Virus record (IMG/VR): IMGVR_UViG_3300043418_000072
Span: 290,099 to 354,098 of that record
Strand: one strand, 5' to 3'
Length of the DNA: 64,000 bases
Part shown: positions 1-64,000 of the stretch, in pieces
How the letters are laid out: the number at the start of each line of letters is the position of its first letter
How positions within the stretch are numbered: position 1 is the stretch's first letter
Made by a program: the position numbers and the translations under genes
The notes under the pieces: model-generated
The model's input: only the letters and a program-made list of their open reading frames with translations
What the model was told of the DNA's origin: nothing
Database searches by the model: none

Positions 1-314
1 CCCGGATACTTGGCAAGTATGTTATCCTGCGGTCCAGGTTTTTGCGTTATCGGTATTGGGTTGCAGAGAAAAAATACTTTACTAACATCAAAACTAGTTG
101 CCCGTGTGCCACTATTATTAGGCCATATTTCGTTGTCTTTCCACGCCGAAACATTTTGTATATTCCATTGCGTGGACTTTGTTTTGTGTACGTTGATTGT
201 TCCGTTTTCGAAGCAACACTTATATTGGCCGCTGAGTAGCAACAGGTACAAACAAAAGAATCCGCCACTACCTCCAAAATAACAAATAGTTACATCAGCT
301 GGCTTCTGCGTCAT
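1..314 (-). CDS. Hypothetical protein, 5' part (runs off window): MTQKPADVTICYFGGSGGFFCLYLLLLSGQYKCCFENG...
   Basis: Hand translation; ATG at 314 overlaps the upstream gene's TGA (ATGA); frame open to window edge, so absent from ORF track. Confidence 0.65.
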   Translation of the reverse strand, partial: MTQKPADVTICYFGGSGGFFCLYLLLLSGQYKCCFENGTINVHKTKSTQWNIQNVSAWKDNEIWPNNSGTRATSFDVSKVFFLCNPIPITQKPGPQDNILAKYP

Positions 315-1207
315 CGGGCAACCCCAGTTAACTCTGATACAATAGTTTGTACTGTCTTAATTGAACTAATGTAATCAATTGCTTTGCCCGCAAATACATG
401 CCCAGCAGTCGGACTCTTGATTCCCAGTTCTAGTCCCATTGTGTGATTACCATCTACGTCAGGCTCTGAAGAAAATACCAAAGCATTTTGATGAGCTTCG
501 CCAATATTCTTTACTTGATCAAATGACGATTCGATCATTTTCAGTTTGGTTTCAGTTGAAATAGATGATTCTTCTGATACTGCAAATATTGTTCCCAACC
601 CAACTGCACATGCTCCTGCATCCAAGCAGTCTTGTATATCTTGTGCCGACGTTACGCCGCCCGATGCGATAATATTTAGATTGCTGTGGGTCGATTTTAG
701 TTGCTTGATTCTATCCACTAGACTAATTGACACGTCTGCAACACGGGACGCAGCATCTGGTCCCTTTATATCAATTGCATCAATGTAATTAACTAAGTCC
801 CCAATAGGGCGTGTGCTCAATACTTTGTAGATTATCTTAATTTTATATTTTCTAAAAAGTTTAATGATATTTGTTAAACGAATGTTTGTTAAGTCTACAT
901 CATCAAACAATTCCAAGTAATTTGGATGGTATTTTAGAATAGCTTCAACCAGCGTTGTATCTTTTAATAAAAAATCCGATCGCAGTGCAAGAATAAAATC
1001 ACGAGACCCAGATTGCTCAGTGAATTCTTTCATCTCCGACACAATCTTTGTTACGTCAAGAGTCAATCGAGACTCAATATAATTGTGTACTACCAGGCTT
1101 GGCAGACAGCCTGCGTTGTGAACCGCGAGAGCCAACTTAACGTCGGACACTCTATTCATTGGCGCACAAATAATAGGATGTGTACAAGATAAAAAATTGT
1201 TTTGCAT
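311..1207 (-). CDS. Nitronate monooxygenase / 2-nitropropane dioxygenase-like FMN oxidoreductase
   Basis: PIICAPMN at N-terminus; IIASGGV...GACAVGLGTIF...ESS; HVFAGKA near C-terminus. Confidence 0.8.
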   Translation of the reverse strand: MQNNFLSCTHPIICAPMNRVSDVKLALAVHNAGCLPSLVVHNYIESRLTLDVTKIVSEMKEFTEQSGSRDFILALRSDFLLKDTTLVEAILKYHPNYLELFDDVDLTNIRLTNIIKLFRKYKIKIIYKVLSTRPIGDLVNYIDAIDIKGPDAASRVADVSISLVDRIKQLKSTHSNLNIIASGGVTSAQDIQDCLDAGACAVGLGTIFAVSEESSISTETKLKMIESSFDQVKNIGEAHQNALVFSSEPDVDGNHTMGLELGIKSPTAGHVFAGKAIDYISSIKTVQTIVSELTGVAR

Positions 1208-1222
1208 CAGATACTTATCTTA

Positions 1223-1296
1223 TGGTGCTCCCACTAAGAATCGAACTTAGGACTGCGCTATACCACAGCGCCGATATACCATTTACCTATGAGAGC
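1223..1296 (-). tRNA. tRNA-Thr(GGT)
   Basis: Cloverleaf, stem GCGCT/AGCGC, loop GTGGTAT (unusual G32), TTCGATT, CCA. Confidence 0.75.
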
Positions 1297-1302
1297 AGGT
1301 GT

Positions 1303-2511
1303 TTATTTTGTTTGTATAGAGAATACGTCTGTAAACGATTCGCCCCTAATAACATCATACTTCTTTGTATAGTCAAAGAATGCAGATGGCATATTTGGCG
1401 TTAATGTTGATAACGCTTGTTTCACATTTAGTAGCTCAGTAACCAATACTACATAATTTGGTGCAGTTAGTATTTCAACTGCTTTGTTAATTTGCTCAAT
1501 TGCCCGGCCCCGCAGTTGATTAGGCAAGTTGTTAAAGTTCATGCCTGGCGGAGAAGTTACGTTATAGCACTTCACGCCAATGGTGTTGTTTTCGTTATAT
1601 AGCCGCATCAGGAACGTTGCTGTTTCTGCAAAATCCATTAAACTATATGCAGATATTGCTGTTGTAACTTCCATCTTAAACGGCGATTGAAGTTGGTTAA
1701 GTCTAAGTACGTTACTTTCAACTTTTGGCCAATCTGTTCCGCTGCGAATATATTCTGCCGATTTACCCACTGCGTCAATGCTCATTACCATCTGCACTGT
1801 TTTAAATTTACTAAGACGGTCAACAAACAATGGGTTATACACACTGCAATTGGTGTATAGCTCTAGGTTAATTTCTTTGTTGAATCCGTTATCTATTAGA
1901 TAATCAAGGTAGTCGTAATATTCTTTTATTAAGAATGGTTCCCCACCCGTTAAGCATACTTTCCATACTGAGGCCAAGAAGGCAGGGTCCTTAAGACCCT
2001 CAATAGAATTGCTTTCAATTTTTGTAATAGGTATCACACTGTACTCAATGTGGCTACCTTCTTTATCTGGTTTAATGTTGTGCTGAATCTTTTCTGCTGC
2101 AAAGCTAGAGCTAGATGTTTCATCGCACATTCTGCATTTCATGTTACACAGATTACTAAATCTAAGTTCAATGCGGCCCGGTACTGTCGGTGTGTCGGCT
2201 GTAAATTTATTTGCAAACCATTGATCTTCGTACTCGGGTTCTGGGCCTACATTATAGTAATTCCAAATTGCGCCGCGTGTGCTTTTTAGCCCCATGTCTT
2301 CTTTTGTCTTGCAGCCGCCACATGCAGTTGGGGCAGTGCCACTCAGCATATCTGTCTTCATCTGCTTGAGCCAATCACTGTTGATATACTCAGCGGGTGT
2401 CATGCCAGACTCTAAGTTCTTGATGTAATGACACGGACTAGGAGAGTTGGCGTGATAGTACATCATTGTCCACGGTGCTGGGCAAAAGAACTTCTCAGAA
2501 AACTTTGCCAT
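1303..2511 (-). CDS. Radical SAM protein with N-terminal twitch/SPASM-like Cys motifs
   Basis: CNMKCRMC (CxxxCxxC), LTGGEP, YTN, MSIDA. Confidence 0.85.
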   Translation of the reverse strand: MAKFSEKFFCPAPWTMMYYHANSPSPCHYIKNLESGMTPAEYINSDWLKQMKTDMLSGTAPTACGGCKTKEDMGLKSTRGAIWNYYNVGPEPEYEDQWFANKFTADTPTVPGRIELRFSNLCNMKCRMCDETSSSSFAAEKIQHNIKPDKEGSHIEYSVIPITKIESNSIEGLKDPAFLASVWKVCLTGGEPFLIKEYYDYLDYLIDNGFNKEINLELYTNCSVYNPLFVDRLSKFKTVQMVMSIDAVGKSAEYIRSGTDWPKVESNVLRLNQLQSPFKMEVTTAISAYSLMDFAETATFLMRLYNENNTIGVKCYNVTSPPGMNFNNLPNQLRGRAIEQINKAVEILTAPNYVVLVTELLNVKQALSTLTPNMPSAFFDYTKKYDVIRGESFTDVFSIQTK

Positions 2512-2527
2512 TATGGCTCCTGTATTA

Positions 2528-2603
2528 TGGTGCCTCTAACCGGATTCGAACCAGTGACACAAGGATTTTCAATCCTCTGCTCTACCAACTGAGCTATAAA
2601 GGC
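2528..2603 (-). tRNA. tRNA-Phe(GAA)
   Basis: Cloverleaf, loop TTGAAAA, CCA. Confidence 0.95.
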
Positions 2604-2706
2604 AAATTTAAATGGCATTGTGGGTTCCTACCACACCTGAACCTTGTTCCACCGCTCGTTCAAAGACTTATGTGGCGATCCCGTGCATTCGCATTACACC
2701 ATACCA

Positions 2707-2818
2707 TATAGAAGCACTCTCAAATGCAGGCATAGGAGGAGTCAAGCTCTGAAACTTTCGCATCTGCAGATACTAGGCTTCTTCTCCCGCTTTGACTTAT
2801 GCCAAGAATACTTCTATA
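2707..2818 (-). ncRNA. Long-stem structured RNA candidate
   Basis: Inverted repeat 2707-2720/2805-2818 plus inner GCATA..GTCAAG / CTTTGACTTATGC helix. Confidence 0.45.
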
Positions 2819-3045
2819 TAGGCTCCACCGTTAACGACAGCATTCGTCCTGGCTTTATTTTATGTCGGTTAATGCACGGTGGACACACATGCCGACGGGG
2901 TTACAGTTTCAATGATGGGATTCGAACCCACTAACTACCCGTGCGCTGCGGGTTGTGCTACGCTCAATATAAAACTGGTTTACTCTGTTTCGAACCAGAC
3001 CAACAGTATATCTTTGCACTATCTTTCCATGTCGTCTTCATTGTT

Positions 3046-3146
3046 ACCATATAGAAACACACTATGTGGAATCGAACCACTGACCCTTTCACTCCGTAGA
3101 GACCGTGCAATACGCTTAGTCGCCGACTAGTATGTTTTTATATGGT
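3046..3146 (-). ncRNA. Long-stem RNA with tRNA T-arm
   Basis: 19-nt inverted repeat (wobble pairs) enclosing GTGG-TTCGATT-CCAC. Confidence 0.55.
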
Positions 3147-3220
3147 AGAAGCACTGGGGCTCGAACCCAGGACCCTCGGATTAAAAGTCCGATGCTCTAA
3201 ACCAACTGAGCTATACTTCC
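3143..3220 (-). tRNA. tRNA-Lys(TTT)
   Basis: Cloverleaf, loop CTTTTAA, CCA. Confidence 0.95.
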
Positions 3221-3227
3221 ATGACCT

Positions 3228-3358
3228 TACCATATCAAAGTACGCTACGGAATCGAACCGCAGTCGTCAACCTTTCCCTCCAGGGCAATTGATACAATTA
3301 TAGCTTCCACAGGAGCGACCTGATTCACTATAATGCACTAGCGTACTTTGATATGGTA
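3228..3358 (-). ncRNA. Long-stem RNA with tRNA T-arm
   Basis: Perfect 20-bp inverted repeat taccatatcaaagtacgcta / tagcgtactttgatatggta; GCGG-TTCGATT-CCGT inside. Confidence 0.6.
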
Positions 3359-3428
3359 GGGGCACAGAGAATCGAACTCTGGTTCTCTGGTTAAAAGCCA
3401 GATACTTTAGCCGCTAAGTTATACCCCC
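3354..3428 (-). tRNA. tRNA-Lys(TTT)
   Basis: Cloverleaf, loop CTTTTAA, CCA. Confidence 0.93.
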
Positions 3429-3431
3429 ATA

Positions 3432-3506
3432 TGGTCCACAGCCAGAGAATCGAACTCTGTTAGCCCGGGTAAGAGCCGGGTACTTCGCCAGCAAAGTTTG
3501 CTGTGG
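3432..3506 (-). tRNA. tRNA-Lys(CTT)
   Basis: Cloverleaf, CCCGG/CCGGG stem, loop CTCTTAC, CCA. Confidence 0.9.
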
Positions 3507-3519
3507 ATGGATTCGTAAA

Positions 3520-3594
3520 TTACTTTTCTTTTACGTGCCATCCAGGACCATACGGGGGTCTAGGATGACACTATCGTTTACCTGAACGTTTCAT
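3520..3594 (-). other. Mini-ORF MKRSGKR-UAG followed by a hairpin (read-through would give MKRSGKR-X-CHPRPPYGPGWHVKEK)
   Basis: AGGA upstream; TAG at 3573-3571; hairpin TGTCATCC/GGATGGCA begins immediately after the TAG. Confidence 0.5.
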
Positions 3595-3608
3595 GACATT
3601 TTTCCTTT

Positions 3609-4280
3609 TTAATTCCAAAGTAAGTCAAAGTTGCCAGCTAACACTTTCTTAACGCTTGCAGTCTTGTCACTTACGTGATCTTTAACTGTATCGTCTTGAA
3701 AGCGGTATGTGCGAATTTTGTCTCCTCGCATCCCTGAACCAACTTGTTGCTTTCTGTTGCTTGCTAAGTTGTTATTATAACAGTCTTTTGTTATCTTGTC
3801 AACTCTTTCTCTAATAGTTTGCATGGCTTCTGCCAAACTATTTTCCCTACTGCGGCACTGTGCTGTTACTACTGTGCCGCTAGGTACGTGCGTAACACGG
3901 GCACTGTTTTGGTGCTTGTTACGGTGTTGTCCTCCTGCGCCTGTTCCGCTGTACCATTCAATCTTCAGATCTGAGTCAAGAATAGCAGTGGTCGGCACAC
4001 TTGGATCAACGACAGCGACAGTAACGGTACTAGTATGTACTCGTCCTTTTCGCTCAGTTGGTGGTACACGCTGTATTCGGTGTCCACCTGGCTCGTTGTA
4101 TAAGCCAGATAAATCAGCACCCTCGACTAAGATATGAACTTCGCCAAGATACTCATTTATCAGGCGGCTAGTTCAGCCCTTGCTGTGTGCAAATTTAATG
4201 TAGGCTTGCGCCAAGTCTTTTACAAATAGTTTACTGTCTTCGCCACCTTCTGCGGCACGGACTTCAATTACACGTTTCAT
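3609..4280 (-). CDS. prfA: RF1-like peptide chain release factor lacking domain 1, with in-frame UGA at codon 36
   Basis: Hand translation: IEVRAAEGG...SKG*TSR...EPGGHRIQRVPPTERKGRVHTS...GAGGQH...GSGMRGDKIRTY; PxT and GGQ motifs; TGA 4175-4173 is in frame with ORF 3609-3998. Confidence 0.9.
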
Positions 4281-4605
4281 ATTCATTTTTCTCTTTTAAT
4301 CGCATAGCTTCTAATCTTGCTTTCAAGAATAGTTCAACTACATCTTTATTTAACTTAGTAAATCCTGTCTTGATTAGAAAGAACAATTCGTCTTTTTCTG
4401 ACTCAAGCCATACCACGTGAGCATCACCTGTATTGCCCACTGCCCCAAGTCCTTCGGGGTTGCTGAATCTCTGTGCCGCGTTACAAATGAACGCAAACTT
4501 TACCCCAAAGTCCCTTGATAGTACTTCTGGACCAGTGGCCTCACCTTGGGCAATCCGGTACACATAGTTGTACTCGTACGGAACGTCAACGTAGACTTTG
4601 TGCAT
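4264..4605 (-). CDS. Hypothetical protein
   Basis: 113-aa ORF packed between phosphatase and RF gene, overlapping both. Confidence 0.65.
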   Translation of the reverse strand: MHKVYVDVPYEYNYVYRIAQGEATGPEVLSRDFGVKFAFICNAAQRFSNPEGLGAVGNTGDAHVVWLESEKDELFFLIKTGFTKLNKDVVELFLKARLEAMRLKEKNEYETCN

Positions 4606-5108
4606 TAGATATCACCTTCGTGGCTTGGGGGTAAAATGATACCACCTGCGCTGTATTGGTATGGTTGACCATTGATTGTTGGCTCTTCGTTCTCATCGTA
4701 TGTCCATCCCAGATGCTTCATCATGCGATGCTTGACTAGCAAGTTAGGAGCACGAAATGCTTCAGTGTCATCAAACCCAAGCATGACCCCAACTTCACAA
4801 ACTGCACCACTGCGGCAAACACCGGCATGGCAGTGAACAATCACGTTCATGCGATTCTCTAGTGCATGTTGCAACAAACGAACTAGCTCCGCAGCTTGCT
4901 CGTGACTGCAACGCATTTCTTCTTCAAGAACGTAGTCCTTTTCCTCTACATCGAGGAACTCAAATTGATGAACTTCTCTAAACTTGTAAAGGGGGGTAGG
5001 ACACTCGCTCCCGCAGTCAACAATTTGAATCAACATAGCGTTATCACCGGGGTTTATGTGAAACCCTTTAGTGACATCGCTACGTGCTACGTTTTGGATC
5101 CAGGGCAT
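4605..5108 (-). CDS. Dual-specificity / tyrosine phosphatase family protein
   Basis: HCHAGVCRS = CX5R loop; start reassigned to MPWIQ (AAGGA RBS). Confidence 0.8.
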   Translation of the reverse strand: MPWIQNVARSDVTKGFHINPGDNAMLIQIVDCGSECPTPLYKFREVHQFEFLDVEEKDYVLEEEMRCSHEQAAELVRLLQHALENRMNVIVHCHAGVCRSGAVCEVGVMLGFDDTEAFRAPNLLVKHRMMKHLGWTYDENEEPTINGQPYQYSAGGIILPPSHEGDI

Positions 5109-5280
5109 TTTGTTTCCTTGTGTTAAATACAGTATGAGCAAACCCAATCCTGGATTCGATGAATTACTTAAACTCGGCAACGGAACTTATTCCAATGCTA
5201 AGAGCTTCTCTTGTGTTAAACATTTTACACGAGATTATCCTGAAAAGCAAGATTTGCCTTTTGTACAGGATATGAAATTC

Positions 5281-5314
5281 TGGCAGAGGATAGTGGAATC
5301 GAACCACTAATGAC
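5281..5314 (-). pseudogene. tRNA 3' half fragment (T-arm + acceptor strand + GCCA)
   Basis: GTCATTAGTGGTTCGATTCCACTATCCTCTGCCA abutting the CCA of tRNA-Gln. Confidence 0.7.
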
Positions 5315-5392
5315 TGGCAGGGGTTATCGGATTCGAACCGATGATACTAATTTCAAAGACTAGTGCTTTAGGCCAAACTAAGCTAAACCCCA
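5315..5392 (-). tRNA. tRNA-Gln(TTG)
   Basis: Loop CTTTGAA, G73, CCA. Confidence 0.88.
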
Positions 5393-5396
5393 ACAA

Positions 5397-5798
5397 TTAT
5401 CTATATTTTTCCAAGTTGTTTAATGTCCATCTACCGACATTTTTACCTTTATTTCTACCAGCAAATGTATCTGTTTGACTATGGCAGTTAGGACATAATA
5501 ATCTTAGATTATCTAGTTTATTATTACTTGAGTCACCGTTTATGTGGTCCACTTGACACTTAATTGGACGACTGGCCCATTCGGATATTCCGCAAGTGGA
5601 ACACTTGTTACCAAATAAACTCATTAACACACTGTATATTGTTGGCCGATTTGTTATTTGCCCATCAACAATAAGTTTTTTATTTTCTGCTAATACCATA
5701 CTAGATTTATGCTGACTCTGGCATGCGTGATTACAATAAACTCTCTCTTGTGTTGAATATCTTGGTATGATTTCTTTTTTACAATTTAAGCATAACAT
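5397..5798 (-). mobile_element. HNH homing endonuclease inserted in tRNA array
   Basis: CSTCG...QVDHINGDSSNNKLDNLRLLCPNCHSQT. Confidence 0.88.
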
Positions 5799-5953
5799 AG
5801 TGTTATTCTCCTTAATTGTATTTATAACGTTGGCTTGATTGTGCCAACGTTATACCAAATTGGTGGACAACCGTTTAACGTCCGATCGCCCAAAGACGGG
5901 GTCTGTGTGCTAACAATTTATCCTATTATACGCCGCTAGCAAAGGCGAGGCTC

Positions 5954-6028
5954 TGGGGAGAAGTACGGGAATCGAACCCGTGATAGCGGAATCACAACCC
6001 GCGGTTTTGCCACTAAACTAACGACTCC
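5954..6028 (-). tRNA. tRNA-His(GTG)
   Basis: Loop TTGTGAT, G-1:C73, CCA. Confidence 0.92.
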
Positions 6029-6035
6029 ATAACTC

Positions 6036-6245
6036 TTAGTCGCGCAACTTTTTCAAGTACTCGCGGCCAATTTTTCCTTCTTCAATTTCTTTCAACACTG
6101 TTGCAGTGATGCCACCAGCGCCACTTACTTTTGCAGCATGTCCTCGCTTGAGTTCACGTGCTCGTGCGCTTGCAATAAGCACTAGATCAAAACGATTACC
6201 AACTTGGTCTACTGCTGCTGCTGAAGTGTTTCTACTATTTGACAT
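6036..6245 (-). CDS. rpoZ: RNA polymerase omega subunit
   Basis: VGNRFDLVLIASARAREL...TVLKEIEEGKI matches the RpoZ signature. Confidence 0.88.
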   Translation of the reverse strand: MSNSRNTSAAAVDQVGNRFDLVLIASARARELKRGHAAKVSGAGGITATVLKEIEEGKIGREYLKKLRD

Positions 6246-6255
6246 AACTACCCTT

Positions 6256-6684
6256 TTAAAAATCTTCCGTAACTTGCTTTAAGCCTTCAATTTGGTCAAG
6301 CTCAAAGTCTTCAATGTGCTTAACTGATCCGCCATAGTAGCCATTGTGGCTGTTACGCACTTCAATGTCAATGTAGCCGCGGTCGGTTTTGATAGTCCAG
6401 AACCCGTCTTGAACTACTTCGTATCCGTCTTCTTCGCGATTATCGCCCCAGCCTTTGTCTTCTGTTTCAGTCACCAATGCGCCACGCAATAGATCAAAGC
6501 TGTTACCTTCACCTAGGATAGTAGCACCATTGATGTGATTGAACCACACGCTGTTGCAACAATCGTTCTGTGTATCAAAACGAAAATACTTGCCGCTAAC
6601 TGTACGGAATACCAATGCCCAGCTGTCGTTGCCTAGAAAGATTCCGTTAATGCGCTCACCGCGCAATACTTTGAATGCTGACAT
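6256..6684 (-). CDS. Hypothetical phage protein
   Basis: ORF; start reassigned to MSAFK (AAGGA RBS) to avoid overlap with tRNA-Arg. Confidence 0.7.
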   Translation of the reverse strand: MSAFKVLRGERINGIFLGNDSWALVFRTVSGKYFRFDTQNDCCNSVWFNHINGATILGEGNSFDLLRGALVTETEDKGWGDNREEDGYEVVQDGFWTIKTDRGYIDIEVRNSHNGYYGGSVKHIEDFELDQIEGLKQVTEDF

Positions 6685-6702
6685 TGTATTTCCTTTGTTG
6701 AT

Positions 6703-6777
6703 TGGTGCGTCTGGATGGAATCGAACCACCATTCCTAAGTTCGTAGCCTAGTGTACTTTCCATTGTACTACAGACGC
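6703..6777 (-). tRNA. tRNA-Arg(ACG)
   Basis: Loop CTACGAA, CCA. Confidence 0.92.
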
Positions 6778-6781
6778 AAAT

Positions 6782-6858
<77 letters not shown>

Positions 6859-6969
6859 AATATGCTTTACAACACTGTGGGCTGTCCACTCAAGTCCGTG
6901 TCAGACATATAGCAGTACACTAAATCTCGTCTACTATACATTCCAGTTTACTGCTGGTTCAGTTAAAAT

Positions 6970-7045
6970 TGGTGGAGAATATCGGACTCGAACCGATCAC
7001 CTACAGCTTGCAAAGCTGCCGCTCTCCCAGATGAGCTAATTCCCC
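6970..7045 (-). tRNA. tRNA-Ala(TGC)
   Basis: Loop TTTGCAA, G3:U70, CCA. Confidence 0.95.
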
Positions 7046-7049
7046 AATT

Positions 7050-7123
7050 TGGATGCGGGTGCAAGATTTGAACTTGCGATGCTCCGAGCTTATGAGACTG
7101 GAGTGGTGGCCGCCCTACCCGCT
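7050..7123 (-). tRNA. tRNA-Met(CAT), atypical (unpaired 1:72, reduced D-arm)
   Basis: Loop CTCATAA, T-arm GCAAG-TTCAAAT-CTTGC, CCA. Confidence 0.7.
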
Positions 7124-7130
7124 ATAACCT

Positions 7131-7204
7131 TGGTGCCCCATAACAGAATCGAACTGCTATCCCCGGATTACAAAACCGGTGTTCTACCATTTAACTAATG
7201 GGGC
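7131..7204 (-). tRNA. tRNA-Thr(TGT)
   Basis: Loop TTTGTAA, CCA. Confidence 0.9.
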
Positions 7205-7210
7205 GAAATT

Positions 7211-7286
7211 TGGCTGGCAAACCTGGGCTCGAACCAGGGACATCTTGATTAACAGTCAAGCGCTCTACCGACTGAGCTATATGCCA
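7211..7286 (-). tRNA. tRNA-Asn(GTT)
   Basis: Loop CTGTTAA, G73, CCA. Confidence 0.95.
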
Positions 7287-7294
7287 ATAACACT

Positions 7295-7323
7295 ATTATA
7301 TATGACACGCACATGCTTGTCAA
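7295..7323 (-). promoter_or_regulatory. Sigma70-type promoter
   Basis: TTGACA-N17-TATAAT. Confidence 0.85.
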
Positions 7324-7330
7324 TAAATTT

Positions 7331-7405
7331 TGGTACCCGATGCAAGATTTGAACTTGCGACCAACGGCTTATCAAGCCGCTGCTCTACCACTGAGCTAAC
7401 CGGGT
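7331..7405 (-). tRNA. tRNA-Ile(GAT)
   Basis: Loop TTGATAA, CCA. Confidence 0.95.
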
Positions 7406-7413
7406 AAATTAAA

Positions 7414-7618
7414 TTTGTAAGTAGTTGAGCCGCTGTTATCTCAACGCTTCACCCGAATTAACTAGTCCGGACGGGGGCAGTCTGCCACTAGGAATACTTG
7501 TCCAGTACAGCCTCCAAATGGCCCGCGCACGGTGGGATTCGAACCCATTAACCTTTTACTAAACAACACCTTCGAAGAATATTGAATAGCGTGACGTTCT
7601 CTTGCTGACACTTACAAA
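7414..7618 (-). ncRNA. About 205-nt structured RNA with terminal stem and internal T-arm
   Basis: TTTGTAAGT/ACTTACAAA ends; TGGG-TTCGAAT-CCCA; CTAGT/ACTAG and other helices. Confidence 0.55.
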
Positions 7619-7620
7619 AC

Positions 7621-7696
7621 TGGCGCCGTGGACGGGAATCGAACCCGCCTAGGTCTCATCGACAGTGAGGTGCCCTACCCAGAGAGCTACCACGGC
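7621..7696 (-). tRNA. tRNA-Asp(GTC)
   Basis: Loop CTGTCGA, G73, CCA. Confidence 0.92.
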
Positions 7697-7703
7697 ATTA
7701 ACT

Positions 7704-7778
7704 TGGAGCGGGTAGTCGGTATCGAGCCGACTACTCAAGTTTGGAAGACTAGTGTGTATCCGTAAACACCTTACCCGC
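7704..7778 (-). tRNA. tRNA-Gly(TCC)
   Basis: Loop CTTCCAA, CCA. Confidence 0.92.
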
Positions 7779-7785
7779 TAAAACT

Positions 7786-7872
7786 TGGAGGATAGAAACA
7801 GAATCGAACTGTTACCGCTTTCGCAGTAGATCGGTTTAGCAAACCAACTCGGCACCATGCACACTACTATCC
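7786..7872 (-). tRNA. tRNA-Ser(GCT)
   Basis: Loop TTGCTAA, long variable arm, CCA. Confidence 0.88.
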
Positions 7873-7877
7873 ATAAC

Positions 7878-7953
7878 TGGCATCCTGTACGGGAATCGAA
7901 CCCGTCTCTACAACTTGAAAGGCTGTTGATCTAAACCGATAATCTAACAGGAT
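7878..7953 (-). tRNA. tRNA-Glu(TTC)
   Basis: Loop CTTTCAA, CCA. Confidence 0.9.
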
Positions 7954-7960
7954 ATAAAAC

Positions 7961-8037
7961 TGGCGCCTCGTATCGGGCTCGAACCGACGGCCTCAACAGT
8001 GACAGTGTTGCGCTCTAACCAACTGAGCTAACGAAGC
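7961..8037 (-). tRNA. tRNA-Asp(GTC)
   Basis: Loop CTGTCAC, CCA. Confidence 0.95.
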
Positions 8038-8044
8038 ATAAATT

Positions 8045-8378
8045 TCGAGGAGCATCATTCTTGAGGACTCTTACCCCACCCTTTTGCTCACGCTGTTGTT
8101 CACTGCGATTGCCACCATGCTCCCTCGCTGGCGGGTGTTTACTTTGTGGCTCTTGCTTTCCACTTGATTCTGTTAGTTCAAGGAATACACGGCGTTAAAC
8201 TAACCCACAAACTAGATGTGGTGATTAACTTCTGTCCTTGTTGCAGTCTTTCCGCTAACAATACTTTTCCTTACCCTACTGGACCGACTTTGCTTATCGT
8301 TCGTCACTTTCGTGAAGCCCGGGAAGTCTCTCCCGGGTCGGTTTCCGTCTACTCTAGTACTCACTATTGTCTTAGTGT
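8045..8378 (-). ncRNA. About 330-nt structured RNA candidate
   Basis: No credible ORF; helices CGAGGGAGCAT/ATGCTCCTCG, CCCGGGA/TCCCGGG, TCAC-GAAA-GTGA. Confidence 0.5.
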
Positions 8379-8380
8379 TT

Positions 8381-8466
8381 TGGTGGGGATAGTTAGATTC
8401 GAACCAACTCATCCAGTGGAAACAGATTTACAGTCTGCCGCGCCTCTCCAACTGCGCCGTATCCCC
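8381..8466 (-). tRNA. tRNA-Tyr(GTA)
   Basis: Loop CTGTAAA, long variable arm, CCA. Confidence 0.95.
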
Positions 8467-8478
8467 ATTATTTCTTTA

Positions 8479-8658
8479 TGCTGTTAAGGCTGATATCTAA
8501 TAAACCCTACTAGGAATCGAACCTAGGCCCCCGACGGATTATGCCGGTGTGCGTCCACTACACTATAGAGACTCCCTCCTCTTTCGCTCGGCAAAGCTAC
8601 ACGAATTGAGGTTAGATTTCAGACTGCTTTCAGATTGCCGTCATCAGCCTTAACAACA
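8479..8658 (-). ncRNA. Long-stem RNA enclosing a CCA-less tRNA-like cloverleaf
   Basis: 16-nt terminal inverted repeat; D-like GTG-TAGTGGAC-GCAC; CTAGG-TTCGATT-CCTAG. Confidence 0.55.
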
Positions 8659-8664
8659 CAAACT

Positions 8665-8734
8665 TGGCGCCCCTAACAGGAATCGAACCTGTCTACGTTC
8701 GGCTTCAAATCCGACTCGCAACTCAGTCCGGGGC
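8665..8734 (-). tRNA. Atypical 70-nt tRNA (vestigial D-arm, 8-nt anticodon loop ATTTGAAG; identity unclear)
   Basis: GCCCC/GGGGC acceptor, ACAGG-TTCGATT-CCTGT, G73, CCA. Confidence 0.55.
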
Positions 8735-8744
8735 ATAAACTTAT

Positions 8745-8889
8745 GTACATCAGCGGGATTCGAACCCGCACACATCACCCGAACATACCGCATTGTTAGC
8801 GGCTTACACATCCTAGGCCACTGGCCTTTACTGTCGATGTCCTACTTAGTGTTATGGGTAATGCTCTCCCAATTGATAGTATGACGCAC
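8745..8889 (-). ncRNA. tRNA-like RNA with about 70-nt branched insert replacing the anticodon loop
   Basis: Acceptor GTGCGTCA/TGATGTAC, D-arm, CATTACC/GGTGATG, GCGGG-TTCGAAT-CCCGC; no encoded CCA. Confidence 0.65.
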
Positions 8890-8963
8890 GAAATAGAAAC
8901 ACATTGCTAGTTTCGCCTTGAGCCGACTTTAAAATCAGATGCGGTTTAAGCAATGTGAAAACT

Positions 8964-9103
8964 TGGTGTAGTAATTGGGACTTGAACCCAACTAGTTATC
9001 TGTTTTTACAAACGGGTGATATCACTTCCCATCGCCATATGCCCCTCGGGTTTGCAATCCTGCTACGCACACAGTCAAATAACCTGTCAACCTAACTTAC
9101 CAC
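8964..9103 (-). ncRNA. Miniature tmRNA-like RNA (140 nt)
   Basis: GTGGTAA/TTACTAC with G3:U70, A73, CCA; stemless D-loop GTTAGGTTGACA; helix GGTTATTTG/CAGATAACT; TTGGG-TTCAAGT-CCCAA. Confidence 0.65.
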
Positions 9104-9110
9104 AAAAACT

Positions 9111-9185
9111 TGGAAGAGCTACGGGGAATCGAACCCCGCTTGCCTGGATGAAAACCAGATGTCCTAACCGATAGACGATAGCTCC
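9111..9185 (-). tRNA. tRNA-Glu(TTC)
   Basis: Loop TTTTCAT, CCA. Confidence 0.93.
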
Positions 9186-9186
9186 A

Positions 9187-9269
9187 CTATATGTAAACAC
9201 AATACTCATCCGCTTTACGCTAATATCACTTTAGGCGATTTGATTGTTCGGCATTGTGTTTGCATATAG
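9187..9269 (-). ncRNA. Long-stem RNA candidate
   Basis: 17-nt inverted repeat ctatatgtaaacacaat / attgtgtttgcatatag. Confidence 0.5.
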
Positions 9270-9369
9270 AGCCCTGTAACTTGTACAGGGATATATGACA
9301 GTATCTTTTTAAAGACTGTTAGCATTACAGTACGATCACTGCGCTGCGTTGTTTGTTTAACATGTATGT

Positions 9370-9398
9370 ATTATAGTACCAATTTCTTTATTGGACAA
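9370..9398 (-). promoter_or_regulatory. Sigma70-type promoter
   Basis: TTGTCC-N17-TATAAT; shares downstream ACAYACATGTTAA with the 9465 promoter. Confidence 0.7.
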
Positions 9399-9464
9399 CT
9401 GTTATTTTCTAACTGTTGTTTTTATGCTACTCTACACTTTATGCTAATTTCTTAACATGTGTGT

Positions 9465-9493
9465 ATTATAGCACCCATTTCATTAAGTGTCAA
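9465..9493 (-). promoter_or_regulatory. Sigma70-type promoter
   Basis: TTGACA-N17-TATAAT. Confidence 0.85.
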
Positions 9494-9496
9494 ATT

Positions 9497-9573
9497 TGGT
9501 ACCCCTGGCTGGATTCGAACCTGCAACCAAAAGATTTTAAGTCTGTCCGCACTACCAATTAGCGTACAGGGGC
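9497..9573 (-). tRNA. tRNA-Leu(TAA), short variable loop
   Basis: Loop CTTAAAA, A73, CCA. Confidence 0.85.
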
Positions 9574-9576
9574 ATA

Positions 9577-9653
9577 TGGTACCTTCGGGCGGATTCGAAC
9601 CCCCAACCAACAGTTTCTAAAACTATCCGCACTACCAATTAGCGTACGAAGGC
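9577..9653 (-). tRNA. tRNA-Leu(TAG), short variable loop
   Basis: Loop TTTAGAA, A73, CCA. Confidence 0.85.
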
Positions 9654-9661
9654 ATTGTATG

Positions 9662-9918
9662 TGGCTTCGTTAGCAGGACTCGAACCTGCGACCCGGGGCT
9701 TAAATCGCGTATGCTGGGTGCCCCGTGAGTTTCCAAAAGTTACCCTCACATCCCCTCAATGCCTTATCTCACTTTTCACACATTTCAACCTGTCCCGCAC
9801 TTCCCGGGCTCACAGTGTTTGGTTTTAAAGCCTACGCGATTGTTATCTACTTTGTGCTACTAGATGTATTATCTCATCTACTCAATGCTGCTCTACCTTC
9901 TCTCTACTCTATAACGAA
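9662..9918 (-). ncRNA. 257-nt tRNA-like RNA with large insert and probable pseudoknot
   Basis: Acceptor TTCGTTA/TAACGAA, G73, CCA; GCAGG-TTCGAGT-CCTGC; CGGGGC/GCCCCG; AATCGCGTA/TACGCGATT. Confidence 0.65.
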
Positions 9919-9925
9919 ATAAACT

Positions 9926-10002
9926 TGGTACCCCGTGTCTGATTCGAACAGACAGCCAACTCCTTTTGAGAGAATCCGCACTACCAATTAGCGTAACGGG
10001 GC
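9926..10002 (-). tRNA. tRNA-Leu(CAA), short variable loop
   Basis: Loop CTCAAAA, A73, CCA. Confidence 0.85.
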
Positions 10003-10012
10003 ATTTAAATTT

Positions 10013-10088
10013 TGGTGCAACCTCCAGGGATCGAACCTGGTTCAATGGCTCTTCAGACCACCGCTATGACCACATCAGCTAAAGTTGC
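10013..10088 (-). tRNA. tRNA-Phe(GAA)
   Basis: Loop CTGAAGA, CCA. Confidence 0.9.
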
Positions 10089-10091
10089 ATT

Positions 10092-10166
10092 TGGTAGTTC
10101 CTAGTGGTGTCGAACCACCGACCTCTACAATGTCAATGTAGCGTTCTACCGCTGAACTAAGGAACT
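10092..10166 (-). tRNA. tRNA-Val(GAC)
   Basis: Loop TTGACAT, CCA. Confidence 0.93.
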
Positions 10167-10173
10167 ATAAAAC

Positions 10174-10247
10174 TGGCACGGGAACCGGGGCTCGAACCCG
10201 GAACGACAGAGTCAAAGTCTGTTGTGTTACCATTACACCATCCCCGA
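10174..10247 (-). tRNA. tRNA-Gln(TTG)
   Basis: Loop CTTTGAC, G73, CCA. Confidence 0.92.
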
Positions 10248-10255
10248 ACAAAAAT

Positions 10256-10334
10256 TGGACACTGTGGTGTAAGTTGCAGTACACATTACTAACTATTTGC
10301 AAGGCTACACATAGCGGCCCCGCTTAACACAGTG
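10256..10334 (-). tRNA. Atypical tRNA-like RNA, possibly Cys
   Basis: Perfect CACTGTG/CACAGTG, U73, CCA; TTGCAAA segment; non-canonical D and T arms. Confidence 0.45.
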
Positions 10335-10342
10335 ATAAAAAT

Positions 10343-10514
10343 TGGAGTCTAGTGCTGTTGTGACACAGCAACATCCCTTGAGCGAGAGCGTAGGAACTAA
10401 ATCTACGGGTTTAACACCTCTTGGGTTGAACAGTCAGGACAATTACTTTGTAAGCGTACTAAACAGCGCCTGTTCAGAGCGCTCCCTTTGGGTTACTTTC
10501 ATTTCCAACTAGAC
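10343..10514 (-). ncRNA. 172-nt tRNA-like RNA
   Basis: GTCTAGT/ACTAGAC + U + CCA; adjacent GCTGT-GTCACA-ACAGC T-arm analogue. Confidence 0.5.
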
Positions 10515-10519
10515 ATAAT

Positions 10520-10598
10520 TGGCTCCGAGTGTGGGAATCGAACCCACCTAACCACTGATTAACAGTCAGGTCCCTGCACCTTGCTTGGATTTCTCGGA
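10520..10598 (-). tRNA. tRNA-Asn(GTT)
   Basis: Loop CTGTTAA, G73, CCA. Confidence 0.9.
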
Positions 10599-10604
10599 AT
10601 AACT

Positions 10605-10680
10605 TGGTGCCCCAGTCCGGAATCGAACCGACTTCTCCTGCTTACAAGACAGGACCTCATCCATTAAAGGTTTCAAGGGC
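10605..10680 (-). tRNA. tRNA-Thr(TGT)
   Basis: Loop CTTGTAA, CCA. Confidence 0.88.
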
Positions 10681-10685
10681 ATATA

Positions 10686-10762
10686 TGGCATACCAGGAGA
10701 GATTCGAACTCCCATCACGCAATTTTGGAGACTGCTGTTCTGCCAATTGGAACTACTGGTAT
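10686..10762 (-). tRNA. tRNA-Trp(CCA) with U11-A24
   Basis: ATACCAG TA GTTC CAATTGGCA GAAC A GCAGT CTCCAAA ATTGC; G73, CCA. Confidence 0.93.
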
Positions 10763-10769
10763 ATAAACT

Positions 10770-10853
10770 TGGTGGATACTGTAGGAATCGAACCTACTCA
10801 CTTTACGAACTGGGTTACAGCCAGCCACACCTCTCCAACTGTGTCGAGTATCC
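10770..10853 (-). tRNA. tRNA-Tyr(GTA)
   Basis: Loop CTGTAAC, long variable arm, CCA. Confidence 0.93.
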
Positions 10854-10861
10854 ATTAACTT

Positions 10862-10935
10862 TGGTACCTGGTACAAGAATCGAACTTGTGATAAAGGCTT
10901 ATCAAGCCTCCGTTATACCATTTAACTAACCAGGT
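10862..10935 (-). tRNA. tRNA-Ile(GAT)
   Basis: Loop TTGATAA, CCA. Confidence 0.93.
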
Positions 10936-10941
10936 AAAATT

Positions 10942-11030
10942 TGGCGGGGAGATAGTAGAATCGAACTCTAACCACTTTCGCAGTCCATCGGTTTTCAAGA
11001 CCGTGACAGGCCCAGCCTGCATAACTCCCC
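10942..11030 (-). tRNA. tRNA-Ser(TGA)
   Basis: Loop CTTGAAA, long variable arm, G73, CCA. Confidence 0.88.
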
Positions 11031-11035
11031 GTGAT

Positions 11036-11109
11036 TGGTCTGGGTAGCTGGAATCGAACCAGCGCCTCGAGTATCCAAGACTCGTCGACTACCATTATCC
11101 TATACCCAG
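11036..11109 (-). tRNA. tRNA-Pro(TGG)
   Basis: Loop CTTGGAT, CCA. Confidence 0.92.
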
Positions 11110-11116
11110 ATTATTT

Positions 11117-11191
11117 TGGTGGAGGCCGGGGGTATCGAACCCCTCTAGACAATCTACGTGCAAGGCAGATCCGCAGCCCTCTGCTGCCCCC
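11117..11191 (-). tRNA. tRNA-Ala(TGC), reduced D-arm
   Basis: Loop CTTGCAC, G3:U70, A73, CCA. Confidence 0.8.
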
Positions 11192-11200
11192 ATAAAAGGT

Positions 11201-11347
11201 TTTTGAGAGCCCAACTATCCTCCTGGGAGGACTCACTGGATTGTCTCGTATGGACGAGTTTATCAACCACTATAGCAGCCTGGCGTTATCATGTAGTAGA
11301 CACTACACTATGCTATGTGGGACTCAAGTCCTACGTCTATCTCAAAA
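11201..11347 (-). ncRNA. Structured RNA candidate
   Basis: TTTTGAGA/TCTCAAAA ends; GGAC-TTGA-GTCC, CTCGT/ACGAG, TCCTCC/GGAGGA hairpins. Confidence 0.4.
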
Positions 11348-11349
11348 CT

Positions 11350-11424
11350 TGGTGGATGTAGCTAGATTCGAACTAGCGATAGTTACCGTATGAAGGTAGT
11401 GCATTACCACTTTGCTATACATCC
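11350..11424 (-). tRNA. tRNA-Met or Ile2 (CAT)
   Basis: Loop TTCATAC, A73, CCA. Confidence 0.88.
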
Positions 11425-11504
11425 AAATATATTCCTTAAGGTTTCCGGCGCTGGGCTCGGACATAGTATAGAATCAGAATCTATCTATCATCGTCATCCT
11501 TAAG

Positions 11505-11602
11505 GTATTCATAAACAAACTAGTGGGTCGCTGCCAAAAAATATGTTTCAAATATATTCTAGTCTTCTAGTTTGTTTGTGAATACCCTGTATTGCTACAG
11601 GA
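11505..11602 (-). ncRNA. CCTGT hairpin plus 19-bp long-stem RNA candidate
   Basis: gtattcataaacaaactag / ctagtttgtttgtgaatac; same layout as 9187-9292. Confidence 0.45.
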
Positions 11603-11746
11603 TATGTTAGGGTCGATACCCTAACCAGTTATTTGTACTCTGCTGTTACCGCCAGCATTTCATCCAACTGTCCGCCCGTTTAAAGATTATTATAGTGTTC
11701 TTTCAGGTCCTCGTTACCTGGGCATATAGCACTTATCTAACACTGT

Positions 11747-11899
11747 CTATGCGTGAAGTGAAAACTTTTTACGGCTTTCTAGTTCCTTCCTTGCACGTTC
11801 TAACTTTTCTTGAATCAACGTATTACGTTGTTCTGTTGTTAGCGTATGCTCGGCAGTAAACTTTACTTCACGAATTCTTTTATTAAAGTCTACCTTCAA
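11747..11899 (-). CDS. Small 50-aa protein (TTG start; KVDFNKRIREVKFTAEHTLTTEQRNTLIQEKLERARKELESRKKFSLHA)
   Basis: AAGGA RBS directly after the terminator U-tract; below ORF-track cutoff. Confidence 0.55.
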   Translation of the reverse strand: MKVDFNKRIREVKFTAEHTLTTEQRNTLIQEKLERARKELESRKKFSLHA

Positions 11900-11917
11900 A
11901 AATTTCTTCCTTAAAAC

Positions 11918-11947
11918 AAAAAACCCTAGGGTTTTTAATCCTAGGGT
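11918..11947 (-). terminator. Intrinsic terminator of candidate attenuator
   Basis: ACCCTAGG-ATTAAAAAC-CCTAGGGT + TTTTT. Confidence 0.85.
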
Positions 11948-11973
11948 CCTTTAAGTTTGTTAGCTACTACTTG

Positions 11974-12123
11974 TTAAGCGTAACCACTTCCCTCTAAGAA
12001 CCCTAAACTAATCTCCGGTGCGCGATCATTCGTATTCAAACTAAACGACATCCCTGACCAATAGGCCACTGTGCCTAAGGTAGACTGTTGTTGTTTAAGT
12101 GAATGAAGAATGTTTTGCATCAT
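11974..12123 (-). CDS. Candidate leader peptide, 49 aa (MMQNILHSLKQQQSTLGTVAYWSGMSFSLNTNDRAPEISLGFLEGSGYA)
   Basis: ATG 6 nt after the -10 box (leaderless); codons 40-43 complementary to the terminator 5' arm. Confidence 0.65.
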   Translation of the reverse strand: MMQNILHSLKQQQSTLGTVAYWSGMSFSLNTNDRAPEISLGFLEGSGYA

Positions 12124-12129
12124 GTTAGT

Positions 12130-12158
12130 ATTGTATGTTTATTTACCTTTGTTGTCAA
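12130..12158 (-). promoter_or_regulatory. Sigma70-type promoter with nested TAAATA
   Basis: TTGACA-N17-TACAAT; TAAATA at 12145-12140. Confidence 0.85.
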
Positions 12159-12233
12159 CCTCTTTAACAACATCTGGTAAATTTATTTATCTTTTTGTTT
12201 AAACTTTCGTTTCTTTGTTTGTTACAAGCCTCA

Positions 12234-12262
12234 ATTGTATGACACTTGTCTTTCTGTGTCAA
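12234..12262 (-). promoter_or_regulatory. Sigma70-type promoter
   Basis: TTGACA-N17-TACAAT. Confidence 0.8.
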
Positions 12263-12279
12263 CTACAACTTTTACCATT

Positions 12280-12363
12280 TGGTGCGAGAGACGGGACTCG
12301 AACCCGTAAGCCTTTCGGCGGCAGATTTTAAGTCTGCTGTGTATACCATTCCACCACTCTCGC
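12280..12363 (-). tRNA. tRNA-Leu(TAA), long variable arm
   Basis: Loop CTTAAAA, CCA. Confidence 0.95.
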
Positions 12364-12372
12364 GATACTTCT

Positions 12373-12401
12373 ATTATATATGCTTAACACAAGAGTGTCA
12401 A
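12373..12401 (-). promoter_or_regulatory. Sigma70-type promoter
   Basis: TTGACA-N17-TATAAT. Confidence 0.85.
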
Positions 12402-12411
12402 GCAATTTGTT

Positions 12412-12486
12412 TGGTCCGGCGTGCAGGAATCGAACCCACATTCGCAAGGTAGAAGCTTGCTGTACTATCCATTGTACTAACGCCAG
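12412..12486 (-). tRNA. tRNA-Arg(TCT)
   Basis: Loop CTTCTAC, CCA. Confidence 0.92.
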
Positions 12487-12491
12487 AAATT

Positions 12492-12566
12492 TGGTGCACC
12501 AACTTGGAATTGAACCAAGACTCAACCGATTATGAGTCGGCTGCTTTACCATTAAGCTATTGGTGC
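12492..12566 (-). tRNA. tRNA-Ile2/Met(CAT), Ile2-like
   Basis: CGACTCATAATCG anticodon arm, CCA. Confidence 0.88.
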
Positions 12567-12590
12567 ATAACGAACATTATAACTAATTGA

Positions 12591-13364
12591 TCATTGCGTG
12601 TCAACTGTGTTTAGCGTCTCGTTAAGAAAAATTTTAACTCTGTCCCTTGATACGGCATTTGCATCTGCGTTATACCCATAGGCACATTGTGTTCCCTTCC
12701 AGCACACTGCACTTCCGCTACCATAGCTGTCAAATGCGTGGTGTGTATTTTCGTAATAATTGTACTTAGCATCTTTAAAGTTTTCAGACTGGGCTAATGC
12801 TTTGCAGCGATCTGCCGCTGCCCATTCGTCGCTAAGACCTATATGTATTTGCAGCGGTATTGCTAGTTTGCGTTCAGCAATCGGTTCTCTACAGGTCGGA
12901 TAGTAGGCCACTGCACTTGCAAATACGCCCGAATCGTCTGATGCAATCAGCAACGAAGTTATGCCACCTAAGGAAAACCCGATCACCGACACCTTCCCGT
13001 TGCTCCACGGTTGCTGTTTAACCCACTTGCCAACTGCTATTGCATCTTGTACTGTATTGTAGGAATATGACGAGTTACCCTTAATTGAGCATATATTCGA
13101 CAGTCCGCGGGTGCTAAATGAGTCAATCACTATTGCATTGTACCCTGCATCGTCAATGTATCGTGCCCAGTCATGATAGTGCATGTTTCGCGGGCCGTTG
13201 CATCCATTCAGTAGGAGCACTGTGCCCCGTTTGGCTTTTTCGTTGACTCGCAGAGACAGGCTAGCTTCGTAGTCGGTGTTATCAACCTGCACTGATACCG
13301 CATTGCAATAAGTTGCAAATAAGGCTAGCGAAAGTAATACTAAAGTTTTACGCATTTTGATCAT
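12591..13364 (-). CDS. Dienelactone hydrolase-family alpha/beta hydrolase with signal peptide
   Basis: GFSLGG elbow, D and HAFD triad residues, AVAYYP; hydrophobic N-terminus. Confidence 0.8.
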   Translation of the reverse strand: MIKMRKTLVLLSLALFATYCNAVSVQVDNTDYEASLSLRVNEKAKRGTVLLLNGCNGPRNMHYHDWARYIDDAGYNAIVIDSFSTRGLSNICSIKGNSSYSYNTVQDAIAVGKWVKQQPWSNGKVSVIGFSLGGITSLLIASDDSGVFASAVAYYPTCREPIAERKLAIPLQIHIGLSDEWAAADRCKALAQSENFKDAKYNYYENTHHAFDSYGSGSAVCWKGTQCAYGYNADANAVSRDRVKIFLNETLNTVDTQ

Positions 13365-13369
13365 CCATT

Positions 13370-13409
13370 AAAAAACGGTACACTGCATTTTAGCACAGGT
13401 ACCGTTTTT
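13370..13409. terminator. Probable bidirectional terminator
   Basis: AAAAACGGTAC / GTACCGTTTTT. Confidence 0.6.
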
Positions 13410-13438
13410 GGGTTAGCTAATGTTGTTTTATCGTAACA

Positions 13439-14569
13439 TCATCGTTTGGCTCTCATCCCAGTGTCGGCACTAGCTGGCGCAGATCTCTTACCAGGAGGGG
13501 TTATCTTAGTGTGTCCGCCAACAATAGACTTTGGTGCAGCAACAGGTGCAGCCGGTGCAGCATCTGCTGCGCCCATATCATATCCAGCATCGCCTAGTAG
13601 TAATGTTACTTTTGGCATACCTTCGCTCTCGGGACCATAGATGTACGGCATATCGCTCTTGATCTTGCCAATCATTGAGTCGTAATCTTCGAAGTATTGA
13701 GCAGACTCAGTCTTTACATCCATTAGCAACATTCCGTCAAACTTACTATACTCTTTGTAGTTATCAAAACCAACTGCTAGGATAGCTTCACGGATGTCGG
13801 CGGCTGCTCCACCTTCAAGGGCTTGCTGGTAACGAGAGTTATCAACCGCATTAAACAGTCCATCGGCCATTACTTTAGTAACTGCATTAAGCTGTGTTGG
13901 CTCAATAACTGGGCGGATCTTGTTTACCCAGTAGTCTGGGTTGATACGCTCGGGCAATGCTTCAATTTGACCATTTGGTCCCGGAACCATTGCTCCTTGA
14001 ATTGCCTTAAGAATGCCTTGCATGTTCATGTTAGCTTTGCGAGTGTTGATCCAACGGCCGCCGCTGCTAATGCTGGTTTTAACTTCAACTGCTTTGTTGC
14101 CAACTTGGATGTCACCACCGCCAACTGCACGTCCACTCCAGGAAATGTCTGGGCTCATTACTGCAAGAGCAACTTCGCCGGGGCCCACGCCTTGTGATGT
14201 TAGAGTTTTGGATAGCACAATAAACAACTCTTTTGCAAAGTCGTCGCCCCTAATCAAGTCGTCAAACGAATGAGCATTGCCATCCATTAACTTTCCAGTA
14301 TCAATGATACCTTGCTTGTATTGTTTAAGGAACGCATCCTTACTCTCCACTGGAGCATCAATATGCACAATCACTTGTGCAATTTGTTTAATGAAGCGTG
14401 ATGCATCAGCATCCTTGGATAGAACGCTGGTGATACGTTCCTCAATGTTGCCGGCTTTTAGGGTGTTAAGTACTTTCTGCAATACTGCTGCATCGTCCGT
14501 GGATTTTACCACGTCAATGACTTGCTTCTTTAATGCAGGGTCTTCAAAGATGTTAATTAAATTTCGCAT
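13439..14569 (-). CDS. Hypothetical protein with possible PD-(D/E)xK nuclease motif
   Basis: GPGE...GGGDIQVGNKAVEVKT. Confidence 0.55.
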   Translation of the reverse strand: MRNLINIFEDPALKKQVIDVVKSTDDAAVLQKVLNTLKAGNIEERITSVLSKDADASRFIKQIAQVIVHIDAPVESKDAFLKQYKQGIIDTGKLMDGNAHSFDDLIRGDDFAKELFIVLSKTLTSQGVGPGEVALAVMSPDISWSGRAVGGGDIQVGNKAVEVKTSISSGGRWINTRKANMNMQGILKAIQGAMVPGPNGQIEALPERINPDYWVNKIRPVIEPTQLNAVTKVMADGLFNAVDNSRYQQALEGGAAADIREAILAVGFDNYKEYSKFDGMLLMDVKTESAQYFEDYDSMIGKIKSDMPYIYGPESEGMPKVTLLLGDAGYDMGAADAAPAAPVAAPKSIVGGHTKITPPGKRSAPASADTGMRAKR

Positions 14570-14576
14570 GAAGTAT

Positions 14577-15329
14577 TTATTCTTTTATACGGTAGAAATC
14601 TTTGTCTAGCCACGTTACTATTAAGTCTTCTTGCCTTACGTGCCCGTGCGCATTAAGGCTTGCAATAGTGCTGTCATTGACTAGATTCTGCTCCGCAAGG
14701 GTGTACCAAGTGGTGGTTTTGGCGTCTAAAGGATCGCTTGTTTTGTACACAGCCGCATATAGCCACGGATCGTTTGCTTCTTTGTAAAAGTAAGCATCTC
14801 TGCAATCAAATCCACTTACTGCTAGCATATACATGAGATTAACAAGAGTGTAGTTATAGTAGACTCCGTTATAACTATGAGATTGCGGCCGGTTGTATTG
14901 ACTAAAGGTGTTTTGTGGAATACTTAGAACCAACATTCCGTTTAGATTAATTTGCTGGTTCCAATACCGTAGCGTCTGTATTGGGCTAAGGCAGTATTGG
15001 AAACTGTCGTGTGCCCACAATAGGTCACAAGCTCTAGGAATAACATGGTCGTGCTCAAAGTTTGCTTCTATAGTTTTTACATTGTGCAGATTACGTACAC
15101 GTTGATCCACTTGCGATATAGTTTGATCAACTGCATATACAATAAGATTGCGTGGCTCAGGCGGGTCATCACGTGTTTGTAATGCTGCCCACCACGCTGC
15201 ATCTAATCCTGCGCCACACCCAAAGTCTGCAACTACAGTTAAGCTATCTAGAAAACTATCGTATTCGTATAGTAAATCTAAAACTCGTCTGCTATGCTCG
15301 TGACTTGCTTGGGCGTTTTTAAATGCCAT
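14577..15329 (-). CDS. Class I SAM-dependent methyltransferase
   Basis: VADFGCGAG; start reassigned to MAFKN (TAATG overlap with uvsY). Confidence 0.8.
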   Translation of the reverse strand: MAFKNAQASHEHSRRVLDLLYEYDSFLDSLTVVADFGCGAGLDAAWWAALQTRDDPPEPRNLIVYAVDQTISQVDQRVRNLHNVKTIEANFEHDHVIPRACDLLWAHDSFQYCLSPIQTLRYWNQQINLNGMLVLSIPQNTFSQYNRPQSHSYNGVYYNYTLVNLMYMLAVSGFDCRDAYFYKEANDPWLYAAVYKTSDPLDAKTTTWYTLAEQNLVNDSTIASLNAHGHVRQEDLIVTWLDKDFYRIKE

Positions 15330-15784
15330 TATTGAATTACAATATCTTCCATGCCCGCTGTGCGTAAACGAACAACGTGTCCCATCATGAAGTTTTTGCT
15401 TTCCAGACCCTTCATCACACCAAGCCACTTATTTCTTAATAGTGCAACTTCGTTAATGATGGTTTCCGTATCAACTACTTCATCTTCTGCTTCTGCGTAC
15501 TTCTCAGCATCACGACTTGTTAGGGCACGGTTATACCCTTCAAGGTATTTCTTGTAATGCTTTTGACGAATCTTGCGTAACTGAATGTTAAGGAAGTTTA
15601 AGATAGCTTCAATCTCTTGCAGTTGGTTGAATCTATACTCTGTTACGCCCGGTAAGTTGCTGATGCTTTTCTCAACGTTTCCGCGGATAGCAATCTCCCC
15701 ACGTGCATTGATCAACTCTTTTTCAAAGTATTCGATGCAATCGGGAATTTTACTTAGGTCGCTAACAACACGGTTATACCACAT
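15329..15784 (-). CDS. uvsY: UvsY-like recombination mediator
   Basis: YKKYLEGYNRALTSRDAEKY; helical 151 aa; near uvsX and gp32. Confidence 0.65.
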   Translation of the reverse strand: MWYNRVVSDLSKIPDCIEYFEKELINARGEIAIRGNVEKSISNLPGVTEYRFNQLQEIEAILNFLNIQLRKIRQKHYKKYLEGYNRALTSRDAEKYAEAEDEVVDTETIINEVALLRNKWLGVMKGLESKNFMMGHVVRLRTAGMEDIVIQ

Positions 15785-15786
15785 AA

Positions 15787-16023
15787 TTAATCTTCGTACC
15801 CAGAATCAATGTCGTCTTCGTCGTCCTCAAACCCTGCTGCATATTCTTTATATGCACGGCCGAGTGCTGCATCTGTGCCGCTAAACTCTTTCAGCGAAAC
15901 GTCGTCGAGTGCGTCAACTAGCAACCCCATAAGATTATCTGCTGCTTCCTGGCGATCCTTAACAGGAATGTACTGTTTTAAAATTGTGTACACTTCACTT
16001 AGTACATCTGCTTCAATGCTCAT
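15787..16023 (-). CDS. Small acidic hypothetical protein
   Basis: 78-aa ORF in operon. Confidence 0.7.
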   Translation of the reverse strand: MSIEADVLSEVYTILKQYIPVKDRQEAADNLMGLLVDALDDVSLKEFSGTDAALGRAYKEYAAGFEDDEDDIDSGYED

Positions 16024-16951
16024 TTGATTTCCTTAATTTTGTTAACGGTATTAGTTTACGATCCATCTTTAGTCCGGCACATGCAAAAACACATAACGGT
16101 CTAGGCTGGGTATTTATTTCACTAGCGATATCCAGTTGTTCTGTTTCTTCAATGGTGTCAAATCCAATAGGATCAAACCTATCATCAAAAGGATCAAAGT
16201 GGCAGCACAAAGTGTACTTTCCGCTAGCTGTTATATATAGCCCAGGAGCCTCAAGGTGGGCACAATTCTTTGTACTTAGCTTTTGCTCATGGTTCACTCT
16301 GAAGTTAAAGGTTTGATCTTTTGTCCAAGGCTCAAGAATAAACTCTTCGCCTGTACGGTAGTTTCGTGCCGTTTCAACATTGCGCACTCCTTCAACTAAT
16401 TCAAAGTCTGCAAATTTTAACTGATTCGCTAGCTTAATGCAAGCATTAAGTTGGTGCTCGTTGTGCTTGAATGGAATAAATTGCCAAACTGCTTTGCCGC
16501 CTGCGTTGATAAATGCTGTTGCGTTTTCAATTACTTTGTTAAAGTCAGTGCCCTGTCTATATATCTCGTGGACTCCTGCTAGGCCATCAATCCCAAACCA
16601 GACTCTATGATCTGTATTGCTTAACTTGCGGCCGATTTCCGCCCACCAGTCTGCATTTCGCACACTTCCATTTGTGTGGATCGTAATCTGTTTCACTCGC
16701 GGGATAGTCCAGTCAAGGATTTCACTCAAGTCTGGGTGAATAGCCGGATCTCCGTAGCGACCGCAGAACTGTACTTTGGTCAAACCAGGCAATGCGTCAA
16801 TTGCAGTGCGTAGCTTGTCAACTACTAGATTCTGCGGTACCAGGCCGTCTTTGAGGCCAAATCCATTTTTATTTCGAGCACAACTAGGACACCAAGCATT
16901 ACATTTTGAGCTTAGTTCGACATGTAAGCTCTTGATGTCCTTTAGTAGCAT
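16013..16951 (-). CDS. Radical SAM protein
   Basis: CNAWCPSC; C-terminal Cys cluster. Confidence 0.85.
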   Translation of the reverse strand: MLLKDIKSLHVELSSKCNAWCPSCARNKNGFGLKDGLVPQNLVVDKLRTAIDALPGLTKVQFCGRYGDPAIHPDLSEILDWTIPRVKQITIHTNGSVRNADWWAEIGRKLSNTDHRVWFGIDGLAGVHEIYRQGTDFNKVIENATAFINAGGKAVWQFIPFKHNEHQLNACIKLANQLKFADFELVEGVRNVETARNYRTGEEFILEPWTKDQTFNFRVNHEQKLSTKNCAHLEAPGLYITASGKYTLCCHFDPFDDRFDPIGFDTIEETEQLDIASEINTQPRPLCVFACAGLKMDRKLIPLTKLRKSNEH

Positions 16952-18030
16952 TACTCTACTGCTTCTTCAATAACAGGAGCGTCTTCTGCAACACTCTTGT
17001 CAAAGATGTGTGGATTGTTTGTAATGTCTGACATTACGGTATCCAAGCATCCATCATCGTTGCGTTCCCATGCCTTGCGGAATTTCTTGATGATTTCACC
17101 GTCGACTGTTGTGTACACAAGACTGTTGCCTTCTTTCTTCAACATGCCCTTAGCTTCAATCAAGTCAGTTAACCCGCTGTAAGGGTTCATACCTGTTTCG
17201 TACGGGATCTTAACTTGCACTGACTCAAACGGCTTTGCGTAACGTGTCTTCATGATCTTACATGCAGCACGGATACCCTTAACTTCAGATACCTTGTTAC
17301 CATCTTCGTCTTCCTTCAACTTCAACTTGCGCATAGCAACTACGATAGAGCTAGCATAGATAAAGCCTTGACCGCCGGAGATCTTGTCGTCCGGGTCAAA
17401 CATGTCTTGCGATGCGTATGTGTGGTTAGTTGCAACTAGACCCAAGTTCAAGTCACCAAACATGTTTACACAGTTACGAACCAATGCAGTCAATGCCTTT
17501 GGCTTACGACCCATGTCACCCTTCATGTCACCTGCGTTAAACTGGTTAACGTCTGTTGGTGTTAGCAACATCCCCAAGCTGTCCAATACAAACAAGACTT
17601 TAGGGCGTTGGTCTTCTGGCATGGTTTTGTATTCCTTAACGAACTCACTAATCATTTTAGCGACGTCGTCGATCATGGCCATGTTCAGCTTTAGCAGCTT
17701 GTCTTCACTTGTGTCTACGTTTAGTGCGTGTAGCCACTTTTCATCAAGAGCGTTTTCAGTATCAATTAAGATAGGGAAAATGCCTTGCTTTTGTGCGTTA
17801 GCAACTAAGTTGCCACTACAGATAAAACTTTTGCCTGCGCCGGACTCACCAGCAAACACTGTAACCTTGCCCATTGGGATACCTTTTGTGAAGTCCCCGC
17901 TGATCAAGTAGTTAAGTGCGAAATTGTTTGTTGATACCCAATCGGTTGGGTCGTTGAAGCCTACACTTAGGCCTTCGATGCTTTTCGTAAGAGTCTTACG
18001 AAATTTACTTACGTCAAATGGTTTTGCCAT
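16951..18030 (-). CDS. uvsX: UvsX/RecA recombinase
   Basis: GESGAGKS Walker A; FVLDSLG; ATNHTY; SGGQG. Confidence 0.92.
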   Translation of the reverse strand: MAKPFDVSKFRKTLTKSIEGLSVGFNDPTDWVSTNNFALNYLISGDFTKGIPMGKVTVFAGESGAGKSFICSGNLVANAQKQGIFPILIDTENALDEKWLHALNVDTSEDKLLKLNMAMIDDVAKMISEFVKEYKTMPEDQRPKVLFVLDSLGMLLTPTDVNQFNAGDMKGDMGRKPKALTALVRNCVNMFGDLNLGLVATNHTYASQDMFDPDDKISGGQGFIYASSIVVAMRKLKLKEDEDGNKVSEVKGIRAACKIMKTRYAKPFESVQVKIPYETGMNPYSGLTDLIEAKGMLKKEGNSLVYTTVDGEIIKKFRKAWERNDDGCLDTVMSDITNNPHIFDKSVAEDAPVIEEAVE

Positions 18031-18092
18031 ATTATTGTTCCTTGAAAAATAAAGGAGAGCTAGAGCAATGTCTAGTCTCTCCCTTGAGCAGA

Positions 18093-19106
18093 TTACTGCT
18101 TACGGTTGCGAATCATCGCAAGGATGTCTTCAGCTTTTTGGCTGCTTGGCTTAGCTGCTGCTGGTGCAACAACTGGAGCCGATGCTGCTTCTGCTGCGTC
18201 GTCTTCCCATGCTGGTGTCTCATTAACCACCGGAGCTGCAACAGGAGCTGCAACTGCTGGGCGAGCTTGTGGTACAGGTTTAGCTGCCACCTCATCACCA
18301 GTGGAACCAGAACCAACTTGCAAGCCAGCTGGCTTGAAGTAGTTAGCCCAACGATCTGCATCGTACGGTTGACCATCAACAGATGCTTCAAACATTTCTT
18401 TCATGACTTGCAACGCTGTAGCGTCAGGACGCTTTGGCAAGAAGTCTGCCAAGTTGTACAAGCCGTGAGTCTCAATGGCTTCAGCTTCTGTGGAGTTCAA
18501 TGAACTCTCTTTACGTGCCCATGTGCTGCTGTTGTAGTCAGCATAACCACCCTTGCTGGTCTTCTTGATGTTGAAGTCAAGACCACCTGCGTAGTCAGTT
18601 GGCAAGTTTTCCATTTCTGGATCCATCAATGCGTTCTTTACCAAAGTAAAGATTTGTGGGCTGATGATGAATCGACGGATTGGGTTCTCAGGGGTTTTGT
18701 CATCGCTCAGTGGGTTTTCACGAACGAAACCTTGGAACAAGTAGCTGCGCTTTTTCCAGTACTTGCGACCCATTTCTTCCATTGCTGGGTCTTTGAACCA
18801 TGTACGTACTTCTGCTAAGATTGGGCAAGCATCGCCCCACATCTCAACGCAAGGTACTTGAACTACAACAGGCTTGCTGTCGCTTTGACCTTTAATGCCA
18901 GCGAATGGCAATTTGATCATAGCACGTTCAACCCAAAAGAATGAGTTTTTAGTGTCTGCGTCTGGGAGGAATCGAACACGGGATGTCGTGTTTTCTGGAA
19001 TGTTCCAGTGTGCGTAAATGGCGTTGTCGCCTTGGGGACGATTACCGCCTGTGCGGTTCTCTTGTGATTGTAGTTTTGCGCGAATTTCTGCAAGTGTCAT
19101 AGCCAT
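18093..19106 (-). CDS. gp32: T4 gp32-like ssDNA-binding protein
   Basis: RFLPD, CPIL, KTSKGGYADY, DILAMIRNR. Confidence 0.85.
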   Translation of the reverse strand: MAMTLAEIRAKLQSQENRTGGNRPQGDNAIYAHWNIPENTTSRVRFLPDADTKNSFFWVERAMIKLPFAGIKGQSDSKPVVVQVPCVEMWGDACPILAEVRTWFKDPAMEEMGRKYWKKRSYLFQGFVRENPLSDDKTPENPIRRFIISPQIFTLVKNALMDPEMENLPTDYAGGLDFNIKKTSKGGYADYNSSTWARKESSLNSTEAEAIETHGLYNLADFLPKRPDATALQVMKEMFEASVDGQPYDADRWANYFKPAGLQVGSGSTGDEVAAKPVPQARPAVAAPVAAPVVNETPAWEDDAAEAASAPVVAPAAAKPSSQKAEDILAMIRNRKQ

Positions 19107-19173
19107 GATGTATTTCCTTTATATAAATTAAGATGGTCTTTTAATGTGCCTAATCGTATACAGCACAGTGTGT

Positions 19174-19203
19174 AGTATACGATAATGTATTTAGCTAAGT
19201 CAA
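19174..19203 (-). promoter_or_regulatory. Sigma70-like promoter with nested TAAATA
   Basis: TTGACT-N18-TATACT upstream of gp32. Confidence 0.55.
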
Positions 19204-19231
19204 AAGAAAAGGCACAAATTTCTGTGCCTTT
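19202..19231 (-). terminator. Intrinsic terminator
   Basis: AAAGGCACA/TGTGCCTTT + T-run. Confidence 0.75.
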
Positions 19232-19251
19232 GGCTAAACAAGTTCGAACTG

Positions 19252-20700
19252 TTATCGAACTAGTCTTGCAAGACGTTTCATAACATCAAGTGGGTCATGG
19301 GACTCATTTGTTGGTACTTCGTCTGTTGTGGTTGCTGCCATTGGTTGCGATCCTGCTACAGGGGCAGGTGCTGCTGGCGCTGTTCCGTCCATTGGGGCGG
19401 TGTTTTCTGGTGCAATCTCTGCTTGGATCTTGTCGGCCACGATGGTCATACCATTTGCTCTCATCCAATCCAAAATTGTTTGGCGAGCATCTGTATCTGG
19501 TCCCGAGGTACGACCTAAGTCAGTTAACTTCTCTTCCAAACTCTCTTCACCGAAAATATGGGCAATAGCTTGTGCTGCATCTAGTCCGTCCATGCCAGCA
19601 TTAATTGGTTTGCTCATCACTCTAGACAGTGCTTCGTACTCTTCGTCGTCGGACTCAAATGTATCTTCGGTGATGTCATTTGCCCACTGTTCAAATTCTT
19701 CGCCCATTGGTGTGTGCATACGCTTTTGTTGATCCTTGTAGGCTTTGTACACAAACGGCAATGCTTCGGTGAAACGATCATCGTAAACTTTTTTAACAAA
19801 GCGTTCGCGTAATGCGTCTACATCAATTTCTTCTTCAATGTTGTGTGCTGGATGATACGATTGCTTGTAGCTGTCGTAACCTCTGCGTCCGCCCAAGTGT
19901 TTTAGTTGATTCTTTAGTTCGCCGTAACGCTGCACCGCTGCTTGAGCCATGCTGCTGGTTTCAGTATCTTCAAACTGGCGACGTTTAGCTTCGCGAACAA
20001 AATGGCTCATTGCGCCCATTTCTTTCACAATGCTAGTAATGCTTTCGCCTAACTCATCATCAACTGACCCACCTTGTGAGCAATGTTGTGCCATTGCACG
20101 GGCACCATGTAGATTTTTAAAGTCTAGCAATCTACGTTCACCAACGTGGTTTTCAATGAATACTGCTTCAATGTTACGGCTACGGCTTCCGCGTTTTTCT
20201 TCGTCTACATTGTTATTGTGACGAACAATAATGCGAGCAGGGCCCATTTCTTGATAGCTGCTGCGGCTAGTGCCCCACATCTTGCTTTCGTTCATTGTAA
20301 CTTCATCATCGGTGTATGTGCTGTCCGATTTACTTTGTTGCTTTAGGTCACGTAGGTCTAAGTTGCTCTTGGTAATGTCACGAACGTCAAAGCTCAATAG
20401 GTTAGCTTTGGCAAATCGACGGATACCTTTAAGGAAGTTAAACCAATTATCTTGTTCTTCACCCTCAAGTGCATCAGTAATGTGCTTGCTGAAATAGATC
20501 TTTAAACCTGTTTCGTCAATGATACTGATTGTGATGTTACCGTAGTTCTTACCAGCTGAATCAACGTAATCAAAGTTAATGAAACGTGCTTGTGCCGGAT
20601 CTTCAGTGTGTTTGGCGTTTTCGTCGCCCAAGTTCACGTTCTCAAAACGAGTACGGATCTTGTTAAATAAATTCTCTGCAATCTTGTCTAATTCGCGCAT
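19252..20700 (-). CDS. Hypothetical protein
   Basis: 482-aa ORF downstream of terminase. Confidence 0.75.
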   Translation of the reverse strand: MRELDKIAENLFNKIRTRFENVNLGDENAKHTEDPAQARFINFDYVDSAGKNYGNITISIIDETGLKIYFSKHITDALEGEEQDNWFNFLKGIRRFAKANLLSFDVRDITKSNLDLRDLKQQSKSDSTYTDDEVTMNESKMWGTSRSSYQEMGPARIIVRHNNNVDEEKRGSRSRNIEAVFIENHVGERRLLDFKNLHGARAMAQHCSQGGSVDDELGESITSIVKEMGAMSHFVREAKRRQFEDTETSSMAQAAVQRYGELKNQLKHLGGRRGYDSYKQSYHPAHNIEEEIDVDALRERFVKKVYDDRFTEALPFVYKAYKDQQKRMHTPMGEEFEQWANDITEDTFESDDEEYEALSRVMSKPINAGMDGLDAAQAIAHIFGEESLEEKLTDLGRTSGPDTDARQTILDWMRANGMTIVADKIQAEIAPENTAPMDGTAPAAPAPVAGSQPMAATTTDEVPTNESHDPLDVMKRLARLVR

Positions 20701-20723
20701 AGTTAAACCTGTTATTTGTATAT

Positions 20724-22292
20724 TTAGCCCATAGACATAATGAAGGGCATAGGTTGTATGTACTCATCCATGTCCTTAACATGATCATCTAACTGTGCAT
20801 CAAAGCTCTGTAGTGCTTGTACCATTCTAACTGCTAGCAGCATAGCCATTACCAAGTCGTCTGTTTCACCAATTTTGGCTTTAAAACTGTTTTCCATTGC
20901 CACAAAAGTTTTGAGCTCACCAATTAAATTGCGTGATGCAATAAACAGCTTCTTCTGCTCAACCAAACTCTTAAACTTAGCACACACTGCAATCTTGCTC
21001 TTGCTTGTGGTAGTAAAGCCCTTACGTGATCTACGGCCGCCACCGCTCTTGTACGGCTCAGACAAGAATAGTCCACGGATATTTTCTTCGCCCACTTCTG
21101 CAATAGCAACTAATGCTGCTTCGCCTAATGTATTGTTTTCAACACTGTAGTAAATAGAGTTTTCAGTTCCTGTTACTTCGTATAGATAATTGCAAATCTC
21201 TTTGAGGATAACAACTTGGCGCTGAACAGGGGTTTTGTTGTGCTGCCATTCCCCTACTTGTTTAAGTGTGGGTAGCTCCAAAATTTGGATAGCAGCAGGG
21301 TCTCCACCTGTGCCTAAACTTGGATCAAGCGCAACCACGTAAGTCTTATCGCGTTGTGGCTTTGCATACCACCGCACCTGCCCTTGTCTCTCAATTGGAT
21401 CAATGCTTGCCATTTCGATTAGAGTGGTAGCGTTGATTAAGGTTTCGTCATAGATCAAGAACTCGCAACCGTGTTCACGACGGAAACGTTCTTCACCAAT
21501 GCGTCCAATTTCCTCTGCTTTCCATTGTTCGTCACGATCTGGATGTTCCCACCAGTTAGCTTGGTAAGCACGGAAACCGTTTGTGCCCAATGCTGTTTCA
21601 TTCCCAAACTCGTCGATGCACTTGTTAGCGCCTTTCCAGAGTAGTGCAAACTGGTCTTCGTCACTGTTCGGAGTTGATGTAATAATTGCTTTACCACCAG
21701 TGCTTAACGTAGGAGAAATAGAAGTCCAAAACTCTTTAGCAATACCCGGTCTAACGAATGCAAATTCGTCAGCGTATAGTAGGGAAATAGACATACCACG
21801 CCCAGTTGTTTCTGTTGTGGTTTGTGATACTAGTCGTGAGCCGTTTTCAAAGTCAATTGATCCTTTGTTGTAACTGGTTGCACCTGCTCTAATAAAGTCT
21901 GGGCATAGTTCGTATGCGTAGCGGATACGCTGCATAATTTCCTGGGCACCTGTGTACTTGTGCGCTGCAATTAGAATCGTACTGTCTGGAACAAACATAG
22001 CGTACCAAAGCAAGTATCCTGCTGCGCTAGTTGACTTACCAGTTTGTCGCGGCATCAACGAAATGGAGAAGCGATAATTGTGGTAATTTTCGATTAGTCG
22101 CTTTTGGTACTCAAACGGCTGATACAACATCTTACCTCGAGTCGGGTGCTGGATGAAGAAGTAGTTGCTCATAAAGTACTCAGGTCCCGTTACGGGATCC
22201 GAGCAACGTGCAAATTCTACAATTTGCTGTTGGGTGTAAGATGCCTTTTGGTATGGCGTCTTTACGATGGTTGTTTCAAGTGCTTTGCTCAT
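20724..22292 (-). CDS. gp17: Terminase large subunit
   Basis: MPRQTGKS Walker A, LLYADEFAF, ALDPSLG RNaseH-like domain, DDLVMA. Confidence 0.95.
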   Translation of the reverse strand: MSKALETTIVKTPYQKASYTQQQIVEFARCSDPVTGPEYFMSNYFFIQHPTRGKMLYQPFEYQKRLIENYHNYRFSISLMPRQTGKSTSAAGYLLWYAMFVPDSTILIAAHKYTGAQEIMQRIRYAYELCPDFIRAGATSYNKGSIDFENGSRLVSQTTTETTGRGMSISLLYADEFAFVRPGIAKEFWTSISPTLSTGGKAIITSTPNSDEDQFALLWKGANKCIDEFGNETALGTNGFRAYQANWWEHPDRDEQWKAEEIGRIGEERFRREHGCEFLIYDETLINATTLIEMASIDPIERQGQVRWYAKPQRDKTYVVALDPSLGTGGDPAAIQILELPTLKQVGEWQHNKTPVQRQVVILKEICNYLYEVTGTENSIYYSVENNTLGEAALVAIAEVGEENIRGLFLSEPYKSGGGRRSRKGFTTTSKSKIAVCAKFKSLVEQKKLFIASRNLIGELKTFVAMENSFKAKIGETDDLVMAMLLAVRMVQALQSFDAQLDDHVKDMDEYIQPMPFIMSMG

Positions 22293-22332
22293 AATGTATT
22301 TACGATAAGTGCGCCGTTTATATAAGTTTCGG

Positions 22333-22361
22333 TTGACACGAAATGACTGTTCTGCTATACT
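22333..22361 (+). promoter_or_regulatory. Sigma70-type promoter for HNH gene
   Basis: TTGACA-N17-TATACT. Confidence 0.8.
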
Positions 22362-22408
22362 AAAAGGGTTAAATACAGTTGGGTCTTTAACATTCGAAAA
22401 GAGAAATT

Positions 22409-22942
22409 ATGTCAGACACGCTATTACTTAATGCCGACTTACAGCCTATCAGCATCCTTCCGCTGAGTGTAATCGGCTGGCAGCACGCCGTAAAACTAAT
22501 GTTTTTGGATCGCATCCATGTGCTTGAATCCTACGAAGATCGCGAGATCCGTAGTGAGCACTTGACGATCAAAATTCCGGCGGTAGCGATGACTAAAGAG
22601 TACTTCAACTTTAAGAAGGCTGTTAAGTTTAGTCGCCACAACATGTACCTACGTGACTTGTATCAATGCCAATATTGCGGTGATACATTCCCCAACGCAG
22701 AGCTAACTATCGACCACGTGATTCCACGTGCCGCTGGTGGTAAAACTACTTGGGAAAACTCCGTAACTGCATGTAAGCCATGTAATAGTAAGAAAGGACA
22801 TAAGCTGCAAACGCCTCTGCGTATGCCGTTTAAGCCAACTTACCATTCATTGATTAAGACTTGGAAAGACCGTCAATTCAACGTCGGGCACCCAAGCTGG
22901 AATCAGTACTTGGGTATCGACCGAGCCGTTGCTAACGGTTAA
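22409..22942 (+). CDS. HNH endonuclease
   Basis: CQYCG...LTIDHVIPRAAGG...N...ACKPCNSKKG. Confidence 0.9.
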   Translation: MSDTLLLNADLQPISILPLSVIGWQHAVKLMFLDRIHVLESYEDREIRSEHLTIKIPAVAMTKEYFNFKKAVKFSRHNMYLRDLYQCQYCGDTFPNAELTIDHVIPRAAGGKTTWENSVTACKPCNSKKGHKLQTPLRMPFKPTYHSLIKTWKDRQFNVGHPSWNQYLGIDRAVANG

Positions 22943-23322
22943 TTACTACTAGGTTTAGAGAAAAGCGTATTGCCAGTGGGTGCAGTTTTGCCCACTGGCT
23001 TTTCGCCTGTTAGGTACGGTCTAGAGAACCACAACTGGAACCATTCTGGGCTACCAGGCTTAATGTGATGTTCGTGCTCTAAACGTTTCTTGTCCATTGC
23101 TGTGTCGCTAATATTGCTGCCCACAGGACTCATTTTTCCACCAGGATTGTGGTTGCCAGCATGTGCAGCTTTATCACGAGTTTCTGTGATTCCTGCTAAT
23201 TCCTGCATCCGTGCTAAATCGTGCATACCAACTTCGGCAGGATCGTGTAACACTGCATTAGGAATCAATGACTCTTCTGCAGATGGTACATAATCAGCTG
23301 ACGAAATTCGGTACTGTTTCAT
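22939..23322 (-). CDS. Hypothetical protein
   Basis: ORF in operon. Confidence 0.7.
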   Translation of the reverse strand: MKQYRISSADYVPSAEESLIPNAVLHDPAEVGMHDLARMQELAGITETRDKAAHAGNHNPGGKMSPVGSNISDTAMDKKRLEHEHHIKPGSPEWFQLWFSRPYLTGEKPVGKTAPTGNTLFSKPSSN

Positions 23323-23714
23323 TAAACGCCGTACTTGTTTTTCTTTGGTTTGGCAATCGGACTAGTCTTTTGAACGTTGTCCATTTCTTTGCTGCGGCTA
23401 CCGCTCCAAGTCTGCTTACTTCCGTCACCAACCTGCTGCGAAGCATAGTTGATAATGTCCATTTCTTCTTTGGTATATGGTGCTAGCAAAGGATCGCCTC
23501 CAATCCAGTTATCAGCTTTAGTAGGAAACTCCGGGGCTCCTGCTAAAGCGATACCAAAGCGCCAGCCCTTATATGCAGAGCCAGTACTCATGTTTTGGTC
23601 CGGAAAGGTAACTGCATTTTTAATTGCACCGTTTTGGTCCTTAGTCATTGGCAACATGCCGCCTTCGGCGATCATGTGCTCAACTTCTGAGATATACTCT
23701 TTTAACGTTTTCAT
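23322..23714 (-). CDS. Hypothetical protein
   Basis: ORF in operon. Confidence 0.7.
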   Translation of the reverse strand: MKTLKEYISEVEHMIAEGGMLPMTKDQNGAIKNAVTFPDQNMSTGSAYKGWRFGIALAGAPEFPTKADNWIGGDPLLAPYTKEEMDIINYASQQVGDGSKQTWSGSRSKEMDNVQKTSPIAKPKKNKYGV

Positions 23715-25402
23715 TTACGTAGTTTCATTGCCTGATACTGTGCCATTAAATCACGGCCCATATTGGATACAACATCAATGTTCTCTGTAGCCATTTTGTT
23801 AACAGCCATTGGGTTGTCACCGGGATATTCACGCTTGAACTGCTTCTTCTCGCGATTCATGTCGTCACCTTGATGTGTAATGACATCTTGACCTTGATAA
23901 CATTCTTCAGGAGTATTAGCATATTGCCCTTCGGCTTCGTCCATTTCAATTTCAATTGGCTCATCACACATTTCAACACCGCTGTCACTAGACATAACGT
24001 CTTGTGCGTGAGCTGCTGCTGCGCCATTACCCAATCCAGCAATTTTCAACATTTGCAATAGTTGCTCTGCTGCTTCGCCGTCTGCTGTAATGTTAATGTT
24101 CTTGCTACCATCGCTGCTGGCATTGGTATTAACGTTAATCTTGCCGTGAGTGTCTTGCATTGCTGCTGCTTCTTCACCAAAGTTTTCGTTAACATTCTTG
24201 CTTTCCATAGTTAGACCAGCCAACTTAGCTAGCTCGTCTAATTCTTCTGCAGGACCACGTCCTGTGTTCTGTGCTAACGTCTTTGGATCGCTGATATTAT
24301 GGCTAGTGTCTTGAACTTGATCCATTGTTACTGGGAAGTTTTGACCTGCTGCCTTGCGTTGCACTGCTGGAATGTTTTGTGGCAATACGCTTGCTTCTTC
24401 CATTTGCTTTTTAGCATGTGAATGCAAGTGCATAAAGTCACGTAAACGCTCTGGCATGTCACCGGACATTTTATACGACTGGATGTCTTGATTAATAGCT
24501 TCAAGCATTTCATTCATATTCATGTCAGCTTCGTCCATCATTTTACGGAAGTTAACACTTTCAAGCACTAAACGGCTTTCAGCAACACTGCGGTACTTAA
24601 CTACATCTTTGTGACGCAAGCTGTTCTTCATTGTGTCTATCTTCTTGCCAGCGCCCACTTGGTCGGCGTTTGCATCTTTAGCTCCACGATTGTAATTGCG
24701 CTTGGCTTGTTTTAATAATGAACTTTCGTCTACAGTATCAATATTGGCCTTGCCGCGAATTACTGTACCTGTGCTGCCCTTAGGCGCTTTACCCGTAGTA
24801 CGTCCAAAAATATCACCCTTTGGTGCGTTGAATTCTGGATCACGCTCTTTCTTAGGACGGCCTTTTTGACCTGTCTTAGGTACGTGCTTGGCTTTCTTAG
24901 TGCCGTCGTCGTTTACATCAGTTTGGTATCCATATGTGCCTTTATGCACTGCGCCGCCTTTGACTGGTACTACTTCGCCTTCGTCTACCGTATCGTGAGT
25001 GTCTTTACCTTTAACTACAGTACCTTTGCCCTTAGGAGCTTTGCCTGTAGTACGACCAAAGATATCGCCTTTAGGAGCATTAATCTCAGCTGGCTTTTCT
25101 TTCTTAGGACGGCCTTTTTGACCTGTCTTAGGTACGTGCTTGGCTTTCTTAGTGCCATCATCACCTACATCGTATTCGTTACCATAGCGACCAACCTTGT
25201 GGATAGTGCCTTGCTTGGTCTTTAGTTGTTCGTATTCTTCACGTAGTTTAGCTTCAACTTTGCTAACACCTTCTAAGATGCTGCCTTTGGCTTCTACTTC
25301 GTCGTAGACTTCTTTTGCTACTTCTTTTGCAGTAGACTCGTTAAGTGGTAATAATTTTTTAAAAACGTTTAGAACGTTGTACATTCCGTTGCTGTTGCTC
25401 AT
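23711..25402 (-). CDS. Hypothetical protein with duplicated basic module carrying AT-hook-like KGRPKK
   Basis: Two copies of KKAKHVPKTGQKGRPKKE...APKGDIFGRTTGKAPKG. Confidence 0.75.
   Translation of the reverse strand: MSNSNGMYNVLNVFKKLLPLNESTAKEVAKEVYDEVEAKGSILEGVSKVEAKLREEYEQLKTKQGTIHKVGRYGNEYDVGDDGTKKAKHVPKTGQKGRPKKEKPAEINAPKGDIFGRTTGKAPKGKGTVVKGKDTHDTVDEGEVVPVKGGAVHKGTYGYQTDVNDDGTKKAKHVPKTGQKGRPKKERDPEFNAPKGDIFGRTTGKAPKGSTGTVIRGKANIDTVDESSLLKQAKRNYNRGAKDANADQVGAGKKIDTMKNSLRHKDVVKYRSVAESRLVLESVNFRKMMDEADMNMNEMLEAINQDIQSYKMSGDMPERLRDFMHLHSHAKKQMEEASVLPQNIPAVQRKAAGQNFPVTMDQVQDTSHNISDPKTLAQNTGRGPAEELDELAKLAGLTMESKNVNENFGEEAAAMQDTHGKINVNTNASSDGSKNINITADGEAAEQLLQMLKIAGLGNGAAAAHAQDVMSSDSGVEMCDEPIEIEMDEAEGQYANTPEECYQGQDVITHQGDDMNREKKQFKREYPGDNPMAVNKMATENIDVVSNMGRDLMAQYQAMKLRK
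24846..25156. repeat. Intragenic direct repeat, 59-bp exact core, 252-bp period
   Basis: 24846-24904 identical to 25098-25156. Confidence 0.85.
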
Positions 25403-25995
25403 CTCACAGATCCTTTAGGTGGTGTTGGTAATTTAACTTGTGTGCTGCCTACTGGACTCTTATCGTTTGTAGGAGCTGAGTTTGTTGTTTTGCCAGCTTC
25501 TTTGCTGTCTTCAGCAAATTCATATGTGCGGGCACTTAGCTCTTTTAACAAGCTATCGAAACGGCTTTTACCAACTAGTTCTTGGCCGCCTTCATCTGCT
25601 TTCAATTCAGGCTGCTCTAACAAGCTACCTTCGTGATCTTTACCGTGTGCTTCAAATTCTTCGTTGAAGTCGTACTCGTTCTTGCCGTATACACAAACGC
25701 AATCGGCGTTAAGGCCTGCACGTTCTTTAATAATTTGGCGTAATTGTGCGCTAGTTGTTGGATACTTAACTGCTACCTCGAATGTCCAGCACTCAGTTGC
25801 ACCCATGTGTGGGAAATCTCTGTGCTCTTGGATTGGCATGCTTTTAGCTGGTGTTACTGTTTCTACTTGGTAGGCGTCTAGTGCGTTTTTAATGCGCTCC
25901 ATTACTTCACCTGTTGGGTTTGTACCTGCGATCTTAACACGGTATTCGTATACCGTGTTAAGTTCAAAAATATATTGTTGGAAGTTTTTTAACAC
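25399..25995 (-). CDS. Hypothetical protein
   Basis: 198-aa ORF, non-ATG start. Confidence 0.7.
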   Translation of the reverse strand: MLKNFQQYIFELNTVYEYRVKIAGTNPTGEVMERIKNALDAYQVETVTPAKSMPIQEHRDFPHMGATECWTFEVAVKYPTTSAQLRQIIKERAGLNADCVCVYGKNEYDFNEEFEAHGKDHEGSLLEQPELKADEGGQELVGKSRFDSLLKELSARTYEFAEDSKEAGKTTNSAPTNDKSPVGSTQVKLPTPPKGSVR

Positions 25996-26008
25996 TTGTA
26001 TTCCTTAA

Positions 26009-26533
26009 TTATAGTATATTTAGTCTTTTGCACTTATCGAAGTGCCAACGTTTCATTTGCGGGAATCCGCCAGTTTTATTGCAGTGAGGGCATTGTACCA
26101 AAGGTTTAGGTATACCAGATTTTGCCGCCGAAATGTTTAACTGCCACTGAAGTTTATTAGTAAAGGTTCTATCTGCCCCTTTACCTTTATTGCCAGTGCC
26201 GTGTGTATTTCCTAGCTGTCTAACCGAAATATCTTTACGTAACTCTGCTGATAATTTGTACCCAGACGCGCCTTCGCCACCGTCTGTCAGATTTCGCAAT
26301 ATACCAGTACCTAAATCTTTACGTCCATATTCAGATATTAGCTGTTTTTCTATAGCAAATGCGTCTTTTTCAGATAAATTCCCATTGAGAATAACTATCC
26401 GTGATTTATCAAGAGGTGGGTGTGTAGATTCACATGGTCCGTGCTTGTATGCCCTATTTCCCTTGCCTTTACCAATGTAGTAAGGGGTACCATCTTTTCT
26501 AAGATAGGCATAGACGTAATAATGTAAATACAT
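26009..26533 (-). mobile_element. GIY-YIG homing endonuclease (Seg-like)
   Basis: YYVYAYLR...PYYIGKG...R; NLTDGGEG; C-terminal CPHC; start reassigned to MYLHY. Confidence 0.85.
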
Positions 26534-26598
26534 GTGCTGATTGCTCCTCATAGCATTAGAGTAGTTGGATATTCCCGTATCGCGAACTACACCCATAT

Positions 26599-27111
26599 TT
26601 ATTGTTTCTTTGAGTTTTCGATAATCTGTGCTAGCAATGCGTTGCGATCTAGCACCATACCTTTGCCATCAATTGGCTCTTCCTCTTCGTCTGGGCCTGC
26701 TTTGGCAGCGTCCTTTTTAACTTGATGATCGTGCTTGGCTTTGGCTAACTGTAGCTGGATCATTTTTAACTTCTTGTCCATTTTAGCAGTCTTAGCACTA
26801 ATGGCATGTCCGAGCAAAACGCCTGCTGTTTGCATGATGGGACCACCAAAGCGTGGATCAACGTTCATGCCCAAATCCATTAGGTCTTCAAACTTTTCCT
26901 TGGCTAGCTTAGCCAATTCATCTAGTTCTTCGTCCCCTGCTTCTAAATCTCGCACCAGTGGCAAACTAGCATCAATCTTATCTATTGCATCATCTACCTG
27001 TGTAATGATGTCTTGGTTATCTTTTGCAAACTGCACCGCTTCGTCGATAGTCATATCAGTGTCAACTTTGGTGTCGGGCAAGTTAAACAACGATTCTAAT
27101 TTTTTAGTCAT
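26599..27111 (-). CDS. Hypothetical helical protein (possible terminase small subunit)
   Basis: Context only. Confidence 0.45.
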   Translation of the reverse strand: MTKKLESLFNLPDTKVDTDMTIDEAVQFAKDNQDIITQVDDAIDKIDASLPLVRDLEAGDEELDELAKLAKEKFEDLMDLGMNVDPRFGGPIMQTAGVLLGHAISAKTAKMDKKLKMIQLQLAKAKHDHQVKKDAAKAGPDEEEEPIDGKGMVLDRNALLAQIIENSKKQ

Positions 27112-27118
27112 ATGGTAT

Positions 27119-27553
27119 TTATTTGCCGCCTTGGTGGAAGATTTCGTTTTCTGTAATCACTCTAAACGTCAACCCCTGGCTTCTACACCAAGCCCTAGCT
27201 GCTTCCCACTTAGCCATGTTTATAATGGCTGCTGCCTGCGCTCGTGGGCTTTTACCAGCTTCTTGCAAGCTAGTTTCTTTAGTGGGCTTAACTTCAATAA
27301 CCTCGGCATGTTGCTGCCCGGCTGCATCTACATAGACCATTAAAAAGTCTGGTACGTAAATTGTATTTTTATTTGTTAATGGGTTACGGTAGTTAATGCG
27401 TATGGCTTCGCTTGCCCATTGCACTACACTAGGATTATTGTCTAAGAACTGCATAAACACAAATTCCCAGCTAGAGCGGTATGTAGGAGTTTTTAGCCCC
27501 ACATACTTTTCAGGGTTCTTAATCTGAAATTGCCCCTGTGCATACTTACTCAT
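27119..27553 (-). CDS. gp4: Head completion nuclease (T4 gp4 / TnsA-like)
   Basis: YRSSWE...D.NP.V..W.SE; YVPDF; EVKP. Confidence 0.85.
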   Translation of the reverse strand: MSKYAQGQFQIKNPEKYVGLKTPTYRSSWEFVFMQFLDNNPSVVQWASEAIRINYRNPLTNKNTIYVPDFLMVYVDAAGQQHAEVIEVKPTKETSLQEAGKSPRAQAAAIINMAKWEAARAWCRSQGLTFRVITENEIFHQGGK

Positions 27554-27927
27554 AAAATAATTGCGCGGCTAACGTATTTGTTGGCAATAGGTTGGTTAGT
27601 AATACCAAGATAACTAGTACCCTTGCGGTTCATGTTTAAGAACATTACTAGGTATGCGTTTAATTCGCCCTTGGGCAGCTTGGTAAATTCTTTTAGCGAC
27701 TCCATTGGGTTAATGCCCTGCTGTGTGCTAGTGTAGATAACTGCTGCTGCTAATGCTTTAGCCGCTTCTTTGTTGTACGTTACTTCTTCGAAATAGCTTA
27801 GGATCGCTGCATCAACGTTTGGGCTAACTTTTACGTTTGGCCCAAAATAGTTGTTGAAGTAGGTATTCGGATTTGTGTTGTCGTTGACCGATAAGTCAAC
27901 TGCATTTAAGTTTGTTGCATTTGCCAT
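27550..27927 (-). CDS. Hypothetical protein
   Basis: ORF in tail operon. Confidence 0.7.
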   Translation of the reverse strand: MANATNLNAVDLSVNDNTNPNTYFNNYFGPNVKVSPNVDAAILSYFEEVTYNKEAAKALAAAVIYTSTQQGINPMESLKEFTKLPKGELNAYLVMFLNMNRKGTSYLGITNQPIANKYVSRAIIL

Positions 27928-27928
27928 A

Positions 27929-29602
27929 TTATGCCTCTACATCGCCTTGGTCAGTTGGTAAATCTAAACTACCAAAGTTGCCCATCGAGAAGTTTGAGTT
28001 CTGCTCTGCTTGCGATGATGCGTAGTCAACTGTGTCTCCTGCAATATCGTGCGGGCTTTGTGCTGCTGTAGTAGTCGGAGTTCCAAATTCATCAAATGAT
28101 GCCAATGCTGTTGGATTTGGGTTAGTTGCTGTAGATACTGAGCCATCGTTTTCAAAGTACGAAGGATTAGTCATTGCCGTGTCAGTTGCGTTTGCTACTG
28201 CATCCTCTGTGCTAGAATTCGTTGACGATAAAGTATTTTCCAACTGTTCGTTTACGTTAGCCCCAGGAATAGATGCAAGTTTTTGCTCTGCTAGTGTCTT
28301 GTCTGATAATGTCGAGACGCTTTCTGCTGCACCAGTTGCTGGATTAATCTTGATTAGTTTGTTTAGTGCGCCTGCACCTGTTACTAATCCGCCCACAGCC
28401 AACAAGCCAGAGATGCCGCCGCCTGCTCTCTTACCAACTAGCACACTAGCCCCAAGGCCTGCAAGTACAGTACCTGCCATACCAAGGCTAATTGAGCTGC
28501 CAATGCCAGTGCCATTGCTAGTTACGCCATTGGCATTACCATTGCCGCCAGCGCCCGGGCTTGCGCCTTTGCCGTATTCATAAATTGGGGAACCATTTGC
28601 TAAATTACCTAAGTTAGGCACAAATAATCGATTCAATGGATTATTACCACGTAGCATATCCATACCAAGTTGTGATAATTCTGTTTTAGCCACTGCGCCC
28701 AAGTTCATGTTCTTTAAGTTTTGATATCCTCTAAAGGCCTTAAAGAACGCTGCACCCGGATTAGTTTCAGCAGGTGGTGTTTTACTTAGGTCGCCAACAA
28801 TGCTGTCTGCTGTTGCTAACAAGCCACCTGGTCCAATGATACTTTGTGTACCACCACCAGCAGGGGTTAGTGGGCTCGGAGAATGATCGTAAATTGCTCC
28901 AGCAAATCCGCGCACCGTTTGACTACTTACCCAGCCTGCCCCGTAGATAACGGATTCATAAGAGATAGTCATTTCGTGTTGGATTGGATCGCTTGAGCCG
29001 GCTTGGTGTTGTCCATGCTTAAAGCTCGTAATAACAGGGTTAATTAGTGTGTATTCTGCAAAACGTTTTTGACTCATGCTATAGATACGGATAGCATTAA
29101 TCAATCTGCCAACATCTGAGCGAGGAGTATAACCCCAGCTGTTGTTTGGGCGTTGTCCATACTTGGTTGATTGCATATACGCAGGGTTAACCTGGCCGCC
29201 TGAGTCGGAGTATCCTAAGTCTGCATCACGGAAATAGTGGTTGTAGTACTGGAACCAAATGCTGCGAACTACGTCTGCATGGTCGTCATGGAATGTGATA
29301 GTAATCGGATCGTACTTTACTTTAGTTTGTACAATGTCGTATTTGTTATAGCTGTTTAGTGTCTTAGTGTCAACAGTAAACTTAGGAAGGTCTACGCTTT
29401 TAACTAGCATACCGGCTTTTACTCTAGAGTCGTCGCCGATCTTATTAAGAAATGCAGGAGCCAAGTCCAAGAACACGTGGAACAGGTAGCCCTGACGTGG
29501 TGCTAAATTGAAGTTGTCGCCAACGTATAACTTAGCGGCGTGTTGATAATCTTTAATCTGATCACCTTTGCCCACTTGTTGTAAAAACTGATTAATGCTC
29601 AC
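27929..29602 (-). CDS. Tail tube-like / baseplate junction protein with low-complexity C-terminal extension
   Basis: VKSVDLPKF...YDPITITFHDD, a gp19/gp54-like fold. Confidence 0.65.
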   Translation of the reverse strand: MSINQFLQQVGKGDQIKDYQHAAKLYVGDNFNLAPRQGYLFHVFLDLAPAFLNKIGDDSRVKAGMLVKSVDLPKFTVDTKTLNSYNKYDIVQTKVKYDPITITFHDDHADVVRSIWFQYYNHYFRDADLGYSDSGGQVNPAYMQSTKYGQRPNNSWGYTPRSDVGRLINAIRIYSMSQKRFAEYTLINPVITSFKHGQHQAGSSDPIQHEMTISYESVIYGAGWVSSQTVRGFAGAIYDHSPSPLTPAGGGTQSIIGPGGLLATADSIVGDLSKTPPAETNPGAAFFKAFRGYQNLKNMNLGAVAKTELSQLGMDMLRGNNPLNRLFVPNLGNLANGSPIYEYGKGASPGAGGNGNANGVTSNGTGIGSSISLGMAGTVLAGLGASVLVGKRAGGGISGLLAVGGLVTGAGALNKLIKINPATGAAESVSTLSDKTLAEQKLASIPGANVNEQLENTLSSTNSSTEDAVANATDTAMTNPSYFENDGSVSTATNPNPTALASFDEFGTPTTTAAQSPHDIAGDTVDYASSQAEQNSNFSMGNFGSLDLPTDQGDVEA

Positions 29603-29634
29603 AATACGTATCCTATTATGTATTATTTAGCCAG

Positions 29635-29661
29635 AAAAAAGCCCGGTGATTAAACCGGGCT
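29635..29661 (-). terminator. Intrinsic terminator
   Basis: GCCCGG/CCGGGC + T6. Confidence 0.8.
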
Positions 29662-29694
29662 CAAGTGCTTTTTTATAATATTGCTCGTCTAGGC

Positions 29695-30312
29695 TTATCC
29701 GGAGATCATTGTGCCTAGTGTTCTACCAACCGCTGTACCAATGCCGGTACCTGTTGGAGTTTGTACTGCGTTATCAAAGCGCATGGTTAATGCGATTTGT
29801 ACAGGGTCACTAGAGCTGTATGCCATGTCACCGTAGTCCACGCTGCTCAACATACATCCGTATAGTTCCCAAGTTTCTAAAACGTTAGGCTGGTTAGCAC
29901 CATTACCGCCGTCTAGTACTTCGTAACGTAACAAGAACTTGTAGTCAATACCACTTGCTGCACTAGATTGTTCAGCAAAGTCAAATTGCTTCTGGATTTG
30001 TTCGCCAACTAAGCGGCTTACGTTACCAGCAGCATCGTCGCGTAGGTTAACTGTAATCTCTTGCCATTCTGGTTTACCTTGCAAATATACTTTGCTGTTG
30101 TAAACGTCAACAGTAATAGGGTTGAAGTTAACGTTAGGACGTTTGATGTCAACTACTTGTTTTGTTAATTCTGTTTTGTCAGCACTTACACCAAAGTTTT
30201 CAAAAGTAGCGCGGAAGCGATACTTCAACTTTGGCATTAGCAAACCCTGTGCTGATGCACTTTGGTTAGTTGCCAATGGTACTGTAATTCTTGTTAATGA
30301 TGATACTGCCAT
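29695..30312 (-). CDS. gp19: Tail tube protein
   Basis: PKLKYRFR, GKPEWQEITV, WELYGC, RFDNA; follows sheath. Confidence 0.88.
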   Translation of the reverse strand: MAVSSLTRITVPLATNQSASAQGLLMPKLKYRFRATFENFGVSADKTELTKQVVDIKRPNVNFNPITVDVYNSKVYLQGKPEWQEITVNLRDDAAGNVSRLVGEQIQKQFDFAEQSSAASGIDYKFLLRYEVLDGGNGANQPNVLETWELYGCMLSSVDYGDMAYSSSDPVQIALTMRFDNAVQTPTGTGIGTAVGRTLGTMISG

Positions 30313-30388
30313 CTTATTCTCCTGTTAAGGTATTTACCTAATTTTGGGTGAGTTAACGGGACCGGTATGGTCCCGTTATATACCTACT

Positions 30389-33300
30389 TTATGCGCCTAA
30401 TTGCTTAATGCCACCTGGATTATACAAGCGGATTGGAATGTAGATAAACTCAACATCCTTCATTGGCTCAATAGCGATATCAACATACAACTCATTACGT
30501 GCAATACGTGTTGGTGTATTGTTGCTGTCGTCACATACTACCAAGTAGTCGTACACACCGCGCTTGCTTACCAAGTCGTTTACTGCACCACTGATAATAG
30601 TCTTCAACTGGTCGCGTGTGATCTTGTCGTTTGGTTCAAACAAGAAGCCGTTACCAACGCTAGCAAGAATTGTACGGATGTAGTTAACTAGACGAGCTAC
30701 GTTTACACGATCCATTGCGCTTGCAACTGGGTTACGAGTCTTTTGACCCCATACAACTAAACCAATTCCTGGCAAGTTAGTGATTGGGTTAATCTTGTTT
30801 TCATACAAGCTATCACGTAGACCTTGGTTAACACCAATTGGGTTATACTCACCAGTCATTGCGTCAATGTAACCTACGCTGTTAGCGTTGTCAACTAAAC
30901 CACGGCGTGTACCAGCTGGTGCAAACCATTGATAGCTAATGTTATCACTGTGCAAGAATGTACGTAGAGCAACGTGACTTGCTGGAACAACAATAGTGTT
31001 ACCTTGCACGTCATTTGTTTGCGCTGCGCCTGGGTAGTAAACACCTAGGTACGGATCGTTTGTTGTCAAACCAGTTGCGTTATCTGTGTTGTTGCTCCAA
31101 TTGATCAAATCAATTGTGTTTGGAGCTAAACGGAACGGTGTATCACCAATAATGAACGCTGTGTTTTGACGGTCGTTGTTTAGAGCAACCATGTTAGCAA
31201 TAAGTTCTTGGTAACCAGGAGCTGCAATCAAGTTGAATGCGTATTGGTCTTCACGAACTGCTGTGTTGCCGTCCAATGCTGCCTTCAATGCGCTAACAAC
31301 CATATGGCGTTGAGCTTGGTGACCAGCATACATGCTGCCATTGTCCTTCAATCCACTTGCGCTTACCCATGCGTTAGCCACAGTTGGCAATGAATCGTCT
31401 GGGAAGTTAGCTTCGCTGAAGTAGTTGCTTACAAAACGCTTAACGTTATAACCGCTGCGGCGTGTGTTAAACAACAATGTACCACGTGGATACAAACGAT
31501 AATCAGGAGCGTCAAGATCCAAGTAATCGCTAGTCAACAAATCTGTGATAGTTGGCAAGCTGCCGCTAACTGGATCTACTGTACCTGCTGTGCCCCAACG
31601 TGCATCAGCAAAGATGATACCGTTTTGACCAACTTGGTCTGTGTTATCAATCTTAACCCATGTAGTAGAGCTGAAGCGATACAATGCTGGCCAGTTCTCT
31701 AAGTCGCTTGTGTCTAACCACAAATCGCCCGCTGCTAATGCGCTGCCACTAACTTGAGTGGTTGGCTTGCTTGCGCTAACAATAACCCCGTTGTCATCAG
31801 TCAATGACAAGTTGTAACCGCGTGCATCATTGGTTTCATTTTGGTAACCCATCCAGCCGGTTGTGGTGTTGATCATAACATCAACATCAGTAGCTGAACC
31901 GTAGTACCATAGTGTACCATCTACTGGATCTTGGGTTGGCTCATTTACACTGTATGTATATGCCAATGGGCTCCAGTTAGTTAGTTCCAATGCACCAGTT
32001 GCATTAGCTTGCACACCTGCAATAGTTGTATCAAAACCTGCATCGGCTACCGGAGTACCAGTAACGTTAGTCAATTTGATATCGCCACCGTACTTGTGAG
32101 TCAATGTGATTGTTTTAGCAGTAGTATCTGCAGAAACTGTAAGTTCAGGAATGTTTGCTGCTTGAATAGCCGCTGCAAAGTTAGCTAATCCTGTGCTGCT
32201 CAATGAGATTGAGTAAGTGGTTAGCGCACTAGTTCCAATCGAAGTTACAGTGATCGTAAATGCGTTACCAGAGGTAAATGGGTTTATACTGGCTGCTGCA
32301 TTACTAGTGATCTTAGTTGCGCCTGCTACACGACGGTAGTAAGGCTTAAAGTCGCCAACAGTACCATCAGTTACATCGTAACGAACATATAGGGTACCCG
32401 CTGCAATGTTAAATCCGCCAGCAGTTGGATCCAAGTTAAAGATTGCATTGGTTGGATGGTTGTACAATGGGGCTGCTTGTGCAGTCCATGTACCTGTTCC
32501 TGCGCTGTACTTCTTGATAACAATGTCAGCACCGCCACCAATTGCGCTAGTCTTAAAGAATACGCTACCACTTGGACGTGGTGTTGTATCTGTGCTTCTC
32601 CATGCTGGAATAGCCACATAAGAACCGTATGTTGAAGTTGGTGCATTGTATGTACCAGCAGCAATACCCAATGTTGCCAATGGAGTTTGTGCGCTGTCAG
32701 CAATAACTACTGCATCGTTCAATGCCAAATCAGTTGCAAGGATTTCTAGCTTGTTGTTTACTGCACGGGCCGTAACACCTGTGATAGTTGCTGCGTTAAT
32801 TGCAGTAACTACATCAGCTAATGATTTAGTAACGCTTGTGCTACCAACAGTAACGCTAGTACCGTTAATTGTGATTGCTGCTGCTGGTGATGCAGATGCA
32901 ATTACTGGACTAGAAGTTGTGCCACGGATTGTAGCGTGGTCGGCTTGCCATGTACGGCTACCTAGAACCGCCCATGCGTTTGTTGTTAACTTCTTGAATG
33001 TATACCAAACGCTAGAAGAGAATCCGCCTGAACCAGCTGGGTTTAATACCACTGCGTAAGAACCAATTTCGCCAACGCTTGCTAGAGGAGTGTTAATACC
33101 ACCAACGTTTGAGTATTGAGCGCTATCTGTAATAACTGCTGGAGTTACTGCGTTGAATACGCCTGCGCTAGCATCCCATTCGTTGATACCCCAGTTTGAG
33201 TCTAATAGATCTAACCAGTATGTACCATCAGCTACAGTACCTGTAGGACGGTTGCTTGTTGCTTCCAATTGAGCTAAGTCGATATCAGCACGGATTGCAT

Positions 33301-33619
33301 ATACGCGGTTACCAATGCCTAATGCACTGTAAGCTGCCATCAAGCCGTATTCGTTGCGTTCGTCGCCGTGCAATGCTGTACCAGCACTGCTTTGTTGGAA
33401 TGATGGATAACCAAATGCACTAACTAACTCACGTTGGCTAGCATACGCTTGTAACTTACCTGCATTTGCTTTTGTTGTACCCAATGCAGTTGCGCCTGCT
33501 GGATTTGTTTTGTCTTGAGCGGTAGCCAAGATGACCAATGGTACAGATCCAACTGCGCCTGGTACATATTGACTTTCGTCGGTTACACTTAATTGTAAAC
33601 CTGGAGAAATTAGTGCCAT
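30389..33619 (-). CDS. gp18: Contractile tail sheath protein
   Basis: MALISPG..V.DES; WFAPAGTRRG; LYENKINPI; DRVNVARL. Confidence 0.93.
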   Translation of the reverse strand: MALISPGLQLSVTDESQYVPGAVGSVPLVILATAQDKTNPAGATALGTTKANAGKLQAYASQRELVSAFGYPSFQQSSAGTALHGDERNEYGLMAAYSALGIGNRVYAIRADIDLAQLEATSNRPTGTVADGTYWLDLLDSNWGINEWDASAGVFNAVTPAVITDSAQYSNVGGINTPLASVGEIGSYAVVLNPAGSGGFSSSVWYTFKKLTTNAWAVLGSRTWQADHATIRGTTSSPVIASASPAAAITINGTSVTVGSTSVTKSLADVVTAINAATITGVTARAVNNKLEILATDLALNDAVVIADSAQTPLATLGIAAGTYNAPTSTYGSYVAIPAWRSTDTTPRPSGSVFFKTSAIGGGADIVIKKYSAGTGTWTAQAAPLYNHPTNAIFNLDPTAGGFNIAAGTLYVRYDVTDGTVGDFKPYYRRVAGATKITSNAAASINPFTSGNAFTITVTSIGTSALTTYSISLSSTGLANFAAAIQAANIPELTVSADTTAKTITLTHKYGGDIKLTNVTGTPVADAGFDTTIAGVQANATGALELTNWSPLAYTYSVNEPTQDPVDGTLWYYGSATDVDVMINTTTGWMGYQNETNDARGYNLSLTDDNGVIVSASKPTTQVSGSALAAGDLWLDTSDLENWPALYRFSSTTWVKIDNTDQVGQNGIIFADARWGTAGTVDPVSGSLPTITDLLTSDYLDLDAPDYRLYPRGTLLFNTRRSGYNVKRFVSNYFSEANFPDDSLPTVANAWVSASGLKDNGSMYAGHQAQRHMVVSALKAALDGNTAVREDQYAFNLIAAPGYQELIANMVALNNDRQNTAFIIGDTPFRLAPNTIDLINWSNNTDNATGLTTNDPYLGVYYPGAAQTNDVQGNTIVVPASHVALRTFLHSDNISYQWFAPAGTRRGLVDNANSVGYIDAMTGEYNPIGVNQGLRDSLYENKINPITNLPGIGLVVWGQKTRNPVASAMDRVNVARLVNYIRTILASVGNGFLFEPNDKITRDQLKTIISGAVNDLVSKRGVYDYLVVCDDSNNTPTRIARNELYVDIAIEPMKDVEFIYIPIRLYNPGGIKQLGA

Positions 33620-33709
33620 ATTGTGTTTCCTTTATAATACACGATATCAATATTTATTTGGATATGACAAAATTGGTCCGTTACGGTGCCCTTTGCCAAG
33701 GTTTGCACA

Positions 33710-33715
33710 TAAATA
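33710..33715 (+). promoter_or_regulatory. T4-late-like TAAATA promoter (representative of at least 15 copies)
   Basis: Also on minus strand at 14574, 20721, 22297, 26017, 27116, 29624, 30331, 33651, 36280, 42183, 58252, 61738, 62812, 63686 and on plus strand at 38486, nearly all just upstream of genes. Confidence 0.7.
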
Positions 33716-33719
33716 CAGT

Positions 33720-34070
33720 ATGGAACAACGCCCAATCTGCCCTACTTGCAACACTAGACCAGTTGCAGTCAACTACCTCAAGGAAGGTGTAACGCATTAT
33801 CGCAAGCAATGTGATAGCTGTCTACGTAAAGGCAAGAAATTAAAGCCCAAAAGACCGGCGTGGGCACTAAGCGGGTACAAGAAAAAGCCGCAGTGTGAAA
33901 AATGCGGCTTTATTGCTAAACATCCCGATCAGTTACAGGTGTTTCATTTAGATGGTAAGTTGAATAACACTAACTGGACTAATCTCAAGACCATTTGCGC
34001 TAACTGTGCAATAGAAGTCAGTAAGAGCAAGTTACCATGGAAGACCAGTACTATACTACCAGACTTTTAA
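33720..34070 (+). CDS. Zn-finger / HNH-like small protein
   Basis: Three CxxC pairs; VFHLDG..NN...NL..ICANC. Confidence 0.7.
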   Translation: MEQRPICPTCNTRPVAVNYLKEGVTHYRKQCDSCLRKGKKLKPKRPAWALSGYKKKPQCEKCGFIAKHPDQLQVFHLDGKLNNTNWTNLKTICANCAIEVSKSKLPWKTSTILPDF

Positions 34071-34662
34071 GTTGGCTGTATAGCTGATCAATAGTGCCAT
34101 TGTTGTCAATGATGTGATCAAAATGTGTACCTGCCCAGCTATACTCACTGGCATGGATACCTTCTTTAGCTAACCATTCCTGCGCTTTGATATCACCTCT
34201 ATTGGCTTGTTCTGCAATGCTGTACCAATGCGGAGTGATGCCACGCTGCACCCATACTACCTTAGCCGCTTGAGCTTTGAGTCCGGCGATTTCGTTGGGG
34301 AAACGACAGTCACTAATAACAATACTGTCCTTGCTGGTACGCAATTTGTTTTCTAAGCTGGCAATCCAGATGTCATCATGGAAGTGTGCTCTGAGAACGT
34401 TTGTTCCCCAGTTTTGCAATACCCAACGTGGGGTAATTGGCATACCAAGTCGGCTGCTCCACCACAGGTCAGTCTCTTCTCGCCAGAGTCTACTTTGCCC
34501 TGTGCGCCCTTCCAGCATTTCTCTATCCCATCCAAATACTGATGCCACTGCATCCTTAAGAGTGTTTGCATAGCTTTCGCGCTTAAACTCGTGGAAGTTC
34601 ACCAAATAGTCTGCTGCTGTATCTTTACCTGACCCAATAAAACCACAAATTCCTATAATCAT
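34051..34662 (-). CDS. gp1: Deoxynucleoside monophosphate kinase
   Basis: IIGICGFIGSGKDT; ISDCRFPNE; HASE. Confidence 0.9.
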   Translation of the reverse strand: MIIGICGFIGSGKDTAADYLVNFHEFKRESYANTLKDAVASVFGWDREMLEGRTGQSRLWREETDLWWSSRLGMPITPRWVLQNWGTNVLRAHFHDDIWIASLENKLRTSKDSIVISDCRFPNEIAGLKAQAAKVVWVQRGITPHWYSIAEQANRGDIKAQEWLAKEGIHASEYSWAGTHFDHIIDNNGTIDQLYSQLKSLVV

Positions 34663-34686
34663 AAAAAAGCCCTTACGTATAAGGGC
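34663..34686 (-). terminator. Intrinsic terminator
   Basis: GCCCTTA/TAAGGGC + T6. Confidence 0.8.
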
Positions 34687-34711
34687 ATTATTGCATATTG
34701 TATGCTAAAGG

Positions 34712-35359
34712 TCAACGGCGCATTGTGCCCGTAAAGAATGGATCGTTAATCACAATCTCTCCATCGCTACCTAACATAAAGTTTCCGCTATGCAAATCTA
34801 TTCCATAACCTTTTTTACGTCCGATGTTGGATAATTGCTTAACAGTTTGAGCAAATAACATAAGCTGTTGTTCGCCACCAAGCATAGTAATTAACTTTCC
34901 GGCACGTTCGGGATTACTGTCATTATCAACTTCCCATTTCATAAATCTTTCTATGGCTTGTGCTGGTTTAAAGATTTCAATTCTATCAACTAAATCTGCC
35001 AGCATGTCGCCCAAATCGTCTGGTATCTCAAATAATCGCTCACTCTTGATTTGTAAATACCCTTGGCCGTTGAACTTAAACTTCTGCCATCCCCCAAACT
35101 GTGGCAAGAATGGGTTGGTGGGATTTTCCATACAGAAGTTAGCAAAGTCGATAAAGCTACGTTGCCCTTCAGACATCCCCCTGCTATCAGTTTCGTACCC
35201 AAATATCTTTAAGATAGTACCATCTGGTGCTAGATAAGCGTCTTGATCTTGTCCGTGGCCAAGAAACTGGTACCCTTGTTTGATCATCTCTTTCTTAATA
35301 CCATCGTCCATGCGAGCTTCGTCAACTATAGATTCTGTTATAACTTCATTAATTTTCAT
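34712..35359 (-). CDS. Protein-kinase-like protein
   Basis: LGHGQDQDAY Gly-loop, ILKIF, DLHSGNFM, INDP. Confidence 0.65.
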   Translation of the reverse strand: MKINEVITESIVDEARMDDGIKKEMIKQGYQFLGHGQDQDAYLAPDGTILKIFGYETDSRGMSEGQRSFIDFANFCMENPTNPFLPQFGGWQKFKFNGQGYLQIKSERLFEIPDDLGDMLADLVDRIEIFKPAQAIERFMKWEVDNDSNPERAGKLITMLGGEQQLMLFAQTVKQLSNIGRKKGYGIDLHSGNFMLGSDGEIVINDPFFTGTMRR

Positions 35360-35363
35360 ATGA

Positions 35364-36260
35364 TTAACCAGTCACCCATGTCATTGGAGTACCACCGTCT
35401 TGGAATCGTTTTAGTTCTTCCTCAAGTGCTGCCATTTCTTCTCTAGCTTCGCTAACCAATGCTGCACCGTTTAGAGTGGTGCCGCCCTGTGGGCCAGCAA
35501 TACTTGCAAACTTGCTGTAAGCATGTCCTAGTAACTCTTTAGCAAACGCATAAGCATATTCTTGTAACCACGGCATAACACGGTAGTCGTTTAACAAGTG
35601 CCAGTCTGGTTTGTAGTTGTAGCACCATAGCAAGCAGGACTCTGCATTTTCAAAGTTAGTATCGCCTTGTCCCTGGAATGGAATCTTACGAACAATGGTT
35701 AGCTTTTTAGTAACTGGATTGAATGTAAAGTTCATGAAGCCGCCAAACATCTTCATTGATTGCTTTTGGTAATCAACAAACAACTCGTAACTAGCTAATC
35801 CCCCCACACGCCCTGCTACTAACATGTAAGTGTTTAGGTAACCTGATGCAAATGGTTCAAACTGGCTGGCCGTTGTTCCAGTTACACTACCAATACCACG
35901 GCGGTTAACTTGGCGCACTTCCATAATTTCTTTAGGAAGGATGTATTCTTGTGTTTCTGGCAATAGCTGTAAGAACGCATAGCTTTCTTCAACTGCATTA
36001 CTGCTGCGTTGGCGGTACTTGACCATGGCTTGTTTGATAGCCATTTCGTAGTGTTCTTTTTCAAGTTCTACGTCTACCATACCGTCGCCTAAGCGCATAC
36101 GGATGTAGTCTGTTATTTCCGCACGTTTTGCGTTGGCGCTATCGTAGTCTGCTGAATCATATTGAATATGCCCGCTACCTGTGCCTGTGTTGGATTGGAA
36201 AAGGGTATCTGTTGGTAGATTACCGTTTGCATCGTAGAGTGTTGTGTTTTTAATGGCCAT
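35364..36260 (-). CDS. Neck protein (gp13-like)
   Basis: DYIRMRLGDGMVDVEL; YSKF..I.GPQGG.TLNG. Confidence 0.7.
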   Translation of the reverse strand: MAIKNTTLYDANGNLPTDTLFQSNTGTGSGHIQYDSADYDSANAKRAEITDYIRMRLGDGMVDVELEKEHYEMAIKQAMVKYRQRSSNAVEESYAFLQLLPETQEYILPKEIMEVRQVNRRGIGSVTGTTASQFEPFASGYLNTYMLVAGRVGGLASYELFVDYQKQSMKMFGGFMNFTFNPVTKKLTIVRKIPFQGQGDTNFENAESCLLWCYNYKPDWHLLNDYRVMPWLQEYAYAFAKELLGHAYSKFASIAGPQGGTTLNGAALVSEAREEMAALEEELKRFQDGGTPMTWVTG

Positions 36261-36309
36261 AGAAAAGTCCTGTTACCAGTATTTATTACCGATAGACAGG
36301 ACTTGTGGC

Positions 36310-37476
36310 TTACTGAACGCGGAGCAATACTACGTCTGCACTAATGCGGCCGTTTAGCTTGGTCTCTGTTGCTTTGATATCGTCCAAGAACTTGCGTAAC
36401 TGGATTTTACCTGCTTTAGCAAACTCTTTCAGCTTTTCGTCCGGTTTACGTAGAGTCTTACTTGTGCTTTTGTCTGTGTCGAAGCCTTCAATGCTAGTAC
36501 CTTTGATGCTGAGCTGCTTATATGCAGCGGCCACGTATTTGCCCAGCTTCCGAGTCTTAATGTTATAGACCCAGAGCTCGCCTGCTCCGATAATGTCCGC
36601 AGGATTGATAGAAACAATTTTAAGTGCAGCATCTGCTTTGGCATACTTGAGCTTTGCCACCAACTTTTCTTTGCTCGGGGCTTTCTTAACTCGAGCCTTT
36701 TTAGTTGCTTTCTTGACCCCGCGGTATTGGTCAACAGCTGAGAGCAAGTCATCGATCCAGCCAATAATTCGTTTGAAATCAGCGGCTTTAAGATGGCTAT
36801 AGCCTTCTCGTACTTGGTCATCTGTTTTAGACTGTGCGAGTAATAGTTCGTCCTTGCGCTTGCGAAATAGTCCTTCATACTTTCCTAACTGGCTTTGTAC
36901 TACGTTGTTAGCAACCAAGAAGTCATACAACTTGGAAGGGTTTTTAACTCCTGTTGCAATATCATCAAAGATGCCCTCAAGCTCTCCGATAATTTCGCTG
37001 GTCTTTTCGTTGAGGCGATCCTGGATAGTTGGCACGTATGCTTTAGGTTTGTCTCCCTCCGCAGTCTCTACAACTTCCGGCTCAGCTTGGTCAATGACAG
37101 CTTGTACGCTATCAATAATAAACTCAATGTGGCGTCCACGGAACGGCATACCTTGACGATGTGCCATAATCAAGCTGCACACTGTCATTGGTAGCAAACG
37201 GTCGCCTGCGCGGTTAAACGCACGGATTTCTTCTGCCGTTAGCTTGCTGTTCTTTTGCAGCCACTCGACTACATACTTCTTACAGTCTTTTTGACTGTAG
37301 TAGTAATTGTAGTAATAGAAACTCTTACGCAGAAGGTTATCAAACTTGTCTCCATCCCATTCTGCGGATTCAGCTGGCCACTCAGGCTCAGGCCCTGTGT
37401 ACTTTTCATCAGCAAATGCGATGCGCTGTGCCCGCGGTGCTTTAACTTTAATCTTGATGCCAGCTACTGTTGCCAT
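36310..37476 (-). CDS. Hypothetical protein
   Basis: Start reassigned to MATVAG; C-terminal LRKPDE...LNGRIS. Confidence 0.7.
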   Translation of the reverse strand: MATVAGIKIKVKAPRAQRIAFADEKYTGPEPEWPAESAEWDGDKFDNLLRKSFYYYNYYYSQKDCKKYVVEWLQKNSKLTAEEIRAFNRAGDRLLPMTVCSLIMAHRQGMPFRGRHIEFIIDSVQAVIDQAEPEVVETAEGDKPKAYVPTIQDRLNEKTSEIIGELEGIFDDIATGVKNPSKLYDFLVANNVVQSQLGKYEGLFRKRKDELLLAQSKTDDQVREGYSHLKAADFKRIIGWIDDLLSAVDQYRGVKKATKKARVKKAPSKEKLVAKLKYAKADAALKIVSINPADIIGAGELWVYNIKTRKLGKYVAAAYKQLSIKGTSIEGFDTDKSTSKTLRKPDEKLKEFAKAGKIQLRKFLDDIKATETKLNGRISADVVLLRVQ

Positions 37477-37486
37477 GTCTTTTTCC

Positions 37487-37714
37487 TTAACGTCGTTTCG
37501 GTGCGCCAATGCGCGATGCTTTGTTCCAATCGTATGCAATGCCATCTGGGCACTTGCCATCCGCAACTGTGTCTACCCCAAACACACCACATACTTCAAA
37601 CTCCGGACCTTTGATTGTTACAAAGAATCCCACTGCCTTTGCAGCTTGCATAGCAGAGTCTAAGGTTTCAAACCCATCCAACTCTGTTCCTGCTTTGTTT
37701 ATTAATTTATACAT
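37487..37714 (-). CDS. Hypothetical protein
   Basis: 75-aa ORF. Confidence 0.65.
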   Translation of the reverse strand: MYKLINKAGTELDGFETLDSAMQAAKAVGFFVTIKGPEFEVCGVFGVDTVADGKCPDGIAYDWNKASRIGAPKRR

Positions 37715-38146
37715 TTATTCCTCAATGGCTCTGCGAACCAAAATTTCTTGTTTAGAAAATGCGTCCAACTCCCAGGGCTGGTTCAAATAAGTTACTGACT
37801 TATTATAACGCTTTCCCATCCACATACGTGCATTGTTGGGCAAAAATTTCATCATACCTTTAGCAAGCTGGCGCACATGCACCATTTCGTGTGCTAGTGT
37901 AGTTGCCAAGTCGATCAGCTTAACTTTGTTGATACGTTTCTTTGGGGGCTTGATTAGCACAAGATAGCAGTCTGCAAACTCCATAAACAGGGTTGCGCCT
38001 TCCATACCATCTGGGGTATCTGCTGTTACTTTAACAAGTAATGCTTTTGTGCTATTCTGCAAGCCCAGTTGCTTGATAAAAGATGGCATCAAACTTTCCA
38101 AAAACTTTTGGGTCGTTTTGCTGTTTGACTCTACTTTGTATTCCAT
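37715..38146 (-). CDS. HExxH metallopeptidase-like protein
   Basis: LAHEMVHVRQ...PWELDA. Confidence 0.7.
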   Translation of the reverse strand: MEYKVESNSKTTQKFLESLMPSFIKQLGLQNSTKALLVKVTADTPDGMEGATLFMEFADCYLVLIKPPKKRINKVKLIDLATTLAHEMVHVRQLAKGMMKFLPNNARMWMGKRYNKSVTYLNQPWELDAFSKQEILVRRAIEE

Positions 38147-38152
38147 AACTGT

Positions 38153-38181
38153 ATTATAGCAGCAAAACCATTTTAGGTCAA
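38153..38181 (-). promoter_or_regulatory. Sigma70-type promoter (leaderless transcript)
   Basis: TTGACC-N17-TATAAT, ATG 6 nt downstream. Confidence 0.8.
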
Positions 38182-38182
38182 G

Positions 38183-38446
38183 TTAGTACAAAAGTGCAGC
38201 CATAATTTGCCAATGCTCAAAGTTTTTGCAATGCTCAGCAAACTGCACTTCTAGTTCTGTGTACTTTGATGTTACACGCCCGCGGCGCCTGCACTCAATC
38301 ATTTCATTGTCTAGTGCAACCCAAGTTAGGCGTAGATTGTTGTAAAACTTCCACAGTGCGCTTTTAGCAACAATATCTTTGGTATTTTGCAATACAACTA
38401 GACATGCGTCTAGCTCGTTGTGATGTGCTTGGTGTTTGGCTTGCAT
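38183..38446 (-). CDS. Hypothetical protein
   Basis: Start reassigned to MQAKH, 6 nt after the -10 box. Confidence 0.65.
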   Translation of the reverse strand: MQAKHQAHHNELDACLVVLQNTKDIVAKSALWKFYNNLRLTWVALDNEMIECRRRGRVTSKYTELEVQFAEHCKNFEHWQIMAALLY

Positions 38447-38452
38447 AGGGCT

Positions 38453-38481
38453 ATTATACAACAAAATGGTTAATGAGTCAA
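38453..38481 (-). promoter_or_regulatory. Sigma70-type promoter (leaderless transcript)
   Basis: TTGACT-N17-TATAAT. Confidence 0.8.
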
Positions 38482-38509
38482 ACCATAAATACTACATTGA
38501 GGAAATAGC

Positions 38510-39607
38510 ATGGCACGTTTAAGTCTTTGGAAAGACGGTAAGCATACAAATGATTACAAGTTCTTAGATCGCAGAATTAGCGAAATGTACACCATTGGCG
38601 GAACAGGCGTGTTGCTGCACAAATATTTGGGACCAACTGAACAAACTGGTAGCACTGATGCTACTAAGCCTGTTTACACTAACCAAAGTGAAATGAATAT
38701 CCAAGACTTGTTGTTCTTGGAAAATAGGGATCGCAAATATGATACCAGCGTATACAACATGCGCGGGCAGTATCAAGTAGCAGATAACAGTTTTGACTTG
38801 AGCCAATTTGGTTTGTTCTTGCAAACTGGCACACTGTTTATGACGTTCCACTTAAACGACATGATTGATAACATCGGGCGCAAAATCATGAACGGCGACG
38901 TTCTTGAACTTATGCACTTGATGGACTATAACAGTTTGGATCAAAGTACTCCTGTTGCACTAAAGCGTTTTTATGTTTGTAGTGATGCACAATTTGGCAG
39001 CGAAGGGTTTACCCCAACTTGGTGGCCACACATTTGGCGTGTTAAGTTGAACCCTCTGACTGATAGTCAAGAGTACAAAGATATTCTTAAGAATATCCCA
39101 GGCGGGACAAACACCACTACACCAGTGGGAGACATTTTGAGTACTATCCAGAAATATCAAAACATCAATGACGCTATTATTGCTCAAGCTGAGTCTGACG
39201 TACCAGCTTCGGGATATGATACTAGCGGCATTTATATTCAATCCAACACCCCGCCAGATGTTGCTAGCAATACTCCAACAGACAAAGTACACGGTTACTT
39301 GACTGGTGACGGGCTAGCGCCAAATGGCATTGCTGTTGCTGCCGGAATTGCATTTCCTGGTACTCCAGACGAAGGTGATTATTACTTGCGTCTGGACTAT
39401 GTACCTAATAGACTGTTTAGATTCGATGGCAGTCGTTGGGTTAAAATTGAGGATGCAGTTCGTACCAACTTAACCAATGGTCCAGAGAATCACACTCTTC
39501 GTAGCAGCTTTGTTAACGACACTAGTACCTACACTGACCACAGCGGCGGTACGCACACTACATTGCAGGGTCTAAGTAAGATCCTTAAACCAACGGCAGA
39601 TAATTAA
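38510..39607 (+). CDS. Neck / head-closure protein (gp14-like)
   Basis: DLLFLENRDRKY; FDLSQFGLF; context next to gp15-like gene. Confidence 0.65.
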   Translation: MARLSLWKDGKHTNDYKFLDRRISEMYTIGGTGVLLHKYLGPTEQTGSTDATKPVYTNQSEMNIQDLLFLENRDRKYDTSVYNMRGQYQVADNSFDLSQFGLFLQTGTLFMTFHLNDMIDNIGRKIMNGDVLELMHLMDYNSLDQSTPVALKRFYVCSDAQFGSEGFTPTWWPHIWRVKLNPLTDSQEYKDILKNIPGGTNTTTPVGDILSTIQKYQNINDAIIAQAESDVPASGYDTSGIYIQSNTPPDVASNTPTDKVHGYLTGDGLAPNGIAVAAGIAFPGTPDEGDYYLRLDYVPNRLFRFDGSRWVKIEDAVRTNLTNGPENHTLRSSFVNDTSTYTDHSGGTHTTLQGLSKILKPTADN

Positions 39608-39666
39608 TGTACATCTACAAGTTTACGCATATTGCCAATCGTAAAAAATCAAAAGGGAATACATAA
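39607..39666 (+). pseudogene. 19-codon remnant resembling a GIY-YIG N-terminus (MYIYKFTHIANRKKSKGNT)
   Basis: Fills gap with TAATG overlaps at both ends. Confidence 0.45.
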
Positions 39667-41042
39667 TGGCACAGGCCTATTTTTATGACGGGCAGATCCG
39701 TCGATTCGTAACACAGTTCATCCGCATGATGAGCAACTTCCAGGTGGAGTTTGGCAAGGACCGCAACGGTGCCATTGCGCTACAACGTGTGCCTGTTGTA
39801 TACGGAGATGTTAGCAGACAAGCCGCAATGATTCTACGCAACAATAGTGAGAACAGTTTAAACGCTGTGCCCGCAATGGCTGTTTATATTAATGGACTGC
39901 AATACGATCAGTCTCGTATGCAAGAGCCGTTCTTTGTTAGCAAACTAAACTTACGACAAAAGAGTTATGATCCAATGACAGGCGAATATGGTACTACCCA
40001 AGACAGTGCGTACACTGTTGAGCGTATGATGCCTGTGCCCTATAAGCTAACATTGAAGTTGGATATCTGGACTAGTAATACTGAGCAGAAGCTGCAACTA
40101 GTTGAGCAAATTGGTGTGCTGTTCAACCCTAGCATGGAAATTCAAAGCACAGACAACTATATCGACTGGACTAGCTTAACCGTGGTTACTCGTACCGACC
40201 TAAGCTGGTCGAGCCGAAGTGTACCAACAGGTGGCGAAGAACCAATTGATATTTGCACAATGACTTTTGAGATTCCAATTTGGATCAGCGGTCCTGCAAA
40301 AGTCAAACAACTTGGGGTTGTACAAAAGATTATCACTAGCATTTTTGATGCCAATGGTAACTTAGACGAGAACGCCATGGCTGAAAGTAATTTGTTAGCA
40401 CGTAAAATGCTAACTCCGCTGCACTATAGCGTACTGTTTACCGGCAATACTCTAAAGCTACTAAAGAAGAATGAAATGTCTAATGCAGACGGCACAGATA
40501 AGATCGGCACTGCTGATTTTTGGAAGCCACTGATTGGCATGTACGGTAGTCTCAAAGATGGTGCAAGTCAAGTTCGTTTACAGTTAGCAGTAGCATACGA
40601 CGAAATTGACGGAGTAACTGCAACCACTGAACTAGTGGGCACCATTGCTTATCATCCAACAGATGATACCTTATTGTTGTTTACGCTAGACACAGACACT
40701 GCGCCAGCTAACACTTTGGACCCAATTGACGCTATCATTGACCCACGAAATGTTAACGTAGATGACAACAATTTATTAACACCAACTGCGGGCACACGAT
40801 ATCTTATCTTAGATGGAATTGGCACTGGCACCGCAGTATGGGGCAACTTAACTGCAAACGCAAACGATATCATTGAGTTTAACGGAACCAATTGGACCGT
40901 AAGTCTTGACAGCACTGATCACTCTACGTTAGAATACGTTACTAACTTAACCACTGGTGTTCAATATAAATGGCTTGCAGGTAACTGGACCAAGAGCATC
41001 GACGGTGTATATCACGAAGGCGAATGGTCAATCATACTGTAG
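39666..41042 (+). CDS. Tail terminator / completion protein (gp15-like) with C-terminal extension
   Basis: YFYDGQIRR; PVPYKL...IW; EQIGVLFNP. Confidence 0.7.
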   Translation: MAQAYFYDGQIRRFVTQFIRMMSNFQVEFGKDRNGAIALQRVPVVYGDVSRQAAMILRNNSENSLNAVPAMAVYINGLQYDQSRMQEPFFVSKLNLRQKSYDPMTGEYGTTQDSAYTVERMMPVPYKLTLKLDIWTSNTEQKLQLVEQIGVLFNPSMEIQSTDNYIDWTSLTVVTRTDLSWSSRSVPTGGEEPIDICTMTFEIPIWISGPAKVKQLGVVQKIITSIFDANGNLDENAMAESNLLARKMLTPLHYSVLFTGNTLKLLKKNEMSNADGTDKIGTADFWKPLIGMYGSLKDGASQVRLQLAVAYDEIDGVTATTELVGTIAYHPTDDTLLLFTLDTDTAPANTLDPIDAIIDPRNVNVDDNNLLTPTAGTRYLILDGIGTGTAVWGNLTANANDIIEFNGTNWTVSLDSTDHSTLEYVTNLTTGVQYKWLAGNWTKSIDGVYHEGEWSIIL

Positions 41043-41446
41043 GCGTAGGAGCTTTATTCTACAGCCAGAAAACAAAACGTTATTTGTTTGTGTTACGCAA
41101 CGGACACAAGCATAATGGCCATTGGGGACTAGTTGGCGGTAAGGTTGAAAAAGACGAAACTGCTATCCAAGCACTAGGTAGAGAAATCATCGAAGAGATT
41201 GGTCCAGTTGAATCAAACAAGATCATTCCCTTAGAACACTTTACTAGTGATAACGCTAACTTTGAATATCACACATATCTGGTTACAGTAGAGCGTGAAT
41301 TTGTGCCTGAACTAAATCACGAACATAGAGGGTATGCTTGGACCAGCATTGAGGATCATCCTAAGCCACTGCATCCGGGTGTGTGGCGCACATTTAATTT
41401 CCAAAGCGTGTTGGAAAAGATCAAAACACTAGAGAGTATCTTATAA
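41024..41446 (+). CDS. NUDIX hydrolase
   Basis: GGKVEKDETAIQALGREIIEEIG Nudix box. Confidence 0.9.
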   Translation: MVNHTVGVGALFYSQKTKRYLFVLRNGHKHNGHWGLVGGKVEKDETAIQALGREIIEEIGPVESNKIIPLEHFTSDNANFEYHTYLVTVEREFVPELNHEHRGYAWTSIEDHPKPLHPGVWRTFNFQSVLEKIKTLESIL

Positions 41447-42178
41447 ATCTACTTCGTTTACAAATTGGTTAAAATCAATTTGACGTAAGTTAGGTGCCCA
41501 CTTCCATTCTTCAGGAAGCCTAAACGAGTCAGTTGGCTTAACTCGTACAAAATCAACATCAGGGTAGGTGTTAAATACTTGCAACATTGTCTGAACATAG
41601 AACGCCTCGTTGTATCCATCTTTTAATTCTGGATATCCATTGGTATCTTGGTACAGGTTGTAGCTATGCGTTGGAGTATCTACTCCGTCAAATCCCACTA
41701 AGTAGACTTTAGCGTGTCCGTCAAAGCAGGCCATGTATGCCGCCATCGCGCCGCTGTTCCAACATGGGTCTTGCGGAATATAGTATAGGCGGGTTGGATC
41801 TGCACTAACGTAAGATCTATTTGCATAGACAATATTAGCTGCTGTGTAGTTGCTATCCATTACTTCATTGAGAATTTCAGGTCTAGTAACAACCAAGAAA
41901 TTTGGACGGAAGTCTCTATGCAGTGCATTACAACCGTATGTTTGCAAAGCGCCTAATGCTGGTACGCCGTTTTTGTGATGCTTAATAGCTTCAAGGTTAA
42001 ACTTGCGGCGACTTTCTCCATTGCCAATTACTAGTGCCTTTGTCCCATACTGCGATGCAGTTTGACTAGGAGGAATTGTAATCTGCTCGGAGGTCCATGC
42101 TCCACTAGTTAGATCGCGAGTATCGTTAACTCGCTCTCCAATGTAGGTGCTACGGTATAATGGTTGTATTGTCTTCAT
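41441..42178 (-). CDS. Hypothetical protein (MptE/DUF115-like fold)
   Basis: VIGNGESR, YGCNA, NSG..A, YLVGFD. Confidence 0.55.
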   Translation of the reverse strand: MKTIQPLYRSTYIGERVNDTRDLTSGAWTSEQITIPPSQTASQYGTKALVIGNGESRRKFNLEAIKHHKNGVPALGALQTYGCNALHRDFRPNFLVVTRPEILNEVMDSNYTAANIVYANRSYVSADPTRLYYIPQDPCWNSGAMAAYMACFDGHAKVYLVGFDGVDTPTHSYNLYQDTNGYPELKDGYNEAFYVQTMLQVFNTYPDVDFVRVKPTDSFRLPEEWKWAPNLRQIDFNQFVNEVDL

Positions 42179-42193
42179 ACCGTATTTATTGCT

Positions 42194-43816
42194 TTACTTG
42201 CTATAGAAGTTATCGTACAAGAATTGGTAGTGAGTAGGCAATGTCTCAATATGTGCCATTACTTCTTCTTTGTGCTCTAGCCACTTATCGTAGATTGTGG
42301 CTCGAAGTTCAGGCGACTCGTGACGTCTCACATCCTCATATCTTATATAATTTGGCTCCACGGGATTGTATCCCTGCCCTGCTGCAATATACAAAATCCC
42401 GCCCATGTTGTTATCAAATGTTCGAGTGCGGTGCATACGCATACCCAAGTCAGATGCAGATCGTACATCGTGTGCCAATCCAGACAAGTTAATAGTCCCG
42501 CCCATCGCTCGTGAATACGTTAAATCGCCTGTAACTTCTTTCCAGTACGGAGTATCGTTACGACAGCTTAGTGCATAGTGCTGACTAATAAAGTCTTTGA
42601 ATCCTAGAATCTGTTCTTGGAATCCATAGTTAAACAAATCAACATCGTAGTTACTAACAATGCCGTTACGCATTAACAGAGTATTGCATAATTTAACAAT
42701 GCCTTCGTGTGTTAGCATCAGTCCTGTACTTTCCAGTGGCTCAATGAAGCCATTAGCAAGACCGATGCCCACTACGTTTTTAACCCATGCACGCTCATGA
42801 ACACCGTGCTTGATCTTAATGTGTCGCACTTCGCATGATTCTGCTCGCTCTGCGTCCGGAAACATCATGCGATTGCTCTTTAGATGTTTGCGAAACTGCG
42901 CTTCTGCTTCTTCTTCAGTGGCATGTTTGCTGCTGTACACATAGCCTGTGCCGATGCGATTCCATAGCGGAATGTTCCATACCCATCCGCACTCAATAGC
43001 AGTGCATGATGTATAGTTTTCCATTTCTGCTTCTTTGTCAATATACGGAATGACTGTAGCAATCGCTCTGTCATTTAACAGTGTGTCATGGAAGCTAGTG
43101 AATGGCTCTTTGAGAGTTTGCTCTAATAGCAGACTCTTAAATCCAGTGCAATCAATAAACAAGTCTGCTTCTAGATATCCACTGTTCTCTGTCCCAATTT
43201 TTTCAATTGATCCATCTTCTCTCTGCACAACATCAGTTACTGTATCTAGTAAGTGCGTCATCCCACTCGGCAAGCACAGATTATCTCTAAGCCATGCGCC
43301 AAATAAGGTGGCATCCATGTGATATGCTGTGTCTTCACTAAAATTAAACCCACGAATTTTGTAATCCTCGTTTCGTGTCATTTTATTCTTATCCGTCATT
43401 AATATGCTGTCGTGATAAAACTCTGCAAAGTTGCTGGGATCAAGATTACCACGGTCGGCTGCTGCTAGGAACCATTCCATTGGGCCGCGAGGTTTATCTG
43501 TGAAATCTAAGATGCCAAAAGGATAATGAAACTTGTGCGGCTCCTCCTTTGGGTTTTCTCTAAAGTCAATGAACTTGATACTGGTCTTATATGTTGCATT
43601 ACATGCTGCCATCCAGTCTTCGTCCTTAATGCCAATTAATGCCAGATATTGATTAATATGTCCGATGGTACTTTCGCCCACACCAATGATAGGAATGTTA
43701 GGACTCTCAATGAGAGTTAGCTTAATGTTAGGTAGAAGCCTGGCTATTGCCGCCGCTGTCATCCATCCACTTGATCCACCGCCCACGATGGTAATTGATT
43801 TTACGTTATGGTGCAT
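42194..43816 (-). CDS. Tryptophan halogenase-family flavoprotein
   Basis: GGGSSGW, IGVGEST, FIDCTGF, GWVWNIP (WxWxIP), FIEPLESTG. Confidence 0.92.
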   Translation of the reverse strand: MHHNVKSITIVGGGSSGWMTAAAIARLLPNIKLTLIESPNIPIIGVGESTIGHINQYLALIGIKDEDWMAACNATYKTSIKFIDFRENPKEEPHKFHYPFGILDFTDKPRGPMEWFLAAADRGNLDPSNFAEFYHDSILMTDKNKMTRNEDYKIRGFNFSEDTAYHMDATLFGAWLRDNLCLPSGMTHLLDTVTDVVQREDGSIEKIGTENSGYLEADLFIDCTGFKSLLLEQTLKEPFTSFHDTLLNDRAIATVIPYIDKEAEMENYTSCTAIECGWVWNIPLWNRIGTGYVYSSKHATEEEAEAQFRKHLKSNRMMFPDAERAESCEVRHIKIKHGVHERAWVKNVVGIGLANGFIEPLESTGLMLTHEGIVKLCNTLLMRNGIVSNYDVDLFNYGFQEQILGFKDFISQHYALSCRNDTPYWKEVTGDLTYSRAMGGTINLSGLAHDVRSASDLGMRMHRTRTFDNNMGGILYIAAGQGYNPVEPNYIRYEDVRRHESPELRATIYDKWLEHKEEVMAHIETLPTHYQFLYDNFYSK

Positions 43817-43817
43817 T

Positions 43818-44414
43818 TTATCTCGCTATGTAGTTTATTGTGATTACTAATCGTCTGTCATGCTCTGCTGGCTTAGTGCTTGCATGGAATCTAAGACCAT
43901 CAAATACGCAAACACGACCTTTCTTTGGACTGCAACGTTGGGCTACAGTAAATTTATTGTTTGCCACAAAATCATAAAGTGCCTGCTCAGTGATATTTGA
44001 TTCTTGTATTTCTGCAAGTGTTTGGTCAAATATCACTGTGTCTCCGTCGCTATCACTGATGTAGTAACATGCAGTATAGTGTGGCATTGTGAAGTCCACG
44101 TGCGGAGTATTATGATCATATCCTTCTTTGAGTGTTTGACTTAGATATCCAATTCTAATGCGTAACAGTTGCTCGATAGTGTGACCTGCTGCTTCAGTGA
44201 TTGCATATACAATTGGCTTAATGAACGGAAACCACTCGCTTGGATTTGCGCCAAGGTCATACGCAAGATGTACCATGCCAGAATTATTGCCGTAGCTCTT
44301 GTTAGTGACATCATTGATGTAGTGCCACGGAAATGGGGTACTGGTTACATCAAATTCAATTTGATCTGCATACCCTTGTGGGATTATTTTATCAAAGATC
44401 TGTATGTCAGACAT
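43818..44414 (-). CDS. 2OG-Fe(II) oxygenase
   Basis: PHVD...FHAS...R..ITIN. Confidence 0.8.
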   Translation of the reverse strand: MSDIQIFDKIIPQGYADQIEFDVTSTPFPWHYINDVTNKSYGNNSGMVHLAYDLGANPSEWFPFIKPIVYAITEAAGHTIEQLLRIRIGYLSQTLKEGYDHNTPHVDFTMPHYTACYYISDSDGDTVIFDQTLAEIQESNITEQALYDFVANNKFTVAQRCSPKKGRVCVFDGLRFHASTKPAEHDRRLVITINYIAR

Positions 44415-45640
44415 TATTGCTTTCTAATTTGCAGAGCAGAATCAACATCCTGCATACCAAATGTGCGCTCACATTCGTGACAGTCCCAGCACTGATTGCG
44501 ACATGTGCGCAAAATCTTTTCCAGTCGTTTACCCGGATCAGTTGCCCAAATTCCTGTGTACGGCTTATAGGTAGTTTTAAAGTCTTCTTTGGTATGTCGA
44601 GTGTCAATCCAACCAGGGATCCAGTTGTGCATTGGACCTGCGTTATTGTCAATTACTTCGTTAAAGTCGTCTGCATAAACAGTTTTCCCCACAAAGCTAA
44701 TACTTTGCTTAAACTTGTTAACATCGTCGTAGTACCAACATGCTTTCATGTATTTGGCATCTTCTGGTTTAAACATTGGAGCAGTTAGTCGCCCTGAATA
44801 TTTAAAAATATCCACTAGCTCTGCAAACTCTTTAAATGTATCTGCTTGCCCTGCTACTAAATTAATTCCGCTGCGTGGGAGAGCTGCAAAGTCTTGATGT
44901 TGTCTCCAGCCATTACAACTTAAATCTGCAATGCTTTTAAAATACTCAGTACCAATTACTTCACCAACACTGTCATGCTCTTTCTTAAACGGGCAGTGAT
45001 AGATACAAGCCTCAGCAACCAGCAAACTTGTCATTAACTTCTTCTGCGGATTGAGACTGTTTAAGTAATCCTGTGCCCTTTTGATGCGCTTTAGTTCGCG
45101 GATGTTACGGTTCAAACTACGATCTAATAGAATAGTATTGTAGCCCAAGTATGCGTAATCAATGAACTGCTGTGCGTCAGCTACAATTTGGTTCACTGTG
45201 CTTTTCCAACGCATGTCAGGGCAACGCTGTTGTAGGATACCCATGCGTAGGATATGTTCGCTGCTCATTGTGCAACTACGCAGGCCGCGATCGTAATAGC
45301 CGCCAATCCATTCTACAAATTGATCTCTTACTGATTGATCAAAAGCAACTTCGTGAGGCACTTCAACTGTATTAAATGTTAAGCTGATTTCGACACCGGT
45401 TTCTTCTTGTAGCTTGAACAAATAATCAATTTGCTCGTCGCTTGCTTCAACGCCCATTGGGTTGCCGCAGCGTTTTTGTTGACCATTGTATTCATAATAG
45501 AAGAATTTTCCAAAGTACACATCGTGCAAATTTGCCAAGTACTTTGGGTCGGCATTTTTCATTGTTTCATAAAATACGCCAGCGTGTTCACCATGAAATC
45601 GATCGTAATGTGCGACCGAAAACCGTTTATTGAAATCCAT
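44414..45640 (-). CDS. Peptidase U32-like Fe-S protein
   Basis: ILLDRSLNR, EACIYHCP, DIFKYSGR, C-terminal CxxxCxxCxxC. Confidence 0.6.
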   Translation of the reverse strand: MDFNKRFSVAHYDRFHGEHAGVFYETMKNADPKYLANLHDVYFGKFFYYEYNGQQKRCGNPMGVEASDEQIDYLFKLQEETGVEISLTFNTVEVPHEVAFDQSVRDQFVEWIGGYYDRGLRSCTMSSEHILRMGILQQRCPDMRWKSTVNQIVADAQQFIDYAYLGYNTILLDRSLNRNIRELKRIKRAQDYLNSLNPQKKLMTSLLVAEACIYHCPFKKEHDSVGEVIGTEYFKSIADLSCNGWRQHQDFAALPRSGINLVAGQADTFKEFAELVDIFKYSGRLTAPMFKPEDAKYMKACWYYDDVNKFKQSISFVGKTVYADDFNEVIDNNAGPMHNWIPGWIDTRHTKEDFKTTYKPYTGIWATDPGKRLEKILRTCRNQCWDCHECERTFGMQDVDSALQIRKQ

Positions 45641-45654
45641 AAATCACCTTAGGG

Positions 45655-46077
45655 TTAAATATTGCCCTGCATACCTGCTTGAATTGATTCCCAATGTCGC
45701 AAGTTCCACTCGTATACTGCTTGCGGATCATCTTTCGGAATCGCTGCTTTAACACTAGCAATGTGCGTTGCCCAGGGCCCACTATTACTTATCGTACCTG
45801 TAGCCTGTAGCTCTTTAAAAAGCATATCCATTTGGTTTCCTACTGGAGTATATGCAATACCTCTAGCAACCTGGTAAGCTGTTTCTGCAAAACCCGGCAG
45901 CTTAGTAATATCAAATTTGGTAATGGTACCATCTTCGTTGTATAAATCGTGTGTGGTTGTTCCATCGGGGACGTCAACCCATTGAAAATCTGTGTGTACT
46001 TCAAATTCTTCCCCAATTTCTCGAATTTCGCAAATTCGACCTTGTTCTGTGTTATGTAAAAGTGCTCGTAATGTCAT
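45655..46077 (-). CDS. Hypothetical protein (fibre assembly chaperone-like)
   Basis: Follows fibre genes; RGIAY...QMDML...W..HIASVKAAIPK. Confidence 0.55.
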   Translation of the reverse strand: MTLRALLHNTEQGRICEIREIGEEFEVHTDFQWVDVPDGTTTHDLYNEDGTITKFDITKLPGFAETAYQVARGIAYTPVGNQMDMLFKELQATGTISNSGPWATHIASVKAAIPKDDPQAVYEWNLRHWESIQAGMQGNI

Positions 46078-46094
46078 TTCATTTTTCCTTTTGA

Positions 46095-46814
46095 TTATCT
46101 ATAAGCGTAAACTATAACTAATCCAGCTTGTCCGTATTCACCAGCACTGTGGCCACGTGGGTGCTGGTATCCCCAATCTGTTACGTTGCCAGGGCCACCG
46201 GTGCCCGGGGCGCCAGTGGATATACCGTGTTGCACGTTCCATCCTAGGTTACTGTGATTTCGTATGTGCGCCTGTGCTCCGCCAAAATAGCTTGCGCCGC
46301 CTAGCGAGCTAAGTGATCCATGACCAACGCTGTTGGTGTGTCCCCAACCTCCGCCGCCTTGTACATGCACTGCTTGACCCGACGCACTATTACCACCATG
46401 GCCGCCGCTGTGGCTGTATTGTTGATTAGCCCCATATCCGCCGATAGCGCTCATATATGTACCAAAGCTGCTTGTACCGCCTTGACCTGCTGCTGAGTAG
46501 TAAGCAGCATAGCTGCCGCCGCCGCCCACTGTGACTGCAACCGATCCTACGCCACTTACGCCAAAAACGTTTTCTGCATAACACCCGGCGCCACCGCTTT
46601 CGCAATAGCCGGCTCCGCCGCCGCCGCCGCCGACTAATTTGACATGTACTACTGTTGCGCCGGGATTAGTCCACGTCCCACTTTGCCTAAATGCCTGGAT
46701 ATCAATTAAATCGCCGCGGTCCGACCCGTTGAGCGCGAGGCCACCATTTAATCGTGAAGTCTGCGTTGTTCCATTACTAAATGTAATGCCGCTTGCACCT
46801 AATGTTACTGCCAT
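46095..46814 (-). CDS. Glycine-rich fibre-tip / receptor-binding protein, paralog 3
   Basis: GGGGGGAGYCESGGAG core shared with neighbours. Confidence 0.7.
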   Translation of the reverse strand: MAVTLGASGITFSNGTTQTSRLNGGLALNGSDRGDLIDIQAFRQSGTWTNPGATVVHVKLVGGGGGGAGYCESGGAGCYAENVFGVSGVGSVAVTVGGGGSYAAYYSAAGQGGTSSFGTYMSAIGGYGANQQYSHSGGHGGNSASGQAVHVQGGGGWGHTNSVGHGSLSSLGGASYFGGAQAHIRNHSNLGWNVQHGISTGAPGTGGPGNVTDWGYQHPRGHSAGEYGQAGLVIVYAYR

Positions 46815-46823
46815 GTTTTATCC

Positions 46824-47480
46824 TTATGTGTATGCGATTATTACGCATACTCCAGCTGTGCCAGTGGTTCCGGCGCCGCCGTCATTTGTACGTCCACCAG
46901 TTGCGCCTGATCCCCATGCTGGTCCGTTATTTGTTGCAGTTGTGGAACCCCTATTGTATACACCAGTTCCACCAAAGAAACTGGCGCCACCACCTGCTGT
47001 TGCTGCATGACTTGCTGAATTTCCGTGGCCTGCACCTGTTCCGCCAACGGTTGACAGTTGTGCTCCACCAAAGCTGTTACCGCCATGTCCGCCGCCATGG
47101 CTGGAGTTATTATTTGCCCCGTGCCCACCCGAGGCCGACAACAATGACCCAAAGCTAGTTGTGCCACCTGAACCGGCCGCTGCATAATATCCAACGCCAC
47201 CACCTCCACCTCCAATTGTTACTGTATATGTTGCACCCGGAGAGACTGCGTATGTGCCTTCTGCGTAGCCGCCAGCACCACCGCTTTCACAGTAGCCAGC
47301 ACTGCCGCCACCACCTCCTTGTACCTGCACTAATAATCGAGTACAGTTAGCCGGAACGGTATATGTACCCGTTGATGTAAACATCTGAATACTAATCGGC
47401 TGACCTCTGTCAGAGTACGTTGTTGTTTGAGAAGATCCATCACTAAACGTAATGCCGCTTGCACCTAATGTAATTGCCAT
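46824..47480 (-). CDS. Glycine-rich fibre-tip protein, paralog 2
   Basis: MAITLGASGITFSDG; GGGGGSAGYCESGGAG. Confidence 0.7.
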   Translation of the reverse strand: MAITLGASGITFSDGSSQTTTYSDRGQPISIQMFTSTGTYTVPANCTRLLVQVQGGGGGSAGYCESGGAGGYAEGTYAVSPGATYTVTIGGGGGGVGYYAAAGSGGTTSFGSLLSASGGHGANNNSSHGGGHGGNSFGGAQLSTVGGTGAGHGNSASHAATAGGGASFFGGTGVYNRGSTTATNNGPAWGSGATGGRTNDGGAGTTGTAGVCVIIAYT

Positions 47481-47488
47481 ATTATTCC

Positions 47489-48148
47489 TTAAGAGTAAGC
47501 ATATACTACAATAATGCCGGCTGCTGCTGTTTTGCCGCTGCCGGCGTTACTAGTCGTTCCGCCACTGGCACCCGCGCCTGGTGCGCCTGGACCAATTTGT
47601 TCGCCACCGCTATGTCGTGTTCCCATGCCACCACCGTAGTATCCACTAACCCCTCGGGCGCCATATGCCCCGAATCCGTTTGTGTGGCCCACGCCGCCGC
47701 CGCCTGCGATTGTTATTTGGCCGCCTGAACCAGTTCCGCCATGTCCGCCAGTATGACTGTAGTTTGCGTTTGCTCCGTAGCCTCCAGTGGCCGTAACCAA
47801 TCCCGCAAAACTGCTGGTACCACCTGTGCCGCCTGCTGCGTAATATCCAACCCCGCCGCCACCGCCACCTACTGTAACTGCAAATGTCTGTCCAGGGCTT
47901 ATTGCATGAATTAATCGTTCTGCGTAACCGCCTGCGCCACCGCTCTCAAAATGTCCGGCGCCGCCACCGCCTGCGCCATGTACTTTAACCAATAGTTTCC
48001 TACACGGAGTTGGCGCAGTATATGTGCCGCTGGCTGTAAAAGTGGTAATAGAGACTAATTGACCATAGTCGTTGTTGGATGTAGGTGACCCGTTTTGTTT
48101 AGAGCCATCGCTGAATGTTAGTCCGCTGTTGTCAATTGATACTGCCAT
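47489..48148 (-). CDS. Glycine-rich fibre-tip protein, paralog 1
   Basis: GAGGGGAGHFESGGAG. Confidence 0.7.
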   Translation of the reverse strand: MAVSIDNSGLTFSDGSKQNGSPTSNNDYGQLVSITTFTASGTYTAPTPCRKLLVKVHGAGGGGAGHFESGGAGGYAERLIHAISPGQTFAVTVGGGGGGVGYYAAGGTGGTSSFAGLVTATGGYGANANYSHTGGHGGTGSGGQITIAGGGGVGHTNGFGAYGARGVSGYYGGGMGTRHSGGEQIGPGAPGAGASGGTTSNAGSGKTAAAGIIVVYAYS

Positions 48149-48151
48149 AGT

Positions 48152-49138
48152 TTATTTGAGTTGTTTCTTAATTGTATTTACTTCTTGACGCAATTCTTTA
48201 ATTGCTTCTACTAATAAAGGAACTAGTCGTTCGTACTGCACAGTTAAGTAGTTTTCTCCACTCTTGCTGTTGCCATTTACATCTCTGTCAAATGGTGCTA
48301 ACGCCACTGCTTCTGGTTGTACTCGTTGAACAGCTTGAGCACTTAGGGCAACCTGTTGTGTGGTATTGTTAAATCCAAGTTCCCTGGCTAGATCGTTTTC
48401 TACATACAAGAAGCCACTTAGTTGATCTACTTTATCTAGCGCATTTTCAATCTTACTAATCTTTGTCTTCAATCGTTCATCGGAATAATAAGCTGTAACT
48501 GTTGTGGTTGCAGTAATTGCACCAGTTACTGCAAGAGGAACAATTGAATATACCCCGTTTGTTGAAATTCCCAATGTCGCCCCAGCGGCCGAAGCGGTGC
48601 CGTTTGGATGAATACCAATTGTGTCTGCGCTACCAATGCCCGCAGTACCTTGAAAATAACTGATACCGTATGTTGACGCATTACCAAAATACCAAATTGG
48701 GTTCCTGGCCCCACTGAAGTATACTGCATTATTGAATCCGCTGTTACCACCTGATGTTACTGCACCACTGGCTGTAACTGTTGTTGCACTAACTGAGCCA
48801 CCACTTAGGTTAGTTGCAGTAGTTGCTGATGTTGCTGACGCGGCTGTTCCGCCAATGCTCAACCCAGCTGCTGTGCCAGTTAACCCAGTACCGGGTCCAC
48901 TTATTGCGCCTGACACAGTAAGAGTACTTGCCATGGAAATGGCGCCAGGGAATGTGCCTGCGCCAATATCTGCTGCGGTTAATGTAACTGCGCCCGTTCT
49001 ACCCGCAACGCTTTGCACAGGGCTAGCTGTAGCAACAGAACCTTGTGGATCCCATACGCCCATACCTGCATCATATACGTAGGTGACGTTGTTGTTTGTG
49101 TATGTTTGTCCGTTTGTGGGACTTACTGGAAAAGCCAT
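48152..49138 (-). CDS. Tail fibre with C-terminal S74 intramolecular chaperone
   Basis: AYYSDERLK...YERLVPLLVEAIKEL. Confidence 0.85.
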   Translation of the reverse strand: MAFPVSPTNGQTYTNNNVTYVYDAGMGVWDPQGSVATASPVQSVAGRTGAVTLTAADIGAGTFPGAISMASTLTVSGAISGPGTGLTGTAAGLSIGGTAASATSATTATNLSGGSVSATTVTASGAVTSGGNSGFNNAVYFSGARNPIWYFGNASTYGISYFQGTAGIGSADTIGIHPNGTASAAGATLGISTNGVYSIVPLAVTGAITATTTVTAYYSDERLKTKISKIENALDKVDQLSGFLYVENDLARELGFNNTTQQVALSAQAVQRVQPEAVALAPFDRDVNGNSKSGENYLTVQYERLVPLLVEAIKELRQEVNTIKKQLK

Positions 49139-52100
49139 TAAAATCTCCCTACTACTACTTCAATAGTAGCTATGTTGTTAGTTCTGTTTTCACCTAGTGC
49201 CTTACCAATAATGCAACCAGGTTTATATAGTGCAGTCTCCATTCTTTGAGCTACACCAGGAATACCAGATGTAACTAGAATATCACCTTTATTTACGATA
49301 CCAACTACTTTACACGGAACACGTCCGGTAAACGCAACCGGTAAACCAATTGCTTCGCTGTTCATTAAGTAAGCTGGGTTAGTAGAAATCACACCTGCTA
49401 CTCTAGTGTCATGTGACAAGTTAGTTGCTGTAATTTCTTCTTCGCCGCCGAACACAACCACTGTACCAGGCTCGTATGATTGATCACTTGCGTAGTTTTC
49501 TGCCAAGTCAGCGTATTTTGCGCTGCTCGCTAAACCAATGAAGTTAGCTGCTGTTAAGTTAGCCGATCCATCGCGCAATGCTAGTGTGTTAGCTGTTGCT
49601 GTAGTAGCTGCGTTAAATAATGCGCTGCTGATGTTTAGCCAGTTGTAGGTGCTACTTACGTTATCGTAAACATATTTGTACATAGTACCAGTGTTACCAC
49701 GGAACCATTCATCGCCCTGGATTGGGTTTGCCGGAGCGGTATTACCAGAGAAGTTGGTAATCAATGGTCTGCTCGAACGGGTTACGTTTCCAGTAAATGC
49801 ACCACCAGCAAAGGTTGGGCTTGCACTTGTTCTAATATCTTGCGGATCATTAATAGTAATAGTGCTGCCACTTGCTGTTGCAGTTACACCATTGGTACTC
49901 GCAAAAGTTAGCGTGCCGCTGCCAGCGACTGATCCTGTGCCACTTGTGCCAGCTAGCGAGAATCCAGATGAGGTAATGCTTGCAGTAGTTAACGCAGTAA
50001 CACGACCATACGCATCGGTTGTAATAACCGGAATAGTAGTTGTGCTACCCACTGTGGTTGCACCCGGGCCCGTTGTTGGCAAGGTTACTGCAACTGATCC
50101 AGTGGATGCCGAAACAGTTAGATTGCCTGCGCCCGAACTTGATAATGCAGTAACTCCGCTGTTTGTAACGGTTACAGTAGATCCAGAAATTGCAGTAGTG
50201 ATACCTGTGCCACCAGCAACAGTTAATGTGCCACCACCTGCTACTGTGCCTGACCCACTTGTGCCAGCTAAAGAAATAGTTGTGCTTACTGCGTTGCTAG
50301 TTACGCTGGTCACGCGGCCTTTGCTATCAACGGTGATAGTCGGGATGCTAGTTGCACTACCATATACGCCAGCGGTTACCCCACTTGCTGCTAGTGTTGC
50401 AGAGATTGATCCACTTAGTGATCCACTTGCTGTTACATCACCAGTTAATGTCAATGAGCTAGAGATAGCATTGGTTGTGATACTAGATACGCGACCTTTG
50501 CTGTCAACTACAATAGTAGGAATACTTGTTGCAGATCCGTAGTTACCGGCTGCTACACCAGTTGCTGTTAAGCTCAATCCTGCATTTGCACCGCTCGGAA
50601 TGTTAGCAGTAATATCGCTAGTGTTGGCTAACGTAGTCGATGTGAATGGGCTACCGTTCGCAAAGTTTAAACTGTTGGTATATACTCCGCCTGCATATAA
50701 ACTGCCACTTACACCAACGCCACCTGTTACACGTAATGCGCCGGTTGTGGTATTAGTTGCTGCTGTTCCTTGTTTCAGTGCTAGGTATCCGCCATTGCTT
50801 GCATTACCGTGGAAACGTGCAACTTCTGCGTTGGCAAAGAAACTGCCAGTTGCAACAACAATGTCTCCATAAGCCCCCGTATGATCTGTTGCTAATACCA
50901 AATTGCCGCCTAGTCCCGAATCGGCACCGGCACTAGCAAACAAATAACCATCATTGGCGTTAGTGATAGTATATGCAGGATCTGCAAACAAGTTGCCAGT
51001 GAAGCCCATGTCCATAAATCCAGTAACACCATCAGTGGTGTTGTTTGGATATGCCACAATATCTGCCGAGCCTGTAGCGTTTGTGTTGATCAATGCTGTT
51101 TGCACAAAGAACTGTCCTGCATCTAGTGCTTGACTTGATTGTGTGGCAATAATACTCGGGTTAGTTAATAGGGTGTTGCTAGCTTGGTAACCAAAGTATG
51201 CTGCGCCGTTTACGTTGATTGCTCCACTGATACCGACACCGCCCGTTACAACCAATGCACCCGAGTCCACTGTTGTGCTCGGAGTGATATCTAGAATGTT
51301 AATTGATCCAAGATCTAGTGTGTCGTAGATAAGGCCAGGATCTGTAAAATTGATAGTAGTTGCAGTTGGTTCACTAGCCACGTTACTAAACAATGTCCAG
51401 TGGTTATTATTATGGTTACGCACAAAACCAGTATGCGCATACACGTTAGATGCGCCACCAACAAAGTGACCGTAGAACCCGGTTTCAAAGTTATACGGGA
51501 ATGGACTTCCTTGGAAGTATACCATCGGGCTACTTGTGCTTAATGTACTGGTGCTGATCGCAATTAGGTTCGGCGTGTATACATTACCAACTACGTGAAG
51601 GTCACCGCCGATGTATTGTGTACCTCCGACCCCAACGCCGCCTGTTACAACCAATGCGCCGTTACCACTGCCTGTGCTAGTAGTATTGTCAGTGATAGTG
51701 GTTATACCAGTTACGCCCAATGTACCATTAACTTGTGCGGGACCGTTTGTAGTGATTCCCGCAAATTGCGGTGATGCTGTTGTGCGTAAATCTTGAGGAC
51801 TCGAAAGGCTTACGTTAGTTCCGCTTACGGCAGAAACAAATCCATTAGTGCTTGAGAATGTCAGTGACTGGCTCGCCAATGCTACTGCACCAGTACCTGT
51901 AGTACCAGCAATATCAAGAGTGGTGCTAATGCTTGCTGTGCTTAAAGCAGTTATGCGACCATACGCATCGGTTGTAATAACAGGGATAGCACTTGAGCTA
52001 CCAACTGTTGTTGCTCCGGGGCCTGTTGCCGGTAATGATAAAGTAATTGCACCAGTAGATGATGACACTGTTACATTGCCTGCGCCGCTGCTTGCCAGTG

Positions 52101-53181
52101 AAGTTACGCCAGCGTTGGTAATTGTGATTGCTTGTCCACTTGCGCTTGTGGTAATACCAGTTCCGCCTGTAATAGCAAGTGATTGGCTTGCCAATGCCAC
52201 TGTGCCTGTACCAGTTGTGCCACTAGTACTTAATGTGGTGCTAATACTTGCAGTAGTTAATGATGTTACACGACCATACGCATCAGTTGTGATAACAGGG
52301 ATAGCACTTGAGCTACCAACTGTTGTTGCTCCGGGGCCCGTTGCTGTTAATGCAATGCTTGCACCGCTAATTGTTAAGTTGCCCGTGCCACTGCTAGTGC
52401 TTACCACACGGTTGCCCGAATCGAATACCGACCCTGCGTATACCGCGCCACTAATACCTGCACCGCCTTGTACTACTAATGCACCAGTTGTGGTATTAGT
52501 ACTTGTTGTTCCGCTGGCCGCTACAATGTTTCCAATGTTAAATAGTATTCCGCCATTATTGATTGGGCCACCAGTATATAGTGCGCCACCAATGCCGGCT
52601 CCGCCAGCAACAGTCATTGCGCCAGTGGTAGTACTGGTACTCGATTGACTGTTTGATATAGTTACTGTACCAGCCGACGAGAGTGTGCCGCCAGACAGTG
52701 TTGCGTTAGTTATTGTAAGATTTGCGAATGTTACTGATCCTGTGGTTCGCAAATCTTGTTGATTAGAGATTGTCAACGTGCTACCACTTGCGACAACCGA
52801 TACGCCATTTGTACTCGCAAACGATAATGATCCGCCGCTAGTAACTGACCCTGTTCCGCCAGTGCCAATTAATCCAAATGTAGTAACGGCTGTGTTTGTA
52901 GTTACCGCAGTAAGTCGACCTTTGCTATCAACAACGATAGTCGGTACAAGAGTGGCAGAGCCGTAAATGCCAGCTGATACGCCAGTTGTGTTTAAACTTA
53001 ATCCAACTTCTGGGCCGACAGTTGCATTAGCCGAGATATCAGCAGTGTTACTAATACTTGTAACAATAGACGCACCATTAGTGAACAAGTGATGATCACT
53101 GTAAATTGATCCAGTTGTTGCATCGATGTTTGCTAGGCCAACTGTAAGCCCATTGTGTACTACAAAATTTCCGTTTGCCAT
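49138..53181 (-). CDS. Large repetitive virion fibre protein with C-terminal chaperone-like domain
   Basis: Repeats PVITTDAYGR (3x) and DSKGR (3x); YADLAENY...GRVPCKV. Confidence 0.8.
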   Translation of the reverse strand: MANGNFVVHNGLTVGLANIDATTGSIYSDHHLFTNGASIVTSISNTADISANATVGPEVGLSLNTTGVSAGIYGSATLVPTIVVDSKGRLTAVTTNTAVTTFGLIGTGGTGSVTSGGSLSFASTNGVSVVASGSTLTISNQQDLRTTGSVTFANLTITNATLSGGTLSSAGTVTISNSQSSTSTTTGAMTVAGGAGIGGALYTGGPINNGGILFNIGNIVAASGTTSTNTTTGALVVQGGAGISGAVYAGSVFDSGNRVVSTSSGTGNLTISGASIALTATGPGATTVGSSSAIPVITTDAYGRVTSLTTASISTTLSTSGTTGTGTVALASQSLAITGGTGITTSASGQAITITNAGVTSLASSGAGNVTVSSSTGAITLSLPATGPGATTVGSSSAIPVITTDAYGRITALSTASISTTLDIAGTTGTGAVALASQSLTFSSTNGFVSAVSGTNVSLSSPQDLRTTASPQFAGITTNGPAQVNGTLGVTGITTITDNTTSTGSGNGALVVTGGVGVGGTQYIGGDLHVVGNVYTPNLIAISTSTLSTSSPMVYFQGSPFPYNFETGFYGHFVGGASNVYAHTGFVRNHNNNHWTLFSNVASEPTATTINFTDPGLIYDTLDLGSINILDITPSTTVDSGALVVTGGVGISGAINVNGAAYFGYQASNTLLTNPSIIATQSSQALDAGQFFVQTALINTNATGSADIVAYPNNTTDGVTGFMDMGFTGNLFADPAYTITNANDGYLFASAGADSGLGGNLVLATDHTGAYGDIVVATGSFFANAEVARFHGNASNGGYLALKQGTAATNTTTGALRVTGGVGVSGSLYAGGVYTNSLNFANGSPFTSTTLANTSDITANIPSGANAGLSLTATGVAAGNYGSATSIPTIVVDSKGRVSSITTNAISSSLTLTGDVTASGSLSGSISATLAASGVTAGVYGSATSIPTITVDSKGRVTSVTSNAVSTTISLAGTSGSGTVAGGGTLTVAGGTGITTAISGSTVTVTNSGVTALSSSGAGNLTVSASTGSVAVTLPTTGPGATTVGSTTTIPVITTDAYGRVTALTTASITSSGFSLAGTSGTGSVAGSGTLTFASTNGVTATASGSTITINDPQDIRTSASPTFAGGAFTGNVTRSSRPLITNFSGNTAPANPIQGDEWFRGNTGTMYKYVYDNVSSTYNWLNISSALFNAATTATANTLALRDGSANLTAANFIGLASSAKYADLAENYASDQSYEPGTVVVFGGEEEITATNLSHDTRVAGVISTNPAYLMNSEAIGLPVAFTGRVPCKVVGIVNKGDILVTSGIPGVAQRMETALYKPGCIIGKALGENRTNNIATIEVVVGRF

Positions 53182-53223
53182 AGTTCCATATATCCCTGCT
53201 GGCGGTTAAAATAAATTATAAAT

Positions 53224-56200
53224 TTAAATTAACACATACTCCTTGCTTACGCGAACATTAGTGTTAGCGTTAGCGGCTATAAAGTTTACGTTAACATTAC
53301 CGCCACTTACTGTAGCCGATAAGACGCCAACGTTTCCATTTGTTTGCACAATACCATAAGTGGTAATTGTTGCTGTTGTTCCGTCATGGATAACTAATGC
53401 TTCCATAACTTGATGTTTTCCTGTTACTGTAGCTTGAATCAAATACTTTGCACTGCGGTATGCTGCAAGAGCAAACGCATCTACTAATGTTACTACGTTA
53501 ATACCAGTCACTGATGTTGGAGCTGCTTGTCCAACCCATGCACCGCTTAGGTCCATGGTTCGCTGCAAGGTTAGGCCAGTTGGTCCACTATAGAACTCAA
53601 TGCCCGATGTGTTATCTGTGCCAATAGCAACGTGACCATTGGAGCTAGATAACTGTGTAATTTCGTTAGTTGTTGTTAGCTTGCGAACGTCAATTACTGT
53701 GCCTGCACCCGGTGCAGTAGTAAATGTTAGGACGTTGGCAGTAATTGAGTAGGCTAACACTGGTAACTGTATGATACCGTTTATGCTAACAATACAGTTG
53801 TTGGTTGTCTGATTAGACGACAATGTAAAGTTTACTTGCGATCCGGTTCCGCTAAACTGCTGGTCACTAATTAAAGTGAACTGTGTACTTACTGTACTCC
53901 ATGCACCTTCACTACCACCAAAGTACTCAATAGCGTTTAGTGTAGTGTTGTATCGGAACATACCCGGTACGTCTGTACCACCTGTGTTTCCAGGGCGCTG
54001 ACCGCTTGTACCTGCTGGCAACATCATACTGTCGCTGCTGTTAATAAACAACTTAGCTCCACGAACTAAGGTACTAACTGTTGCAGTATTACCAATCAAG
54101 ACTTGATCGTATGTGCCATCTGGGCGAGCCCAAATTAGGTTGCTGCTGTTTACGCCAGCGACCTTAAAGTCCATCCCTGCTGTTTGGCTGCTGTTGATAG
54201 TAACTGCCTTACCAAGGACTGCATTGCCGGATACTAAGCCTGTGCCTGCTACCGAAAGGTTTGCTCCTACATAAACGTTTCCGCTTACACCAACACCGCC
54301 ACTTACACGCAATGCACCAGTTGAGGTACTTGTTGCGTCAGTACCTTGAGTTAACTGAAGGTAACCGCCGTTGCTGGTATTGCCATGGAATCTTGCAACT
54401 TCTGCAGATGTGTCAAAGCTACCAACCCCAATTACTACATCATTAAACGTACCAGCTTCACTTGTTGCTAGCACTAAGTTACCACCAAAGCCCAATTGTG
54501 GTCGAACAATTACATAACCATCATTTGGCTTAGTGATAGTATAGTTAGGGTCGTTAAACTCACTACCGGTCATACCCAAGTCTGACCAACCACCAGTGTC
54601 TGTACCGTTGTCACCATATGCAGAGAAGTCTGCTGAGCCAGTGCTAGTGGTATTCAACATATACATCTGTGCAAAATCCCCTACTGCATTAACTGCCGCA
54701 ATAGACGAGTTAGACAATGCTGTAGTCAACGATGCTTCACCTACGTTTAGTGTCCCTTTAACATACGCATCTCCACCAATAGCTGCGCCACCATTTGGAA
54801 TAATAAATGCAGCGTCGGTTGGGTTCAATAAAGGGGCAGTAGATGCAACAACTAGGTTACCAAGAGTGGTAGCTACCCCAGTGACCTCAATATTTGTAAA
54901 TTTAGCCGAGCTTGGGTCTGTTTGCCCAATGGCCATTGAGTTAATGCTACCACCAGTTAGTACTGCATTAGCTGTACTAAAGTTAGTTACGCTCAGGGTA
55001 TCAGCGTCTACTGTAACGCCAGTAATCAAGCCGCCAGTGATGTAGGCATTTGATGTAAAGAAATTGTTAGTTGCAACATCTGTAAGGTCGATTAGTGTAC
55101 CACCAATGATGTTTGCAGTGTTAGCTGAGAATGTACCAACGTGGAATGTAATTGCATTACCAGTAATTCCAGTAATTTCTCCGCCATCAAAGTTTACGTT
55201 ACCTGAGAAAATATTACCAGCCGCAATTCGGTCTACCGATATGTTACCAACAATAATGTTACCAGACTGAATTCTTACGTTCGATGCACTAAAGTTAGTG
55301 GCGTGCCAATAAGTTGCTGCACCTGTTACGCCAGTAATAGACCCACTTGTAATTGCCGCAGTACCGTTGAATGTACCAACAAAGGTTGATGCCTGGATTG
55401 TGTTTGTTCCTGGATTCATTGTGATACCAGGAGTAACAAATGCAGAGCTGTTACCAACGGTTGATCTATCAGTGAACATTGGGTAGAAGTTCGCTGTGTT
55501 AGTTGTATCTGTTACTTCAGAATACAAGCTAACGTTAGCTGTGCTTGCTGTACCAGTTAGTACACCAACAATATTTCCACTGCTAAAGTTATCAACATGG
55601 AATGTAGTTGCTGCACCAGTGATACCCGTAATTGATCCACCTGTAACTAATGCGTTACCGGTTGCGAAATTAGTTGCTTGTAAGTGACCAACACCTTGCA
55701 AGTTACCGCCACTGATTTGTGCATTACCTGTACTAAAGTTGGTCGCGGTTAAAGTAGTTGCTGCACCAGTGATGCCTGTAATCGATCCGCCAGTAGCTTG
55801 AATGTTACTGGTAGTAAACTGCCCAATTACCTGTTTGTTAAAGTTCCAGCTATCTGTAGCTGACGCATACACTAGGCTAGCTGCTGCTCCGTCGACTGTA
55901 ATGCCTGCGCCGTTTGCTGCTGCTGCACTGCCTGCACCTTTAGCCACAGTAATATTTAAATCTGTTACGTCCAATGTCTGCGACTGAATAGCAGTCATTG
56001 TACCTTGAACTGTTAGGTTACCAACAACTACTGCATCCGCACCAACATATAAATTGCCACCAATGCCTGCGCCGCCAGTTACAATTAGTGCGCCAGATCC
56101 GGTTGAGTTAGATGGTGTTACTGCGGTAACATTTACGCCACTTGCACTGAATATGCCAGTGTATGGGTTCATCTTAAATGCTGCCGATACGTATGCTGCG

Positions 56201-58230
56201 CTGTTGCCAGTTGTGTAACGATCAGTAAACTCTGGATAGAAGTCTGTGTTAACTACAGAATTGTTTACGCTCTGATATAACGACACGTTAGCTGTGCTTG
56301 CTGTACCAGTTAGTACGCCAACAATATTTCCACTACTAAAGTTTGTCGCAGTTAATGTATTAAACTGACCAGTCACTCCAGTTAAGCTGCCTCCTGTAAC
56401 CAATGCGTTACCAGTTGAGAAATTATCAACCTGGATAGTGTTAATGCCCTGGATAAAGCCGCCACTAATTTGAGCGTTGCCTGTGCTAAAGTTTGTTGCA
56501 GTTAATGTATTTGATTGAGCATCGAAATTAATTAGGCTGCCGCCTGTTACTTGTGCGTTACCAGAACTAAAGTTAGTTGCTGTGAAAGTAGTTGCTGCAC
56601 CAGTGATACCAGTAACTGACCCGCCTGTTACTTGTGCGTTACCAGAACTAAAGTTAGTTGCTGTGAAAGTAGTTGCTGCACCAGTGATACCAGTAACTGA
56701 CCCGCCAGTAATTAAAGCGTTACCTGTGCTAAGGTTTGTGGTTTGTAAGAATCCAAGTCCTTGAGCATTACCGCCAGTGATCTGAACGTTACCAGAACTA
56801 AAGTTAGTTGCAGTTAAGGTAGTTGCTGCACCGGTGATACCCGTAACCGATCCGCTTGTGATTAGTACGTTGCCGCTAGTTAAATTAGTAATGGACGCAT
56901 TTAATGCGCCAACGTTACCATTGAATGAAGCTGCATAAATGTCGCCAGTTGCGCCAATGCCACCAACTACAGTTAGCGCACCAGTTGATGTTGATGTTGA
57001 AGTAGTACCAGCTTGAGCCATAGTCGCTACCACATGCTCAACGTTACCGCCGCCACTTATAAATTTAACAAATCTCTGCCCAGTGGTTGTACCAAGTACC
57101 AAGTTACCGCCATAACTAGATGGCGTATTTGCTTGTGTATATAGGTATGCGTCATTCTGGAATAGTGCAGTACCTAAACTGTTATTGGGACTTGAGCTAT
57201 TGTATCCATCACCTGCAATACCAAGGTCAACGTAAAATGTTGTATCAGTGCCGTTGTTGGCAGTAGCAACATAGTCAGTGGTTGCGCTACCGCCTGCGTT
57301 AATGTTTTGTGTGTTAAGTTGTGCGTACCCGTTGTAGTCTTCAGAGAACTGAGCTACCACCTGTGGTAGGATTGTGTATCCAGTTGGGATACCAGCGTAT
57401 AGAGCGTTAAAGCCGGTTACTGTGTTACCAACGAAGAACGCAGAGTTAGCAGTTGTAATGTTACCGCTAACTAAAATAATGTTACCAGTTACACTTAGGT
57501 TGCCACCAACACTGGCGTTGCCGGTAATAACTGTTTGATCTAACGTAGCAGTAGTAAAAAATCCAGCTGCTGGAGTAGTTGCGCCAATTGAAATTGCGTT
57601 TAGTGATCCACCGGTGATATCTGCGTTACCAGTTGAAAAACTAGATGCCTGAAGATATGCAATGCCTTGTACGTTGCCGCCAAGAATTTGTGCGTTACCG
57701 GTTGAGAAGTTAGTTGCTGTTGCTGTGCTAAATGCTGCGGTGCCGGTGTGGAAGCCGTTTAAGATCGATGCTTCAATTGTTCCTGAGAATGATCCACTTA
57801 CTGCATTTAGGTTACCAATCTTAACATTAGCGAAGCCGCTATTGTTGATTGTTGTAATGCCGGTACCAGTGTCAGTTGTAGTAATTGCCTCAAAGGCTTG
57901 ATCAGCTTCGACCCAAACCCAAGCGGTGTTTACGCTTCCGTACCCTGCTAGACTTGCAAGGTTACGGTTTACAAGCATACCAATATCGTATCCTGCCAAT
58001 GACCCAGTGTATCCGTTATTGAATACTACAATAGGGTCATTAACGTATGTATTTGTACTGTTAACAGAACTAGAAACACCTGTGACCGTTAGGTTACCAA
58101 CAATGCTAATGTTAGAATTTAATGTTAAATCCTGGTTAAAGTTACTACCAACTAATGTGCCGGCCGCAATCTTGGTATAGGTAATTGTACTATCAGTGAT
58201 CTGATTATTCTTAATTCTAGTTACGGCCAT
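53224..58230 (-). CDS. Large repetitive virion structural protein
   Basis: Many ATNFS(S/T)GNA repeats, 1668 aa. Confidence 0.8.
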   Translation of the reverse strand: MAVTRIKNNQITDSTITYTKIAAGTLVGSNFNQDLTLNSNISIVGNLTVTGVSSSVNSTNTYVNDPIVVFNNGYTGSLAGYDIGMLVNRNLASLAGYGSVNTAWVWVEADQAFEAITTTDTGTGITTINNSGFANVKIGNLNAVSGSFSGTIEASILNGFHTGTAAFSTATATNFSTGNAQILGGNVQGIAYLQASSFSTGNADITGGSLNAISIGATTPAAGFFTTATLDQTVITGNASVGGNLSVTGNIILVSGNITTANSAFFVGNTVTGFNALYAGIPTGYTILPQVVAQFSEDYNGYAQLNTQNINAGGSATTDYVATANNGTDTTFYVDLGIAGDGYNSSSPNNSLGTALFQNDAYLYTQANTPSSYGGNLVLGTTTGQRFVKFISGGGNVEHVVATMAQAGTTSTSTSTGALTVVGGIGATGDIYAASFNGNVGALNASITNLTSGNVLITSGSVTGITGAATTLTATNFSSGNVQITGGNAQGLGFLQTTNLSTGNALITGGSVTGITGAATTFTATNFSSGNAQVTGGSVTGITGAATTFTATNFSSGNAQVTGGSLINFDAQSNTLTATNFSTGNAQISGGFIQGINTIQVDNFSTGNALVTGGSLTGVTGQFNTLTATNFSSGNIVGVLTGTASTANVSLYQSVNNSVVNTDFYPEFTDRYTTGNSAAYVSAAFKMNPYTGIFSASGVNVTAVTPSNSTGSGALIVTGGAGIGGNLYVGADAVVVGNLTVQGTMTAIQSQTLDVTDLNITVAKGAGSAAAANGAGITVDGAAASLVYASATDSWNFNKQVIGQFTTSNIQATGGSITGITGAATTLTATNFSTGNAQISGGNLQGVGHLQATNFATGNALVTGGSITGITGAATTFHVDNFSSGNIVGVLTGTASTANVSLYSEVTDTTNTANFYPMFTDRSTVGNSSAFVTPGITMNPGTNTIQASTFVGTFNGTAAITSGSITGVTGAATYWHATNFSASNVRIQSGNIIVGNISVDRIAAGNIFSGNVNFDGGEITGITGNAITFHVGTFSANTANIIGGTLIDLTDVATNNFFTSNAYITGGLITGVTVDADTLSVTNFSTANAVLTGGSINSMAIGQTDPSSAKFTNIEVTGVATTLGNLVVASTAPLLNPTDAAFIIPNGGAAIGGDAYVKGTLNVGEASLTTALSNSSIAAVNAVGDFAQMYMLNTTSTGSADFSAYGDNGTDTGGWSDLGMTGSEFNDPNYTITKPNDGYVIVRPQLGFGGNLVLATSEAGTFNDVVIGVGSFDTSAEVARFHGNTSNGGYLQLTQGTDATSTSTGALRVSGGVGVSGNVYVGANLSVAGTGLVSGNAVLGKAVTINSSQTAGMDFKVAGVNSSNLIWARPDGTYDQVLIGNTATVSTLVRGAKLFINSSDSMMLPAGTSGQRPGNTGGTDVPGMFRYNTTLNAIEYFGGSEGAWSTVSTQFTLISDQQFSGTGSQVNFTLSSNQTTNNCIVSINGIIQLPVLAYSITANVLTFTTAPGAGTVIDVRKLTTTNEITQLSSSNGHVAIGTDNTSGIEFYSGPTGLTLQRTMDLSGAWVGQAAPTSVTGINVVTLVDAFALAAYRSAKYLIQATVTGKHQVMEALVIHDGTTATITTYGIVQTNGNVGVLSATVSGGNVNVNFIAANANTNVRVSKEYVLI
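56540..56701. repeat. Exact tandem duplication, 81 bp x2
   Basis: 56540-56620 identical to 56621-56701. Confidence 0.9.
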
Positions 58231-58311
58231 GCCAAACGCTCCAATATAACATATTTAGCCAAAAGACATTCCTTGCCAATTACGGCAAAGAATGAATTAA
58301 GTAGGTTTAGA

Positions 58312-60345
58312 TTAGTATCCGCCAGATAGCAACGTGCGTTTCCACGTATTTGTTGCAGTGCAGATGTAGATGTAATTTGCATCCCAGCAAATTTGACCAG
58401 CAGTACCAGTGGCATTTGATGCCTTAGTTGCTTGTGGAGCTTTTAGTATACCGCTTAATGTAACGTTACCCTGTACGTTTAGGTCACCAGTAACTGTTCC
58501 GCTTACGCTAGTTACACCGCCTAAGAAACGAATTTCAATAACGTCAGTTGATACTGGAATTTCAGCAAAGGTAATAGTGTCCCCTGCTAAACCAATTGTG
58601 TATGCTACTGTTGGTTGTTGTAGTGTACCGTTAATGCTTACCAATGTACCAAGCAAGGTAGTGGTTCGTGTTAATGCAAATGTGTCGTCGACCCCGTTAC
58701 CACTGAATGTCTGATTAGTAACCTTGTTAGTAACCGGAACCCATTGAGACCCATCATAATACTCCAGCATTGATGCAGATGTATTGTACCGAGTATATCC
58801 CGGAACTCCTGCTGGTCTTGCAGAGTCGGGACCAGCAGGAATTTGCATAGCAGTGTTTGATGCAAAGATTGCCACTTGGTTAGATGGAACTGTAATTGTT
58901 AGGTTACCGTTAATACCAGTGATGTTGTTTGTATTAACATCACCATGCTGGATTCCGTTAAAAGTTCCAGCGTTTACGTTCCCAGTGACTGTTAGATGTC
59001 CTGCCCCAGTTAAGTTCAATACTGGAGTGCTTCCGATTGCTACTCCTAATAATGTCCCACTGTTGCCTAAGCCTGTGTCACCTAAGAACAATACCTGTTC
59101 AGTTACGCCTTGCTCGTTTAAAATTACCACCGCATCGTTGTTTTGTGTTGTGAAACCAAAACTGTCGTTTACAAAACCAATCGCGCCGGCGTCTCTGTTA
59201 TCAGCACCTGCACCAACTGCAATAAACCCAGTGGATGTTACGTTACTACTAAACAGTGCAGTAGGTCCTACAATGTTTCCGTGCATGGTTGCATTAACGT
59301 TGGCTGCGGTTACGTTACCAGTTACTGCTACACTAATTAGTGTACCAACTGTTGTGATGTTAGGTTGTGCTGCGGTAGTCAATGTGCCAGCGATGTTAGT
59401 AAAGCTAGCACTTGTTCCGCTAGCATTACCAGAATGAATACCAAAAGTGTCGCCGTTAAATTGCGTTGCAGTTACGTTACCAGCTTGAACGTTTCCTGTT
59501 ACTACCAAACTTGTTAACGAACCAACACTAGTAATGTTTGGTTGAGCAGGAGTAAGTACTGTTCCGCTAAGACTGCCGCTAATAGTAGCTGCCGAAATGT
59601 TGCCTGCTGCTATGTTACCGGTAACACTAAGAGCTACAAGGGTTCCAACTGAGGTAAGGTTGGGCTGGTTTGCTGTTAATAATGTGCCAGATACGTTCGT
59701 AAACGAAGCGGTTGTGCCTGTAATGTTGCCGCTAACGTCGCCAGTGTGAATTCCAGCAGTATTGCCCACTACGTTGCCGTAGAAGTTACTAATTACGTTG
59801 CCTGCGGTTACATTACCCGTTACATGAATTACTGAACCAGTTGAATCAGTAACTGTACCAACTAATTGGTTTAGGCTTGCAATCGCATCAGTGACTTTGG
59901 TTGTGTTAGTGAATGACAATGCACTAGAGAAAGATCCCGTTGCATTTGTGCCTAATGAAATAACGTTTGCATTGATAGTCTGCCCAACCACTACGCTAGG
60001 ATCACCAAACGACAAGTTGCCTGCACCATCTGTAAAGATCAAGTACCCGTTTGTCCCACCAGTGATCTTAACGTTACCAATTGGGCCTAAGTTCGCGTTA
60101 CCAACAAAGGTAACAGCTCCACCATTTAAAGCAGAAATAGTATTACCGTCAATTAGAATACCACTGGTACTCAAGTTACCATTAATTGTTAGGGTTTGTG
60201 TTGCTACGTTTGTGTTAATGCCAGTACGGAACTGACTAAAGTTCATGTAGAATAATGGCTGACTGTTTGTTGTGAACTGTAGATCCGTGCCTTGTCTGTC
60301 CAAATTGGACACTAGCATTGAACCTGATATTCTACCGATTGCCAT
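58312..60345 (-). CDS. Virion structural protein
   Basis: QPNITSVGTL repeats; RYNTS..LEYYDG; C-terminal GQICWDANYIYIC. Confidence 0.75.
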   Translation of the reverse strand: MAIGRISGSMLVSNLDRQGTDLQFTTNSQPLFYMNFSQFRTGINTNVATQTLTINGNLSTSGILIDGNTISALNGGAVTFVGNANLGPIGNVKITGGTNGYLIFTDGAGNLSFGDPSVVVGQTINANVISLGTNATGSFSSALSFTNTTKVTDAIASLNQLVGTVTDSTGSVIHVTGNVTAGNVISNFYGNVVGNTAGIHTGDVSGNITGTTASFTNVSGTLLTANQPNLTSVGTLVALSVTGNIAAGNISAATISGSLSGTVLTPAQPNITSVGSLTSLVVTGNVQAGNVTATQFNGDTFGIHSGNASGTSASFTNIAGTLTTAAQPNITTVGTLISVAVTGNVTAANVNATMHGNIVGPTALFSSNVTSTGFIAVGAGADNRDAGAIGFVNDSFGFTTQNNDAVVILNEQGVTEQVLFLGDTGLGNSGTLLGVAIGSTPVLNLTGAGHLTVTGNVNAGTFNGIQHGDVNTNNITGINGNLTITVPSNQVAIFASNTAMQIPAGPDSARPAGVPGYTRYNTSASMLEYYDGSQWVPVTNKVTNQTFSGNGVDDTFALTRTTTLLGTLVSINGTLQQPTVAYTIGLAGDTITFAEIPVSTDVIEIRFLGGVTSVSGTVTGDLNVQGNVTLSGILKAPQATKASNATGTAGQICWDANYIYICTATNTWKRTLLSGGY

Positions 60346-60356
60346 CTAGTTCTCCG

Positions 60357-60785
60357 TTAAGCTGCGTTTGTGCTGTTGATGTTATGTACAACAATAATTT
60401 TGTTTGGGTTACCACTTGCATCAATTGCAGGAGGAGGACTTGTAAATGTTAACTGTGTGCCAGACACTGTGTAGTTGTTCACCGGAGCTTGATACACTCC
60501 GCTAATTGTAACTAGGATGTTACTTGCACTGCTTTCGCTTTGACTCATGGTAAAGTTAACTGTAGCATTGTCGCCTGTGAACTCATCTACTACTAATGCC
60601 ACTGTACCAATTTTAGCAACTTGGTTCCATGCACTGTTGTAAAAGAATTCAATTTTACTATTTGTTTGATTGTAACGAATCTGTCCGTTAACTGGAAAGT
60701 CGGGACCTAAGCTGCTTGTACCAAGAGGTAATTGAATAGCGTAGCTACCACCTTTAAGTTGTGTGTTCTTTAAGAATCGAGCCAT
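60357..60785 (-). CDS. Virion structural protein
   Basis: GQIRYN..IEFF; FTGDN..F module shared with neighbours. Confidence 0.7.
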   Translation of the reverse strand: MARFLKNTQLKGGSYAIQLPLGTSSLGPDFPVNGQIRYNQTNSKIEFFYNSAWNQVAKIGTVALVVDEFTGDNATVNFTMSQSESSASNILVTISGVYQAPVNNYTVSGTQLTFTSPPPAIDASGNPNKIIVVHNINSTNAA

Positions 60786-60787
60786 TA

Positions 60788-61090
60788 TTAAGCTCCCATT
60801 GAGCTAATGGTCATTACAATGTTACCACTTGCGTTTGCCCAGATACTGTCGCCCGCATCTAATACAATGCGCTCCAAATCTGAAATATGTGTATCAGATG
60901 CTGCGATGCTTAAATTGCTGTAGATTCTGCAATCTGCTACAGTGCCGCCAGCTGGTACCAAGAATACATTAGCTGTTGCTGATGTTCCATTGGTATTGCA
61001 AAGATACATCGCTGTAATACCCTTTGACTGAGTGCTAGTACCGTAGATAATATTTGCTGCGGTAGTTGTTAGTTGTACGCTTGTAATCAT
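60788..61090 (-). CDS. Virion structural protein
   Basis: 100-aa beta-rich ORF in structural operon. Confidence 0.65.
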   Translation of the reverse strand: MITSVQLTTTAANIIYGTSTQSKGITAMYLCNTNGTSATANVFLVPAGGTVADCRIYSNLSIAASDTHISDLERIVLDAGDSIWANASGNIVMTISSMGA

Positions 61091-61100
61091 TTTCTTTTCC

Positions 61101-61718
61101 TTACATCATCAAAGAGTAAAATAGTGCTTTGTTCTTAGAGATTAATTCTTGTTGTTGTACTGTGTCGTTTGTTACAAATATACCAGTACGGCCGCCGTTT
61201 GGTGTTTGGCTATAGATAACATTGTACCCAGTGTGGGCGCTTGGTGCCACTGTTGTGTTTTGAATCGCGACGTTAGTGTCGTGTTTGATAATTTCTGTGT
61301 TTGAACTAAAGATGCTTCTGCTTAGTACGTCTAAGTTTGCACCTAACTGAGGATTTGGGTCATCACCTAAACTAGCAATACCTGGTGCACCTGAGTAAAT
61401 TGGTTCGTATGTGGCACCGTTTTTAGTTAGTTCCCAGATTAGTGTACCTTCGTTCCAACGAAGTGCTACCTTAGGCGATATACCGCGATCAATTTCGATT
61501 CCTGAGTAAACTGCTGTTACGCCAGCGCCAGATTCGCCCTGGTTTAATGTAATGATGTTGTCAACAACCTGCGTGTTTGTTGACGAAATGTTTGCTACCG
61601 TACCAAGCACCTTTAAGTTGCCGTTAACAATTAAAGTATGGTTGTTAATCTGGACGTTACTAGTAGATTCGATACCAGTAATATTCCATGTGCCGTTAAA
61701 TCTTGTATTCTGAGACAT
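61101..61718 (-). CDS. Virion structural protein
   Basis: DNIITLN.G..GAG...SGIEIDRG. Confidence 0.65.
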   Translation of the reverse strand: MSQNTRFNGTWNITGIESTSNVQINNHTLIVNGNLKVLGTVANISSTNTQVVDNIITLNQGESGAGVTAVYSGIEIDRGISPKVALRWNEGTLIWELTKNGATYEPIYSGAPGIASLGDDPNPQLGANLDVLSRSIFSSNTEIIKHDTNVAIQNTTVAPSAHTGYNVIYSQTPNGGRTGIFVTNDTVQQQELISKNKALFYSLMM

Positions 61719-61768
61719 TTGTCATTCCGTTATTAGATATTTATGCTAACAAAATATTACTTAGGGCC

Positions 61769-61798
61769 AAAAAAATAGCACCCGAAGGTGCTATTTTT
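61769..61798. terminator. Intrinsic terminator
   Basis: AAAAATAGCACC-CGAA-GGTGCTATTTTT. Confidence 0.85.
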
Positions 61799-61811
61799 AG
61801 TTTGCTTACAA

Positions 61812-62726
61812 TTAGGCGTTAGCAATTTGAACAGTAGTGTTCAATGTAGCTGCATCAAATGTCCAACGTACCATTGTACCGTCATCAAACTCATGCCCGG
61901 CTGTACCGTATTGTGTCAACAATGCGTTGTGGCTAGTTAGCTTGGTAACATAGTAAGTCTTGCCGCTGCTGTCTGTAGCAGTAATACTCATTTCTCCTAC
62001 TGCTGCTGGTGTAGCTGCAACTAAAGAACATACTGCTGTACCTTCGCTAGTTGTGACGCGATAGCGGTGGCTACCTTTTTGTGCGTTAATATCAGCAACT
62101 AAGCTGTTACTAGTTACGTAAGCGTAAGCAAGGATAGCATTTTCTTGGTTTGTTGCAGAACCAACATCACCACTGTCAGTTGTTAATGTAATAGTGTTTA
62201 CTGTAATACCACCACGGTTTGTGTACGACACTGTTGGTGCTGCTGTGTAGCCAGAACCTTTGTTAGTAACTGTCACTGATAATGCACCGTATGTTAATAC
62301 TGGAACTGCACCAGTACCTGTACCACCAGAAACGCCAGTTACCGCGCTCAATGCAGTAAACGAGCCTGCGGTTGTAACGCTGTTAACGGTAACAACTGCA
62401 CCACCAGCATCGGAAGTTACGTTAAGAACTGCTGAACCGCCTGCTGTAGTGACTGTTAAGTCAAATGTTTGTGCGTTACCATATCCTGTACCACCTGAAA
62501 TTGTGGCGCTAATTACTTTAGACACAATAACACCGGTTGCTGTTACGCCGCCTGGTAGTTGTGGTGCCGAAAATGTAATTGTTGGTAATGTAGTAGTATA
62601 CGAACCAGCAACCGATACTGCTGCACTTGCTAGGCCTTCACCGCCGATGCCATCATCTGCTGTGTAACCACCGTTGGTACCGACGTTACGGTTACCGAAA
62701 AATCTTTTTGCTAAAGGACGTCCCAT
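61812..62726 (-). CDS. Virion structural protein
   Basis: MGRPLAKRFFG; G/T/A-rich. Confidence 0.65.
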   Translation of the reverse strand: MGRPLAKRFFGNRNVGTNGGYTADDGIGGEGLASAAVSVAGSYTTTLPTITFSAPQLPGGVTATGVIVSKVISATISGGTGYGNAQTFDLTVTTAGGSAVLNVTSDAGGAVVTVNSVTTAGSFTALSAVTGVSGGTGTGAVPVLTYGALSVTVTNKGSGYTAAPTVSYTNRGGITVNTITLTTDSGDVGSATNQENAILAYAYVTSNSLVADINAQKGSHRYRVTTSEGTAVCSLVAATPAAVGEMSITATDSSGKTYYVTKLTSHNALLTQYGTAGHEFDDGTMVRWTFDAATLNTTVQIANA

Positions 62727-62810
62727 TTTGTTTTCTCCTTAAAATATGAAAATAGCGTTCTAGGCCTACGCTGATGGTACAGCATAAACTCTCAATTAAG
62801 AGCGAACATA

Positions 62811-63680
62811 CTATTTAGCGTTTTTCTTAAACAGTAGCTTAAAGTGACTCCAAAACGGATTGTTTAGAATGTGTATTCCATTAACAATCTTTCTATCAGG
62901 GTGTAGCAACTTAGTAACATTATGCATCTCCGTCCAGTGTACACCCGGTCTATGATGATGCTCTTGGTGATATCCTGCACCAAATCCAAAAATGTTATAC
63001 CAAGTACTGTAGATGCCGATCGAATCTTGTGTAGTATCACCTCTACGGTCTAATACGCCCCAATGCTCGCCGTAGCTGTTTGCATTGTTAACAAAGTACG
63101 CCATAAAATAGACTGGAATTAAAAATAGACCGTATACCGGGTTTATTAGAAATATACTCAACCAATAGATTCTAACTGCCCACTGTTCTCGTTTGAAACG
63201 AGCATACAATTCTTTAACTTTTAAAATATCAGGAACAACAGATACCCATGCCCACTTAGCATCACCGTACAGTGCCGAGCGCCAGCAGTATATCCAAAAA
63301 TTAGTAGGCTCATTAGTTTTACTAAATTTAAAAACTGATACTGGGTCTTTTGTTCGACCATTGACTGGCTTATCATTAATGTGCTTGTGATGCAGTAAAT
63401 GTCCGTGACGCCATAATTGGTGTGGTAATCCCGAGACTGCGCTTACAAATAATTCGTATATTCTATTCATTGTTGCAGAAACAAATACGCTGCAATGAGC
63501 GTGATGATGTAAGCAGGTGTTTTGTACGTTAACAATAAACCATATATGGAATACGCTAATAACAAACCATGCCCACACAGGAGGGTCGTAACATGCTACT
63601 AAGTAAGGAATAGATCCAACAAGTATTAAATTTATTAACAACAATGCGTCCAGCGGGGAATATCGAAAAATTTGTTTCAT
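62811..63680 (-). CDS. Fatty-acid desaturase-family membrane protein
   Basis: His boxes HHHAH, HGHLLHH, YHQEHHH; hydrophobic segments; start reassigned to MKQIF. Confidence 0.8.
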   Translation of the reverse strand: MKQIFRYSPLDALLLINLILVGSIPYLVACYDPPVWAWFVISVFHIWFIVNVQNTCLHHHAHCSVFVSATMNRIYELFVSAVSGLPHQLWRHGHLLHHKHINDKPVNGRTKDPVSVFKFSKTNEPTNFWIYCWRSALYGDAKWAWVSVVPDILKVKELYARFKREQWAVRIYWLSIFLINPVYGLFLIPVYFMAYFVNNANSYGEHWGVLDRRGDTTQDSIGIYSTWYNIFGFGAGYHQEHHHRPGVHWTEMHNVTKLLHPDRKIVNGIHILNNPFWSHFKLLFKKNAK

Positions 63681-63712
63681 GCTAGTATTTACTAAAAAAG
63701 TGGTGTAGACGT

Positions 63713-63736
63713 AAAAAAGCCCCAATTAAGGGGCTT
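63713..63736 (-). terminator. Intrinsic terminator after capsid gene
   Basis: AAGCCCC/GGGGCTT + T-run. Confidence 0.8.
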
Positions 63737-63773
63737 CTTAGGGGACAGCATCTTGCGATGCTGTGGGTAGATA

Positions 63774-64000
63774 TTACTGGAAGCTCAAGTTGCTTACAGC
63801 GATTTCTGCCAAGTAGTCACCAGCGTTGCCCAATGAGCTAGCTGTGTTTGTCAACTCAACATAACCGTAACGGGTCATGAAGCCAACTACTGGTTCGAAT
63901 GTGCTTGGGTCTAGAACAACACCAGAGCTCATCAATGGTACGTATGGGCAATAGAACGCTGCTGCATCAGCTTCGCTCGAACCTTTGTAACCAACCAATA
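63774..64000 (-). CDS. gp23: Major capsid protein, C-terminal fragment
   Basis: FYCPYVPL...DPSTFEPVVGFMTRYG. Confidence 0.92.
   Translation of the reverse strand, partial: LVGYKGSSEADAAAFYCPYVPLMSSGVVLDPSTFEPVVGFMTRYGYVELTNTASSLGNAGDYLAEIAVSNLSFQ

What the first reader, a model, noticed from the sequence alone, without database searches (positions are those of the whole stretch)
3046..3358. Two long-stem T-arm RNAs whose stems capture the CCA end of the preceding tRNA-Lys
Seen: in both elements (3046-3146, 3228-3358) the 5' strand of a 19-20 bp stem begins with the ACCA of the upstream tRNA-Lys(TTT), and a canonical T-arm directly precedes the 3' strand. The two stems differ in sequence yet keep pairing. 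Inference: the CCA is sequestered in the precursor, so tRNA-Lys release needs dsRNA cleavage (RNase III-like), or these are tRNA-elbow mimics.
Basis: partly seen in the sequence, partly recalled or inferred. Interest (0 to 1): 0.65.

Follow-up and report, generated by a model that had tools for sequence, protein, structure and literature searches.

The report
Phage hairpins clamping tRNA CCA ends
Two structured RNA elements in a 354-kb freshwater phage pair with the CCA tail of the lysine tRNA just upstream, and they belong to a large, phage-only and apparently undescribed family of such "CCA-clamp" hairpins whose function is still unproven.

Summary
On the minus strand each of two tRNA-Lys(UUU) genes is followed by an element (E2 3357..3229, E1 3146..3046). 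Its 19-position closing stem starts at the discriminator base plus CCA of the tRNA. A canonical T-arm abuts its 3' arm. The two stems differ at five positions, four of them compensatory.

They are not a local oddity. Pattern scans and a covariance model find the same stem (consensus ACCAUAUWRAAACACAYU paired with AGUGUGUUUYWAUAUGGUA) in several hundred uncultured viral contigs, often several copies per contig. It is essentially absent from 185,579 prokaryotic genomes and from GenBank phages.

Oriented by the tRNA strand, G.U pairs outnumber A.C 124 to 21, so selection acts on the RNA. In an arm-selected sample 58 of 76 hairpins begin with the NCCA of a tRNA. Of these, 36 are tRNA-Lys(UUU), which makes up 4.4% of tRNAs in those loci. 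The interior is highly variable and only 2 of 76 carry a T-arm. The T-arm is therefore a cargo subtype, and the stem is the conserved core.

Metatranscriptome contigs cover the tRNAs but stop two bases past CCA. The best reading is a cis-acting trailer duplex removed by a host double-strand RNase. This is inferred, not shown.

The parts
3432..3506 (-). tRNA-Lys(CUU), first gene of the Lys cluster. It is followed by the bare spacer UAU and then tRNA-Lys(UUU), with no hairpin. The junction reads ACCAUAUGG.
   Evidence: ARAGORN; sequence
3354..3428 (-). tRNA-Lys(UUU) copy 1, with a G1.U72 end pair. A73-C-C-A76 (3357..3354) forms the first four pairs of the E2 stem.
   Evidence: (66.2 bits)
3339..3357 (-). 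E2 5' arm, 19 nt, ACCAUAUCAAAGUACGCUA
   Evidence: I1
3248..3338 (-). E2 cargo: a long irregular hairpin, a short hairpin with a tetraloop, and the T-arm (3246-3262). The structure is conserved with covariation in 18 related elements.
   Evidence: fold; 17 pairs with compensatory changes; R2 113.6 bits
3229..3247 (-). E2 3' arm, 19 nt, UAGCGUACUUUGAUAUGGU. A3228 follows, then 7 nt to the next tRNA.
   Evidence: R1 88 bits, E 8e-19
3143..3220 (-). tRNA-Lys(UUU) copy 2, with G1.U72. A73-CCA (3146..3143) starts the E1 stem.
   Evidence: (70.1 bits)
3046..3146 (-). E1: 5' arm 3146..3128, cargo with a C(UACG)G hairpin, T-arm 3080..3066, 3' arm 3064..3046. There is an A.C mismatch at stem position 9.
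   Evidence: I3; R1 78.6 bits, E 1.5e-16.
2702..2822 (-). E3: a third family member with the same stem type (one bulged U), no T-arm and no called tRNA upstream
   Evidence: I8; 34.3 bits, E 8e-6
9185..9270 (-). E4: a weaker member (stem CUAUAUGCAAACACAAU / AUUGUGUUUACAUAUAG) that abuts the 5' end of tRNA-Glu
   Evidence: searches (I6; 28.5 bits), (29.6 bits)
2907..2967 (-). Degenerate tRNA-like remnant between E1 and E3, with an orphan T-arm at 2918-2928
   Evidence: (tRNA model 18.5 bits, below threshold)

Best explanation
E1 and E2 are two members of a phage-specific family of transcribed trailer hairpins, here called 'CCA clamps'. The elements lie on the tRNA strand of a dense tRNA array and so are presumably co-transcribed with it. 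The 3' arm then folds back on the first about 19 nt after the tRNA body. This puts the discriminator, CCA and often U72 of the upstream tRNA (most often tRNA-Lys UUU) into an 18-22-bp helix. While the helix stands, the tRNA end cannot be trimmed, charged or read as a free CCA. The helix is long enough to be cut by the host's double-strand-specific RNase III. That would leave a short AU-rich trailer for exonucleases to trim back to CCA and would discard the hairpin. The interior is a variable cargo. In E1 and E2 it is a tRNA-derived, T-arm-bearing structured RNA, which might add RNase P or tRNA-enzyme recognition or be a small RNA in its own right. Shown here: the structure, its conservation, its strand, its link to tRNA 3' ends and to tRNA-Lys(UUU), its restriction to phages, and the low abundance of the hairpin relative to the tRNA in RNA libraries. 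Inferred: the identity of the nuclease and the purpose, whether ordered or timed release, stabilisation, or protection of the tRNA precursor.
For: Structure and covariation: 96.5% of cells pair against 88.3% in shuffles, and 14 of 18 stem pairs show double changes. Slid controls give 34-49% paired. RNA-level selection: oriented by the tRNA strand, G.U = 124 against A.C = 21, and 18 of the A.C cases sit at a single position. CCA capture is general: 45 of 114 elements and 58 of 76 start exactly with N73-CCA of a called tRNA. tRNA-Lys(UUU) accounts for 20 of 45 and 36 of 76, against a 4.4% background. About 33 of 43 Lys(UUU) genes in these loci carry the arm. The stem, not the cargo, is conserved: Lys-linked members have unrelated interiors of 69-133 nt, and minimal hairpins exist. 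The L106/L136 lineage re-established pairing to CCA by outward extension. Only 1 of 33 pattern hits in prokaryotic genomes is real, and it lies on a 7.5-kb MAG contig. Transient element: in four metatranscriptomes the tRNAs are covered, exact-match contigs end at 3352 in three runs, and bins 3240-3313 read zero. There is no U-tract terminator.
Against: No cleavage site was mapped. Contigs cannot show true RNA ends, and a coverage hole proves nothing. The contig end lies 2 nt past CCA, near the base of the helix, not mid-stem where RNase III usually cuts. RNase III has little sequence preference, yet the stem sequence is strongly conserved, which hints at a sequence-specific partner that I did not find: the best neighbour gene is present in only 14 of 79 loci. 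Cargo types such as the E2 type are themselves conserved structures. An E1-like contig is present in one RNA run at about a third of the tRNA depth, so some cargos may be stable functional RNAs. Arrays such as L027 hold nine hairpins with few called tRNAs between them.
Confidence: 0.4

Rival explanations
1. The stem is a scaffold and the cargo is the product. The long helix protects and presents a set of small structured phage RNAs, including tRNA-like T-arm RNAs such as E1 and E2. These would act as decoys or sponges for host tRNA-binding enzymes or tRNA-targeting defence nucleases. The overlap with CCA would be genome compaction, or a way to use tRNA processing to liberate the small RNA.
For: Cargo families are conserved with covariation (A3). 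A UACG/UUCG tetraloop swap occurs in E1-type cargo. One member's cargo is close enough to a tRNA to be called by ARAGORN (L063), and another carries a canonical D-arm (L027 1182-1303). An E1-like contig appears in an RNA library. The link with tRNA-Lys(UUU), a classic target of anticodon nucleases (own knowledge), is suggestive.
Against: Cargo is dispensable: minimal hairpins exist and cargo is unrelated among orthologous positions. Only 2 of 76 arm-selected members carry a T-arm. The E2 body is absent from four RNA libraries in which the flanking tRNAs are deep. No anticodon-loop mimic of tRNA-Lys is visible in E1 or E2.
Confidence: 0.2
2. In the T-arm subtype the element is a tRNA-like processing handle. 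RNase P (and/or RNase Z) reads the T-arm plus helix as an acceptor/T minihelix. It would cut about 7 bp from the T-stem inside the long stem, which separates the upstream tRNA with a trailer of about 8 nt, as RNase P does between tRNAs in polycistronic transcripts.
For: A canonical T-loop UUCGAUU is stacked on the helix in E1 and E2. 73 of 114 elements in the T-arm-seeded sample keep it intact. RNase P is known to separate polycistronic tRNAs and to measure from the elbow (own knowledge; review PMC4919913 listed, not read).
Against: The cut would fall inside a continuous duplex, which bacterial RNase P disfavours. T-arm-less members follow tRNAs just as often: 21 of 41 against 24 of 73. There is no CCA-like sequence after a notional 7-bp acceptor. 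The tRNA models do not recognise E1 or E2.
Confidence: 0.15
3. A DNA-level element: inverted repeats acting as recombination linkers or as a mobile hairpin cassette (MITE-like or attC-like single-strand hairpins) that targets the spacer after tRNA genes. This would explain the conserved ends with swappable interiors.
For: The ends are conserved while the interiors are unrelated. Several copies and arrays occur per genome. The hairpin-free junction Lys(CUU)-Lys(UUU) reads ACCAUAUGG, which is the two element ends fused over a shared AUAU core. HNH endonuclease genes are common neighbours.
Against: The strand asymmetry of wobble pairs follows the tRNA strand. T-arms always lie in tRNA orientation. 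Pairing extends into the tRNA's own CCA and U72, which a DNA repeat has no need for. No transposase or integrase neighbour was found. Copies within one genome are not near-identical, as recent transposition would give. Single-strand DNA hairpins would also tolerate G.T, so this is not fully excluded.
Confidence: 0.1
4. Decaying tRNA pseudogenes whose flanks happen to pair.
For: The region between 2600 and 3050 holds tRNA debris: the 2907-2967 remnant and a duplicated T-arm after tRNA-Gln.
Against: The elements are conserved in hundreds of contigs with compensatory changes. Model E-values reach 1e-16 to 1e-19.
Confidence: 0.02

Closest known systems
Bacteriophage T4 stable RNA species 1 (rnaC) and its look-alikes in other T4-like phages
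   Same: It is a small RNA of about 140 nt inside a phage tRNA cluster, on the tRNA strand. The layout matches E2: terminal helix, long hairpin, short hairpin, then a T-arm directly before the 3' strand of the terminal helix. An analogous orphan T-arm unit follows a tRNA in Aeromonas phage phiAS5. Its function is unknown.
   Different: T4 rnaC has only a short, irregular terminal helix and does not pair with the CCA of the preceding RNA. Neither model detects it: R1 gives 14.2 bits, the same as ordinary tRNAs, and R2 matches only the T-loop. No sequence homology is detectable.
RNase III processing stems of rRNA operons and phage T7/T4 transcripts
   Same: These are long helices formed by sequences flanking a stable RNA in a polycistronic precursor, of about two helical turns, and removed during maturation (own knowledge). 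Helix length here is 17-25 bp with a median near 19.
   Different: Here the helix encloses a variable cargo rather than the mature RNA. It begins exactly at a tRNA discriminator, has a strongly conserved sequence, and is tied to one tRNA species. Cleavage is untested.
Murid gammaherpesvirus 68 tRNA-miRNA chimeric transcripts (TMERs)
   Same: A viral tRNA-type unit is followed directly by hairpins, with tRNA 3'-end processing separating the two (own knowledge).
   Different: That is a eukaryotic Pol III / tRNase Z / Dicer context. Its hairpins do not sequester a CCA, which is not encoded there.
Bacterial Y-RNA-like YrlA
   Same: A long closing stem plus a tRNA-like module with a T-arm. It is found in some phages (own knowledge).
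   Different: In YrlA the T-arm follows the 5' strand, a permuted topology, and the gene sits beside rsr (Ro). Here the T-arm precedes the 3' strand, there is no TROVE/Ro gene in the phage, and no Rfam family matches.
GOLLD and ROOL RNAs
   Same: Structured non-coding RNAs of unknown function, frequent in phages and next to tRNA genes (PMC5737381).
   Different: Those are 500-800-nt ornate RNAs. There is no similarity in size or architecture, and neither matches here.

Membership tests
tRNA (Rfam RF00005 / ARAGORN) | Cloverleaf with a 7-bp acceptor stem, D-arm, and anticodon arm with a 7-nt loop | tested here: not met
   ARAGORN calls no gene in 3046-3142 or 3229-3353. The Rfam tRNA model gives no match to E1 or E2 even at E<=10.
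tRNA (Rfam RF00005 / ARAGORN) | T-arm with loop UUCRANY next to the 3' strand of the closing helix | tested here: met
   GGUUCGAUUCC at 3249-3259 and 3068-3078, directly before the 3' arms
T4 species 1 RNA (rnaC) | Sequence and structure homology to T4 rnaC | tested here: not met
   R1 gives 14.2 bits on the rnaC region, equal to ordinary tRNAs. R2 gives only a 5.9-bit T-loop match.
T4 species 1 RNA (rnaC) | Stable accumulation as a discrete small RNA | tested here: inconclusive
   The E2 body is uncovered in four metatranscriptomes. An E1-like contig appears in one. Contigs cannot show ends or levels.
tmRNA | tRNA-like domain plus a tag reading frame | tested here: not met
   ARAGORN finds no tmRNA. 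Only a 10-bit, 15-nt T-loop fragment matches a tmRNA model.
YrlA / Y RNA | Adjacent or co-encoded Ro (TROVE) protein, and a match to a curated model | tested here: not met
   No TROVE domain in the 354-kb genome. No Rfam match at E<=10.
RNase III substrate | Roughly two turns of mostly Watson-Crick double-stranded RNA | tested here: met
   19 bp (E2) and 18 of 19 (E1), plus the stacked T-stem. The family range is 13-25 pairs, mostly 17-22.
RNase III substrate | Staggered cleavage in the helix that depends on rnc | not testable with these tools
   This needs end mapping in rnc+ and rnc- hosts or an in vitro assay. The phage itself has no RNase III domain.
Intrinsic terminator | GC-rich hairpin followed by a U tract | tested here: not met
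   No terminator-like site in 2300-3800. The 3' arms are followed by AAGGUCAU and ACAAUGAA.
MITE-like mobile element | Near-identical copies with terminal inverted repeats and target-site duplication | tested here: not met
   Inverted ends are present, but interiors are unrelated within and between genomes. Wobble-pair asymmetry follows the RNA strand. A shared AUAU at both ends is compatible with a duplication but equally with the usual UAU tRNA spacer.

The most novel reading that the evidence does not exclude
The clamp is a phage 'pro-tRNA' device. It would keep phage-encoded tRNA-Lys(UUU), the tRNA species most often attacked by anti-phage anticodon nucleases, as a masked precursor that cannot be charged and has no free end. 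A defined nuclease step would then release it. At the same time the conserved stem would serve as a universal cassette holder in which phages exchange a hypervariable repertoire of small structured RNAs, including tRNA mimics.
Probability: 0.15. Interest if true: 0.85.

Novelty: new variant of a known kind. Interest (0 to 1): 0.68.

Why it matters
Phage tRNA arrays are increasingly seen as counter-measures to tRNA-targeting defences, yet how their long polycistronic transcripts are matured is barely studied outside T4. This family is conserved in hundreds of uncultured phage genomes, is missing from Rfam, and is tied to the 3' end of one particular tRNA. That points to an unrecognised step in phage tRNA biogenesis or regulation. 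It also gives a concrete, cloneable cassette (tRNA-Lys, E2, tRNA-Lys, E1; under 500 nt) for testing that step. The conserved stem with exchangeable interior may in addition be a natural scaffold for expressing small RNAs. The T-arm subtype offers a new comparison for the 50-year-old puzzle of T4 species 1 RNA.

Tried and rejected
- Rfam at permissive threshold over 2400-3600: only tRNAs and chance hits.
- blastn of E1, an L006 element, an E2-type element and two T-arm-less elements against 50,697 GenBank phage records: nothing meaningful.
- Megablast of the whole 1-kb region found only the tRNA-Lys body in Aeromonas and Erwinia phages. Their downstream sequence has no clamp.
- Pattern scan of 185,579 prokaryotic genomes: 33 hits, of which only L141 has the stem.
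- Search for a partner gene. No RNase III (two Pfam models), Ro/TROVE, CCA-adding enzyme or RtcB in the phage. Clustering of neighbour ORFs over 79 loci found no family in more than 14 loci. The recurrent ones are an RNase H-like PF04308 domain, phosphatases, radical SAM, HNH, DUF7448 and an RF-1 domain.
- T4 rnaC homology: rejected with two covariance models.
- Terminator or promoter function: no support.
- Codon or specifier-like relation between the arm sequence and the identity of the upstream tRNA: looked at by eye and found no consistent relation.
- Literature: six full-text searches found no description of such elements. Weinberg et al. 2017 mentions only the proximity of GOLLD and ROOL to tRNAs.
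- A joint in one metatranscriptome contig (3064 to 3347) would fuse the E2 5' arm to the E1 3' arm. It rests on 20 nt and is probably a repeat artefact or a relative with a deletion, so I did not use it.

Full report
CONTEXT. The window is the last 64 kb of a 354,098-bp IMG/VR virus record rated complete. It encodes a tail sheath, a T4-type large terminase and a gp15-like sheath stabiliser, so it is a jumbo myovirus. It carries 37 tRNA genes, all on the minus strand, between 1223 and 12566. RNA libraries that hold parts of the region are almost all freshwater metatranscriptomes.

THE OBSERVATION. Read on the minus strand, the order is tRNA-Lys(CUU), tRNA-Lys(UUU), E2, tRNA-Lys(UUU), E1.
- E2: A3357-CCA3354 and the next 15 nt pair perfectly with 3247..3229 (19 bp). 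The T-arm UGCGG/UUCGAUU/CCGUA runs into the 3' arm.
- E1: 3146..3128 pairs with 3064..3046 (19 positions, one A.C, one G.U). The T-arm GUGG/UUCGAUU/CCAC lies one base before the 3' arm.
- These are the first and third strongest inverted repeats in the 13.5-kb tRNA region.
- Both fold far better than shuffles.
- The stems differ at five positions, four with compensatory changes.

A LARGE FAMILY.
- The pattern T-loop + N10-20 + ATATGGTA found 40 viral contigs. About 25 have the same architecture.
- A covariance model (R1) built from 20 of them scores E2 at 88 bits and E1 at 78.6 bits.
- In the window R1 also finds a T-arm-less copy E3 (2702-2822) and a weaker one at 9185-9270.
- Elsewhere in the genome R1 finds three more, one of them directly after a solitary tRNA-Arg(UCU), again with ACCA in the stem.
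- A second scan fixed only the T-loop and the inner part of the 3' arm. It gave 109 contigs and 81 unique elements with stems of 13 or more pairs. Nearly all again end in AUAUGG(U) and begin with (N)CCAUAU.
- R1 over 100 such loci (0.89 Mb) gave 360 matches at E<=0.001, often many per locus. These include hairpins with the same stem but no T-arm. L027 holds nine in 2.6 kb, each with a different interior.
- By contrast, only 1 of 33 pattern hits in 185,579 prokaryotic genomes has the stem, and it lies on a 7.5-kb MAG contig.
- GenBank phages have none.
- Rfam has no matching family.

RNA, NOT DNA. On the model-fitted alignment of 150 matches, 96.5% of cells pair, against 88.3% in shuffles and 34-49% in slid controls. 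14 of 18 stem pairs show changes on both sides. The alignment is fitted to the model, so the slid controls are favoured, but the effect is large. I oriented each element by the majority strand of the tRNAs in its locus, independently of the model. G.U pairs then number 124 and A.C 21, and 18 of the A.C cases sit at one conserved position. The 3' arm (GUGUGUUU) is more conserved than the 5' arm, which varies between forms that all still pair through wobble. This is what selection on a transcript of the tRNA strand predicts.

WHAT IS CONSERVED AND WHAT IS NOT.
- In the first sample, 45 of 114 unique elements begin with the last four bases (N73-CCA) of an ARAGORN tRNA. The offset is exactly 4 in 42 of the 45.
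- In the arm-selected sample it is 58 of 76.
- tRNA-Lys(UUU) accounts for 20 of 45 and 36 of 76, although it is only 4.4% of tRNAs in the same loci.
- About 33 of 43 distinct Lys(UUU) genes are followed by the arm.
- The Lys-linked elements have at least a dozen unrelated interiors of 69-133 nt, with or without a T-arm. L057 and L084 have almost no interior.
- In the arm-selected sample only 2 of 76 have a T-arm, and the median length is 85 nt.
- The invariant part is therefore the helix that starts at the tRNA's discriminator. E1 and E2 represent a minority subtype with tRNA-derived cargo.
- That cargo is not junk. Eighteen E2-type elements share a structure with 17 covarying pairs (model R2 gives E2 113.6 bits). 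E1-type cargo swaps one UNCG tetraloop for another.
- Two observations argue that pairing to the tRNA end is itself selected. In L106/L136 the inner CCAUAU has become UCAUAU and the stem is extended 8 bp outward to reach the CCA. In addition, 16 of 20 Lys tRNAs have G1.U72, and the conserved A after AUAUGGU can take U72.

EXPRESSION. Contigs from four freshwater metatranscriptomes of four studies were laid on 2500-3600.
- The tRNAs are covered at depths of tens to hundreds.
- Exact-match contigs end at 3352, two bases beyond CCA, in three runs.
- Bins 3240-3313 (the E2 body) are empty in all four runs.
- E1 is empty in the deepest run for tRNA-Lys. A 93-nt match to an E1-like relative is present in one run.
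- Contigs cannot give ends or levels, and DNA may contaminate RNA libraries. This is weak evidence that the hairpins are much less abundant than the tRNAs.

MECHANISM. The phage has no RNase III, Ro, CCA-adding enzyme or RtcB, and no gene family accompanies the elements consistently. No terminator-like U tract follows.

The reading I favour (confidence 0.4) is a cis-acting precursor helix. It sequesters the tRNA end until a host double-strand RNase, most simply RNase III, cuts it. Exonucleases then trim to CCA and the hairpin decays.

Points against this reading:
- The stem's sequence conservation suggests a specific partner.
- The contig end lies near the base of the helix.
- Some cargos are conserved structures.
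- Arrays exist with few tRNAs between the hairpins.

The rivals, each with its evidence for and against, are given under Rival explanations: cargo as product or decoy (0.2), T-arm-guided RNase P/Z cutting (0.15), a DNA-level recombination or mobile cassette (0.1), and pseudogene debris (0.02).

COMPARISON WITH KNOWN SYSTEMS. The nearest known object is T4 species 1 RNA (rnaC). It lies in the T4 tRNA cluster and has the same order of helices as E2, including a T-arm before the 3' strand. But it lacks the long CCA-pairing stem, and neither model recognises it. The similarity is one of architecture, not membership. RNase III processing stems, herpesvirus tRNA-hairpin chimeras, YrlA and GOLLD/ROOL share single aspects only. 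Six literature searches found no description.

VERDICT. The finding opens onto a large, phage-restricted, uncatalogued RNA family whose defining trait is the clamping of a tRNA CCA end, preferentially that of tRNA-Lys(UUU). The function is inferred only.

Noticed in passing
window 3545-3562 with 3420-3437 (minus strand): An 18-nt inverted repeat (89% complementary). It pairs a segment 39 nt upstream of tRNA-Lys(CUU) with GGACCA-UAU-GGGGGUAUA, which is the CCA end of Lys(CUU) plus the 5' acceptor strand of Lys(UUU). It would enclose a whole tRNA in a clamp-like helix and compete with two acceptor stems (I5).
   Followed up: partly
window 62724-62803 (-): Match to the Rfam freshwater-2 motif (55.9 bits against a gathering score of 49.9). 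This fits a freshwater origin.
   Followed up: no
window 3609-3998 (-): A 129-aa RF-1 domain protein (ArfB / peptidyl-tRNA-hydrolase-like, PF00472, E 3e-20) immediately upstream of the Lys cluster. It matches only the C-terminal third of a 355-position PHROG profile. RF-1 domain genes recur near the elements in 5 of 79 loci.
   Followed up: partly
window 5292-5315 (-): Directly after tRNA-Gln(UUG) lies a second T-arm plus acceptor 3' strand ending in CUGCCA. This is a partial duplication of the tRNA 3' end. Other orphan T-loops lie at 7535, 8679, 8756, 8978, 9676 and 10534.
   Followed up: no
window 42194-43816 (-): A full-length tryptophan halogenase homologue (PF04820, E 3e-109) inside a phage structural-gene region.
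   Followed up: no
window 11504-11586: A 20-bp, 95% complementary inverted repeat with a 43-nt interior and a different stem sequence. It is a weak R1 match (20.7 bits) and folds slightly better on the plus strand.
   Followed up: partly
window 7290-7330, 9460-9496, 12370-12411 (-): Near-consensus sigma-70-type promoters (TTGACA, about 17 nt, TATAAT) sit in several tRNA spacers, seen by eye in the trailers listed. This suggests a host with canonical sigma-70 promoters and several transcription starts within the array.
   Followed up: no
L027:47-2443: Nine clamp hairpins in 2.6 kb, each with a different interior. One (1182-1303) encloses a tRNA-like unit with a canonical D-arm and T-arm, which ARAGORN calls as a tRNA with a four-base anticodon.
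   Followed up: partly
L063:677-774: A family member whose cargo ARAGORN calls a tRNA. It is in effect a tRNA with an acceptor stem extended to about 21 bp, which suggests the T-arm subtype derives from tRNA genes with leader-trailer pairing.
   Followed up: no
window 5397-5798 (-): An HNH endonuclease gene inside the tRNA array. HNH genes are recurrent neighbours of the elements in other contigs.
   Followed up: no

Follow-up and report, generated by a model that had tools for sequence, protein, structure and literature searches.

Leader-peptide attenuation is textbook for amino acid operons, as in trpL, hisL and pheL, and is known for one aminoacyl-tRNA synthetase operon, pheST, which is preceded by pheM. 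In these leaders, a short ORF led by a Shine-Dalgarno (SD) sequence carries codons cognate to the regulated product and lies directly downstream of a promoter. Overlapping alternative helices (1:2, 2:3, 3:4) are selected by the position of the ribosome, and the output is an intrinsic terminator. In the translation-arrest leaders of ermCL/ermC, cat and cmlA, a ribosome parked on a very short ORF by a drug-dependent arrest peptide melts one hairpin and exposes the ribosome-binding site of a downstream protein gene. T-box riboswitches are untranslated leaders of about 200 nt that bind uncharged tRNA directly through a specifier loop and a T-box sequence and end in a terminator or SD sequestrator. 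In prfB, a stop codon read by a single release factor (RF2) lies inside the factor's own gene and reports the activity of that factor through +1 frameshifting. The phage lambda bar minigenes (AUG AUA stop) act through peptidyl-tRNA drop-off in Pth-limited hosts. Phage tRNA-Lys genes rescue infection from tRNA-Lys-cleaving defenses, as shown for T5 tRNA-Lys against PARIS (PMC11464382) and for anticodon-loop variants (PMC10264068). No tRNA gene is known to be controlled by leader-peptide attenuation, and literature searches found no description of a cis-regulatory element inside phage tRNA arrays. Here, a leader module of uncultured freshwater jumbo phages is analyzed that resembles a leader-peptide attenuator whose inferred output is a tRNA.

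Results

Architecture of the leader

The window is a 64,000-nucleotide stretch of IMG/VR record IMGVR_UViG_3300043418_000072 (positions 290,099 to 354,098), and all features lie on its minus strand. The original prediction described a seven-codon ORF ending in UAG, located between a release-factor (RF) gene and tRNA-Lys genes and followed by a hairpin whose 3′ strand can instead pair with the start of tRNA-Lys(CUU). Every one of these sequence statements was confirmed. The RF gene (3609..4286) stops at TAA 3611..3609, the SD sequence AAGGA lies at 3607..3603, 8 nt before the mini-ORF AUG, and ATG TCA TGA (3599..3591) overlaps the mini-ORF. The mini-ORF (3571..3594) begins with ATG at 3594..3592, continues with AAA, CGT, TCA, GGT, AAA and CGA, and ends with TAG at 3573..3571 (MKRSGKR).

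Hairpin P1 (3535..3571) starts at the stop codon, and its first base pair uses the G of UAG. The basal 6 bp (GUGUCA/UGGCAC) are followed by a variable stem, a 2x2 internal loop, a 4-bp top and a CCCGUAU loop. P1 folds at -21.3 kcal/mol with z = -5.0 against shuffled sequences. Hairpin P2 (3515..3534) is an A/U-rich 5-bp spacer hairpin (GUAAA/UUUAC) that brings together the two strands of the alternative helix P3 (3504..3544). In P3, the UGGAUGG of the P1 3′ strand (3544..3538) pairs with its exact complement CCAUCCA (3510..3504), which spans leader positions -4 to -1 and tRNA nucleotides 1–3. P3 encloses P2 and excludes both P1 and the first 3 bp of the tRNA acceptor stem. The P2 plus P3 hairpin folds at -13.4 kcal/mol (z = -5.4), making P1 about 8 kcal/mol more stable than the alternative. 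Visual inspection for pairing between the P1 loop and tRNA loops gave nothing convincing.

ARAGORN places tRNA-Lys(CUU) at 3432..3506. This tRNA is atypical with C1-G72, C2-G71, A8 and an encoded CCA, and the Rfam tRNA model does not find it even at E ≤ 5. A tRNA-Lys(UUU) gene follows at 3354..3428. A perfect sigma-70-type promoter (TTGACA, a 17-nt spacer with TG, TATAAT; 12 of 12 matches plus an extended -10) lies at 3774..3802 inside the 3′ part of the RF gene, about 180 nt upstream of the mini-ORF AUG, and is the probable promoter of the leader and tRNA-Lys unit in this genome. No terminator-like site was detected between 3100 and 4400 on either strand, and no U run follows P1, P2 or P3. 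The RF gene encodes an RF1-type factor that lacks domain 1 and contains an in-frame UGA (4175..4173) at a Trp position. The genome also encodes a canonical amber-suppressor-type tRNA(CUA) (66.7 bits). Whole-genome TAG or TGA recoding was rejected as an explanation for the UAG or the RF UGA because in-frame continuation after TAG, TAA and TGA is equal at about 10%.

Conservation of the module

The core of the module recurs in at least 95 independent viral contigs, which is far beyond chance. In 87 of 95 members tRNA-Lys(CUU) follows, mostly 23–30 nt after P1, and tRNA-Lys(UUU) comes next in most members; the downstream genes are tRNA-Lys in all resolvable members. Among roughly 2,000 array tRNAs, no other tRNA type has such a leader: 75 of 78 tRNA-Lys(CUU) genes have it compared to a 0–12% background for the others. 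The only recurrent candidate for a second family of mini-ORF leaders (MQESAKL and similar) lies inside a tRNA gene and is an artifact.

The ORF (AUG AAA CGN ... AAA CNN UAG) is 6–9 codons long and in frame in 94 of 95 members, and its length varies only in whole codons. An SD is recognizable in 75 of 81 distinct members, spaced 5–8 nt from the AUG. Codon 2 is AAA in 79 of 81 and codon -2 is AAA in 81 of 81, so that AAA is used in 160 of 162 conserved Lys positions. Codon 3 is Arg in 76 of 81 members through CGU, CGA, CGC and AGA, whereas peptide positions 4 to n-2 and the last residue (R, L, Q, P, M) vary freely. The stop is UAG in 94 of 95 pattern-selected members, the exception being member L092, and in both extra copies found by the covariance model. 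Searches for TAA or TGA versions returned 88 hits in the viral contigs and 5 hits in the metagenome contigs, all of which were chance matches. Across the family, 19 of 79 members have a 12/12 promoter and 8 of 79 have an 11/12 promoter, and in 22 of these 27 the promoter ends 20–36 nt before the AUG. None of 60 control regions reached 11 matches. The promoter directly upstream in about a third of members places the ORF at the 5′ end of a primary transcript, as in attenuation-controlled operons.

Other features noted in the original prediction are not conserved. The Met-Ser-UGA overlap is present in only 35 of 81 distinct members and was rejected as a feature. Only 5 of 81 RF loci, in the lineage of the window, have the leader next to the RF gene; most leaders sit inside tRNA arrays, and the complete RF-bearing genomes G003 and G006 lack the leader. 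Hairpin length is 35–41 nt with no multiple-of-three constraint, the read-through frame runs 3–74 codons to a stop before or inside the tRNA, and the translated sequence is not conserved.

Competing helices and the predicted effect of ribosome position

P1 and P3 share a strand and both show compensatory changes. In P1, 98% of cells are paired in the lower helix and 87–89% in the upper helix, with UA↔AU and CG↔UA changes. The basal 6 bp and the YGUAY loop of P1 are invariant in sequence beyond what pairing requires, which suggests sequence-specific recognition by an unidentified factor. In P2, 68% of cells are paired, with GC↔AU changes at the closing pair. In P3, 87% of cells are paired compared to 35–58% for slid controls, with AU↔UA (47 versus 25) and UA↔GC (33 versus 19) changes, and P3 was not part of the covariance model used to build the alignment (A3). 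Cognate P3 pairs include AGGGAUGG/CCAUCCCU, UGGUUGG/CCAACCA and CUAGGGUUGG/UCAACCCUAG. P2 is duplicated in members L086, L170 and L176, where P3 is retained further downstream. All 53 distinct leader-linked tRNA-Lys(CUU) start with CC and end with GG-A-CCA, while positions 3–7 vary, a pattern that selection for P3 would produce. Two divergent copies (contig L005, 3564–3685; contig L178, 3618–3737) sit directly before tRNA-Lys(UUU) and keep the ORF, UAG and P1 but have no clear P3 onto the tRNA 5′ end.

The effect of ribosome position was modeled by folding 72 members with masked nucleotides. With 0–3 nt masked, P1 formed in 65–71 members and the acceptor stem was intact in 62–65. With 9–12 nt masked, corresponding to UAG in the A site, P3 formed in 66–72 members and the acceptor stem was intact in only 11–16. 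The flip falls between 5 and 9 masked nt, which is the step from the last sense codons to UAG. These data are thermodynamic modeling only.

Searches for related elements

Near and distant DNA searches of cultured phages returned only tRNA hits or nothing, with no blastn match to the element in 50,697 INPHARED phage records. The covariance model found nothing in PA5oct, the nearest cultured relative (TerL 53% identical). Rfam 15 searched at E ≤ 5 with positions 2590–3640 returned only tRNA and noise, with no T-box match, and literature searches found no description of the element. Genomes of 185,579 bacterial species contained only two true copies, both on small contigs in freshwater MAG bins (a Bacteroidetes bin and a Polynucleobacter bin). 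These are probably mis-binned phage fragments and at best a weak hint of the host. In metatranscriptome contigs from four RNA runs, the leader is present and its depth exceeds that of the flanking RF gene in three of the four, but depths sum over related phages, contig ends reflect variant branch points and DNA carry-over cannot be excluded, so no conclusion on transcript ends or expression is drawn.

Discussion

The interpretation in the original prediction, a ribosome paused at the UAG or at the Lys codons that toggles tRNA-Lys folding or processing, or a hairpin that drives amber read-through, either of which would make the element a sensor of RF1 activity, is partly supported. The mini-ORF, its UAG, the abutting hairpin and the alternative pairing with the tRNA 5′ end form one conserved unit, and a ribosome-operated toggle is the best reading. 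Read-through and the link to the RF gene are not supported. RF1 sensing is neither demonstrated nor excluded, because UAG is nearly invariant but its G also closes P1, and the conserved AAA codons offer Lys decoding as an equally good or better input.

The best explanation, held to be about as likely as not, is that the module is the leader of a self-contained phage transcription unit (strong sigma-70 promoter, SD, Lys/Arg-rich mini-ORF, P1, P2, tRNA-Lys(CUU) and tRNA-Lys(UUU)) and works as a ribosome-position-dependent RNA switch of the leader-peptide attenuator type. Four segments would compete: the P1 5′ strand immediately after UAG (1), the P1 3′ strand (2), leader -4 to tRNA +3 (3) and the 3′ acceptor strand of the tRNA (4). 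With no ribosome, or with a ribosome held at the AAA codon two codons before the stop, 1:2 (P1) would form, segment 3 would be free to pair with segment 4, and the tRNA would fold and be cut by RNase P. With UAG in the A site, segment 1 would lie in the mRNA channel and 2:3 (P3, nucleated by P2) would form, sequestering the RNase P site and tRNA nucleotides 1–3 so that the acceptor stem cannot close. The share of transcripts yielding mature tRNA-Lys(CUU) would then depend on how fast ribosomes reach the UAG and how long they stay there. In this view, the most likely physiological input is Lys (AAA) decoding capacity, a negative feedback that would raise phage tRNA-Lys output when lysine decoding is poor, for example after a host nuclease attacks tRNA-Lys, and the RF1-only UAG would lengthen the dwell. 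The analysis establishes the conservation, the covariation of both helices, the codon pattern, the promoter and the position of the thermodynamic switch point, whereas translation of the ORF, any effect on RNase P or tRNA yield, the nature of the signal and any response to RF1 concentration are inferences.

Several features weigh against this model. Without an intrinsic terminator the output cannot be classical transcription termination and has to be inferred as misfolding or a processing block. The greater stability of P1 makes the P3 state transient unless an irreversible step, such as a nuclease or exonuclease, reads it. Only 2–3 Lys codons are present and not in a tandem run, and one is codon 2, where AAA is a general expression enhancer. 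The sensor codons are AAA, read by tRNA-Lys(UUU), whereas the directly gated tRNA reads AAG. The divergent copies lack a clear P3, and the invariant P1 base and loop suggest sequence-specific recognition by an unidentified factor.

A less likely alternative is the same switch with amber decoding as its signal, an extension of the original prediction. Dwell time at the UAG, or its suppression by the phage tRNA(CUA), would set the P1/P3 balance, and the module would report RF1 or suppressor status rather than lysine decoding. The near-invariant UAG, the lack of TAA or TGA versions in the collections searched, and the RF1-type factor and tRNA(CUA) of this genome favor this view. Among genomes at least 92% complete, the 3 with the leader have tRNA(CUA) and the 2 without it lack it, and tRNA(CUA) also lies within about 10 kb of the leader in contigs L170, L184 and L087. 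However, this co-occurrence rests on 5 genomes confounded by clade, only 1 of 4 incomplete leader-bearing genomes shows the suppressor, and there are too few complete genomes to decide co-occurrence with either tRNA(CUA) or the RF gene. The G of UAG forms the closing G-C pair of an invariant helix, so structure alone can fix UAG, RF adjacency is confined to the window's lineage, two complete RF-bearing genomes lack the leader, and read-through products are not conserved. This reading also offers no rationale for the strict linkage to tRNA-Lys or for the AAA codons.

It is doubtful that the module is not a regulator at all. In that case P1 and P2 would be processing or stability hairpins of the precursor, P3 would transiently hold the 5′ acceptor strand of an atypical, misfolding-prone tRNA until its 3′ strand is made, and the mini-ORF would only load ribosomes, for example to protect the 5′ end or keep the RNA unfolded. 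The atypical tRNA, the lack of a terminator, the divergent copies without a clear P3, and the stability of P1, which means the system ends in one state anyway, are consistent with this view. It does not explain why the ORF ends exactly at the base of P1 in every member, why the frame, SD and specific codons are kept, or why the predicted fold flips precisely at the UAG position of the ribosome, and roughly 2,000 other phage array tRNAs, some also atypical, lack anything similar.

It is very unlikely that the released leader (about 110 nt after RNase P cleavage) is itself the product, either as a small RNA with two hairpins or as a minigene whose basic hexa- to nonapeptide or peptidyl-tRNA drop-off acts on the host. 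The invariant P1 base and loop, the strong SD, the very short ORF and the metatranscriptome depth, with the caveats given above, fit this idea, but the peptide varies freely at positions 4 to n-2 and at the last residue, and P3 covariation with the tRNA 5′ end and the fixed C1C2 are not explained. Hairpin-stimulated amber read-through, suggested only by a stable hairpin directly 3′ of a UAG, is refuted as far as comparative data can go by the absence of a conserved frame, and a chance arrangement is excluded by recurrence and covariation.

A broader reading remains possible but tentative. Jumbo phages may carry a leader-peptide attenuator whose regulated structure is the tRNA itself, in which a ribosome translating a seven-codon Lys-rich ORF reports lysine-decoding capacity, for example after anticodon-nuclease attack on tRNA-Lys, and/or amber-termination status, and thereby decides whether atypical replacement tRNA-Lys molecules fold and are processed. 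This would be the first ribosome-mediated attenuation of a tRNA gene and a built-in sensor in the phage-host conflict over tRNA-Lys. If the model holds, phage tRNA supply would be regulated rather than constitutive, and the leader would be a compact, about 110-nt translation-operated switch acting on RNA folding or RNase P access. It would also link to current work showing that tRNA-Lys is a prime target of bacterial anti-phage nucleases and that phage tRNA-Lys variants rescue infection. The element is short, has a consensus sigma-70 promoter and should be directly testable in laboratory hosts or cell-free systems. Together with the RF1-type gene carrying a UGA and the amber-suppressor tRNA of the same genome, it suggests that this uncultured phage group manipulates decoding at several points.

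The module shares features with each of the described systems. Like the tRNA-Lys genes that rescue infection, its tRNAs are phage-borne and sequence-atypical, and those genes give a plausible reason why lysine decoding would be worth sensing, but no leader ORF or switch is described for them. The lambda bar minigenes are also phage-encoded, SD-led ORFs of a few codons, but have no linked hairpin switch or tRNA gene. The logic of prfB, a stop codon read by one release factor as a sensor of that factor, is the logic of the original prediction; here, the UAG ends an independent mini-ORF that is not linked to the RF gene in most genomes, and no recoding product exists. T-boxes are likewise cis leaders that couple the status of a given tRNA or amino acid to expression of translation-apparatus genes, but they are not translated. 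The ermCL-type leaders share a post-transcriptional, non-terminator output from a ribosome on a very short ORF, but here the remodeled element would be a tRNA 5′ end, and no arrest motif or inducer is known. The attenuation leaders share the SD-led ORF close to an upstream promoter, the cognate codons and the mutually exclusive helices predicted to be selected by ribosome position, and pheM-pheST already applies this logic to a translation-apparatus gene. The phage module differs in having only 2–3 regulatory codons in a 6–9 codon ORF, in its location in a phage tRNA array and in that the regulated genes would be tRNAs. Its fourth segment is the acceptor strand of a tRNA and not a terminator, so the output would be RNA folding or processing rather than transcription termination.

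Organization of the leader and tRNA-Lys locus

The window is the last 64 kb of a 354-kb IMG/VR virus record. The virus is a jumbo myovirus with tail sheath, tail tube and terminase genes, and the nearest cultured terminase is that of Pseudomonas phage PA5oct at 53% identity. The genome carries 49 tRNA genes. Unusual cargo lies near the tRNA arrays (311-2511, 4605-5180, 6036-6245 and 42194-43816, all minus strand): an NMO/IMPDH-like TIM-barrel oxidoreductase, a radical SAM protein, a dual-specificity phosphatase-like protein, an Rpb6/omega-like RNA polymerase subunit and a tryptophan-halogenase-like protein.

The leader and its neighbors are all encoded on the minus strand. An RF1-type release-factor (RF) gene ends at TAA 3611..3609 and is followed by AAGGA at 3607..3603. 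The mini-ORF starts with AUG at 3594..3592, continues with AAA CGU UCA GGU AAA CGA and ends with UAG at 3573..3571. Hairpin P1 runs from 3571 to 3535 and its first base pair uses the G of UAG. A small A/U-rich hairpin, P2, occupies 3534..3515, and tRNA-Lys(CUU) runs from 3506 to 3432. The 3' strand of P1, UGGAUGG (3544..3538), is exactly complementary to CCAUCCA (3510..3504), which is leader -4..-1 plus tRNA nucleotides 1-3; this alternative helix is termed P3. P1 folds at -21.3 kcal/mol (z = -5.0) and the alternative P2+P3 hairpin folds at -13.4 kcal/mol (z = -5.4). The original prediction described an amber-terminated mini-ORF, an abutting hairpin and an alternative pairing with the first three nucleotides of tRNA-Lys(CUU), and this observation is correct as written.

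The RF gene (3609-4286) belongs to the RF1 type (prfA 155 bits against prfB 96; the PxT motif is PPT and GGQ is present), although domain 1 is missing. It contains an in-frame UGA at 4173-4175 that is conserved in 79/79 related loci in the context GG[CU] UGA [AG]C. In an alignment with uninterrupted homologues, the stop falls in a column that is Trp in 4-5 of 9 sequences, including a full-length RF1. The genome is not TGA-recoded, so expression seems to need UGA read-through as Trp, and the site may be a sensor of RF2 activity.

Two further regions downstream of the leader lack annotation. An RNA of about 130 nt between the two tRNA-Lys(UUU) genes (3221-3353, minus strand) is predicted to have a 19-bp closing stem, three inner arms and a T-arm-like hairpin (GGUUCGAUUCC). 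It folds at -53.8 kcal/mol (z = -5.3) and is recognized by neither ARAGORN nor Rfam. A 540-nt stretch without ORFs between tRNA-Lys(UUU) and tRNA-Phe (2604-3142, minus strand) holds several T-arm-like motifs and ACCAUAU-type junctions plus one weak Rfam tRNA hit (2907-2967, E = 0.75), and probably contains further tRNA-like or degenerate tRNA elements.

Conservation of the leader

A search with the RF protein returned 80 related viral loci. Only the near-copies of the window (loci L003 and L004) and two loci with 83-87% RF identity (L005 and L006) have the leader after the RF gene. In the latter two the peptide differs (MKRIAKM, MKRKSRKL), yet the SD, the MKR start, the UAG and a compensated hairpin persist. 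IMG/VR was then scanned with a pattern taken from the hairpin alone (GTGTCA..CCGTAT..TGGCAC). The scan gave at least 120 hits, and 95 of these 120 are true family members, which is a lower bound. The members have a 6-9 codon ORF in which AUG is followed by AAA, with AAG instead in 2 of 81 distinct sequences. In 94 of 95 the ORF ends in frame at UAG, and the exception, L092, has CGA-G at that position and stops at a UGA 9 nt later, inside P1.

ARAGORN finds tRNA-Lys(CUU) after P1 in 87 of 95 members. The distance is mostly 23-30 nt, and is 57-58 nt in the three loci where P2 is duplicated. tRNA-Lys(UUU) usually follows. Most remaining loci are truncated or have a CUU tRNA that ARAGORN misses. 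In one member (L114:3181-3296 and downstream) tRNA-Lys(CUU) is reduced to a short remnant hairpin, so the leader runs directly into tRNA-Lys(UUU). The upstream neighbor varies and is usually another tRNA (Cys, Ile, Arg, Phe, Asp and others) 21-300 nt away. The unit is therefore the leader plus the tRNA-Lys pair, embedded in tRNA arrays, and adjacency to the RF gene is a peculiarity of the lineage of the window. In L005 (2655-3685) the RF gene is flanked by two leader copies; the first is followed by only the 5' half of a tRNA-Lys(CUU), then the RF gene, then a second leader and a tRNA-Lys(UUU)-like gene. It looks as if the RF gene had been inserted into, or recombined with, the tRNA-Lys module.

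Among about 2,000 tRNAs in these arrays, 75 of 78 tRNA-Lys(CUU) genes carry an SD-led mini-ORF upstream, compared with 0-12% for every other tRNA type. One apparent second family of such leaders was rejected because it lies inside a tRNA gene.

The mini-ORF is conserved as codons

Conservation was examined in 81 distinct sequences, and the pattern is evidence that the ORF is read as codons. ORF length changes only in whole codons. Although an SD was scored in all 95 members of the initial scan, it is present at 5-8 nt in 75/81 distinct sequences. Codon 2 is AAA in 79 and AAG in 2, and the codon two before the stop is AAA in 81/81. Codon 3 is Arg in 76, encoded by CGU, CGA, CGC and AGA. The last sense codon starts with C but varies (Arg in 56, Leu in 18, and Gln, Pro and Met), and the middle codons vary among small residues. 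The original prediction also noted an overlapping upstream Met-Ser-UGA reading frame; this ATG-NN-ATGA overlap occurs in only 35/81 and is not a conserved feature.

Covariation in P1 and P3

The helices were evaluated on a MAFFT alignment and on a covariance-model alignment built with P1 and P2 only. P1 is 98% paired in its lower helix and shows UA<->AU and CG<->UA exchanges. P3, which was not in the model, is 87% paired against 35-58% when the partner is slid by 1-3 columns. The P3 covariation score is 0.192 against at most 0.119 for the slid controls, with AU<->UA (47 versus 25 sequences) and UA<->GC (33 versus 19) exchanges. Cognate pairs include UGGAUGG/CCAUCCA, AGGGAUGG/CCAUCCCU, AGGGUUG/CAACCCU, UGGUUGG/CCAACCA and CUAGGGUUGG/UCAACCCUAG. 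All four combinations of the two variable positions occur, so more than one evolutionary event is involved. In L086, L170 and L176, the members with a duplicated P2, P3 is preserved further downstream.

The leader-linked tRNA-Lys(CUU) (3432-3506) is atypical, with C1-G72, C2-G71, A8 and an unusual D arm, and the Rfam tRNA model misses it even at E <= 5. All 53 distinct leader-linked tRNA-Lys(CUU) sequences begin with CC and end with GG-A-CCA, although the rest of the acceptor stem varies with compensation. Selection for P3 would produce this pattern. The same genome (G000) has a second, canonical tRNA-Lys(CUU) at 281769-281841 that starts with G and has no leader.

Predicted effect of ribosome position on folding

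Seventy-two distinct members were folded from the U of UAG to the tRNA 3' end while increasing numbers of nucleotides were masked from the U of UAG, and structures were scored for P1 (>=8 bp), P3 (>=5 bp) and the acceptor stem (>=6 bp). With no mask, P1 forms in 71 members, P3 in 1 and the acceptor stem in 65. Masking 3 nt, which corresponds to a ribosome with AAA(-2) in the A site (reach about +11-12 from the P site), gives P1 in 65, P3 in 7 and the acceptor stem in 62. The corresponding numbers are 54, 18 and 53 with 5 nt masked and 27, 44 and 34 with 7 nt masked. With 9 nt masked (UAG in the A site), P1 forms in 6, P3 in 66 and the acceptor stem in 16, and with 12 nt masked the numbers are 0, 72 and 11. 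The flip falls between 5 and 9 masked nt. The predicted architecture is therefore set so that arrival at the stop codon, and not before, releases the P1 3' strand to capture the tRNA 5' end. This is a thermodynamic inference that ignores kinetics, tRNA tertiary structure and modifications.

Promoter and stop codon

A perfect TTGACA-17-(TG)TATAAT promoter sequence lies at 3802..3774 on the minus strand, inside the RF gene. Across the family, 19 of 79 distinct loci have a 12/12 promoter and 8 have an 11/12 promoter, and in 22 of these 27 the -10 hexamer ends 20-36 nt before the AUG. None of 60 control regions reaches 11. On this sequence evidence, in many phages the mini-ORF is thus the 5' end of a primary transcript made by host RNA polymerase. 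This is the layout of attenuation-controlled operons, and it allows a co-transcriptional race between ribosome and polymerase. No terminator-like site is present at the locus, so the output cannot be classical termination.

The hairpin pattern forced the G of the stop codon, and TAA and TGA versions were therefore sought separately. None of 88 hits in the viral contigs was a family member, and none of 5 hits in the metagenome contigs, where the AAAC-NN anchor was added, was a member. Two further copies found by the covariance model outside the pattern (L005:2655-2778 and L178:3618-3737) also end in UAG. Apart from L092, UAG is therefore invariant. Two explanations fit this invariance equally on these data: the G closes an invariant G-C pair of P1, and UAG is the only stop read by RF1 alone.

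The genome is not TAG- or TGA-recoded, and 25 of 301 long ORFs use TAG as a stop. It nevertheless encodes, outside the window, a canonical tRNA with anticodon CUA (G000:C1:174391-174465, minus strand; amber-suppressor type, 66.7 bits in Rfam) in addition to the RF1-type factor. A tRNA(CUA) is also found at L170:4320-4393, L184:2627-2703 and L087:5547-5620. Among the five genomes at least 92% complete, G000, G001 and G002 have the leader, the RF and tRNA(CUA), and G003 and G006 have the RF only; incomplete genomes are uninformative. The association of the leader with the suppressor is suggestive, but the sample is small and confounded by clade. ARAGORN alone also calls a putative permuted tmRNA with the tag peptide ANDSQFLMVA at G000:C1:179583-179981 (minus strand), outside the window.

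Discussion

The comparative data establish a conserved module, whereas translation of the mini-ORF, the operation of the module as a switch, the effect on the tRNA and the signal it responds to are inferred from that conservation and from thermodynamic modeling. The design matches a leader-peptide switch with four segments: the P1 5' strand, the P1 3' strand, the tRNA 5' end and the tRNA 3' acceptor strand. We consider it most likely, with moderate confidence, that ribosome position gates folding or RNase P processing of tRNA-Lys(CUU). Among the possible inputs, lysine (AAA) decoding is favored because of the strict tRNA-Lys linkage, the invariant AAA codon placed so that a stalled ribosome would just spare P1, and the analogy with cognate-codon leaders. 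Published work shows that tRNA-Lys is a target of anti-phage nucleases and that phage tRNA-Lys variants rescue infection (PMC11464382, PMC10264068), which gives a biological reason to sense lysine decoding. The model has weak points. No irreversible read-out of the P3 state has been identified, and P1 is about 8 kcal/mol more stable than the alternative. There are only 2-3 Lys codons, and the sensor codons are AAA whereas the gated tRNA reads AAG. Two divergent copies before tRNA-Lys(UUU) lack a clear P3, and the invariant P1 base and the loop hint at an unidentified binding partner.

The interpretation in the original prediction, that a ribosome paused at the UAG or the Lys codons could toggle tRNA-Lys folding or processing, or that the hairpin could drive amber read-through, with either making the element a sensor of RF1 activity, is partly supported. 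The RF1 or amber-status reading remains a live rival, although an unlikely one. A non-regulatory folding or processing role is less likely still, and a function of the released leader itself is doubtful, because neither explains the codon-exact geometry. Amber read-through is rejected, as far as the comparative data can go, because no read-through frame is conserved.

No Rfam family matches the element, no cultured phage among those searched carries it, and literature searches found no description. Only two copies occur in 185,579 bacterial and archaeal species genomes, both on small contigs of freshwater MAG bins. The element works, in the favored model, like a ribosome-mediated attenuator, but it lacks the terminator that defines that family, and its output, a tRNA, would be unprecedented.

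Follow-up and report, generated by a model that had tools for sequence, protein, structure and literature searches.

We consider it likely that the expression of a short RF1-like release factor gene of a jumbo phage relies on programmed read-through, specific to this gene, of a single in-frame UGA, which would be decoded as Trp under stimulation by an adjacent RNA hairpin and would be opposed only by the RF2 of the host. The gene was found in a 64,000-nucleotide stretch of DNA, referred to here as the window, which by its coordinates makes up the end of an IMG/VR contig of 354 kb. The window belongs to a jumbo myovirus; it has tail sheath and tube genes, and its terminase shares 53% identity with that of Pseudomonas phage PA5oct. 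Apart from this phage, the gene is carried by several hundred relatives that are uncultured and by a small number of bacterial genomes. The elements discussed in the following all lie on the minus strand of the window:

3609 to 4280, minus strand: whole recoded gene, a short RF1-like release factor with domains 2–4 only, made of 35 codons, UGA, 187 codons and TAA
4176 to 4280, minus strand: part 1, 35 codons, helix alpha5 region of RF1 domain 2 including the AEGGED tip
4173 to 4175, minus strand: in-frame UGA, codon 36, at the conserved Trp column
4166 to 4172, minus strand: spacer of 7 nt between UGA and hairpin
4104 to 4165, minus strand: conserved hairpin, recognized by covariation, folding and low pS
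3612 to 4172, minus strand: part 2, 187 codons, covering the remaining domain 2 with PPT, domain 3 with GGQ, and domain 4
4064 to 4056, minus strand: PPT motif
3935 to 3927, minus strand: GGQ motif
3609 to 3611, minus strand: the gene's own terminator TAA, also TAA in 76 of 78 relatives
10686 to 10762, minus strand: tRNA-Trp(CCA) with U11-A24 in the D stem, a candidate near-cognate decoder of the UGA
1223 to 12566, minus strand: array of 37 tRNA genes enclosing the release factor gene, none with anticodon UCA

Read from the ATG at 4280, a frame of 35 codons meets the TGA and continues for 187 codons to the TAA, so that read-through yields 223 residues. All relatives start at the same Met, with MK(R/K)xIE(I/V)RAAEGG as their common beginning and often with an in-frame stop codon just upstream. 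Gene length is constant among them, and the PPT and GGQ motifs, both intact in the window gene, are invariant. An earlier note on this DNA had described the read-through frame from its ATG through both motifs to the TAA and the length of 223 residues, had counted the stop as residue 31 from the E of EVRA, and had stated that E. coli RF1 carries Trp at this very position. As frame, motifs, E. coli alignment and Trp column have all been checked, this observation proves correct in every checkable detail. In the gapless alignment with the actual prfA of E. coli K-12, the N-terminal piece stops exactly one residue before the Trp of ...AEARR-W-RVEIM. Among 27 sampled bacterial RF1 sequences this column holds W in 24, F in two and Y in one.

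What kind of release factor is encoded here? Both Pfam domains of class I factors are found above their gathering scores, namely the RF-1 domain with 71.4 bits (cutoff 35) and the PCRF domain with 41.9 bits in the C-terminal piece and 30.0 bits in the N-terminal piece (cutoff 24). The reading head is of the PxT and not the SPF type, and GGQ is present. In the combined Pfam and NCBIfam search the two pieces match consecutive parts of the prfA profile, positions 115–146 for the N-terminal and 164–342 for the C-terminal piece (E = 1.5e-43). Nothing in the window gene matches profile positions 1–114, and domain 1 is therefore absent, in agreement with the earlier description of a PxT factor that lacks it. 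The prfA profile scores 149–156 bits compared to 96 for prfB. These values stay below the cutoffs of the canonical RF1 equivalogs TIGR00019 and NF001859 (423 and 400), the match being confined to profile positions 115–342 with domain 1 not included, and the PrfH model TIGR03072 reaches 41.7 bits against a cutoff of 166.65. The best matches in the PDB are solved RF1 structures, to which the C-terminal piece aligns with E = 4e-33 and the N-terminal piece without gaps. These findings support the assignment of the product as an RF1-type (PxT) factor without domain 1. Judged from the conserved residues of the reading head, it would release peptides at UAA and UAG and not at UGA.

NCBIfam and PHROGs contain no dedicated model for these short factors. 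In a phylogenetic tree they form one clade apart from bacterial RF1 with 99% support. Its basal members have L, I, F, V or W codons at the column of the UGA, and all TGA-type genes, representing 74 clusters at 80% identity, fall within one inner clade with 97% support. We also considered whether domain 1 had been split off as a 113-aa open reading frame just upstream (4605 to 4264, minus strand), whose terminal TGA lies 17 nt within the release factor gene. This idea was rejected, as the frame has no Pfam or PHROG match, was found in 24 loci, and sometimes lies downstream of the factor.

How widespread is the UGA among the relatives? A scan with the single protein P0011 gave no match in IMG/VR, and more distant relatives were recovered by alignment queries instead, which widened the family to about 46% identity and included metagenome contigs and bacterial chromosomes. 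IMG/VR holds at least 317 relatives of the C-terminal piece, and the counts of TGA cover those loci that are readable. In successive screens TGA was observed at codon 36 in 79 of 79, then 157 of 157, and finally 301 of 301 loci. The latter correspond to 108 distinct sequences with identities down to about 46%, and neither TAA, TAG nor TGG ever occupies codon 36 in them. The preceding codon is GGN in 107 of the 108, and the UGA is followed by A in 76, by G in 27, by C in five and by T in none. A base other than U after the UGA and a Gly before it are reportedly weak-termination contexts in E. coli (Poole 1995; Bjornsson 1996), so that the context observed here would fit inefficient termination. 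In 368 loci the stretch from the N-terminal motif to the PPT motif contains exactly one stop, and the frame is kept across it.

Synonymous sites are near saturation (pS 0.70–0.76). Since this made the distance correction of dS fail, raw pS and pN are reported. Upstream of the stop, pN is 0.16 compared to a pS of 0.70 (pN/pS about 0.23), and downstream pN is 0.20 (pN/pS about 0.28); both flanks of the UGA are under purifying selection. Such a stop, conserved in frame in diverged relatives and followed by a sequence under coding selection, is expected of programmed read-through. The earlier note had taken the UGA for a gate of this gene and not for global recoding, an idea that would have suffered from a loss of TGA in relatives with decaying flanks. 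Both checks have been carried out, and they gave the reverse of this outcome.

A few members of the clade require a closer look. Four proteins of public catalogues that fall inside the TGA clade carry a W at the column. Two of them, P0005 and P0012, are encoded by a true TGG. P0020 (L546) is a code-4 translation of the canonical TGA. The catalogue protein for P0015 (L543:551-1222) is a code-4 translation as well; in its gene the canonical codon is TGG, while four codons farther on there is an in-frame TGA, and then a small hairpin. P0015 and P0020 had been candidates for sense-codon controls and were discarded as code-4 translations of TGA, which leaves P0005 and P0012 as the only true TGG cases. 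The TGG in these two lineages implies that the UGA is dispensable, and it counts for Trp as the inserted residue. The arrangement in P0015 suggests that it is the presence of an early UGA, rather than the codon itself, that is kept by selection. In about 50 homologues the column is occupied by W, L, I, F, V, A or Y, and never by Cys. Trp would be the best candidate for the residue placed at the UGA, going by the homologous sequences.

A conserved RNA structure accompanies the UGA. In the window it consists of the paired segments 4165-4163/4106-4104, 4161-4155/4114-4108 and 4153-4147/4122-4116 and an apical part at 4146-4123. Counted from the T of the TGA as zero, nucleotides 10–12, 14–20 and 22–28 pair with 69–71, 61–67 and 53–59, giving a hairpin of 17 bp that may extend up to about 24 bp. 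Across 73 distinct sequences 92.3% of the cells are paired, a value reached by none of 500 shuffles in a test that ignores the relatedness of the sequences. Sliding the 3' partner by one to three columns reduces pairing to 25–46%. Eight pairs of the hairpin are changed on both sides, for example A-U (53) with U-A (17), U-A (38) with C-G (13), and A-U (47) with G-C (15). The window hairpin has a minimum free energy of -32.6 kcal/mol and a folding z-score of -4.79. Moreover, pS dips to 0.28–0.45 at codons 37–48 and 53–60, which correspond to both arms of the hairpin.

The structure is not confined to the close relatives of the window gene. In divergent lineages and bacterial copies, hairpins of quite different sequence are found at the same place, and the dominant fold predicted for each of 127 distinct sequences begins mostly 3–12 nt from the T of the TGA, with a median of 8. 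For the 81 nt following the codon, the median folding z-score is -3.19 in the 127 UGA-type sequences compared to +0.17 in 33 sense-codon homologues (p = 1e-15 with relatedness ignored). The UGA-type genes hence have a conserved cis element beside the stop that is absent from sense-codon homologues. For some members (L287, L292, L293, L296 and L401) the predicted folds are weak, at -9 to -19 kcal/mol. The hairpin region has no match in Rfam, even at E = 10. The small hairpin that had been proposed earlier, with CGCC/GGCG and GATA/TATC as its stems, can indeed be drawn and pairs in 89.9% of cells; its covariation, in contrast, does not exceed that of shuffled alignments. This element of 4+4 bp has been replaced by the covarying 17-bp hairpin, which uses the same 5' arm. 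The subclade of the window has Ser AGC at codon 38, and its UGA can form part of a 5-bp mini-hairpin, GGCUG/UAGCC (4166 to 4178, minus strand); most relatives have ACC at codon 38, with which this mini-hairpin is impossible.

Is the UGA then part of a wider change in the genetic code? In the window, 54 non-overlapping open reading frames of at least 100 aa end in TAA (42), TGA (nine) or TAG (three). The stops at 311, 4264 and 16013 had already been cited in the earlier note for UGA as an ordinary terminator without global recoding, and the fuller count is in line with this. The window contains no second real gene split by an in-frame TGA, and the terminase, sheath and tube genes are free of it. 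Elsewhere in the window the genetic code is standard. A late-gene or genome-wide reassignment of TGA (code 4) does not match a single affected gene among normal TGA terminators and no tRNA(UCA).

The strongest of the alternatives is still an unlikely one: a dedicated decoder encoded elsewhere in the genome, either a tRNA(UCA) or an odd tRNA, as in code-4 phages, with which the gene would be on whenever it is expressed. Stop-recoded phages do pair RF1 with a TGA suppressor tRNA (10.1101/2021.08.26.457843), and our tRNA scan of the source contig spans 64 kb of its 354 kb, with relatives represented by flanking loci. None of the 37 tRNA genes of the window has the anticodon UCA, however, and none was seen among the several hundred tRNA genes in 56 flanking loci of relatives, whose release factor gene is likewise set in a tRNA array. 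No dedicated suppressor tRNA is thus within reach. In relatives, ARAGORN reports a small number of unusual tRNAs whose anticodons have 2 or 4 bases (L164:5244-5318, L188:4095-4169, L193:2664-2763, L200:2955-3028, L201:2481-2581), none of which pairs with UGA on its face. A suppressor would furthermore sit uneasily with the fact that no other window gene has an in-frame TGA and that TGA is a normal terminator; it is also at odds with the TGA kept by copies on bacterial chromosomes, and it leaves the conserved hairpin unexplained.

Near-cognate decoding of UGA by tRNA-Trp(CCA) is known in bacteria, which makes the tRNA-Trp(CCA) encoded in the array a candidate decoder. In its D stem it has the pair U11-A24, the hallmark of the Hirsh UGA suppressor, as do most tRNA-Trp of the relatives; some have G24. 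We initially regarded this pair as a special Hirsh-type adaptation and have downgraded it to a lead, since A24 is common in natural tRNA-Trp (PMC13092985) and not universal in the group. Outside the window, in the closest relatives, a second and clearly different tRNA-Trp(CCA) with U32 in the anticodon loop and G1-C72 was observed about 6.4 kb beyond the release factor gene (L161:11300-11376 and L163:17429-17505). Two isoacceptors for Trp, an amino acid with one codon, are unusual.

A coding region in which a stable hairpin of variable sequence begins no more than about 10 nt after a UGA also has the anatomy of a bacterial SECIS. We therefore asked whether the codon could specify selenocysteine, with the hairpin bound by SelB, and find this very unlikely. 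That the column never holds Cys in the roughly 50 homologues, and is Trp or otherwise hydrophobic, argues against a selenoprotein. By homology it belongs to the packing of domain 2 and not to a catalytic site. Neither a tRNA-Sec nor a match to the SECIS models of Rfam was found, and the apical loop is farther from the UGA than is usual for SECIS models.

Just as improbable is the view that the gene makes two polypeptides, a 35-residue peptide and a re-initiated C-terminal protein, which assemble or act apart. Gene callers do report the C-terminal part as separate proteins, about 180 residues long and beginning with TTG or another codon. A conserved start codon after the UGA is absent, however; in the window the first ATG, GTG or TTG occurs at 3998, 59 codons downstream and already past the PPT motif. 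The residues right after the UGA are also conserved in frame, and this frame is kept in every locus. A bypass of the kind known from T4 gene 60, in which ribosomes would leave the mRNA at the Gly codon preceding the stop and land on another Gly codon beyond the hairpin, ranks lower still. It would make use of the succession of Gly codon, stop and hairpin, and the main clade does keep GGC at the 3' foot of the hairpin. The supposed gap, in contrast, is open, changes its length in whole codons and is homologous to β-strands of RF1, and the divergent lineages L124 and L127 have no Gly codon at the 3' foot. Finally, a sequencing error or decaying pseudogene can be dismissed: even if a single G-to-A change makes TGA from TGG, the TGA is universal in 301 independent assemblies with saturated synonymous sites, purifying selection on both flanks, constant lengths and a single stop in 368 loci.

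We thus return to programmed read-through as the preferred reading. With the UGA as a conserved, gene-specific recoding site, the full-length product requires its decoding. Ribosomes would start at 4280, translate 35 codons of which the last is Gly, and arrive at the UGA, at which point the foot of a stable hairpin, about 7 nt farther on, would stand at the mRNA entry channel. Termination at this point would be left to the RF2 of the host, because the product is itself a PxT factor for UAA and UAG. A fraction of the ribosomes would accept the near-cognate Trp-tRNA(CCA) of either host or phage, place Trp where RF1 has its Trp, and complete the 223-residue RF1-like factor without domain 1. If host RF2 is the only competitor and the hairpin raises read-through, the output would follow the ratio of tRNA-Trp to RF2. 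This could cap or time the synthesis of the phage factor, keeping it scarce or delaying it until the phage tRNAs accumulate, and the gene may in this way act as a cross-regulatory switch that senses RF2.

How does this arrangement compare to known systems? Programmed read-through is known, and so is recoding in release factor genes; what is new is the same-frame form of recoding for a bacterial-type release factor. The closest relative in logic is the +1 frameshift of prfB, likewise a class I release factor gene with an early UGA whose synthesis depends on termination by RF2. In contrast to prfB, the frame is the same on both sides of the stop, there is neither a CUU U slip site nor a conserved upstream element resembling a Shine-Dalgarno sequence, and a 3' hairpin takes the place of the stimulator. 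The codons at -1 and -2 vary (GGN; AAR, CAC, CTN and others), which does not fit a frameshift of the prfB type. Any control would here also be exerted by the RF2 of the host and not by the product itself, because an RF1-type product should not read UGA. In a 2016 review of recoding, Atkins et al. noted that bacterial RF2 and RF1 genes had been searched for a read-through stop without a change of frame, and that none was known (PMC5009743). A giant-virus release factor gene, as cited there, needs both read-through and frameshifting for its expression (PMC5009743). This is again a virus-encoded termination factor whose own mRNA is recoded at a stop; going by that citation, the giant-virus factor is a eukaryotic-type eRF1 of an amoeba virus with two recoding events, in contrast to the bacterial-type RF1 with one UGA and a hairpin described here.

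As for phages, stop-recoded genomes carry RF1 and a suppressor tRNA as a 'code change module' (10.1101/2021.08.26.457843). They combine a phage RF1 with TGA decoded as Trp, as we suppose for the present gene. Their RF1 gene is written in the standard code and many of their late genes contain TGA, whereas here TGA is found only in the RF1 gene; and they use a suppressor tRNA, of which none is seen here. Genes for RF1 and RF2 were already known from phages (PMC7162821). Absence of domain 1 is a feature shared with PrfH (RF-H), a class I release factor paralogue that lacks it (PMC6514570). Unlike PrfH, the window protein keeps the PxT reading head and fits prfA far better, and an RtcB partner was not found among the neighbors examined (tRNAs, a DSP-like phosphatase and an HNH endonuclease).

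In phage Q-beta, normal tRNA-Trp decodes the UGA between coat and A1 as Trp with an efficiency of a few per cent. It is a phage gene with a UGA read as Trp, which would apply to the present gene as well. The Q-beta UGA is a natural terminator, beyond which a C-terminally extended minor capsid protein is made; here, in contrast, the stop lies inside a conserved domain with a hairpin adjacent to it, so that only the read-through product can be functional. The closest counterparts of the signal are found in eukaryotic viruses, in which read-through involves a UGA and, beginning about 8 nt after it, an extended 3' stem-loop (Firth et al. 2011, PMC3159437). The shared anatomy comprises the stop, a spacer of 7–8 nt, a long conserved stem-loop and suppressed synonymous variation. 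Another read-through signal of a eukaryotic virus is the MuLV pseudoknot. Unlike in the bacterial setting considered here, these signals act on 80S ribosomes and against eRF1. A literature search returned no description of these short factors or of hairpin-stimulated read-through in bacteria outside selenocysteine insertion. Because we know of no precedent for a bacterial hairpin that stimulates non-selenocysteine read-through, its presumed role in raising read-through is drawn by analogy with the eukaryotic viruses.

The genomic setting gives additional clues. Copies of the TGA type occur in the chromosomes of Alphaproteobacteria with a standard code, namely Thalassospira xianhensis, Jiella sp., Rhodovibrio sodomensis and Gemmobacter caeni. 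In Gemmobacter caeni DSM 21823 (L474:1-4519) the flanks of the copy hold genes for three tRNAs, a PTH2 peptidyl-tRNA hydrolase and a Thg1-like tRNA 5'-end enzyme, and the locus looks like a translation or tRNA-repair island. Among cultured phages the gene is carried by none, the best tblastn match being about 41% identical and of the bacterial type, and megablast of positions 3000–5500 against them returned tRNA-Lys segments only. A factor without domain 1 might provide extra termination capacity at UAA and UAG, or it might serve in rescue alongside tRNA-repair genes.

The neighborhood of the gene offers further observations. A 191-aa open reading frame (4605 to 5180, minus strand) has weak matches to dual-specificity/tyrosine phosphatases (DSPc, Tc-R-P, Rit1 DUSP-like); it is 70–77% conserved, and in 137 related loci it lies close to the release factor gene. 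Its product may act as a phosphatase on RNA or tRNA ends, in functional connection with the factor. The regions 311 to 2511, 5397 to 5798 and 16013 to 16951 (all minus strand) encode two radical SAM proteins, an FMN TIM-barrel protein (NMO/IMPDH/DHO-dehydrogenase-like) and an HNH endonuclease. The radical SAM and FMN proteins flank the tRNA array and could be tRNA-modification enzymes; the HNH endonuclease lies inside the array and could be a mobile nuclease. Farther away, an Rfam 'freshwater-2' motif (62724 to 62803, minus strand; 55.9 bits, gathering 49.9) sits just upstream of the open reading frame 61812-62726 and is consistent with a freshwater origin, and a 540-aa open reading frame (42194 to 43816, minus strand) matches the PHROG tryptophan halogenase with E = 9e-152, which is unexpected among structural genes.

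What does the finding mean for phage biology? The family defines a large unannotated group of phage termination factors inside tRNA arrays, and it explains why gene callers split such genes or translate them with code 4. It would supply the missing bacterial-type case of same-frame recoding, and a cross-wired one at that, with an RF1-type gene gated by a stop specific to RF2. It would also bring the signal of stop, spacer and long stem-loop from eukaryotic viruses into bacteria, where it could be taken apart with simple genetic tools and by translation in vitro; Gemmobacter caeni DSM 21823, Thalassospira xianhensis MCCC 1A02616 and Rhodovibrio sodomensis DSM 9895 are available as cultured carriers. 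More tentatively, and with the odds somewhat against it, this may be the first natural case of RNA-structure-stimulated read-through in bacteria that does not involve selenocysteine, a translational sensor or timer wiring a viral RF1-type factor to the balance of RF2 and a tRNA-Trp that is partly supplied by the phage. If this is true, phages and prophages would use such a device to retune termination in the infected cell.
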